NCBI RefSeq assembly: GCF_036588685.1
Contig: NC_086386.1
Coordinates: forward strand, 46,872,001-46,936,000
From: Mytilus trossulus
Taxonomy: Eukaryota
Reading direction: 5' to 3'
Length of the DNA: 64,000 nucleotides
Under the pieces are notes generated by a model, which ran no database searches, was not told where the DNA came from, and worked only from the letters and a program-made list of their open reading frames with translations. Of this stretch, positions 1 to 64,000 are shown one piece after another; position 1 is the stretch's first letter; the number at the start of each line of letters is the position of its first letter. The translations under genes and the position numbers were made by a program.

Positions 1-244
1 GGTTGCTTAAAGTCAGATATTCTAGGATTTTATGCTTGTAATTGAATGGATTGAACAGGTGAGGGCCCAATTGCTCACGTTAAAGTCACTATATCTTTAT
101 AAGTCAACAAATTTGACCACTGGAGTTGAATTGTATTCACAATTTACTAATTTACACATACAAATCTAGCCTACAGTTCAACTAACTTCATTTTAAAATT
201 GGTTTTGATTACTGTCCTTTATAACATAAGAACTTGATAATTAC

Positions 245-3200
245 CTGGTACAGGGGTTTTATTCTGTGCCAAGGTCATGACTCCTGTTCCTCCAGCCTGA
301 GGTATTATGCTTATGGTGGGAAGTCCTCCCTGTATGAGCCCCATTTGTTGCGGACCTTTTCCTGCGATATGTACAATTTGACCTCTCGGTTTACCAGTTA
401 AATGGATTGGTTTTCCAGCCATTACATTACCACCTAATAATAAAGAAGAAAAAATCACTTTCAATGTTGCTGGCATATTTTTATTATATATATCTGTAAA
501 TCCTAAAATAAAGATAACATGAAATAACATTTATCTGCTTTTCATGAATACCAGATTCTACTTAAAAACTACTTCAAAATTTTCTCAATCAATTTCTACT
601 CTCAGAATTTTTTAAAAGTGTAATATACAAACTGGTTGGGCTATTTTAGAAATGATGGAACACAATAAGCAATTGGGATCATAAGGTACTTTACTTACTT
701 TTTTTTTGCTTTCTTTGTGGTTTCATAATATATAGAAGTCAAGAACAAGTTAATATGTATAAATGGTGGAATCTGCAAAGCGGGTCTTCCAATATATCAG
801 TGTTTCTATTTCTGAATCAGACCTTATAGAACAAAATGTTAATTCCAGCAGTAGTATTTGTACCAATTTCTAGATGAACCTTTTCATCAGAACAGAGATA
901 AAATGTTTGGATAGTGCAGCGTCTACATTACATTTGGATATTATTTCTATACTACTTACCTTGTATTTTTAGCGTAGCATTGGTTAAAGACCCCTGATTA
1001 GGGTTCTGTGCTCTTTGGGCAGCTAAAAGATTACTGACATTGACCATCTGGTTCCCTCCTATTTGTTGTACGAGTCTGGCCACTAGAGGAGCACCTGCTC
1101 CTGATGACTGGATCAATGAAGATAATGAAGTTGCTGTCACTACACCAGACTGAGGAGTGTGTAATCGTGTTGGGACAGGGGATCCAGGAGTAGGGGTACC
1201 AGCAGGAGATTGTTGAGGAACAGGAGAACCAGCGGAGGCTTGTCGCTGTATCAACTGTGGCCTTATAGCGGAAGCTAGACTTTGTGTTATAGCTTGAGAT
1301 ACTGGAGATGAGGCATCAGCAACGGAAGCCTGCAAACTTTGAAGTATACTGAGTGGTAATTGTTTGAGAAGATTTTCTCCTTTGAGTTGTGTCACATTTG
1401 TAGGCTGGGGACTTGTTATATCATTACCAGATTTGGCTGAAAAGAAAAATCAGTTTAACATGACAAAGGGAAGGTTTTGATAAAGGACATGTATGATAAT
1501 ACCACTTCACATGCCCCTTGAATTCAAAATCAATTATAAATCTAATAAATAAAAAGCTTCACAAATGCTTAAGATGTTTTAATTACATTAAGCTGTCTAA
1601 AATCAGTCTTCTTGTTTTTTTAATAGTGCCTTTGGTATTAGATAAAGGGCTTTACATTTCTGCAATTAATGAAAACTGATAAAATTTTGAAATCTTGTCA
1701 CTAATACTTATATATTAAGAATGATATTTTGCCTGATATAAAAGCAAAAGTGTGTATTTAAAGTTTTTCAATATTGCAAAAAAATCATTTATTTGTAGAA
1801 CTAATCTTTCAAATTGATAAAATATTACTACAATATGATCCATGTTGTACATGTGCACATTATAATCAGGTTACTCACCTAATTTAGCAGCATTACTTGC
1901 TTGTTGAGCTGCAGCCACTTGTTGTAACTTCTGTTGAAGTTGTTTCTGTTGTTGAAGTTGTTGTAACTGATACTGTTGAAGCTGGAATCTTATCGTAGCT
2001 CCAGTCGGAGAGGACATTATATTAGCACTTGTTACTTGATTAGCTCTCGTAGAAGCTATAGTTGTAATTGGTAAGGTTACATTCACTGAACTCTGAGTGG
2101 CATTGGCAGCGGTGGCATTCTTTAAGGCAGCTGCCACGGTTCTGGCTCCTACATTTGATGTTCTGGGACTCTGGTTTACTAATGGGTTATTGATTTTAGG
2201 ACTTTGAACAGCTGAAGACATGGGTTGTGGAGAACTAAGGGACTCTGGGTTACTATTTACACTAGTTTTTAGACTTGTGACAGTCTGTGCATTCTGTTGG
2301 GCTGCAGTATCTTTTAATTTCTGAAACAGATAATATCACAAAAATTCAAATACACTTTCAATACTGACATGTTTTCCAATTACTTATTTATTCTTTTGGT
2401 TCATTTTAGTATGAGATCATAATGAAAATGATTACCTGATAATCAATAATATTGCTGTTGTGCTTGGTTTGTTAAGGTATCAAATAGGCTGTTCACAATA
2501 ACATATATTTAATGTCATCTTGTTTTCAATAAGATTTAAAAGTGACCCAGCGGGTCAAAATTCCCATCAATTAGATATTTTATTTTTTCATTATTAAGGT
2601 TTAATTGAAATAAAAAGTTCAAACACTAACAAGGTCTTTTTTGCTTGTATTATTAGTTACATAGTGTGCTAGTGACCTAATTCGTTATATCTGGGGTTAG
2701 TAAATTCCATATGGGGTGAGAGTGAAGCTGGAATCCTCATATGGAATTTACTGACCCCATATATACCTAATTACGTCACTAGCACACTATGTAACGAATT
2801 TATCTTGATGACTATCTTAACGTGTAAAAAGACTAGTGACCTATCAAAATGAACAAGTCTCCAATACAGTTAGCATTAACATGGTTAAGAAACTACTTCC
2901 TATGCCAGGTCCTACAAAAACATATGCCAACAATGACAACTTGTTAGATTTAAATGTGTTTTATGAATTAATTTCACTTTATCATCACTTTCTTCGTCTG
3001 TTGAAACCTTTATGATTTTTTCTCAGTACTGTTTTGTTTTTCTAAAGGGACGTAACACCACTTCTAACCATGTATGAAATAAGCCCCGCCTCCTTATTAC
3101 CGTATTTGGAATATAAAGGGACATAACTCCACTACTAACCATGTATGAAATAAGCCCCTCCTCCCAACTACCCTAATATTAAATATACATGGTTTTCACA

Positions 3201-6200
3201 AGCTTTTAACCTATCATATTCCTAGAAATGTATAGGAGGAAAGATAAAAGATAAGCCGACCAACTAAGGGTTTCAATGATATGCTAGTTATTTTCAATAA
3301 CTTACAGCTTTGCTAGATTTGGGTTTACTGGTTTGTGCTAGAGATTTCTTTGCTTTCTGTGCAGCACCATGTGCCTGGTGGATTCGTTCTAAAAATAGAA
3401 ATGAAATTACAACAGTGTTATATGATTCATTTTTTAATGATTAATATTGTAATAATAATCCATAAATTTTACATTTCTTTGATATAAGCCAAAATACGGG
3501 AAGTATATCTGCTCATTTGTGCTTTTGTGTTTTTATCTCATAATTGCATGTATCAGTTTGTGTTTAACTTGTAAGATGCTTAAAGAGCTTTTGTGCTGCA
3601 TGTTTATATACTGATTGAACTCTTGCTTTATATGTTTAATGTTGTGTGCATGACTCGATATGTATGTTTTGTTTTACTTGTTGTTATGTCGTTTTTGAAA
3701 GCTCTTCAGAGCTTTGTTTGTAGTTGCTTGCTTATACCGACTCTAAATAAAGCTTTATGTCTAATGTCTCATAATAAATATTCATTGCTTTGTGATTTTT
3801 TTCCGTCATTTTGAACTTTCAACAACTATCAATCAACAGTAAGGAAAAAAATGTTTACTTTTTATGCTCTGCAATCGAGATACACTGATATTTTCCATAT
3901 TAAAAAATAATAAATAATATACAATTATTTATTTAAATCATCAGAACTAAGGGTTTTTGATAAAAAAAAAAATCAAAAAAATCAAAAAAAAATCATTTTA
4001 ATCAAAAAATTGAAAACTTACCAAATTCATTTTCTGTTCTGTTTCTGTGGAGATAGATCCACAATTTTCTGTTTACATCATATTTAACACAGGGATCCTT
4101 TTCTGAATGCAGTCTGTCTAGAGCACCACTGACTACCACATTTAGCTGAAACAGTCATCTTTAATTATATCTACAATAACTTTACTTTAGCTTTAAAATA
4201 AAAACATGTTGTACAATGCTAAGAAATAGATAGAATACAATTTGAGGCTTTACCAAAAAATCAATCAATCACAATACTTATTCTTTTTTTACTGCAACTC
4301 TTACAAATCAGATATTGACATCAAAACCATCAATTTTGAATTTGAAGCAGACGACATGTAAAAATCAGCCAAACAGTTTTCTTTTTTGCCGTTATAAATT
4401 AACACTATGAAAACACATTGTACATGTCATTAACAAGACGATATACAGTCAGTGGCAATATCACAAATGAACATATGGATAGTTTGTGGACAGTTGTCTC
4501 ATTGGCAATCATACCACATCTTTTTTATATATGATTAATGCAGTTCGACAGTGCAAAATACCAAGGTTTCAGTATTAACTTAACATGTTGATAGTTACAA
4601 AATGAAATATATTTGTTTACCTATTAAAGTCTGAAACCCTTACATAAGTTTTCTGAATTGGCGTTTTCTTATTCAAGATTTGAATGCTAATATTGTTGTC
4701 TTTCTCTAATCATGGTTTATTGTTTTTCAGTTCTCGGTGTAACCTTTTTTTTTCTATGCTTACTTTTGTATGTAATATGTTATATTAATACCTGTGCATC
4801 AGTTACACCTGGAGCTAAGTACTGAGAATCTTTTAATAATTCACAAATATCTCCTCGTGTACCTTCACCATTGGGAAGTCTAGCAGAGGCATCTCTTACT
4901 GAATAAAAAATGAAAAAAAAAATGAAAATAAATTCTATGTTTTCTCTTGATAATTTTTATATTGTAAATTTTGTTTGTTATAACTCATTGATTCCAGTTC
5001 AAAGGCTGCAAAAACACTTGTCTCCATCAAATTTGTCAAGGAGACAAGAAGGGAGGATTGTGTTTTGAAATACTTATATATATGTCTCTATTCTTCATTG
5101 TTCTTATGGGATCACTTCTTTGTCCTATAGAGTATGCAGCTTGTAACACGTATCTCATTGGCATTTTCATATCATAGAGCTACATTAACTTGTATCTTGC
5201 TCACAACAAAGTAATCAGTAAGAGATACTATGAAATATAAATATACTGCAATCATACAAGTATCATATTTATCGAGTGTTTCAATAAAAAATTCTCTGGA
5301 TAAAATTTTTACACATATCAATGAAAATTGACTGTTGTACCTTAAACAACATCAGTTCAATAGGCTTATAGTGCAACAAGCTTACACATATCTTACAATT
5401 CTTAGAATTTATAGAATTAAATTTACATAGGAAACATTTCACAAATTTATTATACACTTCTTTTTCATAAGTTTTAAGAGTCAATGCTCTTCAACTTCAT
5501 AATTTATTTGGCCTTTTTAACATTTTTGGATTCGAGCGTCACTGATGAGTCTTTTGTAGACGAAACGTGCGTCTGGCATATATACTAAATTTAGTCCAGG
5601 TAGCTATGATGAGTTTATTCACTTACCTAGGGTTAATATAGTAACAAATGCAGGCCTAGAGGACACCAGTAATGCATGCTCCCTGGCCTTGTTTAAAGCA
5701 CTTTCTTTTGTATAAACACCTTTTACTGGACCAACAACAGATTCATATCCATGTAATTTATATGTGAAAGACTTATGGGGATTTTCAAATCTCCGTCGCT
5801 CCTAAAATATAAATTTGAGTTTATCATCTGTAATAACATGATTAACAAATAGATCTATAATTAGCAATATGCTCAGCTATTAAAGATTTTAGTTCCTAAA
5901 TTAGTCAAGTTTTCTTTTAACTAGCATAACTTACATACAAGAGCTATTTGGAAGCTTTTAGTACTTGCTCAACATCATTCGAATGTTTGTTTAAACCAGG
6001 TTGTAAACTGTTAAAATGTTTCATTGAAGTTTATCCCATATATTTGTTTCAATCAATATACTTCTTAATAAGGTACTTGTGAACACACTTTAGACTGAAG
6101 TAAATGTAAGCATTCTCTGATAAGGTGTTTACCGCCATTGTTTTTTATGTGAAGTTGCACAAGAAATATGAATTAGCCACCTAACTTTTCTAGATGGACT

Positions 6201-9200
6201 TTCATGATGCATATATGAGGGGGGATAGGAGGGGTCCTGATCCCGAAATCCCAGACTTAAAAAAACGAAATCCCGAGGTCCCGAAATTTAAATAAAGTAA
6301 ATCCCGACCTCCTGAAATCCGAAAAAAAGGATTCCTGGATCCCGAAAGGGTCAATCCCGAAATCCCGAGCTTAAAAAAATCGATCCCGGAGTCCTGATAA
6401 AGGTCCTATCCCCCTCATGTATAGATAAAAGAGATTGCCTTTGAGAAATAACCAATATTTGAACCACAACAAATGAAGTATTTAGTCTTTACTGTGATTA
6501 TTTCTGTCTCTTGTTGAGAACTTTTAAATTGTATCAAGTATCAGGCAGAAATTTTATTAACTTAATGACCTTTCTTTTTCATTCAAAAAATGCATTTTTT
6601 GGCGATATTATTTTCACGGAAAATAGACAATTTTTTTCAGAAACATAAAATTGACTCATACCTGTTCCCTAAATAATCCTTTTTCATCTTCAGTAGTGGC
6701 CCGCACCACAAATGTTGTTTTTCTACAATAAAAAAATACATTCTTAATAAAAACTGTAAGATTGCTAGAATCAAGCATAGCAATAGAATTATCATTATTT
6801 TAAATCTAATTGTCTCTGAAATGCATTGTACTCTACAGTCGATGAAAAATTGTAAGGAGATGATTAATCTACCAGATTGCCACACTTCATTACAATAGGG
6901 AGACAAGAAATGAAATCCTTTAATAACATTAATGCTAACAATGAGTGGATGATGAAAAGTATCTAATTACAAGGTATGATCCAATAAGAACAGATTGATT
7001 CCTTTGATAATACTTACGATCTAGGTGGTGGTGGAGATCCATCTCTTCCGTCTTCCTCTGTGCCTGTAAGTTTTTTATTGGTCATCCAATGTTTAAAAAA
7101 TTGGGCCAACTTATCATCAGAATCTCTGCCTGCACCTATCCAGGTCCATTGCTGGGCTCTTTCTTTATAATCCAAAAACGGTACAAAATTATCAGGAACT
7201 GCACCTACAATAACCAAAATTCATTAATTTCTTACACATTTTATATAATATATTCAGTGGTTTTCAACATGCAGACTTTTTATACGTTCAGGTATTTCAC
7301 ATCCAATTTTTTATGGAAATATTCTTTATAAAGCACAAAGGTGTCAGTATTCACCTCATAAACTTACAAAACCTTTGAATAGACTTATTAAAAAGGGATA
7401 TAATTACGATACTGTTGTCAAGTCATTAAAGATTGCATATTTTGGCGTTAATATTGAGTCACTGATAAGGTCTTTGCGTCGGAACTAAACACATTTATTC
7501 TAAAAACAGTTGTTGGCATGACACGGGTTATGTTCTTCTCATATATGTTATGATGGTATGATACTAAACCCCTTACAGGAAGGATTGTGCCTGATGTTCA
7601 TATGATGAAATCATAATCTTTCAGTCAGTTTAATTGAAGTCTGGAGCTGGCATGTCAGTTAACTGCTAGTAGTCTGTTGTTATTTATGTATTATTGTCAT
7701 TTTGTTTATTTTCTTTGGTTACATCTTCTGACATCAGACTCGGACTTCTCTTGAACTGAATTTTAATGTGCGTATTGTTATGCTTTTACTTTTCTACACT
7801 GGTTAGAGGTATAGGGGGAGGGTTGAGATCTCACAAACATGTTTAACCCCGCCGCATTTTTGCGCCTGTCCCAAGTCAGGAGCCTCTGGCCTTTGTTAGT
7901 CTTGTATTTTTTAAATTTTAGTTTCTTGTGTACAATTTGGAAATTAGTATGGCGTTCATTATCACTGAACTAGTATATATTTGTTTAGGGGCCAGCTGAA
8001 GGACGCCTCCGGGTGCGGGAATTTCTCGCTACATTGAAGACCTGTTGGTGACCTTCTGCTGTTGTGTTTATTTATTTTGGTCGGGTTGTTGTCTCTTTGA
8101 CACATTCCCCATTTCCATTCTCAATTTTATTCAATCTGTTTCTTCATTTTACAATCAATAGAATTTTTTAAAACAGGTGCCCCTTAAGATCTTGGTCAAT
8201 TTTTCTGCAGTAAAAGTGTTTTCAAACATTATTAAAACTTGAATCTTCAGGACATTCAAATATTTTTTGTTTTATTTCATTTGGTTAAGTTATTTTTCGA
8301 AGACATATGAAAGTTGGCGTAGATAAAAAACCTTACGCCATATAGCTAGAAATCCGCTTTCTGGCTGTCATTCAAAATGATAGGTCATATTGTCTTTTAT
8401 TGTATGAACAAACGAAAAACTGCATATGAAATTACAGCAGATTTCAGTCAGTATGTAGGTAATGGTAATATTTTGGTTAGCTTGCTTGTTAGCTGAACCA
8501 TGAAGTCATTGTTAGGTAAGGTATACTACCCTTCTTTTAAAGTAGCTTAGTCCTACAGAGAGATAAATTGGTTATCTGTTGGGCTAGTCTTCTATTAAAG
8601 GAGGGTAGTTTACCTAACCTAACAATGACTTCACGGTTCAGCTAACAAACAAGCTAACCAAAGATATTACCATTAGCTACATACTCACTGAAATCTGCTG
8701 TAACATAAAACTTTGTTTCCTTCTTTATATGACTTAAGGTAGTACTCAACACTTTCACTAAAATTAATTTGGCTCGTTTAATTTTCATAAAATTTAGACA
8801 ATGTATTTACTTTGACCCATTAACAAAAATATAAAAATTTCAAAAATTTGGAACCAACCGTTTTGTCAGAAAAATGACACTGGTTATATAGCAGTTTGAC
8901 AAACACCAATTTTGATAATTGAGAAGCTTTATATTCCCTTTACAACACAACGTAACTAAAACGTTTAGCTGACTTTAAATTCAAAAGCATTTATTGCACA
9001 TTAGACACCACATAAAACTGATGTTACTACATTGGTATCATCCCAACCCAAAATGAAGTGGAGAACATCCTAAACAGTTCAAGGAACTTGAAGGTTCAGA
9101 ACTTTAGATTGAAGTTAATTTAAGGTTTACCTATAAGTTCTCCAGCTAAGAACTTGAGGGCTGAAGTAACAGTGTCAACCCAGTTAGTTTCCAGTTTTGT

Positions 9201-12200
9201 CCAGGCCATTGAACTCCAACTGGGAGATTCTTGTAATTCTCGTACCTTTTCCTCTATCTGTTAAAAGAAAAGTCATTATATATATTATCTGATTAGAGTA
9301 GGAAATTATCTGCTCTGGTAAATACTTTAAAATCAGAAATTATTACATGCATTTATAATTGCAATTTTTAAATGGACCAAAATGTGACTCTATATTTCAA
9401 GTTCAGGAAAACCTGGATACTTCATGAATGTACTAACTTAGGTATCACAGTTCTGAATGTGACTTCTAATTTTTGTGATACCAACATTGTCGCATTATTC
9501 AAAATAATAAAAACGTCAAAAAATGTTAAACTCATTCCCTTACTTTTTTCTGTAACAAAGTAATTTTCATTTGCTTGTAATAGGACTTTTTCTATCTTTC
9601 CACATACATTTTTAATGGAATCAATAAAAAGAATCTACTTGTAAATGAAAAGAAATATCGGTATCATCAATAAGACAGTCAATGACTATCTCTTTACCTT
9701 GGCAGTGCTTCCTTTACCATCCGAGAAATCTATCAATAAATCTCTGACCAAACTGAAGAAGTTGTTCTGTTTTGCAATTATTGTGTTAGATCTATAGGAT
9801 CTGAAAAATATACAGTACCAATTTTAATGGATATGTATGACAAGCATTACAATACATTTTATCAACAATATATTTTATAGACAAGATTATATCAGCTTGC
9901 TAATCAATGATGAATTTAATAGTGATACGATTTCATTTTTTAATACATTAGTGTATAAAATGAATCCTTTTCAACCTCATCATAACATACAGACCCAAAG
10001 AGGAATGTTTTAACTATGGGTGGGTGCGAGATACTTTTTGCATTATGAAATATAAGTCAAATTCAAAAATGGCCTCTATAGGTGTTCAACCCTACTTTCC
10101 AAGTGTTTTCCCTGGTTCATTACATGTTTTAATGCAACAGCCCTGATAACATGTATCTGTACATTGTTTGTTTATGTAATTTATACGTGTTTCTCATTGT
10201 TTTTTTTATATAGATTAGACCGTTGGTTTTCCCGTTTGAATGGTTTTACACTAGTAATTTTGGGGCCCTTTATAGCTTGTTGTTCGGTGTGAGCCAAGGC
10301 TCTGTGTTGAAGGCCGTACATTAACCTATAATGGTTTACCTTTTTTTAAATTGTTATTTGGATGGAGAGTTGTCTCATTGGCACTCACACCACATCTTCC
10401 TATATCTATTGTGTATAACTTGTAGGTTGCACTCTGTAAATACAGCTGTTTCTCAAACCACGCCTCTTTTGGGGAAATATATAATATTCATTCATAATTT
10501 GATTTGTGACATACTGGTTCCCAGATATGATTTCTATGTTTCATCTCATAGAGAAATATCTTGGGACTGTTATCAGTACAAAAACATACCATTGTGGTGA
10601 AAAATGAATTCTGAAGTAGGCAAAAAGTAAATATATGGGAAGTACACAATTTAATTATAAGTTTAACCTGTAACAAGTTGAGGGCATACAACTCATTAAT
10701 GTTGAAAATGTGCCACACAGCCCTAAGTTTTGACCTTTGGATAAAATAGTAGTGTATATCAATTTTCTACTCTAGGATATAATTTTCTCACAATTTCATA
10801 GCAAAAATGTCACAGTTAAAGTTTCTATGGGATATTGAATTGTCTATATTTATAGAAATGCAACCTTTAGCAATGAAAAATACATTTAAAACTTACTCTG
10901 GCAGAGAATATTCTGACATGTTATCTATTTCCGTTTTGAAGAACGAGTCTCCTATTCCACTTCCCTCCTCATCGGTGAAATTAGATCTACTTGGAGTGGA
11001 TTGTTCCGATCTTATATCTTTTTCTTTTTTCAATTTCTTCTCTGCTCTTTCCTTCATTCTTAATTTCTTCCGTTTACTTAATGATATACTTGAATTTGAA
11101 GAAGCTAAAAATAACACAAGCCCATCAAAATATCTTTCATCAAAGTAAAAAAACTTACAGTATTCGAATAACTTCTTTTGAGTGAGTCAATAATCACTAT
11201 TATATAATTGTCCAAGATTAAAACTTTGAGAGACATTTTACTTTCTTCTAATTATAACAACTTGTGTAAAAAGGTCTATTGTCATGGAGTTTTAATTTCA
11301 CTATTTTTAAATGCCAAACCGGTTTTGCAAAGTTTTATTTTATATGTGTTTCTCTAATTCTATGGAAATTTATCCCTTTTCGAACCCATTGTATAAAAAA
11401 ATTTAATCAACGTGTGGTTGCTGGTGATCTCAGAAGATCATTGGATGATTTTAAGGGTCATGACCTTTTTGGCTGACTGGATGAACCAAAATATGATAAC
11501 AGGTGTTAATGAAATTGACAACTTCGTGCAATGTGAAAGGCACTCGAAGGGGATTTTCGGTAAACAAAAAAAGAAAATGTCTTTTTAATCATTAGAGAAA
11601 CAGATTCTTACATAGTTACTCGTGGATTATCGGATTTATCCAATCTCGATAGTTAAATTATAAATTTTAAAGTACTCGCCGAGGCGGCTCGAACTTTAAA
11701 ATTGATAATTTAACTATCTCGATTGGATAAATCCGATAATCCACTGGTATCAATGTAAGAATCTATATTTATCTTGTTTCTGACCTTTTATCTTCCCTTA
11801 AAAAATCAAATAAACAGGATGGGATATTTTTGTTCATGTATCTTAATTACAAAATAATGTATACAAATTTCCCACTTAAGTCTTTTATCAGAACTCACCT
11901 GGTTGTATTTTAGGACTTTTCTTGTGAGCCTGACATCTGGACATTATTTCCTCTAGTGTAATATTCTGTATGTCCAATTCTGGACATTCCTGTAGGTTAA
12001 AAAAAAAGTTCATGACATATATTTTTCTCACTCACTTATCAAACATTTGTTGCAGAAACTTTGACTGAGTCATATATTTATCACTAAAGAAATTATTTTT
12101 TATAGAGTATGACTTGATTCTAAATATTAATCAAACAGCCCTCTATTTACATTCTCCCCATCTCAATAACTAATTGTGCTGCATTGAAAACCACTTGATG

Positions 12201-15200
12201 ACCTTGTGATGTAATCACAGTTCTCCACAATTTTAAAATACTGCAAATTCAGAAATTATTGCAATGTTTTTATTATTGAAACAAGAATGTGTCCCAAGTA
12301 CACGGATGCCCCACTCACATTATCATTTTCTATGTTCAGTGGACTGTCAAAGTGGGGTAAAAACTCTCATTTTGCGTTAAAATTAGAAAGATCATATTAT
12401 AGGGAACATGTGTACTAAGTTTCAAGTTGATTGGACTTCAACTTCATCAAAAACTACCTTAACTTAAAACTTTAACCTGAAGCTGGACGCACAAACAGAC
12501 TAACGACGAACCCACAGACCAGAAAACATAATGCCCGTAAGTGGGACCTAAAAATGCGACATGGTTATAATCCCAACTATTTAAACTCGCATTTTAATTT
12601 TTTTTATGAATTAAACAGGATTTTTCTCAATACTGCAAAAACTAATATCATATTTTTTAGTCTAAAATTACAAAATAGCAATAATATATGCACACTAATT
12701 TCTGAATTTACAGTAATTCATTGGTTTTTTTTTTGTTTATTTTAACAGTTCTTACCATTATATCACATTCCTTGTGCTTTCTTCTATGATTTTTAAGAAG
12801 TAGTGAGTAGTCTTCTTCAGTAACATCTACAGGACTGATAGGTCTTTGGTATTTTGCATTAGAGGGACCTTTGTGTTCTTCATCACCTACAATTAAAGTA
12901 AAATTACGTGTACAGTTAAACCTGGCTAAACCGAATCCTGCTTAAATCGAAAAACTGTATAAACCAAACATTTTCTAAAGCACCGTCATATCAAATTGTA
13001 TGTGTTGTGAACCTGATAAAACCAAACATCAGCCAAAACCGTACACAATCTTAAATCCAGAAGAGGTTCGGTTTAGCCAGGTTTGACAGTATAACAATAT
13101 ATACTTCTTCATCTTAACTCTTGTTTGTAAATCAATTTCAATTTTCTATTTCAATGACAAAATTTTCATATTTTTTATCACGCAGATATTGTTCATCAAA
13201 AATGAAAAATGAATGGCAACTTTTGTTTATTCCACATTGAAATATTAAGTGACATAACCCAATTTCTTTTTATCTTGACACTCACACTTACTTGTCAGAT
13301 CACCATTCAGGGAGGGTTTTACATCATACGTGGCTACCACGCTGGGTATGGTTGGTTCTGGGGAAGGAATTGGACACAAGGATTTAAACAACTGCTTCTT
13401 ACTTTTTTGTGCAGGATCTGAAATCAAGTATATATGTTAGTTTTAAATTCTTGTGTTTTTTTAATTTCATTTTAAGCATCAACTATAATAATCGTTTTTC
13501 TTTAAGACCAATTTTTAAAGCAATATCCAGATAACATTCTATGGTACAAATCACACAGTGGTTAATTAAATTAAAACCTGTACCCCAACTTTTGCTAATC
13601 ATGCTTATCCCCATGTGTCCCCATGCTTATAGTGTATGCCCTTATATTTTTCAATTATATCCTACTACCTGTCAGATCTATTTATCAACAATATAGGAAA
13701 AAACACAAACTATATCTGTAAGTCATCATTATACACTTATGTACAAAAACTCTGATCATTATGTGCTGGTTTAACAAATATATGGGACACACAGATGATG
13801 CCCCTGACTTATGTTATAAAGAGACATAACTCAAGAATGGTAAAAATGAGGCTAACCAAATTTGTAATTAAGGTATTGCCGTCTTGGATTGTTCAACCAC
13901 AGTACAAAATTGGTCTAGTTTAGTTATTTGCCCAAATCTGCAAATTTGGAAACAGATTTACAATTTAATAGTTTTGACTGTTTATTTATATAAAGAAAAC
14001 TTGGTAATTTATTGTATTATTTAAAATATTTAAACAAAATTCAAATGTTTTGGTTTTTGAAAATAATAATTCAAATGAGTCATTTAAGGGGAGATAACTC
14101 ATTTAGTACAAAATTTATAATGGGCTTATGGTGATTTTTTAAATTTTTACTTGTAGCAAGGAAACAAAATCGGTGACACCATAGTTTCTTTTTATTTTTC
14201 TTTAAACATATTATGAAACCTATCTTCTCACAATTTATTTCAAAATTCTATCTCATAGAAGTTTTTCATGAACTAACTAACCAAATTTAGGCAATTTTCA
14301 ACGACTCATTGATTGAAAAATAACACGGTGACCCATACTTCTAATTATATTTTTGAAAAAATCTTCATTTTGGCAAATTATAAGAAAGTCTGTCTCAAAA
14401 AATATTTACTTTTGATCTACCTTAATATGAGTTTTGTGGTTATTAGCATTGTGTAAAAGATTCATAACATTTGAAAGAGGAAAACTAAATTATAGTATGA
14501 AAACAAAAAAATCCATTTGTAAAGGGGGCATAACTCTAGAAAGATAAAAGTTACACCATCCAAATTCAAACTTAATCTGTGTTGTCTGGAAATAAAGATT
14601 GTGTACAAGTTTCATAACATTTGATGCAAATTTAAGTTAAAGAACAGAAACCATTTTTGGGATGTACAGACCTAGACAGACAATGATAAAACTTAGTGTC
14701 CCCTCTGCTACAATGGGAGCATACAAAATAGTTTAGACAATTGTTTTATTTCAGAATGACAGACACACAGAATATAAAAGTAGCTGAGGCGATAAAATTC
14801 TACCTGAGTTCTATAACAGCTATCATACATCTTGTTCTTAAAATAAAGACAATAAAATACAAACTTGTATATTCTTCTTCCTCTGATGACGTATCTTCTA
14901 CACCACACTCCTGTCTCACTTCTTTTAACAATCTACAATTCAAATATCAAATAAAGTCAACAGTAGTATACCGCTGTTCAAAACTCATAAATCCATGGAC
15001 AAAAAACAAAATCGGGGTAAAAAACTAAAACCGAGGGAAACGCATTAAATATAAGAGGAGAACAACGACAAAACACTAAAATGTAGCACACACAGAAACA
15101 GACCAAGCATCAGACAAAATCCCACGATAATAACAAATATAACATCAAAACCAAATACCGGTACTTGATTTTGCGATAGACAAGTACCAAAAAGATTTGT

Positions 15201-18200
15201 CAAATACAATATCATAGTTTTTTTTTAATAAATTAATACAAAAAATCTTGAATGATTCTTTTTATGTCAATTTCATTTGAACTTTGATGTACAGTTGTCT
15301 CATTGGCAATCATATACCACATCTCCTTATTTGTATAATAAAATTGAGAATGGAAATAAGCTATCAATAAATGCACAAATGATCATGTATCACCATGAAA
15401 GTAAAGAGAGTAGAATATCTTCCTCTTATTAACAATCTAAATCTAGAATTTTTAAATGAACTGTAATAACATCCAAGTATTACCTGTAGAATTTCTTCCT
15501 TGATCTATGTTCTATTGTTTTCTCCTTTGGATCAGGCTGAGGTGGTTTGTGATCAAACTTTATTCTTTCATCTTGTGGGAGGTTTTTCATCTGACCCAAG
15601 ACTTTCTATGGAATAAAAGTAACAAGCATCAAATCTAAGTACATGTATAAGAAATAAAGATCTCTCTTGTATTTTTTGTGCCATACTAACAAAACCTTAA
15701 AAGGAAAAATAAACTGGTTTCATCTCTAAAATAATTTCATCTGTAAATTTCAGATATTTGAATGTAGATTTGCAAACAGGAAAGAAGGAGGAATAAAACT
15801 GAAAAAAAAGTATAATTAATTCTTTTAGAAATTTTTCTTTGCTCCTATTCTTTTATTCATTATGAACTGTTATAAAATACTTGAGATCACTGCTGTAATT
15901 TAATGAGATCTACATGTTTCTGTGACAAAAATTTCTGTATATATTATTAGCAACAAATATTGTTGATTCATTTATTTATGTGGGTACCAATTGTTGTGGA
16001 TTGTGGATAACTAGCCTTTTCATGGATACATATTTGTGTGGTTTTGCCAAAGTATGCACACATCCTTTTTTAAAATTTGTATTCCAATGACTATTTTAAC
16101 TTGTAGTTCACCTGTACCAATGAAATACACAAAAATTGGTTTCCAACGAATAATAATGAATCCAAAATAGGTTTTATTCTTTCGTCCTTGAGGAAAATGA
16201 CATCTTCAGTAATATTGATAGACAGATGCCAAGTGATGCCTAGTGATGACTTGCAACCTACATGACATGCACAAATAGGGGACAACGAATGCCAAGTGAC
16301 GCCCCTAACACATTCTATGTGATCCTGGATACTACTGTGCCGCATGATTACCTTCAGACCTCTAACCTAAGTTTGAAGATCCTCTATAAGATAGTTTCTT
16401 CGTGTGTTGCCCCCTTAACTCTGGAACAGCTGGTGGCATATCATACATCATAAATATGTACATGTATATACAACATGGGACCAAATGCTACAGTCTCTCA
16501 GTTAGTCTTTAAGATGAAGAACCACAATTACTGACCATATAAAAACCAGAACAAGACAAATGACTAAACCTAACGCAAGTACTTCGACAAATTGATAAGG
16601 CTGTTGATAACAAAGGCTTGATAAAGTTCACTAATCCAAAATAGGTTATGTTAGTGAGGTTTTAGTATTTTCATCTCAAAAGATTGACATGTTATATATT
16701 TTTTTTCCTAACAGTTCTGGTTGTGTTCCACCCACCTGTCTAGATAACAATATATCTCTCAACAAATCACCATAATATTTCTGTTGTCGGAATTCATATT
16801 CACGAAATTTCACATTTTTAATCATTCCACTGTATCTTGCTATGTCTGGGGAAAAGAAGCCACCTGTCAAAAGAAAATAATCTCAGGTAGTGATCTTTAC
16901 TACTGAAAATAGAGTTTGATTTCCATATAAATTTGATTTTAGTTTTCAAAATATGAGAATGTTAAAGTTTTAAAATAAAATGAAAAGCCAAAATCCATGC
17001 ATCATTTTATTTCAATTTAAAATTCCTTACAAATAAATAGGTTTTTTTGGTTAAAAACAAGAAAGGCATATTCACAAAAAGTACAAATCTTTCAATTATC
17101 TTCCAATGTCAACAATAAAATTTAGACTGTAGTATCAAATAAGGGTTGTTTACCTTTTAATTTTGTGTGGAATTGTTGGGCAGGATTTCCAAACTTTATG
17201 TTCTCTCCACTAAATAGTTTCCTGAAATAATGATAAAACAGACAACAATCAAATTACAGTAATTATCTTTTATATGGTAAAAACACAGTGATTTTCCAAC
17301 CCTCTTATTTGGGTCCGAATACGGGCCCCTGTATCAGTGAGAAATATCCTCTTTTTCCACAATTTTCAGCTCTAAATTTACCAATTGTGTATAGACATCA
17401 TTGTTAGGTTTTGTTAGTGACGTAATGTGGTATTTTGTATTAAAATCTCTTGAAATTGTTCAAGATTTATGCAATTATAACTTATTCCTTCTTAGAATGT
17501 AGAATTTTGCTCTTCATTTTTCAAAATTTTCTTGGGGACCAAAAAAAAGTCCTTAAGTAATTGCCATTCCTAAGATATAAAGCAAATGTGAAGCTGCTCA
17601 ATTTAAAAGTTGTAACTTCATTTAATACTTGCAAGGATGGATTTTTTACCGTCTCTATCAATAACCAGACCTCTACAAAAATCAAATAAAAATGCTGGCC
17701 ACATAAATAACTCTCCAATGGACTAAGCGGACAACTTAATACATTAAAAAAATTTGTAAGTTTCATATTTAATGTATACATGTATATAGCTTCTGCTGGG
17801 TTTACCTGTCAGAGTTCAAACCCATTTAATTTATACTGTAAACACTTACTTTACAGTTAATTCTTTTTCTTCTTTGTCTTTTTCAGGAAATGATGGAAGG
17901 AATTTCTAAAATAACATATATGTAAAAGTAAAATACAAATGAAATATGTAAAGGGATATTAAGTTGGACCAAGTTGGTGTGTAATTTACACAAATTCAAG
18001 TATATTTCAATATCTATAACCTGGGTTTATTATTGTAATTTTGCTCTTTTCTATGTTACATTCATATGTAATTTGCTCAAAAATTTCTTTAACCATTGCT
18101 TCTGCTAGTTCAATCAAACAGACAACTAAATATGGTTTGAAAGATTGCACTGTTGGTTTAAATACTGAAGTATGTTCATAAATAGATGGATGTTCCACAC

Positions 18201-19274
18201 CCCTTACAACACTACTTAAGGTGGTACCTAACACTATAGGGAGATAACTCTGTAAAATCATTAAGAGCCATGTATTTTGAAGGAAATATTAAGCTTCTCA
18301 ATGATCAAAATTAGTGTTTGTCAAACTTCTACCTATCCAACCATTTTTTTCCGTCAAAGTGATTGACTCAAGTTTTCTGAAATTTTTATATTTTTCTCAA
18401 AGGGTCAAAGTAAATATTTTGTAAAATTTTATGAAAATTAAAAGAGCCAAATTAATTTTAGTCCATTTGTTGGATACCACCTTTATAACATGTGGCAATC
18501 AATTTTAATTGGAGGAAATCAGAGTTCCATGACTTAACTATGTTTTTTTAAGGGGTAAAACAAAAATGATTCGCAATTAATATTTAAGTCAAGCTCACCT
18601 GTCATGTACAGGATTTTAACTCAAATCCTAAGAGTGATATTGTAAATTTTGCACCTTCAGTGACTTTTTTTTTTAAAAGTAGTCAGGAACATGTATTTTC
18701 AACAAGAAAAATAGCAGAATGTAACACTCACCATTAGATGTTCTCTCTGTGCTGGATTCAGTACATTCTTCCATGTATCAACACTCATTACCTCATCAAA
18801 TACATGCTTCTGAAATGTATAAGTTCAGCATTAAAATATCATTCTTTTACTGTCATAAATTTATATATAACAGCGTCAAAAGTTGAAAATAGTCTTTTTA
18901 TTATCAGATAATCAAATACATCATGTGCAACTTAATTCGCCGTTTCAGAATCTAATGCATTCTGGATAATATTTTCCAAAACATTGATTGGTTTAAACAA
19001 AACAAATTCAACCAATGACGTAACAATCTTTTCATTTGGGTGTACGCACAAATATAGTACCCATAATCCTTTAAATTCTGAAAAGGCGAATTGTACAGCA
19101 ATATTAAATATAAGTAAGCACCTGTTCAGTTAAAGCTTCAGGTAACATGATTTCTTGCTTTCCAACCAAACATTGTTCTAATTTCTTTCCACCAAGCTTT
19201 GGCGCAGCACATCCCCAGCGGCTGTCCTCTTCTTCCTCTCCAGAGGGATCCCACATACCCTCATCTGAAGACAT
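245..19274 (-). CDS. NFRKB: Nuclear factor related to kappa-B-binding protein (INO80 complex subunit G); 22 coding exons, 3' end lies beyond the left edge of the window
   Basis: Phase-consistent GT-AG exons in transcription order: 19274-19122, 18809-18732, 17905-17850, 17221-17154, 16863-16736, 15605-15484, 14932-14865, 13417-13292, 12886-12756, 11989-11899, 11104-10897, 9800-9698, 9257-9131, 7204-7018, 6722-6662, 5801-5627, 4898-4792, 4145-4022, 3388-3306, 2320-1879, 1436-960, 433-245. The translation has the DEUBAD region (DTWKNVLNPAQREHLMKFLPSFP...KLFSGENIKFGNP), a winged-helix region (NNFFSLVRDLL...WTWIGAGRDSD), the signature HGYESVVGPVKGV...VRDASARLPNGEGTRGDICELLKDSQY...VVSGALDRLHSEKDPCVKYD, and a Q/S/T/P-rich tail. 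Confidence 0.96.
2657..2794. repeat. Long palindrome at the end of a repeat element (~2657-3265)
   Basis: GTTACATAGTGTGCTAGTGAC...GTAAATTCCATATG / CATATGGAATTTAC...GTCACTAGCACACTATGTAAC. A direct repeat AAAGGGAC.TAAC.CCACT.CTAACCATGTATGAAATAAGCCCC follows at ~3045 and ~3115. Confidence 0.8.
5482..5620 (+). mobile_element. Truncated hammerhead-carrying retroelement fragment (Penelope-like/retrozyme family)
   Basis: Shares CAATGCTCTTCAACTT...GAGCGTCACTGATGA...ACTAAATT...GGTA with 21630-21760. It ends immediately next to the NFRKB donor at 5626. Confidence 0.65.
5534..5579 (+). ncRNA. Minimal type I hammerhead ribozyme (Penelope/retrozyme-type) in an NFRKB intron, antisense to the host gene
   Basis: Stem I GCGTCA, CTGATGA (5542-5548), stem II GTCT/AGAC, GAAA (5562-5565), short near-palindromic stem III ACGTGCGT, cleavage triplet GTC (5571-5573), then stem I' TGGC. 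All core nucleotides are present. Confidence 0.85.
6217..6416. mobile_element. MITE with GAG...CTC TIRs, internal ATCCCGAAA repeats, 6-bp TSD
   Basis: TIR GAGGGGGGATAGGA / TCCTATCCCCCTC; flanks ATATAT / ATGTAT. Confidence 0.8.
7470..8130 (-). mobile_element. High-copy interspersed repeat; fragments also at ~25778-25890, ~40405-40680 and ~42918-43130
   Basis: Ends in CCCATTTCCATTCTCAATTTT. The reverse complement AAAATTGAGAATGGAAATGGG and the following segments recur several times in the window. Confidence 0.75.
8432..8703. mobile_element. Foldback MITE (~270-bp near-perfect hairpin)
   Basis: Arms TTACAGCAGATTTCAGT...GGTTAGCTTG...GAAGTCATTGTTAGGT and their reverse complement, ending CTGAAATCTGCTGTAA. 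Confidence 0.85.
11602..11766. repeat. Foldback palindrome (~165 bp)
   Basis: AGATTCTTACAT...GTGGATTATCGGATTTATCCAATC / GATTGGATAAATCCGATAATCCAC...ATGTAAGAATCT. Confidence 0.85.
12913..13089. mobile_element. Tc1/mariner(pogo)-like MITE
   Basis: TA-CAGTTAAACCTGGCTAAACCGAA ... TTCGGTTTAGCCAGGTTTGACAG-TA. Confidence 0.8.
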
Positions 19275-19417
19275 AGTTTACCTGAAAAACATGTATAAAA
19301 TGTATTCTTATTTGATACAATATCAGGGTTTCCAAGCCTTTAATTCTGATTCAAGATCATGCAGATGTAGTTAAATCCTCGAAATATCAAGACAATGCAT
19401 ATTTAAAATAATAAAGA

Positions 19418-19886
19418 AACAAGAATGTGTCCATTGTACACAAATGCCCCACTTGCACTATCATTTTCTATGTTCAGTGGACCGTGAAATTGGGATCAAA
19501 ACTTTAATTTGGAATTAAAATTAGAAAGATCATATCAAAGGGAACATGTGTACTAAGTTTCAAGTTGATGTAACTTTAACTTCATCAAAAACTACCTTGA
19601 CCAAAAACTTTAACCTGAACTTCACACTATGATTTTCTATGTTCAGTGGACCATGAAATTGGGGTCAAAACTATAATTTGGCAGTAAAATTAGAAAGATC
19701 ATATCATGGGGAACATGTGTACTAAGTTTCAAGTTGATTGGACTTCAACTTTTTCAAAAACTACCTTGACCAAAAACTTTAACCTGAAGCGAACGGACGC
19801 AGACGGACGATCAGACGGATGAACAAACGGAGGCACAGACCAGAAAACATAATGCCCCTCTACTATCGTAGGTGGGGCATAAAAAA
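19418..19886. mobile_element. Helentron/HINE-like element with two ~165-bp internal repeats; single-unit copy at ~12279-12554
   Basis: AACAAGAATGTGTCC...ATGCCCCAC start, a repeated CACTATCATTTTCTATGTTCAGTGGACC...AACTTTAACCTGAA unit, a GGAC microsatellite, and a terminal hairpin ATGCCCC...GGGGCATAAAAA. Confidence 0.8.
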
Positions 19887-20652
19887 TGAGACCGAGGCAA
19901 TCTCTTAAAGATTCATATTCTTAAACACAAGTTATTGTCTGGAAACAAGAAAATGCTTCTTTTTAGCCCTTAATAGTCTTTTTGTCAATTCCCATAATTG
20001 ACCTTGTAATTAGAGATCCCTTTTTTAGTTGTCTCCCTTATGAGGGACATTACTTTATATTTACAATGGAGAGTTAGTAGAAAGAGCAAAGTTATCTGTG
20101 CGTGATATGGGTTATCTATAAAGTTTTCAAATCTTTTAATTACATTAATTTGTATTTCAGCTGAATACTTTTGACATCACTGATCAGAAATTATTTTTCA
20201 TGAAAAATTAGTTAAACCGCCGATACATCACTTTCAATTTATCATGCTTTGCATTGGCAAAATCCAATTTTGTTGGGTATGGAACCAGTCAAGGATTGAC
20301 ATAGGGAAGTTATTTGCTTAAAAATTATGCATTCACAGAATCAAATTGGTAATTGGCAAAAAGACTTTTCCTGCATGAATTGGGCAATTACCCCCAAACT
20401 CTATCCCAGCTTTCCTTTCGTAATATGGAACCCTTGTGAAACAATGTAAGAAAGGTTCAATACACATACACGCAAGTTATGGTCCAGAAACTACACAAGT
20501 TAATACACTGAAAGTAGAAAAAAATTTGTTTTGGGACCCTTTCCTAATTCCAAAACAGTTGGGACCATCATCAGCAAAATCAATCCAAACATTCCTTTTG
20601 TGGTGTTGAACCTACTTATCAAATTTCAAAGAGATCTGTTCACTTAAGTTAA

Positions 20653-21314
20653 CCTTTTCACCGATTGCTGCCCAGACAGAAGCTACTCTGAGATGATGGC
20701 TTCCCTGGCTACTATGACTCAAGTGGGAGATCTTCATAATAAATGCCAATAAAAACTTGTTTGTAGTTATTTGTGTATTTATTTCATCCACTAACCATCA
20801 TGTTCACAGTTTTGTTTATGTTTTGATATTTTTTTCTTCATAAAATATTCAAATTTTCTAATTTTCAGCATTATTTTGGTGAAATTCTCAACATTCTGCT
20901 CTTGGACCCCAAATAGTAATTTTTTAACCCATAAGCAATATTTTGAAAAAAAAATATGAGGCTGTACAAATTCCTCACACTGAAGGATGTCCATTCCAAG
21001 TGTTTTTTACATAAAACGACATTTTATGTTAAAAAAGTATACTAGTTAAGCTTCAATTTTTCAATATTCTTTCAAAAAAAATGTTCCCTCATTTCAAATT
21101 CTCGTAAATTTCCTCTGATTTTGACATGGTTTTCAACAAACGGAAGCGCCATGTTTACACTTTCATCCGGGTACTCATCAAAGATAGATAACTCATGTTT
21201 GTACTGTTTTAAGCGGGAAACATAAAAGAGGTATTCCTATCCCGGTAAAACGGGACTCATCGTCAGCTGTCTGAAACGTGAATCCCGGTAAACCAGCACT
21301 CATCGGCGAAAGGG
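20653..21314. mobile_element. piggyBac-like non-autonomous element nested in a Helentron-like repeat
   Basis: TTAA-CCTTTTCACCGAT ... ATCGGCGAAAGGG-TTTA(A), with subterminal CCCGGTAAA/ACTCATC repeats. Confidence 0.7.
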
Positions 21315-21545
21315 TTTAACTCAAGTTATTGTCCGGATACCAAATGTGTCCTCAGACAGCGCAGAAGAAGACAACACAGACAACATCATACCATTATACG
21401 ATCCCAAATATTTTTTTGCAGTCGTATAAAAATAAAAGAAAACAAATGTTTTTTTAAAATCCCTCTGTACATGTAAGTACATGATATTAAAAAGGGGGCC
21501 AAAACCCTTTAGCTGAACTCAAGGAACAGCTGTTTTAACAATGTT

Positions 21546-21760
21546 TAAGGATACTAAGGATTTTCTTATCCCAGGCATAGATGACCACCATAGCTGCATT
21601 TGGCACAACTTTTTGGAATTTTGGATGCTCAATGCTCTTCAACTTTGTACTTGTTTGGCTTTATAAATATTTTTATATGAGCGTCACTGATGAATCTTTT
21701 GTAGACGAAACGCACGTCTGGTTACTAAATTATAATCCTGGTACCTTTGATAACTATTAA
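21546..21760 (+). mobile_element. Hammerhead-carrying retroelement fragment, longer copy
   Basis: Homologous to 5482-5620 and contains the hammerhead motif. The boundaries are approximate. Confidence 0.6.
21679..21724 (+). ncRNA. Second, degenerate type I hammerhead ribozyme copy
   Basis: GAGCGTCA-CTGATGA-ATCTtttgtAGAC-GAAA-CGCACG-TC-TGG. The core is intact, but the stem II closing pair G10.1 has become A and stem I is weakened. Confidence 0.7.
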
Positions 21761-22359
21761 AGCTCAGGATTTCGGTATTTGAGAGAAAAAAAATTTTGAA
21801 TTTTGGGACGTCAGGTTTTTAATTTCTTTGAAAATAGGACTTCAGGATTTCACACACCCCTATTAGGCATATGTTGTTGAAGGTTTTTTTTAAAGATATA
21901 AAAGTCTTATTCTTTAAAATATTTCATTTTGAATAAATCATTTATTACAGTGCACTTTTAAGCACATATAAAATTGTGTATTAACTTGTGGTCTGTTTTA
22001 ATATTTAAAATTAAAAAAACTACTCCATAAAAACCCTGATCCATAATAGTGCATACCACTTTAATGTCATAATTTAGAGGCTTCCAGTGGGGGTTCCAAT
22101 GTAAATCATGCCGGTTCGAAGCTTTCAATTTTCATTCAACAGTTATGAATTGGCGTAACGTGTACGGAAACTTAAAAACTATGTTAAAGTTTCGTTAGAG
22201 TTCTTTTAGAGGTGATGTCAAGGACCATGCATGCTTCTCAAGAAGGAAATAAAATGATTGAAACTTGAGTTTTAGACAAGCCTTCACTCGGTAGGAATAT
22301 GACAAAAATACTCAATATGCCATTGTTACAATTAAAAATTAACCTTTTTGTCGTTTTAC

Positions 22360-22668
22360 CTACAAAATTTTCAGTATGTAAACGGTATGAACATGGAATT
22401 CTTCAAAAAATGTCAGGTGTTTCTTCATACAAAATTTAAACCGGAAGTTATCATTGGCCATCATGGTTTCTTGTTGGGTGCGAATTCTCTTCTCCCATTG
22501 GCTGACGGATGATAAATTAAAATATTTGTTGCCAGATCAGTTCAGATTACTTATTTAGAAATTATATTCTCAATTTTTTAAGTTTGTTTTGAATTAAAAT
22601 GTGAACAAATACACAAAAAAATGAAATTTATCAAATGATTGATTACATTAGCATTCTCTTCTTCAAAC
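22360..22668. promoter_or_regulatory. Bidirectional promoter region NFRKB/EIF3F, including the probable non-coding NFRKB exon 1 (minus-strand donor at 22358-22359)
   Basis: ETS-type ACCGGAAGT at ~22440-22449, two CCAAT boxes (ATTGG at ~22453 and ~22497) and a minus-strand donor AG|GTAAAA. The NFRKB ATG exon begins at an acceptor (19281), so an upstream leader exon is required. Confidence 0.65.
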
Positions 22669-25600
22669 ATGGCAGCCAGCCTCGTGTGCCGGGTTCACCC
22701 GGTTGTTTTATTTAGTATAATCGATTCATACGAAAGGCGAAACGAGGACGCAAAAAGAGTAATTGGAACATTATTGGGTACTTGTTTGCTGAATTAAAAT
22801 GTCACTATTTACAATTTTCATGAATAAGAAAGGCTTATAAACTTCATTGTTTACACATTTTTGCTGTCATTTTGTACGTTATAAAGCATATGCCAGGCTC
22901 TGTATGCGTGCCAACTTTTCTAAACAACGATAGTTTGATGTTTAATATGATAACATTTATTAAATCACCCGTTTAAAGAAAATTGTAGCCTGAACTTGGG
23001 TTATATTGATAATGTTGTCAAACATATACTCTTTATTCCAGTGGAAATAATATTCATATCAAATCATAGAAATTATGTTCTGGCAGATACAACCGAAGCT
23101 TGAGATTTTGGAAAGCCTTGCACTTTAAATATTAAAATTCAACTGTCTCGAGTTGAGAAATATCGTAATACACTTGTTGCAGTTGTGGAATCTATATACT
23201 TCTGACACCACGTTTTTTTTTATTGTTTAAAAGAATGTATACAATTTATTGTCATGGACCAATATTACCATTACATCATTTGGCAAGAAATTTTCTGTTT
23301 TTAGTCATGAAGATATATGTACCCCAATTATGACCCTCCCTTATTGATGGGGCCTAAAATTTTATTAATGTTTATCTGTCTGTCTGGAAAGTGGTTTCAG
23401 TTCTCTAACGTTGGTTTGTCTCAACCAAACGTTTTAAATCTTAAACATTATCTTACCACCATAAAAGTTTGGTGTCGTCAATATCCTCTTAGAGGGTTGC
23501 TGCTGAATTTTTAGTTTCCATTTTCTTACTGAAGTTTTCCTCTACTAAATTTCAAAACTTAAACAATGATTATTACCACAAAATACAGATCAAGTTTGAA
23601 TTTTGGTAGCGTTTCTTATCATTCTAGAGGGGGAGGACAGGGGGTACCTTCTCCTTTCTCCCACCCCTCTTCTCCTTTCTCCTACCCCTCTTCTTATTTT
23701 TTTTTTTTTAATTTACTGGAAAAAAGAGATATTTTATTTTTTCATATTTTATCTTTTTCTCCTTTCTCTCAGCCTTCCTCTCCTTTCTCCCACCCCCTTT
23801 CTCCTACCCCCTTTCTCCCTGTCTCCTTTACCCCTGTCCTCCCTCTCATTCTAAAGTAATGAACCTTTTAAATTTCAGTTTGCCATGACCGAATGTTGTG
23901 AAACTTATACACAATACTTATAACCACACAATTCAGATAAAGACTTAAGTACAAATTTGGGAAGTGTCACTTCTACTGTTCTTCAGTTAGGTTCCTTCAT
24001 AATTTTATATGATATACAAGCAGGAGCTTCATGTGTGTCCCATGGAAACAGTCCCAATTCATTTTAGAATAAGATTAACATTTTTATTCTCATCTGTTTC
24101 AGGAATATATGACAAAGGATCATTAGAAGTAACAAACTGTTTTGCAGTTCCACATAATGAATCTGAGGATGAGGTAAGTTGGTAAAATAATTTACATTTA
24201 CAGTGGTGAAATGGTTCCAACAGTTTAGGAATTAAGTGCCAAAAACAAACATTTTTGTAGTTTCAAGACATTACAGTCATATCAGGCTGCGCTCAGCACA
24301 GCATTTTATTGCATTACATAAAGGTTGGCTTTAAAGTTCAGTTCAGTCATTAAATTAAAATTTAATTATTTAGATTTAACAGTTCAAAACCAAGAAAATG
24401 TTTCATTAATACATGGTTAACAGTAAAAAAATTAAAACAGAACAGAACAGAAATACAGAAATATAAGAGATGTTCGTGTTTAAGTTCAATTGCATAAGAT
24501 TAGTTATATGTTATTTTTCCCGAAGGTTTGCCCTTTCGCAATACCATTTGATAAATAACTAACAAAATTAAGGTTTCTATTGTCTTGTTGTAGGTTGCAG
24601 CTGATCTTGAATATGCTAGAAATATGTATGAACTTCACAGAAAAGTCAACGCTTCAGAAGTCATAGTTGGATGGTAAGTTAAGTTATGCATGTATATTTA
24701 TTGTTTTTGTTTATAAATGGCGGGGATATTAGAACATTTGTATTTCTGAATTATTTAGAGCAAATATATAGGTATCCTGAAATATTTATTGTCTGTTTCT
24801 TTTATTTAATTCTAATGATATCAAATACTAGAATGAAATTAATTTAGTTCATATTTAAGATGAAATAAATATTTTTTAGGTATTCTACAGGGAATGAAGT
24901 ATCTGAACACTCTGTACTTATCCATGAATATTATACAAGAGAATCTAAAAATCCAGTGCATTTAACTGTTGATACCAGTCTAAAAAGTTCCAAAATGGAT
25001 ATCAAAGCTTATGTAAGGTAGGTAACAGTCCTTTAGTAGTATACTTATTGTCTTGTGTTGTAATGGGAGACATTTTCTTCTGAGAGCATTTAAAGTTGAT
25101 ACAACCAGTTAAGGTGTATTTAAGTGTGTTACATACATGTATACAAAATAAAGAGATATGATATATTAGGGTGTAATTGACAATGAGTCTCATTATTAGG
25201 CTAAAATAAGAAAGTATCAAAATTTCTCTTTTACCAGCCTGTCCAAAAAAAGAAATTACTTTTTAAGAGTTTTTATCTTAATTCATTAATTAAAATTTGG
25301 ATGATTTTGAAATGCCAACTCTAGAGATTCACAAGTTTAGTGCAAATATATTTAATGTATAAATAAACTCATCATAGAAACGCAAAATTTCAAACTGATC
25401 TCAAAAGACCAAAATGCATTAATCCTTACAGCCATGAATACATGAGTATGATTATCATACTCAGTGTCAAAAATCAACCAATCAAAAAACTGGACTTGAT
25501 TCTTATTAGTTTCATTTATTCCGAATCAGACATTTGCTTTGCAAATCATATGGCTAATTATGGTTCAGATAGTAAGGGATGTCTAATTTCACTTGTTTTA

Positions 25601-28600
25601 TTTTTAAATATTGTACTGTTGATCATTTATTATTAGTTCAACAATTGGAGTTCCAGGAAAGACCATGGGAACTATGTTTACACCAGTTCAAGTGGAAATG
25701 ATAGCTTATGAACCAGAAAGAGTTGGTGGTAAGTTAGGACAAAATAAATATGGTCTGTACTCTTTACAAAATTAGGTAAAATTGAGAATGGAAATGGGAA
25801 TGTATCAACAGACAACAGCAGAAGGTCACTAATAGGTCATCAATGCAATGAGAAACTCCTGCACCTGGAAGGCGTCCTTCAGCTGGCCATATTTAAATCT
25901 TGAAGCTTTATCCTTTGCTTTCATTGAAGTCAACACATTCAATTAATTGCTATATTTCTCTTTGTCAAATGTAAGCAGGATATGGATCTGACTTGCGCTA
26001 TTTCTATAAATTCTAAATTTTTACACAGGCATTTCTCAGTTTAACTATTCTACTGCTCTTGACTACAAACTATTTATGAACTAAGACTTGTCTTTTAAAA
26101 AGGGAGATAATTTACAACTTATTCTAGATTAACATTGATACCTTTCATATATTTAACCTTATACAACAACTTAACTTAAACTTAAAGAGGTTGCTGATTT
26201 TGGTACCTAAACTAACAAGTTATGTATGATGGAGCAAGTTTCAAGAAAAACTATTGGAGGATTAACCACCCTATATTTGTTTTCTGTCTGGAACAGGGTT
26301 GGAAGTAAATACAATTTGTTACATAGGGAGGGGGGGGGATTGCTGGGTTTTAAAAAAGTGTTGCCCACCTTGCAACCTGCTACTTTACCATGAGAAAGCC
26401 TCAAGCATATTCTTACAAGTCTAATGTCTTAGTAAATGATAATTTGTATTTTACAGTTGACCTTATACAAAAGGGAAAACATAATCCTAAGAGAACTGTT
26501 CAGATGGTATCTGACCTGACACAAGTATCCAGAGCTTGTAGTTCATTAAAAGATAAATTAGCTGTAACACAGGAATATATAGAGGATATTTTAGTAAGTA
26601 TACATATAAGTTATGGGGTTTCTGGAAAGATAGATTTGCTGCAATGTAAAAATATTTTGACAGTGTTGTAATGAATTGATGGTTCATATATATATTGATT
26701 ATAATGCAGGAATATCTAGATGATGTAAAAGGGGAGGAGGTTCAAGGAATAAATTTAGTGTGGGATATTTATAAAAGGATGCCAGATTTTTAAAGAGCTG
26801 TGGTGTTGATCTAATTTTATGAAAGTTGTGAATTTGACTAATAATAACTGAGATTTTACAGAGACGGTAACATTCCTTAATTTTAAATTAAGATTTTGAA
26901 ATATTCAGTCTAGGCTATTCTAAAATTGAATTGGGGTAGTCTGGGGGACTTTTCCCCATGTCCCCACACAGCTTAAATGAATTATTGAATGAAAAGATGT
27001 TTCAAAGCCCACTACCTCTATAAAAATGTTAACGTAAAGTGCCTTCCACTCCTCTCCCGGTAAATAAATAAATTTTTGAATGTCTCTATAGTTATAACTT
27101 TTAATATGCTCTTAAGTTACTAACTCGTGCACACAAAAGTGTGAGAAAGCAAATAATTTGTCAATCAGGCTGTAATTGTTAGTTGTCAGGCCACTAGCAG
27201 TAGGCTCTTTAAATTACTATGTGTCACTCAAGTTAAGAAATATGATAATCTTCTAAAGACAAGCCATCCATTACATATAAAGGGTTATTTTCCCAGGTGT
27301 AAAATCTCGGGATTTTAATTGAATAAGGCCCTAGGTATACCTAATATTTTAGCGGTTATTAATTCGAAAAATTTCATCAATACCTTTGCATGTACACTTT
27401 TTCATTGGGAGAATTTATTTTGACAACTTTGTTTTACCTGCTAAAAGGCAAAAAAAAAATATATGTCTGTTTCCTGCTGCCAAGGCAAATAAATCGGAGT
27501 CGGTAGGTCAGGATTTTTTTTTTGATTTTTTTTTATTTCTCCACTCCCTGTCAGATTTGCAGTCATTAATTGTCATGTTTGGTTGGGGTCCTGTACCCCA
27601 AAATGATTTAATTCCTTTAAAGAAGCTTTAATTGAATAATCCTCCCAGTGCCGACATTTTTTAAACCTTAATTGTAGCACATTTTGATTGTTTTGGCATA
27701 GTAAGATACGGATCTGGATCGGACCGGAAACAATTTTTTCAAGATTTGAATAAAAAGATCTAGGGTCGGGAGGTTTGAGTCAGGGACGGGAAACAGGAAA
27801 CAGACACATATTTTTTTTGGCCAAATATACATCCCACTTAAATAACCAGCTGTATGGTAATTTGTGCACTTTTCCGTTTGCAGTACATTTAACATTCATT
27901 AGACATTCAGCATCTGTATGGATCCAGAGAAAAGTGAAAACAATTATGTTCGAAGCAAGACGGTATATTCTGATATATATGCTTTACACCAAATAATTTG
28001 ATGATTGTTTTGACCAACTTAAATGAACTTCTTTATTAGTAGTATCTGACTAGAAAATACTTTTTGATTCTAGGCTAACAAGATTCCTGCAGACAGTAAT
28101 GTAGGAAGATTTCTAATGGATCTAATGGATAGTGTACCACAGATAGACAAAGATGAATTTGATACAATGTTAAATGCTAGCATGAAGGTAAATACAAATT
28201 TGGTAGCCAAACATGCTGCTTGTTAGGATTTTCAAAAATGCAACAGACAGTGTCTAAATATGATATAGAAATAGAAATATTTGGAATACATAACTGGAAA
28301 GGGGGATAATTCTACCAGTATGATTAGATTGAAAAAAAGTTTTTTTTTGGAAGACTAAGAATGTTTCTTAAATTATCATAATAATGGGTGGAACTAATCT
28401 ATGGAATATATAACGGATTGGTAGAATTAACATGAATTCAAACTGACATTGCTAAGAGTGTATTTGAGTTATACTTAATTAGGGTAGACAGTTTGTTCTG
28501 GCTTTTTTAGCTCACCGTTCCAAATAAATAGCAACCACCCAACAGATTAAAAAAGAGGGGCCTTCTGATCCCCATTCAATTCTGGAACAACTCTAATATT

Positions 28601-28843
28601 ATTTCAGAATCAGTACTTTATTATTTGTTTGTTCAGGGTTTTTTTTGGGTGGCAATTTGTCTCTAATTATAGACTAGAATAGAAATGACAATTTGAAATT
28701 TAAAATATCGTTTAATATTTTGACTAAATTTCTGTGACATTAATAATTTGCCTTTGATTTTGTAGGATTTATTGATGGTAGTTTATCTAGCTAACCTGAC
28801 CAAGGCACAATTAGCACTGAACGAGAAACTGCACAAACTGTAG
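22669..28843 (+). CDS. EIF3F: Eukaryotic translation initiation factor 3 subunit F (MPN domain), 8 exons, 272 aa
   Basis: Exons 22669-22777, 24103-24173, 24594-24673, 24880-25017, 25637-25728, 26457-26593, 28074-28187, 28766-28843, all GT-AG and in phase. Protein: [37 protein letters not shown]...[17 protein letters not shown]...EVIVGWYSTG...HSVLIHEYY...[10 protein letters not shown]...[22 protein letters not shown]. Confidence 0.97.
23627..23847. mobile_element. MITE with GAG...CTC TIRs, internal TTCTCC repeats, 6-bp TSD
   Basis: TIR GAGGGGGAGGACAGGGGGTA / TACCCCTGTCCTCCCTCTC; perfect ATTCTA direct repeats on both sides. Confidence 0.85.
27447..27822. mobile_element. MITE with GGC...GCC long TIRs (related element at ~43513-43718)
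   Basis: GGCAAAAAAAAAATATATGTCTGTTTCCTG / CAGGAAACAGACACATATTTTTTTTGGCC. Confidence 0.7.
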
Positions 28844-28923
28844 ACTTAAAAAACACTCTTGTGAATAGGCTGGCTGGCTATTTATTGTGACATTATGGAA
28901 TACAAACCATTAGTCTCTACTAT

Positions 28924-28929
28924 AATAAA
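28924..28929 (+). terminator. Polyadenylation signal for EIF3F
   Basis: AATAAA 80 nt after the stop codon, followed by GT-rich sequence. Confidence 0.6.
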
Positions 28930-30914
28930 TTATAAAGCTGTCTGTTTTGTTATATACTTGTAAACAAGATACTGGGATTGGTAAAGAAGACAAATTACTG
29001 TGGATATATTTATTTTCTTGGGTACCAATTTTCGTTGATTACGGAAAACTAACATGTTCATGGATATTTAATTTCGTAGTTTTGCCGAATCTACATACAA
29101 GCCTTTAGAAAATTTGGTATACTTGGAACATTTTATTTGTTGGTTTACCTGTTTCCACAAAATCCATGAAAGATGGTATCCAGCAAATAATAATGAATCC
29201 ACAGTACTGGATTGGTAAAAAAGACATATAATATGAATACACCTTATCGCTAATCCCGGCTGACCCGGCAGCTTGAACTTTTGACCCATACAACAATCAC
29301 TTTTCCATTGTGGCGTCAGATATTTTGTTTTAAAAATGACGTCAAATTTTTTTGGGAACCTGTGTGATATCTAGTAATGGCGGAAAAATAACAATAAGGT
29401 GTATTAAAATGGTTTCAATCAGCGTAACTTTTACAACATTGTGGTCCTAAATTTTTAGAAAATAATCATGGTACTCAGACTCTACTGGATTTGGTGTTCA
29501 GCTTTATATTGAGTGCAATTTTATAAACACCCTGAAATACTTATTGATACTTTGTTACCCTAGTCTATCTTTAAGAATCAGTACACATCACTTAGTTCAG
29601 ACAAGCTGGTCAATCGATATAGCCACATAACAGAAACTAACAACTAACTCTGTATTAAAAACCATCTAAAGATAGCAGGAACCACTAGAAAAGTTTCTTC
29701 CCAAGTTTTCATACTTTAATTGTTTGCTTGATCTAAAATCATGGCGTTAATAACTGATTCATACAAGGCATTGAAATGAAAAAAATTGTATGCCGCAATG
29801 CAGATGAAGCAATTAAAATCTTAACAGAAAACACTAATTACTGGCAACTTTTTGCTTATGGTATCAGATACTGACAAAACCCATAAAGTAACATTGACCT
29901 ATTAACTATGAATATGAGGTCAAGGTCATATGAAGCCTGGTAGTTTGACATGTATACCTCCCAATTATTTCATAAACCAAATATAATTATAACTATTGGT
30001 AGTATTTGAGATATGGAATGGATGGCTGATCCATGAAATAGGTTCAAATCAGGAAAACCCTGTCCTACAAACAAGTAGACCTTACAAGAAACCCAAATGT
30101 ACCAAATATATTTATCCCATTACTCATAAAAGGAAAATTCTCATGACAAGAAAAGTAGAATTATTTTTAAACCCCTTGCTGAATCATGAAATTGAACATA
30201 AGACCTAGAGATTTTATCTAAAAAAGGTATCTGCAAAGAAGGTATGAAGCATTTAGTTCTAACTACTGAAATATGAAGCTTAATACAAAAGGCAGACGAC
30301 CCCAGATTGTAATTCTTATGTTGAAATTGTTTTGGTGTTGTTGCCCTTGTTCAGATTAAATGTGTTATACAGTGGGTGACATTAGAACACTGCTCTTTTA
30401 TCCTAATAAGGATTTTTTTATTTTCATTGATGGGATAGCAGGCCTACTTGTCAATGGATTCTTTATTGTCTATGAGACCTTTGATAGAAAACTTTTATTA
30501 TACTTGTCTTGACTTCTTAATAAGAGAATGATCTATAGTACCTGTCAGAAAGTTAGTATTCACCATCCAGCCACTTCCTCATTGCAGCTGGTTTGAAATT
30601 GTACAAGGAAAACTTTTTCTTGCTTTCTATGAATAGGGAAGATAATATATTTGGTTTTGCAGGTTCATTATCTTGAGTTTTGAAGGGTAAGCTATCTAAC
30701 ATCTGCTGAGGAGCTTCTTTCAGTATGCCAATAGTTTGAAACTTTACAACACTTATTGCACAAAGAAATATTTGTCAAATTCTATTGCATTGAAAGGGAA
30801 TGATCAATTATGCTTCAGTTTAATGTGACCTCAATCAATTGATTGTCGTAACTATGGTCCAGAACCATTATTCATCTTTTTATTAATGTTTTGACTTATC
30901 ATATATTTTTTGGA

Positions 30915-33350
30915 CTGCCTTGGTTGTCTTGTGCTTGGCTTGTGTACAAGAGTTAAGTGGTTTGATCCCCAGCTGTGTTAAATCAAAGACTTTAAAATTT
31001 GTATTGCTTCTTCTCTGCTTAGCTTGGAAGCAAAAAGGAGTAAGAGACTGGTTGGAGGCTGAATTAGAATAATGCAGCTGGTAGGGTGACATGTGTCTCT
31101 ACATTCTGGTACCTTGTAGACTCGAGCAAAGACTGGTTGGAGGCTGAATTAGAATAATGCAGCTGGTAGGATGACATGTGTTTCTACATTCTGGTACCTT
31201 GTAGACTCGAGCAAAGACTGGTTGGAGTCTGAATTAGAATAATGCAGCTGGTAGGATGACATGTGTCTCTACATTCTGGTACCTTGTAGACTCGAGCAAA
31301 GACTGGTTGGAGTCTGAATTAGAATAATGCAGCTGGTAGGATGACATGTGTCTCTACATTCTGGTACCTTGTAGACTCGAGCAAAGACTGGTTGGAGGCT
31401 GAATTAGAATAATGCAGCTGGTAGGGTGACATGTGTCTCTACATTCTGGTACCTTGTAGACTAGAGCAAAGACTGGTTGGAGTCTGAATTAGAATAATGC
31501 AGCTGGTAGGGTGACATGTGTCTCTACATTCTGGTACCTTGTAGACTTGAGCAAAGACTGGTTGGAGTCTGAATTAGAATAATGCAGCTGGTAGGGTGAC
31601 ATGTGTCTCTACATTCTCGTACCTTGTAGACTCGAGCAAAGACTGGTTGGAGGCTGAATTAGAATAATGCAGCTGGTAGGATGACATGTGTCTCTACATT
31701 CTGGTACCTTGTAGACTTGAGCAAAGACTGGTTGGAGTCTGAATTAGAATAATGCAGCTGGTAGGATGACATGTGTCTCTACATTCTGGTACCTTGTAGA
31801 CTCGAGCAAAGACTGGTTGGAGGCTGAATTAGAATAATGCAGCTGGTAGGATGACATGTGTCTCTACATTCTGGTACCTTGTAGACTTGAGCAAAGACTG
31901 GTTGGAGTCTGAATTAGAATAATGCAGCTGGTAGGATGACATGTGTCTCTACATTCTGGTACCTTGTAGACTCGAGCAAAGACTGGTTGGAGGCTGAATT
32001 AGAATAATGCAGCTGGTAGGATGACATGTGTCTCTACATTCTGGTACCTTGTAGACTTGAGCAAAGACTGGTTGGAGGCTGAATTAGAATAATGCAGCTG
32101 GTAGGATGACATGTGTCTCTACATTCTGGTACCTTGTAGACTTGAGCAAAGACTGGTTGGAGGCTGAATTAGAATAATGCAGCTGGTAGGATGACATGTG
32201 TCTCTACATTCTGGTACCTTGTAGACTTGAGCAAAGACTGGTTGGAGTCTGAATTAGAATAATGCAGCTGGTAGGGTGACATGTGTCTCTACATTCTGGT
32301 ACCTTGTAGACTTGAGCAAAGACTGGTTGGAGTCTGAATTAGAATAATGCAGCTGGTAGGATGACATGTGTCTCTACATTCTGGTACCTTGTAGACTCGA
32401 GCAAAGACTGGTTGGAGGCTGAATTAGAATAATGCAGCTGGTAGGATGACATGTGTCTCTACATTCTGGTACCTTGTAGACTAGAGCAAAGACTGGTTGG
32501 AGTCTGAATTAGAATAATGCAGCTGGTAGGATGACATGTGTCTCTACATTCTGGTACCTTGTAGACTCGAGCAAAGACTGGTTGGAGGCTGAATTAGAAT
32601 AATGCAGCTGGTAGGGTGACATGTGTCTCTACATTCTGGTACCTTGTAGACTTGAGCAAAGACTGGTTGGAGTCTGAATTAGAATAATGCAGCTGGTAGG
32701 ATGACATGTGTCTCTACATTCTGGTACCTTGTAGACTCGAGCAAAGACTGGTTGGAGGCTGAATTAGAATAATGCAGCTGGTAGGGTGACATGTGTCTCT
32801 ACATTCTGGTACCTTGTAGACTTGAGCAAAGACTGGTTGGAGTCTGAATTAGAATAATGCAGCTGGTAGGATGACATGTGTCTCTACATTCTGGTACCTT
32901 GTAGACTCGAGCAAAGACTGGTTGGAGGCTGAATTAGAATAATGCAGCTGGTAGGATGACATGTGTCTCTACATTCTGGTACCTTGTAGACTTGAGCAAA
33001 GACTGGTTGGAGGCTGAATTAGAATAATGCAGCTGGTAGGGTGACATGTGTCTCTACATTCTGGTACCTTGTAGACTTGAGCAAAGACTGGTTGGAGGCT
33101 GAATTAGAATAATGCAGCTGGTAGGGTGACATGTGTCTCTACATTCTTGTACCTTGTAGACTAGAGCAAAGACTGGTTGGAGGCTGAATTAGAATAATGC
33201 AGCTGGTAGGGTGACATGTGTCTCTACATTCTTGTACCTTGTAGACTCATTAAAAATCCTGCTCAGTGTGTCGGTTTAATACAACAGACTTTATATTCAT
33301 GTTTTTGTCTTGAATTTACATTTAATTTGCAGTAAACAGTCATCCAACAT
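30915..33350 (+). mobile_element. Degenerate tRNA-derived SINE (V-domain-like) whose core is amplified into the 85-bp satellite
   Basis: A box-B-like GGTTTGATCCCC at ~30959-30970 is followed by TCAAAGACTTTAAAATTTGTATTGCTTCTTCTCTGCTTAG, leading into GAGCAAAGACTGGTTGG...AATAATG...GACATGT. A non-repeated tail resumes after 33248. It resembles bivalve V-SINEs from memory. Confidence 0.6.
31046..33248 (+). repeat. Tandem satellite, 85-bp unit, ~26 near-identical copies
   Basis: Unit GACTGGTTGGAGGCTGAATTAGAATAATGCAGCTGGTAGGGTGACATGTGTCTCTACATTCTGGTACCTTGTAGACTCGAGCAAA, starting at 31046, 31131 and so on to 33171. Confidence 0.98.
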
Positions 33351-34295
33351 CAGCATCAAATAATCTCTGTGTACCATTGGCAATTATGATGCATGTGTAA
33401 ATATTAATGATTGGTAATGTAAAATGAGATTTTTATGCATCATGATTATTGCATAACTTTCCTTTTCTATTAAACATAGCACTTTTAATAATAATACTTT
33501 AAAAGTAATTATGTACCAGTAAATACTGAAATTTTTTTATATAATCCGGGACTTTCTATCCTAACGGGAGTATTCACTTATAACAATGTCCATACAAATT
33601 ATCACAGTGATCTCGGCTGAGCTGATGTCACATGACTTTATAGCTATCATTTCACATTTACGAAGTGTTCTTCATAACTATATGTTCAGGTTAAACAAAA
33701 AATCGTTTATATGAAATTTTATACATTTTATCATTGCAAAATGTTGTTTTTTAAAAGATTTCTCAGATCGTTTTTTAAATATTGATCTTCGAACTTTGAA
33801 GTATTTGTTCGTTTAATTTTCAGTAGCCTCCATCTTGTTGGATATGGAAACCATTTTACACAACTAGGATGTTTGTTTAAAACGATACGATTCATCATTC
33901 TTTCAAAATCTTATATTTTTTGTCATCGTAAATGGCTATCAATCAGATTTTATATTAACTAATAATAATTATATAATTACAATGAACTGTGAAATAGGCA
34001 AATAACTACAAGCATCATATATCAGAGATCCGGAACTAAGTTAATTGTTGGGTGGAAGCTTTGAACAGGCGGCTTAGTAATCAGTTTAAATCAAGAGACG
34101 AGTCCAGATAGTATAGAAAGTCCCTGATATAATATATAGGATTTTATGTATTATTCATGATTACAAATTTATTCCTTAAAATTAAGCCAAAATGCATGTG
34201 GAAAGTTGGTCTCATATAAATGAGCCAATGGTACTATATTATAAGCAATAAGCAGCTCTGAAAATGTTGAATGAGAAGACGTTTTTTGTAACACT

Positions 34296-34516
34296 GAGGC
34301 TCCCACAGGGTACCCCCTCAGGTTGCAAGAGGTTGTTTTTAAGGGAAATGTACAGGTCGCAGGTCGTTTTTCCCAATACAGAGGACAGAAGTCAATCAGA
34401 GGTCGTTTTTTCCTTAATTTTAGAGGTCACAGGTAGTTTTTAGAAGGTCCTTAGGTCGGAAGTCGCCTCTAAAAAGCCCAGAGGTTGCAGGTCGTTTTTG
34501 ACCCTGTGGGAACCTC
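34296..34516. mobile_element. MITE with GAG...CTC TIRs, internal AGGTCG repeats, 6-bp TSD
   Basis: TIR GAGGCTCCCACAGGGT / ACCCTGTGGGAACCTC; perfect AACACT direct repeats on both sides. Confidence 0.85.
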
Positions 34517-35069
34517 AACACTTGCAAATGAAGATAATTTTTGAGTGTAAATATATACAACAAGCATCCTAATCATAAAAGATTTTTATTCCTTATAATA
34601 GCTAATGAAATGGCATCAGTAAAGTTAAGTGTACAGGTGTGACATGTATTATATATTGGTACAAACTTCACATATGTGTGGATTTTCAAATGATTATTAG
34701 CGACAAAAATGCTAAATAATAAAACATATCTTCAGACTAAGCAGTATTACAATACATTATATAAGTAATATTGTTGCACAAGTCCATAAGAATATTCATT
34801 AAAATCTACTTTTAATATCTGCAGTTCGTAATTGTGCAATGAAAAATGAAAATAAGCTAGATTTTTCAATACTTGGTGCTATCATTTATACTTAAAAATT
34901 AACAAGCAAACAAATAATGTGTATACTTAACTCTTGACTTTTTGAGTAGTATTAGTACATAAATTCCAAAATTTTAAATGTAAAGTAAAATGATAATATG
35001 ATTTAGCTTTAATTCAGTCAAACTGAAGATGACAAATACATTGAATGAAAATCTAGATATATTTATTCA

Positions 35070-38000
35070 TTAGTGAACAGTTTCTAAATGTTTCTGATCA
35101 AATCTGCTTTTGTAATTCTTTGCCATGTAGATGAAGTAAGTCAATGCTTCTTTTTCTATGACTGGAATACCTTTGAAATGCCTGGCTACAATCTGAGAAA
35201 GAAAAAAGAAAAAAAAGTATATTAGAACATTTTTGTACCAGCAATTTATATATTCAAAACAATAACGCTAAATGGCTATATGTGGCACTTATGTACCCTG
35301 ATCACATTTTTTTTTTAAATGTTGACACCACTGTTGCAAGAAGCAAAACACCTAATATAAAAAAGAAGATGTGGTATGATTGCCAATGAGACAACAATCC
35401 ACAAAAGACCAAAATGACACAGACATTAACAACTATAGGTCACTGTATGGCCTTCAACAATGAGCAACGCCCATACCGCATATTCAGCTATGAAAGGCCC
35501 TGATAAGACAATGTAAAACAATTCAAACGAGAAAACTAACAGCCTTATTTATGTGAAAAAATGAAGTCTAGCTTCCAATTTCTATCTTTGGAATATTGTT
35601 ATCATGACTGAATCCAAATGGAAGATATGCATTTTTTTGATTTGCTTTATATCAATAATTAATTTTAAAGTTGGAAATCTTACTGATTCCAGAAAATATC
35701 AGAATACATCTATTATGACATTTTAGTATGAATCAAATAATAATATAAACAAGAGGAAAGTGATATTCCCAACACAGAGGGCCCTACCAGAGTAAATAAG
35801 TTAATTGTGAGGCTTTTTTAACAGTATTATTACTGTTTAAAATGCCTCACAATTTGCTTATTAACTCTTTCATTTTCTCAACAACAGAAAATTGACACTA
35901 CTATTATGATTAATGTATCCATAATCTTATTAAAAGGGGTAATAAAGAAAGTTAGAGAGTGAGAACAATATTTGAACATAACTTTCAATGAACAATAATG
36001 TCCTCATACAGGACACACTTTCTAATAGTGGCAAATACTAAGGCTAGTTTCAATACCCAATCCATTGTTTTTATGAGTTAGAAAAAATTATAACTTTTAG
36101 TAGTCATCTAGGTAAGAAACTTTGAGGACTTATTTTAACTTGTTTTAAAAAAAGTATCAAAAGCCAATCTTTTTAGTTAAAATTGGAAAAATTGTATTTT
36201 AAGGTGGTACCTAACACTAAAGGGAGATAACACTGTAAAATCAGCTAAATTTTTTATTTACGTTGTGTTGTAAAAAGGATATCAAGCTTCTCAATGATCA
36301 AAATTGGTGTTTGTCAAACTGCTATATAACCAGTGTAATTTTTCTGACAAAACGGATGGTTCAAAATTTTTGAAACTTTTATATTTTTGTACAAGGATCG
36401 AAGTAAGCACTTTGACAAAATTTTATGAAAATTTAACTAGCCGAATTAATTTTAGTGAAAGTGTTGGGTACCACCTTAAACGATATAATCCTTGACAGTA
36501 ATTATCTTCTTGTTGAATCATTAACTTAAGGCCAGAAATTGCCATTGAGTTAGAATCAGTTTAAACGAAGTAAAAACATATCTGACTTGAAAAAAAAAAC
36601 ACTTTTAAAACTGGCTGCTAATAGTTACATATATGTAAAAGTAATACTTTCTTTACCCCTCGAATAGTATACATGGCTGTTTCTCTGTTTGCAGATTAAA
36701 TTATTAAAACATTTTGACCTACCAATTGCAACCCTTTTTTAAGCAGATGACAGTGTTAAACATGTTTATCTTTTTATTGTTGCATAAGCTAATGAACTTA
36801 CATCTGATAACTGTGCCTTGTTCATACCAGGTCTGGTTGGCAATTTAAAATGTCTTTTATATCTCCTTAATGTGTTCACAGGCATTTGGAAAAAGTCAAT
36901 CTACAATGGATCAGATCAGAGTTATCTCCCATACCTGACACATCATGCTAGTACAATACTGTGGATTCATTCATATTCTTTGGATACCAATTTTGGTTGA
37001 TTTCGTTGGAACAGAGGAACCACAAATTTAAATGTTCAATCTTCTAAAGGAATGCATGGAAACTTTGCCCTAACATCCAAATTAAATATCCATGAAAATG
37101 CGTTTTCCTCAACTACGAAAATTGGTACCCATGAAAATAAATGAATCTACAGTATACTACAAGTATTTATTGCCTTTCTCAGAATTTAACATGTATGTTT
37201 TTATCTTTGATGTTAGTAAGATGGAGAATAAACTTTAATTACTAATCAATTAACCCTTATAAATAAAACAACAAAAGAATGCTTTTTTGCTCTGGATAAA
37301 TTCATTTTTCATATAAAAATACAGCTCAAGGAATATCTGCAATTTGTGAAGATTCATTTATTTTTGTGGGAATCCATTTTCGTGGATATTTGATTTCAAA
37401 GTCTTGATGAAATCTGCATATAAGACTATCACTGACTATAGAAAATTTGTTACTCATTCAATATTTATTTTTTTGGTTCACCAGTATAAACAAAATGCAC
37501 ATTAATTGGTATCCTACAAACATTAAATGAATTCTGACAGAAAAATAGCATCAGTTTCCCAATCATGTACAAACAATAAGAAATCACAAAACAATTATCA
37601 GTAATAGATTTGATTTTTTTTAGTAAAGATATAAATATTTCCTTAATTATTCAATTCTTCTACATTATAGACCAACAATTAGTTTCAGAAAGTAAATCAC
37701 ACAAAGATGGTACCCACTTTCCCTGCCTGCACTTTATCCTTTTACTATAAGTTCATTTGGTACAAAAAAATAGCCAAAATTTGCTTTGGATTATAAAGCA
37801 GATTTGTTCATTTGTAAAAGTGGAAATTATCTTATTACTGAAAGGTTGTTCTAAACAAGATGTTAAATATTTGTAAGGATCAAATTGAAAAAAATCGCTT
37901 TCTAATTTAGTGTTGGATTACAGCAGTTTTAATTACTTTTTTTTAAATGTTTATATACCTCTGGGATATCCTCATCCCCATCTGGAGAACCGTTATCATC

Positions 38001-41000
38001 TTCTGAATCTTTTCTTTTCCGTTTAGTTCTCACACTCTGTATAACATTCTTATGGTAATCACAGATATAGATATGGGAAACCTGTGGAGAGAAAACATTG
38101 ATGAAAAACTCATCTATGATAATTTGGTACACCAGATGATTTCATCTACATAAGACTTAGAAGTGGCACAGAACTCTAAACAGTTGCAAAGCCAAGCCAA
38201 TGATTATAAGATTCCATGTCATGTTTTACAGAAGTGTTATATGCACGTTTATGTATACATTCTAGCATAAGTATATATATATATTCCAAATTCCAAAACA
38301 GCTGCAGTAGCAAGGCTTCCAAAACGGTCATATATTCCGGTCATTTGTATAATGTCTTGTAAAAGTCCGGCTGGGCAAAACATAAAACGGTCATCTACTT
38401 TTTAGTTTCAAAGGCTTTTTCGGTCATTTTAACATATATAACATGTATAAATTCACGATCTTTTTGACCCAACTTTTTGCCTTTAACAGTCATACATTTT
38501 CGGTCATAAAAGTGACATGATGATTTTAATTACTATCAAAACAACCCCATCTTCAATATTTTCTAATTTTAATCAAGGCCAATTAGTTGTTGGACAGCTG
38601 AAAACTACCAGTTCAGGTGACAGGTAAACTATTTTCAGTACCGGACATCGTATAAATTAATCGGTCCATTCACAATTATTTTTGTACATTTCAGCGGTTT
38701 GTTTCTAATTGATTTAGTCCAAAAGATCAAATTTATAATAAATACATTTATAAACTTGATTTGATGAATCATTTAAAAAGGTTTCACATGAAAAATCGTC
38801 AGAACTATGTTGTATGAACAAGAACACGTGTGTGCATGTGCACAGGTGGGAAATTCAATTATGCATTCTACATTTCTTCAAAAATGCTAAAACTATCATT
38901 GATACCTGTATCTAACGTTCGTTTTAAGTATTTTGTTGAAGAAATTAAGTGGAAAGAGCTTCTTTGCTCAGTCGTGCTATGTAAATGTACACGGATTTTA
39001 CGTATCCGTTTATGGTCCATGTTTTACCATTGTCAAATCAACATCTGGTTTTGAAAAATGTGACTTAAAAGCGAAAATGAAGTTCTAGAGAACGTCATTT
39101 TGCACAAATAAAGAGTCTAACGCAGATATGAGCACACTGATGTACACACTCTGAATGATGCAATGCCAATTTTAACAGTTTATGTCAGAACATCAAATTC
39201 ATATCAAAGTAAAGTTTAATATTGTTTTAAATCTAATGTCAATCATTGGGATGGCCATCTGATAACCATAATTGCCTTTTGTGACTTAGTCATAGGGATT
39301 AAAAATTCGGATCAGATATAAAATGTCCGGCTGGCTCAGAAAAATTTTGGAAGCCCTGTGCAGTTGTAATTATATGGATAGCAAAGAAGTTGTATGTTAC
39401 AAAGCATTTTCTATTGCATGTCTGTCTGTAATCCTTTTCCAACAGTAAAACTTTGGATCCAGTTGGAGTGTTTTTGAATCCAATCTTTTACAATTGCCAA
39501 TATCAGGTTTGCAGGTTTGATATAGTTTTATTACATAGGACCATGACCATTGAATTGAGCTATGTCATTCAACTAGCAAATAAGTCATGCAATATTCAAA
39601 TTCTTATCTATCTTTTCACAAATTGACTGAAGGGTCAAACGCGTCTATGATTTTCATGTAGTGTAGGTTTTCTTTATTGTCATCATATTTATAAGGTATA
39701 TTTCCTTTGTACATGTTGTATATTGTACATAACCATTGTATACTGTACATTACCTTTGTATATTGTATATTACATTTGTATATTGTACATTACCTTTGTC
39801 AGTGTTTGGATATTGTATATTACCTATGTATATTGTATATTACATTTGTATATTATACATTACCTTTGTCAATGTTTGGATATTGTATATTACCTATGTA
39901 TATTGTATATTACATTTGCATATTATACATTACCTTTGTCAATGTTTGGATATTGTATATTACCTATGTATATTGTATATTACATTTGTATATTATACTT
40001 TACCTTTGTCAATGTTTGGATATTGTATATTACCTATGTATATTGTATATTACATTTGTATATTATACATTACCTTTGTCATATTTGTCAATGTTTGGAT
40101 ATAATATAATATATAATGACTTACACTATCATCCCTAACAAGTTTCAGTTTTCTCTGTTGAACTATTTTCTGTATTCTCTTGCTATAGCTTGCATTACCA
40201 GCATGGTTAGTACATCTATTTGTGTTGTCAATTAAACAACAGATCTGGTCATGACCATTACGGCTGTCTTCTTCAGTACTGAAATAAATCATAAGCATAC
40301 CATCATCTCTGAAAGATTACCCTACTGTATACTACAATTACTGATGACGAAACAATTATTCATTTAAAAGAATGGTAAAACCATCATGATATATGTCAAT
40401 ACAATTGAAAATTAGATAGGGAATGTGACAAAGAGACAATAACCTGATCAACAATGCAATGCAATGTAAATAAATATGTTTTTCTGTATACCTTTGTCCA
40501 AATTAGGTAATACAAGAATAAAATGATATACAACATGACCATAGAGCAAAAAACACACAAAAGTTACCAATGAATCTTCAAAACAGCTAGAAAATCCTGC
40601 ACCCAGAAGAAGGCTTCAGTTGGTATCTGAACAACAATCTGCACTAGTTCAGTGAAAATGGGTGTCACACTAAACTTTTTATTTACTAAATTAATAGCTA
40701 TGTGTGTTCCTTAAATTGTAATTTCAGACAATATTGTTTTCATAAAAAGTTGCTATATCTTTTAAAATGTAAATCTGTACCTTAAATGTTGACACAAACA
40801 AATGTATAAAAATAAAAGATAGAGCGCATAACAGGAAACTTGATTGACTTCCAGTTGTACAATAGTTTCCGTTCATTATATAATTATTTTAAAATATTCA
40901 TCAACTCTACAATACAAATGACCAAATTTTTCATTGGAAGGATTAAATACGGTAGATTAAATAGATAACTGAGAAAAAAATCAAGGATTCTGCAATTTAT

Positions 41001-42613
41001 GTTGTTAAGATATAATTAATGGCATACATTTTCTAAATAAAACAACCTATAATTTTCATTGCAATCTTGAATTATACCCCAAAGCAGAACATTTAACTCA
41101 TAAGTTCTAGTAAACACACTTAGGACCGTTCCATAAATACATACATTAGACCCAGGAAAGCAATTTGAAATCTCATCTATGAGTGGATATTTGAGTGGAA
41201 GTGGAAGAGAAATGTATAAATATATAGATTATTAATTTACAGAGTGTCTTTCCAGTTTCCTAGGTACTGAGTTTATCTAAATGGTACAGGTTTTTAAGTA
41301 AAACTGATTTATAAGAAGGTCTGTCACCAGGTATTTTCAAATCTTAATATAAATAAACTGGAATTGAAAAGCAGGTATTGTTTCATTCTGCCAGTGCTTT
41401 TTTCGTCAATGATCATTTATTTTTAACTTAAAAACTACCTCTGCTTAGGTCTATGTAACCATAAATGTGTTTTTCTTCTCCTTTTCTTTCCTTCTTTTGC
41501 TGATCCCTGTAAAATAAATCAAATCTTAGAGAAAAATCACATAATAGGTAGAGGATACCACATAAAAGTTCATTTCTTTTCATATAACTTTCTGAAATAT
41601 ATATACACTAGCCTAAATTGAACAAAAAAATAATTGCTTTCCTGTATGTTAAAATTAAAATGCTACATTGATGGGATGCCCACTAAGCTCTTTACTGACC
41701 TATATTTTTCATTTTAATATATAATATACTAAAATCCAAGGGCTTTTGAACAGTCTAATTGTATTGTACCTATTTAATTAAATTCTATGTATCTATGCTA
41801 ATCAATGTTCTTTTTCCTTATTATATTATCAATGTATTCTTTACATGCCCCTTGTGGGCCCTTAATTGGTAATAAAAAATAACTTCTCTTATTTCTTATA
41901 TTGTCTTTCTGTATAAACATCAAAGTCCTAGGACAAGTTGAATTCCAACTTAATAATTAGCCCAATAAAAACAAAATGTGTCACTTTCAAGCCAGAAGCT
42001 CATTTAGTGGGTTTTTTTTTAATTGTTCTGTGTTATTGACTAAAATTATCCCCATGTACATGTACATGTGTCTCTTTTAAATTGTTCACATCTGGTTTAC
42101 CTCAGATCTTTTAAAGCTTTTCTGTTATTACATTGATATCTTGTTGTCACTTTGGCATAAATACATGAACATGTACATCATCATCTCCTTTAAAATGTAT
42201 TCATGATATCAAAGAAATTTTGCTTTTAATGTCCACTTGATTACAGAAGTGTGCAACCTTTTAAATCAGGTGTTTATGCACATTGTGACCTTTGTGGTGT
42301 TTATATATTCACAGAGTGACCTTTAGATGTTAGGTGTGTTTTTTTTACACTCTCATTCTTTCTGTTTTTTATTTGATAGTTGCTTTATTAGCATTCACAC
42401 CACAAGTTTTATTTTTATCTTCAGTCGCTAAATAAGAAACTAATATATTTTCATAAGATTTTCAAATACCTGACTATTTTCGTCAAACTGGAAATCACCA
42501 GTTTTATTATTCATGGAATCTTCTGCAGCTTTACATAGTGTTGGTAGGGCTGAGTAACTATGTATAGCATGGCTATGGTTACCAGAATACAATGATGAAA
42601 CTTCAGAACTCAT
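35070..42613 (-). CDS. SAP30L: SAP30/SAP30L-family Sin3-HDAC complex subunit; core exons firm, two N-terminal exons inferred
   Basis: Core exons 40278-40125, 38081-37959, 36900-36802 and 35192-35070 encode [38 protein letters not shown]...[22 protein letters not shown]...[24 protein letters not shown]...[13 protein letters not shown] (zinc finger, NLS, Sin3-binding domain). Upstream exons 42613-42470 and 41506-41439 splice in frame, giving 236 aa in total. An alternative start lies at ATG 40292/40298. Confidence 0.9.
36200..36479. mobile_element. TTAA-flanked MITE (Kolobok-like); related copies at ~18217-18484 and ~8734-8975 (partial, inverted)
   Basis: TTAAGGTGGTACCTAACACT ... AGTGTTGGGTACCACCTTAA. 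The internal sequence is shared among the three loci. Confidence 0.8.
38311..39358. mobile_element. Non-autonomous hAT-like DNA transposon
   Basis: TIR CAAGGCTTCCAAAA / TTTTGGAAGCCCTG, 8-bp TSD TGCAGTAG / TGCAGTTG, and subterminal CGGTCAT repeats. Confidence 0.85.
39715..40100. repeat. AT-rich minisatellite, 70-bp higher-order period built from ~20-bp subunits, in a SAP30L intron
   Basis: TACATTTG(T/C)A recurs at 39771, 39841, 39911, 39981 and 40051. The subunit is TATTGTATATTACCTTTGTA. Confidence 0.92.
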
Positions 42614-44504
42614 AATTCTACTGGGAATCCATTTAAATTCTGAAATGAGCATCATAAATCTATAATATAATTATTTCTTCAAAAGGGAGGCAAAATTTAT
42701 CAGTGATATATTCAAAATCACAAGTTGAAAAGCAAACTGAAAATGGCATGCTAAAAAGCAATAAAAAGCCAACTAACATACTAGAAAAACAAAGATTGAG
42801 CCAAACAAACTCTTCCAAAAACTGTGGTAATCACAAGAGCTTCAGTAGAGTAAGCAGATCCTGCTCCACATGTGAATCCAGTCATTTTGCTAAGGTAAGT
42901 ATAAACCTGTTAATAAGTAAAATTGAGAAAGGAAATGTGGAATGTGTTAAAGTGATATCAACCCGACCATAGAGCAGACAACAGCTGAAGGCCACCAATG
43001 GGTCTTCAATGTAACAAGAAACTCCCGCACCCGTAGGCATCCTTCAGCTGGCTCCTTAAAATGTATATGTATACTAGTACAGTGATAATGGATGTCATAT
43101 ATACTTAAATGAGGTGGGGTTAAACATGTAACTTTTATAAGATCTGTTTATGATAAGTGTATTAATTTAGTAGGTATCATTCAAGCATTTTTAACTTATG
43201 AAATTATGAAATGCACTATGTTAATAAATCTATCCTTCCACAGAGTAGTACTGGTGAACAATTATATAATCTGGAGCCAAACATCAGTACCGGTACATTG
43301 TATTATGAAAATAGTCTATTGACTGAAATTAGTGAAATTTACAAGAAATGTGTTACAAGGATGCTTTTTATTAGTTCATATTAATTAAACTTTGTTTCCT
43401 GAAGCTATATTCAAACAAATGTACACTGATTTTGGAACATTTCCTGCAGATATAGTATGCATCTGTTATATTAGAAAAGTCTTACAGCTAGGAGTTATAA
43501 CAATTCTACAAGGCCATAAAAAAGAACATGTTTATTTGCCCTAACCCTACCTAACCTGAAAATAGCTGCCTTCTTTAAATCTTTTGTTGTCCTGATGTGA
43601 TCAGATAGGCATGCAGATTTATCTCTTAGCCGAAAAAAAGAAAATGCTAACCTATCTACCCACAGTTTCAACCATTGAGTAGGGTTTGGACATATACAAA
43701 TATTTTTAAAGTGTGGCCAAAAGCAAGAGGTTATAACAAGTGATTAAATTAGGGACTGAAAATGCCATGATGACCACATTAAGTGACAGTGTTAATATAG
43801 TCTCTAGCGTGAGCAGTGTATAACTTGCAATTTCTCAATTTATTTTCTTGATATTTTATCCATGAAATTTATGTCTGAACATTTCTGAATCTTTATGTCA
43901 ATTAGTGATTTGGTCTAGTTAAAAAAGATTAAAAAGTATAATGTATGAAGCTGTCAAACTGAATTTTAGACCCCGTTATCATTGAATTGTTCATTTTGAG
44001 TTAGAGCTGGTAGACTTTTCTATAATATTTATATTAATCATCAAAATAGTACCAGAAGTACACTTAACCGTAAAAAAATATAGAGCCGGTGTGATTTTTT
44101 TTAAATATAATTAATTTTTAATAACTGTGTTCTCTGCCTTTCCTATTAATAATCTTTATATAAACTCAAGTATTTACTAGTAAAATTCAAATATATTTGT
44201 ATAGGCTATTATGACAGATCCTTGGTACATGTATAGGGGATGTATACATATAGATGGGTCTGTGTAATGTGCATCTAATAAATAAACTAATACATTATGA
44301 GACGACCCTGAGTGAAATACGGTAGAATTCATAAATTATATTGTTAAAATGGTCAACTTTCTGTATGTATGTGAAACTGTTACTCTAGTCCGTCAATAAA
44401 AAAATGAAAATTATAAGTTGAATCAAATTTACAAGATTTACAGGTCTTTCTGCAATCGTATTTGGTTTCTCCAAAAAATAACTCTCTTCTAATGAACTAA
44501 AGAA

Positions 44505-45086
44505 TACTCACGACGTCACTTACAGGGAAAAAATGTCTGTTTATTCAAAATTCGTTTAATTTGGTTTTCTCTACACACTAAAACCTCAATCTGTCAACAA
44601 ACACACAACTGTGTTTTAGTTTGAAATGGCGGCTGTTGTGTACATGCATTGCAAGTTCATAGGTTAACACGCCAAATATGGCAAAAAGACTCCGCCCATA
44701 TATTTATATTTTGTTTTCTTGAAATTTTGTTTAGATTTGCCAAAGCATAATTTTTATAGATAATTATTTTTTTTATTGTTTGTTTCTTGAAAAATAACAT
44801 TCAGATGCATATTTTCAAATTCAGTCAAGTGTTGCAGTCACAATGATCTCTATTTGTTTACAACCAATGTGATTTTCAAACGTAAGTCACATGTCAAAAT
44901 CTCCTTTGACTTATCAATTTACATAAACGTCACGCACCTGCTAAATCATTGATTGGTCAATAAATCCATTCAATCGACAAATCATCCAATCAACGTTCAC
45001 GAATCGCCCCATAGCTTTGTCTATGTAGCCTGCATACTGTAGCGTGGGTTATCATTGCGGCATTTCCAGCTTGGGTATAGGTAAGT
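44505..45086. promoter_or_regulatory. Bidirectional promoter SAP30L/HMGB with leader exons on both strands
   Basis: Minus-strand donors GTGAGT (~44506-44511) and GTAAGT (44518-44523), a YY1-type AAATGGCGGC at ~44624-44633, a GC box at ~44692, three CCAAT boxes (~44864, ~44952, ~44986), and a plus-strand donor TAG|GTAAGT at 45080/45081. Confidence 0.7.
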
Positions 45087-48000
45087 CTGATCAATTTTAA
45101 ATTATTTCAAATGTGAAAAAAATATTTTAATAATTATAATGCAAAAGTAAAAGGATTTATCTTTCATTTTCATTAATTTGGTATCACTTGCGTTATCGGT
45201 GGAGGATGCATTTTGCCTCTGAAAAGTGTTGATTTTGCAGGATTAACACTGTAAGCAACCGCCATTACTTTATGCTTGTGGATGCCATTGCTGTAGTATT
45301 TGGATTACTCGCTCTGATATCTTTTTTCTGGTAAGGTAACATGTCAAACTAAGTAAAGACGTTTTATAATATTGACATTTGCTACATTTCTGTAAAATTT
45401 GAACAACCAGCGTTACTGAAAAGTTGTCGAAATCGACGATTCATTTTGTCGTTCCTTTGTGAAGAAAGCCGTACACAGCCATCAACGATAAACCAAGGCA
45501 TTTGCCTTGTACATAGAGTTACTATATAACCATAGGATTCTATGGGCAATGAAAACGGAAACCTTAAACTTTCTTGGAAACGATTGTAATTGATATTTAG
45601 CGAAATAACATCAAAGAAGGGTTAAATTTAACTGGACTTTCATTCATAGTATTGGAATTTGACTTTGAGAAGGTGCTTTTTGAGGTCGTTGTTTGTCGGC
45701 GGCAGAAATATGCGCCATGTCTGATTTTTACATTGAACAACATAGGGAAAATATCTTGCATAGGATAGCATGGGGGAAAATTTGTAATGTTTAAAAAAAA
45801 ATATTTACTAAATTAATAATAGAAGTGAAAGTTTAAAATCAATCTTTGTTTGTATTTCAATCTTTTCTTTGTTCCAAAACAGATGGAAACAGGTTTAAAA
45901 ACATAAATTATGAATTTTGAATTTTTTTCACAGAGAATACATGGGAATATTTGTGGATGAATTTTTATGCTATTTTTCAGCAGTTTGCATGTTTTAATGT
46001 TACTAATGGAATTTAATACTGAAAATTCTTCCCTGATATTATTTTTTGTATTGATTTTTTGTGATTTTTGAAATCAGACTTGTTGTTTGTGTGAATTTTT
46101 TAAGAAAAGGACAACAAAAGCTGAAGCTTCAATGCTAGAATACTGACATATTGCAATGTATTTAAACAAAAATATTCGATGTTTAAGTTGCACGATTCTT
46201 GAACGTTTCAGACACAAAGTGCAGTATTGTTAAAAAATTGAGATATATAATTCCACTGACTCGTCATCATTGAACAGGGTAAATTTTTCTAGAGAAAACT
46301 TTTTATGATTGAAATGTAGCCTCAAGAATGCTTAAAGATAAATAATATTCTAATGTACTGAGACTACTTTTTATCCCCAAAAAGGTTCACTTTCTATAAA
46401 TTTGGGCTCTTTGGCTCTTATGATTCAGCTTACTTGAATAGACCTGTCAAATTATGACTTCATAGAGGGAATATAACCCAAGTTGCCTGAATCATCTAAG
46501 GGAGAGTGTTTCTACTGTAGATGTGACATTTTTCAATGAATGACATGATTTCTTACTCAAGACTAGTCCGTCCTCGAAACTCCCTACAGGCACTCTTTAT
46601 TAATGAAAATAAACATGGTTACCTTGGACATTTCTACATGAACAGCGCATGGATTTGAAGTTGATGATTATGTATGACGTTCCATCAAACTCGTCTATCA
46701 TTCGGTATTTCGAGAAAAATGATCGTGAATTTCGAAAAAAATAAGTAACTGTGACCAAGTATTGTGATATGAATGTGAAGGAAATCTTATCAAGGAGACA
46801 CATGCAAGGTCAGTATTTATTCTAATTTTATTGAATTTTATTTTTAAGGATAAAAATCGGTAAAAAATAAAATCTGAAAACTGATTATTTCATGAAAAAT
46901 CAAAATATAAAGCTCGCTGTTTATATCATATTGCTCATCAATTTTGATAAAATAAAAAAAAAAGGGAAAATGTTTTCTTCATTACATGTATATTTCTGTT
47001 TTAAATGGCTCTTAAAATTATTTTATAATATCTTAATAACAAATTTTGCCAAAATTGACATATTAACATGAAATTGATATTAGACTGTGAAAGATCAAGT
47101 ATTGCTTTTGATTATTTCAAATGATCAGGTACAATTGTTGTAGGAATTCATTAAAGCTCTGGAATGATCTTATAAATTAAATTAAAAAAAAGGAGGGTGT
47201 TGAAAATGTTATGGTTTTAATCTTGCAAATATTAAGAATTGTTTTCTTACAGATTTTAGATGTTTTCACAGAATAAGTCACCAGATCTTTCACATTCAAT
47301 TGCAATACTTGAGCACCCATAATTTCATGATCATTTTTCTCGACATACCGAATGAAGGTTGTGAAACAGACATCTTTTAATAAACTATTGAACATAACTT
47401 TTGTTTTTCACTTTGCCACTGGCTGTCAATTTGAGTCGTGGGCAATCCATATAATGCTATTTATTAGACTTTTGTAAATTAGTGATTATCCAGTACTCAA
47501 TGAGATTATTTCTGACATTCTTGGGATTTCAATTGTCAAGTGACATGGAGTAGCCAAATAATATAGAAAAATGAGCAAAACTTGATAGTAGAAATAATTA
47601 CCAAATTTTTTAGGGGGTCTTGGAAATTTTAAGATTTTTTATGAAGAACCAAATATTTGTCATGTCTTTTTGGAAATCTGCTGCATTTATCATGTATTAA
47701 TACTAATTCAAGATTTTGTTTTTGATAAGAAGTTGGTTATTTTATCGACAAGAAATGAAATTTATGATATAATATTCTGTATGTTGCTAGCTTTATTAGA
47801 TATGGGATAAAATATTAAATTAATGCTAAACTTTTCACCAGCTGTTCTCAAGTTAAAAATAGCTTTCTTTAAAATGCAGTTCCATATTTGAGTAGGAATT
47901 ACCTCCCCTTCATCATGCAATTATACTATGCTTTGTGTATATGGTTATATACTGTTCTTATCAGGGCAACAGAACTGATAAAATGTATCTGTGCAATGAA

Positions 48001-48511
48001 AAGTATGAATCATTCAATAATTACTTGATAAATATTCTCCATTTGATGGGTTGAGCCCAACTTGTTTTATTTTCACTGAGCAGTCACACTAGCTTTTATA
48101 AAATATGGTGCAAATTAAAGATGATTTTTTGATTTTTTGTTGTTGAGCCCATTCAAGGTTTTTCTTTAAGGGGAGATATATGTACGTTTACATATCTTAG
48201 TTGTACAGCATCTATGATTCATGTCCCTTTTTGTCAGAAAAACTCCATAAACTTTCGAAAATAATGATTAAACTGAATCAAACTGAAAATCTTGCAGTTA
48301 AGGATAATAAATGTGCTCTTTTTTTTTAAACACAAGTTCCTGTAGAAATTGAAGTTCAATGGTTCAGACCAGTACCAGCTAAAGTCTGAGTGCTTAGTTA
48401 TAGCCTGCAATGTCTATCTATATTCAAATGTTTTTTTCTTGTGAAGAGTTTTCTTGCATAAAAATTTAATCATTTTATTTCAGAAATATTTCAATTTAAT
48501 ATTCAATCAAG

Positions 48512-50984
48512 ATGGGGAGGAAAGATGGAAAGCCACGTGGACGCATGTCCTCTTATGCCTTCTTTGTACAGACTTGTAGAGAGGAACACAAGAAAAAACA
48601 CCCAACAGAAAAAGTGGTGTTTGCTGAATTCACCAAAAAGTGTGCCGAAAAATGGAAGGTTAAGCACTATTTAATGAACTTGGAAACGGTGAAATACTTC
48701 AAACATTTTGGGCAACAATTATGTAAACTTATTCAATTTATATTATGGCAAACAATTATTTCATGACTCTTTAAAGCTATTCATTTTATAATATGTATCT
48801 TCTTTTTCTGTTCATAAATAATTTTGATATTATATTTTTATTCAAGATTATTTAATTCTGGTGTTTTTTTTATGCACAGGAAATGACTGGCAAGGAAAAG
48901 AAAAGATTTGAAGATATGGCAGAGAAAGACAAAGCTAGATATGAGGCAGAAATGAAGAATTATGTACCAGGGCCAGGAGAGAAAGTCGGAAGAAAGAAGA
49001 GAGAAAAAGATCCTAATGCACCAAAGAGATCCCTGTAAGTCTTAATATCTGAAATCATTATATATCCCCACTCTAGGAGTAGGGACTACTTTGTTATCAC
49101 ACTTGGCATTTTTGATCAAGATTTTCATAGAGATGAGTAATGCGGTTTGCTAAAACTTTAAATTTTTAAAGTTAAAGGAACCAAATTTTTTATCACACTT
49201 GTCTATCTACTAGTATACTATTGAAAACATGGACTTCTTAATTGGTCATTGTCCACCAGTGATAAGATCTTATATTTGGGTGCTTTACTAATCTGTAAGA
49301 CTTTAATTTTAGTTTTTTTTTATCATTTGAAGTCGGAACCATTTTGTTGGTTGCCTTTATCTAATTATGAAATTATTTTTCAGAAAAAAAATGTTTTTAA
49401 TGCAAAATCAGGAGCTCAATAAATCATTAAAACATAATGAAGTTTCATTGCAATTAAAATACTTATAATGACTTAATTTTCTTGCAGTTCTGCATTCTTT
49501 TTCTTCTGCAACGAAGAAAGACCAAGTGTCAGGAAAGATCATGGTGATTGGTCTGTAGCACAAGTTGCCAAGGAGATGGGAAAACGATGGGAGAAAGTAA
49601 CCGATAGATCAAAATATGAAAAGCAGGCAGCTGCAGATAAAATCAGATATGAACAGGTAGGTTGTAAACCATTGATAAAACAGAAGATGTGGTATGATTG
49701 CCAATGGAACAACTCTCCATAAGAGCCAAATGATGCAGAAATTAACAACTATAGGTCAATGTAAGGCCTTTGATAAGAGCAAAGCACAAACCGCATAGTA
49801 AGCTGTAAAAGGCCCACGGCCAGGCATGACAAATGTAAAATAATTAAAACCAGAAAAAAACTAACAGCCTAATTTATGTTTTTAAAAGGAAGAAAAAAAC
49901 AAACATGTTACACATAACAAATGACAACCACTAAATTACATGCTCCTGACTTGGGACAGGCACATACATACAGTATGTGGTTGGGTTACACATGTTAGCA
50001 GGATTCCAACCCTCTCCCTAATCGGGGACAGTGGTGGAAGTACAAACTATAAAAATCAGGTGAAAAAGGCATATCTTTTTTACAGGCTTTTTTGTCATTT
50101 CAATCAAATTTGACAATGATTTTGTGGGAAATTTTGTATAGATTCTTATGGCCTGTTCTTACAGGCCCAACAATAATTGTTCAAGTGTATAATAGACTTC
50201 TGTTCTTGAATTTTCCATCTGTCCAAAGAAATTTCAGTAGCATTTTCCCTGTGATCTACAAATTAATGAAATTTGTAATCAGCCTTCATATTGGCATTTC
50301 ACAATCCCCACTTATCAACCAGTTTACCAAATACTTTTTTGTTATTAGATTTGATGAGCATGTACAAAATTGTTTGTCAATAAAATTGAGAATGGAAATG
50401 GGTAATGTTTTCATTTTTGGATTCACAATCAGAGTATCATGAAAATCATGCGAGGTTTTTATTCTGATGGCCATTTGGGTCCATTGCTCATAACCTTCCT
50501 GTTTATCTTGTTCATTGCTATACTTGCTGATTATACCCATATAAGAAAAACCTCAAATCAGAGCTTCTTGAAAAAAAATTCAGGGTTATGGTTAAAATAC
50601 CTAACTGTGTAATGTGTTGTTTTCACATTCATAGCGCATCCACTTCCTGCCAACCATATACTTTTAGATTTTGTACCTTCCTGACAATGTATACATATAA
50701 TATGATATTTGCTTCACATTTCTTTTTATCATGTGATGCATATATACATCCATTGCTCTAGAATTTCCTGTTTGCCAAATACTTGAAGCAGGGATATCAT
50801 TAGTTCTTATATTAACTGATTCTTCTCCCCACAGGCAATGATAATATACAGGGGAGGTGGTGCAGCTCCAGCAAAGAAACCAGCAGGACCCCCAGCAAAG
50901 AAAGCCAAACCAGAGAGTGAAGAGGAGGGAGATGACGATGATGAAGAAGAAGAAGAAGAGGAGGATGAAGATGATGACGAATAA
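48512..50984 (+). CDS. HMGB: HMGB1/2-type high mobility group protein, cassette 1 (two HMG boxes plus acidic tail, 206 aa)
   Basis: Exons 48512-48658, 48880-49034, 49488-49656, 50835-50984. Protein: [31 protein letters not shown]...KKCAEKWK...[22 protein letters not shown]..., ending in a D/E tail. A 5'UTR acceptor lies at 48482-48483. Confidence 0.97.
49685..50070 (+). mobile_element. High-copy interspersed repeat (AGATGTGGTATGATTGCCAAT family); copies at ~35365-35555, ~55897-56185, ~63778-64000, inverted at ~10200-10405
   Basis: Shared AGATGTGGTATGATTGCCAATGAGACAAC...ATAGGTCA...GCCTTCAACAA...AAAGGCCC in multiple copies. Confidence 0.8.
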
Positions 50985-51392
50985 ACACTGGCAATTCTGT
51001 ATCATGAACAATTGGGGGGTATCCTGGATCAAGAAATGTACAATTTCTGTTATGTATAGTTGATCATTTGTATATATTGTTCATCTTAGATGATTGTATA
51101 TTTAACATTGTATATAAAATCATTATTTTATTCATCCCATCCAAGGGGAAACAATCCTGTCAATTCACTTCAAAACAAAATTACAGAAGCTTTCATGTAT
51201 GATATCGAATTATTAATACTTTCAGCGATGAATAAAAATATTTATCTATGTACATTTAAAATTTCATTCCTCTCAGACTTTCAAGTAAACAGCTACAATA
51301 CATTTTTCACTATGAAAGTGCTAAATATTTTTCATCACCATTATATTTTAATTATGAAATGTTAATGAATGTCATGTTTAAATAGATTTTAT

Positions 51393-51398
51393 AATAAA
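51393..51398 (+). terminator. Polyadenylation signal for HMGB cassette 1 (conserved at 55604-55609 and 63484-63489)
   Basis: AATAAA in the same conserved context (AAATAGATTTTATAATAAAACATA) in all three 3'UTRs. Homology between cassette 1 and cassettes 2/3 ends right after it. Confidence 0.7.
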
Positions 51399-53146
51399 AC
51401 ATAAGAATATAACTATATTTCTTCTTTGTAGCTCATCTGGCCCTTCGGTCCATCATGATTTTTTGCCATCACTTGTCATTCAGCATAAATTTATACGAGT
51501 TATTGTAATACCCAAACAGATGTTATTTAGCTAAATTGAAAAAAAATTAGCAGGCTTATTTATGTATAAAATATTGGAAAACAAAAAAATAAGCAACACA
51601 GCAACCACTGAATTTCAGGCTCCTGGCTTGAGACAGGCACATACAGAATGTGGTGGTTTAAACTAATTTGTTGGCACTAACCCTCCCATAACCCTGGACA
51701 CTGACGTTACAGTACAACATAAGAACAAACTATAAAAATCAGTTGAAAAAGGTTTAACTTGCTAGATGGATACAACAAGAAATACATCTAGAACAAAAAG
51801 TGAGTGGATGTTGATGGGTTCTTGTTCATCTCAACAACAAATAGACAGATCTGAGAGTACTCACAGCTAAAGCTACCAATAACTAATAAAAATAAGTCCT
51901 GCATCTAGGACTAAATTTCCAATGGATTTAATGTAAATCATAAACACAGAAAAACATGAGCTTGTGCAATGCCAATATACAGGTTTTAGAGAATGTGCAT
52001 ATGAATATAATGATAATACTAAGTTTAATTTTGTTTTACAATATAATAAATATTAATACCAATAATGTCACAGTAGAATAAATTCACTACCAGGCATTTG
52101 AGAATTCATGATCAGAAAATTTTAGTAATTGTAACCACAGGTTTTATTTGTAATATAAATTTTTATTTTTTTGTTTTAAAAAAATTATGATTATTTCTTT
52201 TGGTCATGATTGCATTGTGCACCTTCTACTTTACGTTTGATGCAAATGATACATTTTGTTGCTCATAAGATATAAAAGAAAATGTTATATATGTCACCAT
52301 GCCAATTCAGAATTTGTATTATTTTACTTACTATTAAGAAATTGACATTTCAAGACCAGTTGAATACATTATTATTTTAATTTGTTAAGTTACAGTAATT
52401 ATCATAAGAGACTACTCCTTAATTCATACTTATTGTAGTTTGAATAATAATGTAATGAGAAAATGTAACATTGAAAATTATATGAGTAATAATAATTATC
52501 TTTGTATTAATTAATGTGAATACTGTCACTTACATCTTAAGGTTATGACATGTCATCTTAATTAGAGTAATACTTCAAACTTGTCAAATTACAAATATTA
52601 CCTATGCTTAGTATAAATATTAGTAGTAAGCTTTGTTAAAAATAGACCACCCATACAGACTAGGATATAACTTCACAAAAGAGCAACAGAAAAAAAGTAG
52701 ATTTGTATTACATTGTATCGATACATGAAAACAAGTCCTTGTATAGGCATTAACCATTTTTTGAAAATTTGGCTTGGAATTAGTTTATACCCATTTATAT
52801 ATTGGTTATTTGTTAACTGCAACAATAATTTGCTTCATTGGTGTCTTATAGGCTAAAATGTTATAAAATCATGACAATGTTACATTACGGAGCCAACCTT
52901 TTTGGTAATACAGCATTAATGATGTGTTAGAAAAGTGCTGTCGGGTAAAGTTTTTTTTCCAAAACAAAGTATTGAGTGGAAATTGAAAATGAAATGATAC
53001 AAACCAGTTGGAGTACAGGCTGCAGTGGGAGTGTTTTCAACCTTTTATTTGAATAATTAAATGTTTTACATTATTAAAATTGCCTTCTTCCATATATTAA
53101 CAAATCATTTTATTTTCAGAACTATTTAAATCAATAATAAATCAAG

Positions 53147-55168
53147 ATGGGAAAGAAAGACGGAAAGCCCCGTGGACGTATGTCATCTTATGCCTTCTTT
53201 GTGCAGTCATTCAGAGAGGAACACAAGAAGAAAAATCCAACAGAAAAAGTTGTTTTTGCTGAATTCACAAAAAAATGTGCAGAAAAATGGAGGGCAAGTT
53301 TTTTATTCATAGATTTATGGAAAATTTCATCATTCTTTTAAGATATTTACTTGATTACAAGATTTTTCAAATGAACTGAAAAGTAGTCATGTATAACTGA
53401 CAACTGGGTAAACAATACTTTTGAGATTTAACCGTCAACTACCTTAAGTGTTATTAAATCAAAGTCAAAACATGCTGATTTCAAACTAAAATTTCCTTTA
53501 AATGATAGAAATAGTGAATTAGTTTGTTACGATAGAAAATATTATTTTGGATGTCAGAATACGTACTTAATTCTGGTTCTATTTTGTAGGAAATCAGTGC
53601 CAAGGAAAAGAGGAAATATGAAGAAATGGCAGAGAAAGACAAAGCTAGATATGAGGGAGAAATGCAAAATTATGAGCCAGGACCAGGAGAGAAGGTCGGC
53701 AGAAAGAAGAGAGACAAAGATCCTAATGCACCAAAGAGATCCCTGTAAGATCAATGCATATTTTTAGTGTTCAGCAGTCCAATGTTGCCTAAGCTTTTTT
53801 TTTTTTTTTTACTAAATGGTCCGGTTAATCTTGTTTGTGATGTGTAGATTTATACATTTTAAAATTTTTAAAAGTGAATAATTTTTTTATACATAATTTG
53901 AGGTTTAGTAGATAATTATTGTATAAACGAAAATTTAGATGCTATGTAGTGGGGCAATATTGGCTAATTTCTGAATTGTCTTCTGACTAAATATTTTTAT
54001 TTATTTGTCTGTCAACAGGGTATCCTATCCTGTATGCCAGTGACTAAAAAGATTGGCTATTTCTTAACATAAGATGAAAAGAAACCGAAGATAAATAATT
54101 TTTCTTTAACTTGATTGTAAGATCATTCCGATTGCAGTAAAAACATAAAATATCTTTTTTTTTTCTTACAGTTCTGCATTCTTTTTCTTCTGTAATGAAG
54201 AAAGACCAAAAGTAAGGAAAGATCATGGTGATTGGTCAGTAGCACTCGTAGCCAAGGAGATGGGAAAACGGTGGGAGAAACAAACAGATAGAACAAAATA
54301 TGAAAAACAGGCAGCCGCAGATAAAATCAGATATGAACAGGTAGGTTCAGCGTCATACAACTTAAAAACTACTACCAGCTTGGTTACTTATTGCTTTGCA
54401 ATTTCTATCAAAACATTAATGAATGTTTTGTCTGTATTCATTTCAATCTTAAATAAGGAGGGGTATTCTAAAATTGATTTGAGAGGAAGTTTGGAAAGTT
54501 CAATTTTTCTTGTACTCTTTATCCATACAATTCTCTTATGTTTTTATTGTTTCAAAAGTTAAACAATCGGTATCGCCAAATTAAATTACTCGCCTTTCAA
54601 ATTCTGGAAGCATCATTTGTATACAGCATTTACTGAAACTGCAATAATTGTTCTTTTAATCTATCTTTCGAAAAATTCCAATAATGAATAAAGACAGGAA
54701 TAAAAAGTTAAGATTTGAAGTTATGCTAGCTCCTACTGGATGAATTTTCTATTTTATGTATTTCTCTGAAAAAATTATACTTTTTACAACAACATGGGAA
54801 CACCAATTATCATTATGACATTTTAATAAGGTCATGTCCATGTCTTGTGAAGAACAACAAAGTCGGAATGTTGCTCCCATAGACTCAAGGTAAATAAAAA
54901 ACATAAAATACCTACCTACCCTAACTTTTTTCAGATGTAACTAGAACCACACATACTATTTTATTTGGCCTTATTGCAGTTCCATGTAGATACTTTATTA
55001 AATCGTTTCTTCTCCCCACAGGCAATGGCAAAATACAGGGGAGGTGGTGCAGCTCCAGCCAAGAAACCTGCAGGACCCCCAGCAAAGAAACCCAAGCCAG
55101 AGAGTGAAGAAGAGGAAGATGACGATGATGAAGAAGAGGAGGAGGAGGATGAAGATGATGACGAATAA
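53147..55168 (+). CDS. HMGB: HMGB1/2-type protein, cassette 2 (205 aa); first coding intron is GC-AG
   Basis: Exons 53147-53293 (donor AGG|GCAAGT), 53590-53744, 54172-54340, 55022-55168. The first three coding exons have the same lengths as in cassette 1 and the frame is intact. A 5'UTR acceptor lies at 53118-53119. Confidence 0.92.
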
Positions 55169-57687
55169 ACACTGGCAATTCTGTATCATGAACAATTGGG
55201 GGGTATCCTGGATCAAGAAATGTACAATTTCTGTTATGTATAGTTGATCATTTGTATATATTGTTCATATTAGATGATTGTATATTTATCATTGTATATA
55301 AAATCATTATTTTATTCATCCCATTCAAGGGGAAACAATCCTGTCATCTTTCTTCAGAACAAAATTTGAGTAGTTTTTATGATATTGTCGAGTATTTATA
55401 CATGTTCATGATGAATTTAAAATTTAACTGTGTAAAATATTTTAAGTTTCATCGGCTTCACTGACCTACAGGCTAACAGCTACATTATTATCTTTTTGCT
55501 ATGGAGCAATGTAAAAGAAATGACTGAAAGTGCTGTATTTTTCATCACCATTTTTGTTTTAATCATGAAATGTCAATGAATGTCATGTTTAAATAGATTT
55601 TATAATAAAACATATTTTAACTTGCTTAATTCTTTTTTTAACCAAACTTGGCACCAAGGCAATTTTACTGAAAACGTTTATTAACTTTTATTAAGAGTGA
55701 TTGCCTATAAACGATTGTTTTAACAAACTATTGCCTATTGTCTTCAAAACTATAATAGGTAGAAGTTCTTAGTGGGTTTGATCAGGCCTTTATCAAACAA
55801 GAGACTTGCAAATTTGAATGAAGTGTGAATAATTTGTACCATTATGGAGAAATGTGGACTTGTCACAGGAACTATGTTATTGAAATCCAGCTCTGCAGAT
55901 GTGGTATGATTGCCAATGAGACAACACTCCACAAGAGACCAACTGGCAGAAATAAACAGCAATAGGTCACCGTTTAGCCTTCAACAATAAGAAAAGTCCA
56001 TACTGCATAGTCGGCTTTAAAAGGCCCAGAAATCAAATGTAAAACAAACTAACGGCCTTATAAATGTACACAAAAAATGATGAAACAAGAAATATGTAAC
56101 ACAGCAACAAATGACAACGACTGAATTACAGGCTCTTGACATGGGATAGGCACATACATACAGAATGTGACTGGTGTAACAGTACATCATAATAGTCCAG
56201 TCAATCTAGCATAAATTTCACCCTAACCTTGAAGTAATTGCAACAGAAGATTTTTAAGTTTTAATCTTTAGCATTATATCCAAAAATATACACAGAAAAA
56301 AGTCCCATAAAATCTAACTTGAGAAAAACTAAAAAAATCATGATTTCAAAATTCCTGTGGAGAATTGCATTGATAAGGGAGATAACTCTGCAAAAAAGGC
56401 AGAAATATCAATGAAAATTCAACAATGGACTATCATTTGCTCTTGATTTTTTTTCATTTTCATAGTACATGTATACCTTCTGATATGTGGTTTTTTTTGT
56501 CTCTCAACATATATTTATTTTCTAGTAATTCAACAACAATGTTCGTCAAAGTTTCATAAGATTACTCGCCAAAACGTAATACTAAAAATAAATTGACTGA
56601 AAGTATAATTATATACATATTATCTTAAATTATGTTATATGAATTTAAGGTGCAATTACTACATAAGTAAGCCGCCTTCCAAAACCAATAACAACAACAA
56701 TGTATTGATTCTAGACATTTTAGCCATCTTTAGAGTATAAAAAACAACTATAAAGGTGTTTTCATATTTTTAGCTCACCTGGCCCAAGTGAGCCTTTCTC
56801 GTCACTTGTCGTCCGTCGTCATTAACTTTTACAAAAATCTTCTCTGAAACTACTAGGACAAATTCAACCAAACTTGTCCACAATCATCATTAGGATATCT
56901 AGTTTAAACTAGAGGCTCTCAAGAGCCTGTGTCGCTCACCTTGGTGCATATTAAACAATGGACACATGACGAAATTGTGGTTTTGTGATGTGTTTGTAGA
57001 TCTTAATTTCCTGTACATTCTTGTTGCTACAATTATCTTTATCTATTAAGAACTTGGCCCAGTAATTACAGTGGAAAATATATTCAAAAAATTTATGAAA
57101 ATTGTTAAAAAATGACTATAAAGGGCAATAACTCCTTAAGGGATAAACTGACAATTTTGGTCATTTGACTTATTTGTAGATCTTACTTTGCTGAACATTA
57201 TTGCTGTTTACAGTCTATCTCTATCTATTATAATATTCAAGATAATAACCAAAAACTGCAAAATTTCCTTAAAATTACTAATTCTGGGGCAGCAACCCAA
57301 CAACAGGTTGTCTGTTTTGTATGAAAATTTATGGGCTGATAATAATAATAATAATTCTTTATTTAAAGAGGGTTACACAGTTAGCTATAAAGCTAATCTT
57401 CCCTGAGGCCCTCATGAAATACAATCAATAACCGACTAGATAGATCTTCACCTGATCAACAATTTATCCCCCGCGACAGATTTGCTCTAAATGCTTTGGT
57501 TTCAGAGATATAAGCCAAAATCTACATTTCGCCCCCCTATGTACTATTTTTAGCCATATTGTAATAATTGTATAGACCTTAACCATTGTTTGTAACTTTG
57601 GCTTGGAATTAAAAAATGAATATGTTGGATATTTGTAAACTGCAATAATTATTACCTGTCTTTGGTGTCTTTTAAACTGAAATGATT

Positions 57688-59629
57688 TTTATACGACTGC
57701 AAATTTTGAAAAAAATTTCGTCGTAAATTGCTATCACGTTGGTGTCGTCGTCGTCCGAATACTTTTAGTTTTCGCACTCTAACTTTAGTAAAAGTGAATA
57801 GAAATCTATGAAATTTTAACACAAGGTTTATGACCATAAAAGGAAGGTTGGTATTGATTTTGGGAGTTTTGGTCCCAACATTTTAGGAATTAGGTGCCAA
57901 AAAGGGCCCAAATAAGCATTTTCTTGGTTTTCGCACTATAACTTTAGTTTAAGTTAATAGAAATCTATGAAATTTTGACACAAGGTTGATGACCACAAAA
58001 GAAAGGTTGGGATTGATTTTGGGAGTTTTGGTTTCAACAGTTTAGGAATTAGGGGCCAGAAAAGGGCCCAAATAAGCATTATTCTGGGTTTTCGCACAAT
58101 AACTTTAGTTTAAGTAAATAGAAATCAATGAAATTTAAATATAATGTTTTTGACCACAAAAGGAAGATTGGTATTGATTTTGGAAATTTAGATCCAAACA
58201 GTTTAGGAATTAGGGGCCAAAAAGGGACCCAAATAAGCATTTTTCTTGGTTTTCGCACCATAACGTTAGTATAAGTAAATAGAAATCTATGAAATTTAAA
58301 CACAAGGTTAATGACCATAAAAGGAAAGTTGATATTGATTTTAGGAGTTTTGGTCCCAACAGTTTAAGAAAAAGGGGCCCAAAGGGTCCAAAATTAAACT
58401 TTGTTTGATTTCATCTAAATTGAATAATTGGGGTTCTTTGATATGCCGAATCTAACTGTGTATGTAGATTCTTAACTTTTGGTCCTGTTTTCAAATTGGT
58501 CTACATTAAGGTCCAAAGGGTCCAAAATTAAACTTAGTTTGATTTTAACAAAAATTGAATCTTTGGGGTTCTTTGATATGCTGAATCTAAAAATGAACTT
58601 AGATTTTTTATTATTGGCCCAGTTTTCAAGTTGGCCCAAATCGGGGTCCAAAATTAAACTTTTTTGATTTCATCAAAAGTTGAATAAATGGGGTTCTTTG
58701 ATATGCCAAATCTAACTGTGTATGTAGATTCATCATTTTTGGTCCCGTTTTCAAATTGGCCTACATTAAGGTCCAAAGAGTCCAAAATTAAACTAAGTTT
58801 GATTTTAACAAAAATTAAATTCTTGGGCCTCTTTGATATGCTGAATCTAAACATGTACTTAGATTTTTGATTATGGGCCCAGTTTTCAAGTTGTTCCAAA
58901 TCAGGATCTAAAATTATTATATTAAGTATTGTGGAAAAGCAAGTCTTTTCAATTGCACAGTATAGTGCAATGGCAAGAAATATCTAATTTCACAATATTG
59001 TGAAATAGCAAATTTTTTTTTAATTAGAGTTATCTTTCTTTGTCCAAAATAGTAAGCAAGAAATATCTTATTGCAAGAATTTTTTTTAATTGGAGTTATC
59101 TTTCTTTGTCCAGAATCAACTTAAATCTTTGTTATATACAATATACAATGTATATTCACTTTTTACTACCAACTGATAAATTTAAATAATCTTTACCATT
59201 CAGTGATAACAAGCAGTTTTTTTACATTTTATTTTATGATGTATTTAAATGAGTAGTTATTGTTGCAAACTCCATTAGAATATTTTAATTGAGATTAGTT
59301 TTGGAATAAGGGAAAGGGGGATGTGATTAAAAAATTGGGTTCAATTTTTCTCATTTGAAATTTCATAAATAAAAAGAAAATTTCTTCAAAAATTATTTTG
59401 AGAGGATTAATATTGAACAGCATAGTGAATTGCTCTAAGAGAAAACAAAAATTTTAAGTTCATTAGAACACATTCATTCTGTGTCAGAAACCTATGCTGT
59501 GTCAACTATTTAATCACAATCCAAATTTAGAGCTGAATCCAGCTTGAATGGTGTGTCCATACTTGCCCCAACCGTTCAGGGTTCAACCTCTGCGGTCGTA
59601 TAAAGCTACGCCCTGCGAAGCATCTGGTT
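57688..59629. mobile_element. Helentron/HINE-like non-autonomous element with internal tandem arrays (~160-bp and ~245-bp units), inserted upstream of HMGB cassette 3
   Basis: Subterminal inverted repeats TTTATACGACTGCA / TGCGGTCGTATAAA, a GTC microsatellite near the start, and internal repeats. It interrupts sequence that is contiguous upstream of cassette 2 (~52850-52870). Confidence 0.8.
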
Positions 59630-60046
59630 AATGATTTAAAAAATAAAATCATGACCCATAACATAAAGGGAGCCAACCAAGCACCATCAGCCTCATTGTT
59701 GTTTATATTTTAGATTTTGGTAATACAGCATCTGTGTGTCCTTAGTTTTGTCAGAAAAACATTTTATTAACTTTAGGAAATAATTCCATAAACAATCTTG
59801 ACAAAAACTGAATGTAGTCTTGTGTGTCAGAATAAGCTGTCGTGTAAAAGTTGTGCTCTTTTCTAAAAACAAAATATCCAGAGGAAATTGAAGATGAATG
59901 ATTCAAAACAGTGGGAGTGCTTACAATGTTAAATTTGAGTATTCAAATGTTTTACACTGAGAATTGCCTTCACTTGCATATACATGTACATTGTATAAAC
60001 AAATCATTTTATTTTCAGAAATATTTCAAATCGATATTAAATCAAG

Positions 60047-63000
60047 ATGGGAAGGAAAGATGGAAAGCCACGTGGACGTATGTCATCTTATGTCTTCTTT
60101 GTGCAGTGTTTTAGAGAGGAACACAAGAAAAAAAATCCAACAGAAAAAGTTGTGTTTGCTGAATTCTCGAAAAAGTGTGCTGAAAAATGGAGGGTACGGT
60201 TTTTGATTGCATTATTTTATGGGAAATTTACTATAAGGTTTGCCTGTCCCTTGATTATATCTTCCCTTGGACCAAGGACAACATTCTACTTAAGGAGTGT
60301 TTCTTCCTCTGGGTTTTTTTTAAAAACCTTGTCCAGGAGGTCCATATTTTTTTTCTTTTTGACACTCGCTTATGATATTTAGCATGCATGGTGCTGACAT
60401 AAATCATAATGGTTCTTCCCATAATTCATTATGAACTTTGAAGCATAATTTTATCTTGCCTGAAGCTCAATAGGCCTTATTTTTTTACATTTTTGTGTGG
60501 AACATTCCATTCTTTGACGGGCTTTTGATATTTGGTGCATGGATGCACCACATGAAGACAATGTGTTGATTTCCATGGAAGAATACTATGTACTTGTTAT
60601 CTTTATATGTCCATCTTAAAACCTCACATATTCTTATTTGACATGGCAAGACTTTTTTAATGCATCTAATTATTTCTCCGAGTCATGTTCTACTCATTCT
60701 ATAATAAATTGTAAGATATATTGAAAAAATATGGTTAAGATCCTCACCCTTAATCATATAATTCTATCTAGTTGTCTGTTGCGCTGCGAAGGATATAGGA
60801 ATGGTCTTATGTCTGTCCAAAACACATCATTACTCAGAGACCGTTTGACAGAAAGCTCTCATTCATGGTAGGATTGTTTGCCACCATGTCCAGTTGACCA
60901 TATTATACCAATCATTTACGGGGAGATATGGGTAGTAGGTCTCATGTAAGCTGTTACCTGTATACTATAGTCTTTATTTACAAATGTAGCTTAAGTATGA
61001 AAGGTCATTTTTCCATTTTAGGCATTTTATTTAAGCAAAAGAGATCAGGCAAAATTTTAAAAATGTACTGCCAAGTAATCATGTACAATTTACAACTGGG
61101 TAATCAATACCTTAAGAGATTTAACAGTCAGAGTCCACTACTAGTGGTGTCAATAAATCAAAATCAAAACATTCTGATTTCAAACTGTGAACTTGCTTAG
61201 ACTTGCAATTTGATAGAAGTAATGATTTTATTTGTTACAATAGATGAATATTATTTTGTATGTAAGAATTCTGGTTTTGTTTTGTAGGAAATCAGTGCAA
61301 AGGAAAAGAGGAAATATGAAGATATGGCAGAGAAAGACAAAGCTAGATATGAGGGAGAAATGCAAAATTACGAGCCAGGACCAGGAGAGAAAGTTGGAAG
61401 AAAGAAGAGAGATAAAGATCCCAATGCACCAAAGAGATCCCTGTAAGATGAATGCATATGTAGTGTGGCAATATTGGCTAATTTCTGAATCATCTTACGT
61501 CTAAATATTTGAATGACTTGTCTGGGTTAAAAATTTACAACAGGATAAAAGTGGGAGCCAGGGACTAAAAGGATTATTAGATTCTTAATTTGTAATCATT
61601 TAAAGTACATAAATGATTCTTGAAGTAAGACATTTTCCCAATTCAATGTGGGTATTGCAATATATTAATTTCATGTCATGCTTTGTTATTCATTGTTGTT
61701 TATTTTGGTACATATAAATATCAACATATAATTTCTCTTTAACCTCCTTTCCCTTAATACTGCATTATACTGGCACAAATGAAGTCTTGTGGATTATAAG
61801 TTTTTCTAGAGCAGCTTGAATTGTCGGTAATGTCTGATTTTGTAGACACTTGTGTGACTAGGTGTCTAGGGCAAAAATGTTCTTAATATTTTGGCTTATT
61901 GCATTGAACATGGGTAAATCTATTGATTTTGTGGCTGAGCTGACATAAGATGAAAAGAATCCCAAGATAAATAATTTTTCTTTAGCTTGATGTAAGATCA
62001 ATCCAATGGCAGGAAATACATAAAATAACTATTTATTTTCTTACAGTTCTGCATTCTTTTTCTTCTGTAACGAAGAAAGACCAAAAGTAAGGAAAGATCA
62101 TGGTGATTGGTCAGTAGCACTCGTAGCCAAGGAGATGGGAAAACGGTGGGAGAAACAAACAGATAGAACAAAATATGAAAAACAGGCAGCCGCAGATAAA
62201 ATCAGATATGAACAGGTAGGTTTGGCATCATACAACTTAAAAACTACTACCAGCTTGGTTACTTATTGCTTTGCAATTTCTATCAAAACACATTAATGTT
62301 TTGTCTGTATGCATTTCAATCTTCAATAAGGAGGGTATTCTAAACTTGATTTTAGAGGAAGTTTGGAAAGTACAATTTTTCTTGTACTCTTTATCCATAC
62401 AATTCTCTTATGTTTTTATTGTTTCGAAAGTTAAACAGAATCGGTATCGCCAAATTAAATTACTCGCCTTTCAAATTCTGGAAGCATCATTAGTATACAG
62501 CATTTACTGAAACTGCAGTAATTGTTCTTTTTATCTATCTTTCGAAAAATTCCAATAATGAATAAAGACAGGAATAAAAAGTTAAGATTTGAAGTTATGC
62601 TAGCTCCTACTGGATGAATTTTCTATTTTATGTATTTCTCTGAAAAAATTATACTTTTTACAACAACATGGGAACACCATTTATCATAATGACATTTTAA
62701 TAAGGTCATGTCCTTGTCTTGTGAAGAACAACAAACTCGGAATGTTGCTCCCATAGACTCAAGGTAAATAAAAAACATAAAATACCTACCTACCTACCCT
62801 AACTTTTTTTCAGATGTAACTAGAACCACACATACTATTTTATTTGGCCTTATTGTTTTTCCATGTGGATACTTTATTAAATCGTTTCTTCTCCCCACAG
62901 GCAATGGCAAAATACAGGGGAGGTGGTGCAGCTCCAGCCAAGAAACCTGCAGGACCCCCAGCAAAGAAACCCAAGCCAGAGAGTGAAGAAGAGGAAGATG

Positions 63001-63047
63001 ACGATGATGAAGAAGAGGAGGAGGAGGATGAAGATGATGACGAATAA
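60047..63047 (+). CDS. HMGB: HMGB1/2-type protein, cassette 3 (205 aa)
   Basis: Exons 60047-60193, 61288-61442, 62047-62215, 62901-63047, with intact frame and GT-AG introns. A 5'UTR acceptor lies at 60017-60018. Confidence 0.94.
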
Positions 63048-64000
63048 ACACTGGCGATTCTGTATCATGAACAATTGGGGGGGTATCCTGGATCAAGAAA
63101 TGTACAATTTCTGTTATGTATAGTTGATCATTTGTATATATTGTTCATCGTAGATGATTGTATATTTATCATTGTATATAAAATCATTATTTTATTCATC
63201 CCATTCAAGGGGAAACAATCCTGTCATCTTTCTTCAGAACAAAATTTGAGTAGTTTTTATGATATTGTCAAGTATTTATACATGTTCATGATGAATTTAA
63301 AATTTAACTGTGTAAAATATTTTAAGTTTCATCGGCTTCACTGACCTACAGGCTAACAGCTACAATATTTTCTTTTTGCTATGGAGCAATGTAAAGGGAA
63401 TGACTGAAAGTGCTGTATTTTTCACCACCATTTTTGTTTTAATCATGAAATGTCAATGAATGTCATGTTTAAATAGATTTTATAATAAAACATATTTTAA
63501 CTTGCTTAATTCTTTTTTTAACCAAACCTGGCACCAAGGCAATTTTACTGAAAACATTTATTAACTTTTATTAAGAGTGATTGCCTTTAAACGACTGTTT
63601 TAACAAACTATTGCCTATTGTCTTCAAAACTATAATAGGTAGAAGTTCTTAGTGGGTTTGATCAGGCCTTTATCAAACAAGAGACTTGCAAATTTGAATG
63701 AAGTGTGAATAATTTGTACCATTATGGAGAAATGTGGACTTGTCACAGGAACTATGTTATTGAAATCCAGCTCTGCAGATGTGGTATGATTGCCAATGAG
63801 ACAACACTCCACAAGAGACCAACTGGCAGAAATTAACAGCAATAGGTCACCGTTTAGCCTTCAACAATAAGAAAAGTCCATACTGCATAGTCAGCTTTAA
63901 AAGGCCCAGAAATCAAATGTAAAACAAACTAACGGCCTTATAAATGTACACAAAAAATGATGAAACAAGAAATATGTAACACAGCAACAAATGACAACGA

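What the first reader, a model, noticed from the sequence alone, without database searches (positions are those of the whole stretch)
44860..63500. One promoter, three whole-CDS HMGB cassettes: candidate cassette-choice locus
Seen in the sequence: three intact HMGB coding units. Each starts at a homologous acceptor 27-28 nt before the ATG (TTTCAG|AA...AATCAAG-ATG at 48484, 53120, 60019) and each has its own conserved AATAAA. Visible homology of cassettes 2/3 to cassette 1 extends only ~300 bp into intron 1. The CCAAT/YY1 promoter and leader-exon donor (45080) occur once, and I see no copy of them in 51.4-53.1 kb or 55.6-60.0 kb, which are AT-rich or transposon-filled. Inference: the duplication excluded the promoter, yet both downstream cassettes kept open frames and splice sites despite substantial divergence. 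They may therefore be expressed by splicing the shared leader to alternative acceptors, in competition with upstream polyadenylation. That would be the mirror image of protocadherin/UGT1A variable-first-exon clusters.
Basis: partly seen in the sequence, partly recalled or inferred. Interest (0 to 1): 0.8.

Follow-up and report, generated by a model that had tools for sequence, protein, structure and literature searches.

The report
Mussel HMGB gene array, shared leader
A mussel (Mytilus trossulus) carries four tandem, intact HMGB chromatin-protein genes, and a "fossil" cDNA copy elsewhere in the genome shows that one upstream leader exon was spliced over the whole first gene onto the second, but the second gene also has an upstream leader exon of its own, so this is a nested tandem gene family with at least two alternative leader exons, not a one-promoter cassette switch.

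Summary
Three intact HMGB units lie in the window, and a fourth lies 4 kb past its end. Each has the acceptor TTTCAG|AA 27-28 nt before its ATG, its own AATAAA, and dN/dS of 0.06-0.20 in every informative comparison. The leader at 45040-45080 is unique in the 1.3 Gb genome, apart from one processed retro-pseudogene on contig C6.

That retrocopy has an A13 tail and an 11-13 nt target-site duplication. It joins 45080 directly to 53120 and carries exons 2-5 of copy 2 at 98-99% identity. So the predicted junction 45080>53120, which skips copy 1, existed in a heritable mRNA.

The "one promoter" reading fails on other evidence. An RNA contig joins copy 2's exon 2 to a different leader that ends at 52696|GT, 424 nt upstream, with a TATAAATA 77 nt before the donor. 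A copy-1 contig runs colinear from 48348 through the "acceptor". The 300 nt upstream of the acceptor is conserved between copies whose intron interiors are saturated. The distal leader shows almost no contig depth in four RNA runs.

RefSeq proteins fit this picture. Copy 2's protein carries two accessions. In M. californianus a chimera of copy-1 and copy-2 exons is listed as an isoform.

The closest known analogue is the ChAT/VAChT locus. The 5' ends of copies 3 and 4 remain unknown.

The parts
44864..44990 (+). Distal promoter region with three CCAAT/ATTGG boxes (44864, 44952, 44986), 50-180 nt upstream of the leader
   Evidence: Three boxes in 200 nt against a window mean of 0.45. Promoter function is inferred from position only.
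45040..45080 (+). Distal non-coding leader exon. The extent shown is the minimum, as preserved in the retrocopy. The donor is TATAG|gtaagt at 45080.
   Evidence: Retrocopy L002 carries 45040-45080 (40 of 41 identical) joined directly to copy 2's exon 2. The leader is unique in the genome otherwise.
48348..48483 (+). Stretch upstream of copy 1's exon 2 that is present in a colinear RNA contig. It is either a proximal transcription start or an alternative 5' UTR. It begins at a block, GAAATTGAAG, conserved in all copies.
   Evidence: X5 record 24 (48348-48598, 251 nt, depth 1241, against about 33 just upstream). Conservation (copy 1 vs copy 3, z=20.6).
48484..48658 (+). Copy 1 exon 2 (ATG at 48512)
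   Evidence: RNA joint 48658>48880.
48880..49034 (+). Copy 1 exon 3
   Evidence: RNA joints 48658>48880 and 49034>49488, both GT..AG.
49488..49656 (+). Copy 1 exon 4
   Evidence: RNA joints 49034>49488 and 49656>50835.
50835..51410 (+). Copy 1 exon 5 with acidic tail, stop codon at 50982-50984, and AATAAA at 51393. The 3' end is approximate.
52612..52619 (+). TATAAATA, 77 nt upstream of the donor of copy 2's own leader. Candidate TATA box.
   Evidence: Function inferred.
52667..52696 (+). 3' part of copy 2's own upstream leader exon. The donor is AAAAAAA|gtagat at 52696, giving a 423-nt intron (52697-53119) to 53120. The 5' limit is unknown.
   Evidence: the X5 loose end before 48498 reads AGAGCAACAGAAAAAAA followed by AACTATTTAAATC, which is copy 2's exon 2 start. 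The first 16 letters, AGAGCAACAGAAAAAA, were searched and occur once in the window, at 52680-52695; the 17th letter (A, 52696) agrees, and GT follows. This region is unique in the genome.
53120..53293 (+). Copy 2 exon 2 (ATG at 53147; GC donor)
   Evidence: The retrocopy shows both the acceptor at 53120 and the GC donor in use.
53590..53744 (+). Copy 2 exon 3
54172..54340 (+). Copy 2 exon 4
55022..55623 (+). Copy 2 exon 5 and 3' UTR. AATAAA at 55604. The poly(A) site at about 55623 is given by the retrocopy.
57568..57684 (+). Start of the copy 3 duplication unit. It is homologous to 52739-52860, which lies in copy 2's intron 1.
57768..58916 (.). Satellite arrays (periods 161 and about 125-135/260 nt) inserted upstream of copy 3
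60019..60193 (+). Copy 3 exon 2 (ATG at 60047)
61288..61442 (+). Copy 3 exon 3
   Evidence: Contigs in X2 carry an exon 2-exon 3 junction of copy 3/4 type (GAAATCAGTGCA).
62047..62215 (+). Copy 3 exon 4
62901..63503 (+). Copy 3 exon 5 and 3' UTR (AATAAA at 63484)

Best explanation
This is a tandem array of four intact HMGB1/2-type genes in Mytilus trossulus. Copies 1-3 lie in the window and copy 4 lies just beyond it. The array was built by unequal crossing-over of units that begin about 0.3-0.4 kb upstream of the first coding exon.

The ancestral non-coding exon 1 (45040-45080) and its CCAAT-box promoter exist only once. Even so, that leader can be cis-spliced across an 8-kb intron holding all of copy 1 onto the conserved acceptor of copy 2. 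Copy 1 is therefore nested in the first intron of this long copy 2 transcript.

The copies also do not depend on that leader. Copy 2 has a second upstream leader exon (...52696), probably driven by its own TATA promoter. Copy 1 yields transcripts that start, or at least run colinear, about 165 nt before its ATG, inside a non-coding block conserved in every copy.

The locus therefore works like a complex transcription unit with a shared distal leader plus copy-specific proximal 5' ends. I infer that the distal promoter acts mainly in germline or early embryo, which is where a heritable retrocopy must arise. I infer that the proximal 5' ends serve the tissues sampled by the four RNA runs.

Shown: gene integrity and purifying selection, the junction 45080>53120 (as a retrocopy), the junction 52696>53120 (as an RNA contig), and the copy 1 exon junctions.

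Inferred: that 52696 ends a true first exon, the start near 48348, the tissue split, and any role for copies 3 and 4.
For: Gene family and species:
- Exon 2 peptides hit HMG_box_2 at E 1e-11 to 2e-13.
- Exon-wise translations equal RefSeq 'high mobility group protein B2-like' of M. trossulus: copy 1 = XP_063413513, copy 2 = XP_063413515/516, copy 4 = XP_063413517. These sit on a contig of 81,773,519 nt, the same length as the window's contig.

Array structure:
- Copy 3's 5' part is 98% identical to copy 4, and its 3' half is 97% identical to copy 2.
- dN/dS is 0.06-0.20 in all comparisons with informative dS.

Retrocopy on C6:
- It is intronless, with an A13 tail, the target-site duplication CGATATAAAAT and an in-frame TAG.
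- Its exons 2-3 are 98% identical to copy 2, against 90-93% to copies 3/4 and 85-88% to copy 1.
- Its leader is 40/41 identical to 45040-45080 and abuts 53120 exactly.

Own leader of copy 2.

Copy 1 colinear contig and copy 1 exon joints.

Upstream conservation: z=20.6 for copy 1 vs copy 3, against z of about 0-2 for intron interiors.

RefSeq hints:
- Two accessions share copy 2's protein, which fits two 5' UTR variants.
- M. californianus isoform X3 equals X1 residues 1-101 plus the X2 remainder, so transcripts cross cassette borders in a congener.
Against: - The 45080>53120 junction is seen only as one DNA fossil that differs from copy 2 at about 1.7% of sites, not in present-day RNA.
- In four RNA-like contig sets the leader bin 44950-45149 has depth 0.5-11, against 10^3-10^4 in the exons, and no listed joint starts at 45080. 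The tool warns that holes and contig depths prove little.
- The 52696 leader rests on one contig in one run, from an organism coded differently from some of the others. That contig starts about 30 nt before the junction, which fits a k-mer graph branch. So the exon's 5' end is unseen and it could be an internal exon.
- Mytilus is known for presence/absence variation, so the retrocopy's parent haplotype might have lacked copy 1.
- Nothing is known about the 5' ends of copies 3 and 4.
Confidence: 0.65

Rival explanations
1. A single promoter at about 45.0 kb drives one long pre-mRNA. Every cassette, copies 1 to 3 or 4, is expressed only by splicing the shared leader to its acceptor, in competition with the upstream poly(A) sites.
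For: The junction 45080>53120 is preserved in the retrocopy. The acceptor is conserved in all copies. The leader and promoter are single-copy in the genome. All copies are under purifying selection.
Against: Copy 2's exon 2 is joined to a different upstream exon at 52696 in RNA. A copy 1 contig runs colinear through the acceptor from 48348. The distal leader is almost uncovered in four RNA runs. The upstream 300 nt is conserved in each copy.
Confidence: 0.07
2. Four ordinary, independently transcribed tandem genes. The distal promoter belongs to copy 1 alone. The 45080>53120 splice was rare read-through noise (a conjoined transcript) that happened to be retrotransposed.
For: Copy 2 has its own leader and a TATA box. 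The distal leader has low depth. Conjoined transcripts between neighbouring genes are common (general knowledge).
Against: The genome holds only one HMGB retrocopy, and it carries this very junction. If the form were a rare fraction of germline copy 2 mRNA, that would be an unlikely draw. Copy 2's protein has two RefSeq accessions. M. californianus has annotated cross-cassette isoforms. No evidence links the leader to copy 1 either.
Confidence: 0.2
3. There was no skipping at all. The retrocopy came from a haplotype or ancestor in which copy 1 was absent, so the leader was simply copy 2's ordinary first exon. Copy 1 is a later insertion, or a presence/absence variant, in intron 1.
For: Mytilus genomes are rich in presence/absence variation (general knowledge). 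The retrocopy shows only the spliced product, not what lay in the intron.
Against: Copy 1 and copy 2 differ by dS of about 0.41. Both types exist in M. californianus, M. coruscus, M. edulis and M. galloprovincialis. The retrocopy differs from copy 2 by only about 1.7%. So copy 1 long predates the retrocopy, although its position at that time is not shown.
Confidence: 0.08

Closest known systems
Cholinergic gene locus (VAChT nested in the first intron of ChAT)
   Same: A complete coding unit lies in the same orientation inside the first intron of a transcript that starts at an upstream non-coding exon. Several promoters and alternative splicing produce the mRNAs, and gene-specific promoters lie inside that intron (PMC3053374 and the references it cites).
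   Different: Here the nested and host units are paralogues of one gene, in an array of four, rather than two unrelated genes. Use of the shared leader by the nested copy 1 is not shown.
Protocadherin and UGT1A variable-first-exon clusters
   Same: Tandem alternative units are joined by cis-splicing to one shared exon across long introns that contain the other units.
   Different: In those clusters each variable exon has its own promoter and the shared part is 3' and coding (my own knowledge). Here the shared part is a 5' non-coding leader and each unit is a whole coding sequence with its own poly(A) site. At least copy 2 also has a separate leader, so the choice is not made by one promoter.
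Conjoined or read-through transcripts between tandem paralogues
   Same: Transcripts pass an upstream gene's poly(A) site and splice into the downstream paralogue. M. californianus isoform X3 is such a chimera of copy 1 and copy 2 exons.
   Different: The leader-to-copy-2 form skips every exon of the upstream gene and encodes an unaltered copy 2 protein.
Vertebrate HMGB1/HMGB2 gene layout
   Same: A non-coding exon 1, the ATG in exon 2, four coding exons, two HMG boxes and an acidic tail (the layout is from my own knowledge; the domains are).
   Different: Vertebrate paralogues are dispersed single genes. Here four copies sit in tandem behind one exon 1.
LINE-mediated processed pseudogenes as fossils of splice forms
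   Same: The retrocopy is intronless, has a poly(A) tail and a target-site duplication, lies on another chromosome, and is disabled by a stop codon.
   Different: None. It is a textbook case, used here as evidence.

Membership tests
HMGB (two HMG boxes plus acidic tail) | HMG-box A | tested here: met
   The exon 2 peptides of all three copies hit PF09011 at E 2e-13 to 1e-11, and exon 3 completes the box.
HMGB (two HMG boxes plus acidic tail) | Second HMG box and C-terminal Asp/Glu tail | tested here: met
   Identical full-length RefSeq proteins carry PF00505 and PF09011. The exon 5 translations end in [20 protein letters not shown]. The short exon 4 piece I scanned on its own gave no hit.
Single-promoter cassette-choice locus (mirror of Pcdh/UGT1A) | The shared leader is spliced to more than one cassette | tested here: inconclusive
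   Leader to copy 2 is shown by the retrocopy. Leader to copy 1 and leader to copies 3/4 are not seen in the listed joints. Most joints and loose ends were not listed.
Single-promoter cassette-choice locus (mirror of Pcdh/UGT1A) | Cassettes lack 5' exons and promoters of their own | tested here: not met
   Copy 2's exon 2 is joined to an exon ending at 52696. A copy 1 contig is colinear from 48348. The upstream blocks are conserved.
Nested gene sharing a 5' exon (cholinergic-locus type) | A whole coding unit lies inside the first intron of a same-strand transcript | tested here: met
   Copy 1 (48484-51410) lies within the intron 45081-53119 defined by the retrocopy junction.
Nested gene sharing a 5' exon (cholinergic-locus type) | Both genes use the common 5' exon | tested here: inconclusive
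   This is shown only for copy 2. No listed evidence exists for copy 1.
Processed retro-pseudogene | Intron loss at exact exon borders, poly(A) tail, target-site duplication, different locus | tested here: met
   L002 on contig C6 has exon blocks that abut, an A13 tail, the duplication CGATATAAAAT on both sides, and a TGG>TAG stop after residue 121.

The most novel reading that the evidence does not exclude
The Mytilus HMGB array is a true regulated cassette-choice unit. A germline or embryonic CCAAT-box promoter makes one long pre-mRNA over four or more whole-coding-sequence cassettes. Competition between splicing and polyadenylation selects which HMGB variant is made; the variants differ at the redox cysteine near residue 22. 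The proximal starts provide somatic expression. This would be a 5'-shared counterpart of the protocadherin and UGT1A clusters, built from entire genes.
Probability: 0.15. Interest if true: 0.7.

Novelty: new member of a known kind. Interest (0 to 1): 0.45.

Why it matters
The locus shows how tandem duplicates that lost the ancestral first exon can stay expressed in two ways at once. They can borrow the single upstream leader across a nested paralogue, and they can use or acquire proximal 5' ends.

It also shows that a retro-pseudogene can prove a long-range splice when RNA data are thin.

For mussel biology, it defines four HMGB variants that differ at a cysteine implicated in HMGB redox signalling. 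Their expression may be coupled through shared transcription.

The proteins are already in RefSeq, so the news is the architecture, not the genes.

Tried and rejected
- Exon 2 peptide word search: only 70-82% relatives and no fragment from this species, so no transcript contigs were reachable that way.
- JGI metagenome scan with copy 2's protein: the patterns were swamped by the acidic tail. The single locus found is unrelated (30% identity).
- Homologue of copy 2's own leader upstream of copy 1 or copy 3: none found. Copy 2 to copy 3 homology starts 43 nt downstream of that donor.
- Further retrocopies that could reveal the leaders of copies 1, 3 or 4: none. The other hits are acidic-tail low complexity.
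- SL trans-splicing as the source of the conserved acceptor: rejected for copy 2, because both observed leaders are genomic sequences in cis.
- Literature: no paper on Mytilus HMGB gene structure was found.
- Joined exon models: I searched no joined exon model. Exons were searched one at a time. For full-length relatives I used the natural uninterrupted ORF of the retrocopy (L002:1285-1647, minus strand).
Full report
**What is there**

The window comes from contig C14 of a 1.30 Gb assembly. Exon-wise translations are identical to RefSeq "high mobility group protein B2-like" proteins of Mytilus trossulus. Those proteins lie on a contig of the same length as the window's contig, 81,773,519 nt.

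ORF listing, alignment and Pfam confirm three HMGB units.
- The ATGs are at 48512, 53147 and 60047.
- Each ATG is preceded by tttcag|AA at 48484, 53120 and 60019.
- Each unit has four coding exons with matching borders and phases.
- Each has AATAAA at a conserved place: 51393, 55604 and 63484.
- Copy 2's exon 2 donor is GC rather than GT.

A genome search adds a fourth tandem copy, with its ATG at extended coordinate 67963, 4 kb past the window's end. It also finds one copy on contig C6.

**How the array arose**

Copy 3's upstream region, exon 2 and the start of intron 2 are 98% identical to copy 4. Its 3' half is 97% identical to copy 2. Copy 3 is therefore a product of unequal crossing-over or conversion between a copy-2-like and a copy-4-like gene.

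Copy 1 is old. Its dS against the other copies is 0.32-0.41. dN/dS is 0.06-0.20 in every comparison with useful dS, so all four copies are kept by selection. I summed the counts exon by exon and built no joined sequence.

**The shared leader**

The promoter and leader at 44800-45400 have no second copy in the window. In the whole genome, 44990-45080 matches only itself and the C6 copy.

The C6 copy (locus L002) is a textbook processed retro-pseudogene.
- Blocks equal to copy 2's exons 2, 3, 4 and 5 abut without introns. They show 3/174, 3/155, 1/169 and 4/150 mismatches. The same blocks are only 85-93% identical to copies 1, 3 and 4 in exons 2-3.
- An A13 tail follows the AATAAA-directed end at 55623.
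- The 11-nt CGATATAAAAT is repeated on both sides.
- A TGG>TAG change stops the frame after residue 121.
- Its 5' end is TAGCGTGGGTTATCATTGCGACATTTCCAGCTTGGGTATAG. That is window 45040-45080 with one mismatch, joined directly to AACTATTTAAATC, which is copy 2's exon 2 from 53120.

So an mRNA with the junction 45080>53120 existed in cells that contribute to the germ line. The boundary sits exactly on a GT donor and an AG acceptor, which points to splicing and not to reverse-transcriptase template switching. It makes copy 1 a gene nested in an 8-kb first intron.

**Why "one promoter" fails**

I laid contigs of four public runs on 44950-50949 at 80% likeness, so that all copies would land on copy 1. 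The runs behave as RNA. Exon bins reach 10^3-10^4 and intron bins reach tens. GT..AG joints at 48658>48880, 49034>49488 and 49656>50835 confirm copy 1's exons.

Three results bear on the 5' ends.

1. One X5 contig of copy 2 type has a 42-nt loose end before 48498. It reads ...AGAGCAACAGAAAAAAA followed by AACTATTTAAATC.
   - The first 16 letters of that 17-mer were searched and occur exactly once in the window, at 52680-52695. The 17th letter (A, 52696) agrees with the genome, and GT follows immediately, 424 nt upstream of copy 2's acceptor.
   - A TATAAATA lies at 52612.
   - The region is unique in the genome.
   - The contig begins about 30 nt before the junction, as expected at a k=31 graph branch. 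The exon's 5' end is therefore unseen. Calling it a first exon rests on the TATA box only.

2. An X5 contig of copy 1 type (record 24, depth 1241) is colinear from 48348 to 48598. It runs straight through the "acceptor", while depth just upstream is about 33. It starts at a block, GAAATTGAAG, shared by all copies.

3. No listed joint or contig piece touches the distal leader. Its bin has depth 0.5-11.

The tool warns that contig depth cannot rank genes and that holes prove nothing. Most joints and loose ends were not listed. Result 3 is therefore only suggestive.

**Upstream conservation**

The -335..-36 stretch before the acceptor aligns between copy 1 and copy 3 with z=20.6, and between copy 1 and copy 2 with z=5.8. 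The interiors of introns 2-4 between copy 1 and the other copies are at background (z of about 0-2, with one value of 4.6).

The duplicated units thus carried along, and have kept, about 300 nt of non-coding sequence. That fits a proximal promoter or an alternative 5' UTR. TATA-like motifs also lie 20-30 nt before each acceptor, but I have no evidence that they work.

**Database hints**

Copy 2's protein carries two RefSeq accessions, XP_063413515 and XP_063413516. That is what two transcripts differing only in their UTR would give.

In M. californianus, the copy-1-like and copy-2-like products are labelled isoforms X1 and X2 of one gene. X3 equals X1 residues 1-101 (exons 2-3) followed by the exact X2 remainder (exons 4-5). 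The annotation pipeline therefore saw transcripts crossing from one cassette into the next.

**Copies 3 and 4**

Contigs in X2 carry an exon 2-exon 3 junction of copy 3/4 type, GAAATCAGTGCA. Those copies, or their orthologues in the sampled species, are therefore probably expressed.

Their 5' ends are unknown.
- Copy 2 to copy 3 homology begins at 52739=57568, which is 43 nt downstream of copy 2's own leader donor.
- It is then broken by satellite arrays at 57768-58916.
- So copy 3 did not inherit a recognisable copy of that leader.

**Reading**

The locus is best described as a nested tandem gene family with a shared distal leader plus copy-specific proximal 5' ends. The closest known arrangement is the cholinergic locus. 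There, VAChT lies in ChAT's first intron, and several promoters and alternative splicing serve both genes (PMC3053374).

The genome's only HMGB retrocopy carries the distal-leader form. That argues the form was not a trace species in germ cells. It is an inference, and so is the germline-versus-soma division.

Alternatives are listed under rival explanations: the pure single-promoter model, mere read-through noise, and a parent haplotype without copy 1.

**Limits**

- There was one read-laying run, on contigs only.
- The runs are of coded organisms, possibly several Mytilus species.
Exons were searched separately. The natural retrocopy ORF served as the query for full-length relatives.
- The literature search found nothing on this locus.

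Noticed in passing
extended coordinates 67935-71731 (G000:C14:46939935-46943731), outside the window; locus L009: A fourth intact HMGB copy (protein XP_063413517). Copy 3 is a mosaic. Its 5' part is 98% identical to copy 4 and its 3' half is 97% identical to copy 2. This indicates recent unequal crossing-over or conversion with a period of about 7.9 kb.
   Followed up: yes
L002 (G000:C6:89207759-89208899, minus strand): A processed HMGB retro-pseudogene derived from copy 2, with an A13 tail, an 11-13 nt target-site duplication and an in-frame TAG. It is the only HMGB retrocopy found in the assembly.
   Followed up: yes
window 53294-53299: Copy 2's exon 2 has a GC donor (GGAGG|gcaagt), where copies 1, 3 and 4 have GT. 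The retrocopy shows that it is spliced correctly.
   Followed up: partly
window 49675-50050 (copy 1 intron 4); related copies at 35357, 10210-10419, 4484-4536, 15273-15357, 55897-56169 and 63777-63908: A short dispersed repeat (SINE-like). It attracts very large numbers of RNA contigs (depth 2x10^4 to 6x10^4) and many spurious joints in the read laying.
   Followed up: no
window 45211-45783: In all four runs one contig covers this stretch just downstream of the distal leader (depth 6-78, about twice the following intron). A strong donor-like site, CTG|gtaagg, lies at 45331 but is not seen spliced. This could be precursor RNA from the distal promoter or a separate transcript.
   Followed up: no
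window 37929-40298, minus strand: SAP30-like coding exons (a CCL...RC zinc-finger motif in ORF 40050-40298) lie head-to-head with the HMGB array, about 4.7 kb from the distal HMGB promoter.
   Followed up: partly
window 48572-48577, 53207-53212 and 60107-60112 (codons 21-22 of exon 2): The copies differ at the cysteine near residue 22. Copy 1 has T-C, copy 2 has S-F (no cysteine), and copies 3 and 4 have C-F. So the array encodes variants with and without this box A cysteine.
   Followed up: no
proteins P0025, P0144 and P0151 (Mytilus californianus RefSeq): Isoform X3 is an exact chimera of the copy-1-like exons 2-3 and the copy-2-like exons 4-5. Cross-cassette splicing is therefore annotated in a congener.
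   Followed up: partly
window 57768-58916 (also 65667-66818 in L009): Two adjoining satellite arrays (161-nt units, and about 125-135/260-nt units) lie in the upstream region shared by copies 3 and 4.
   Followed up: no
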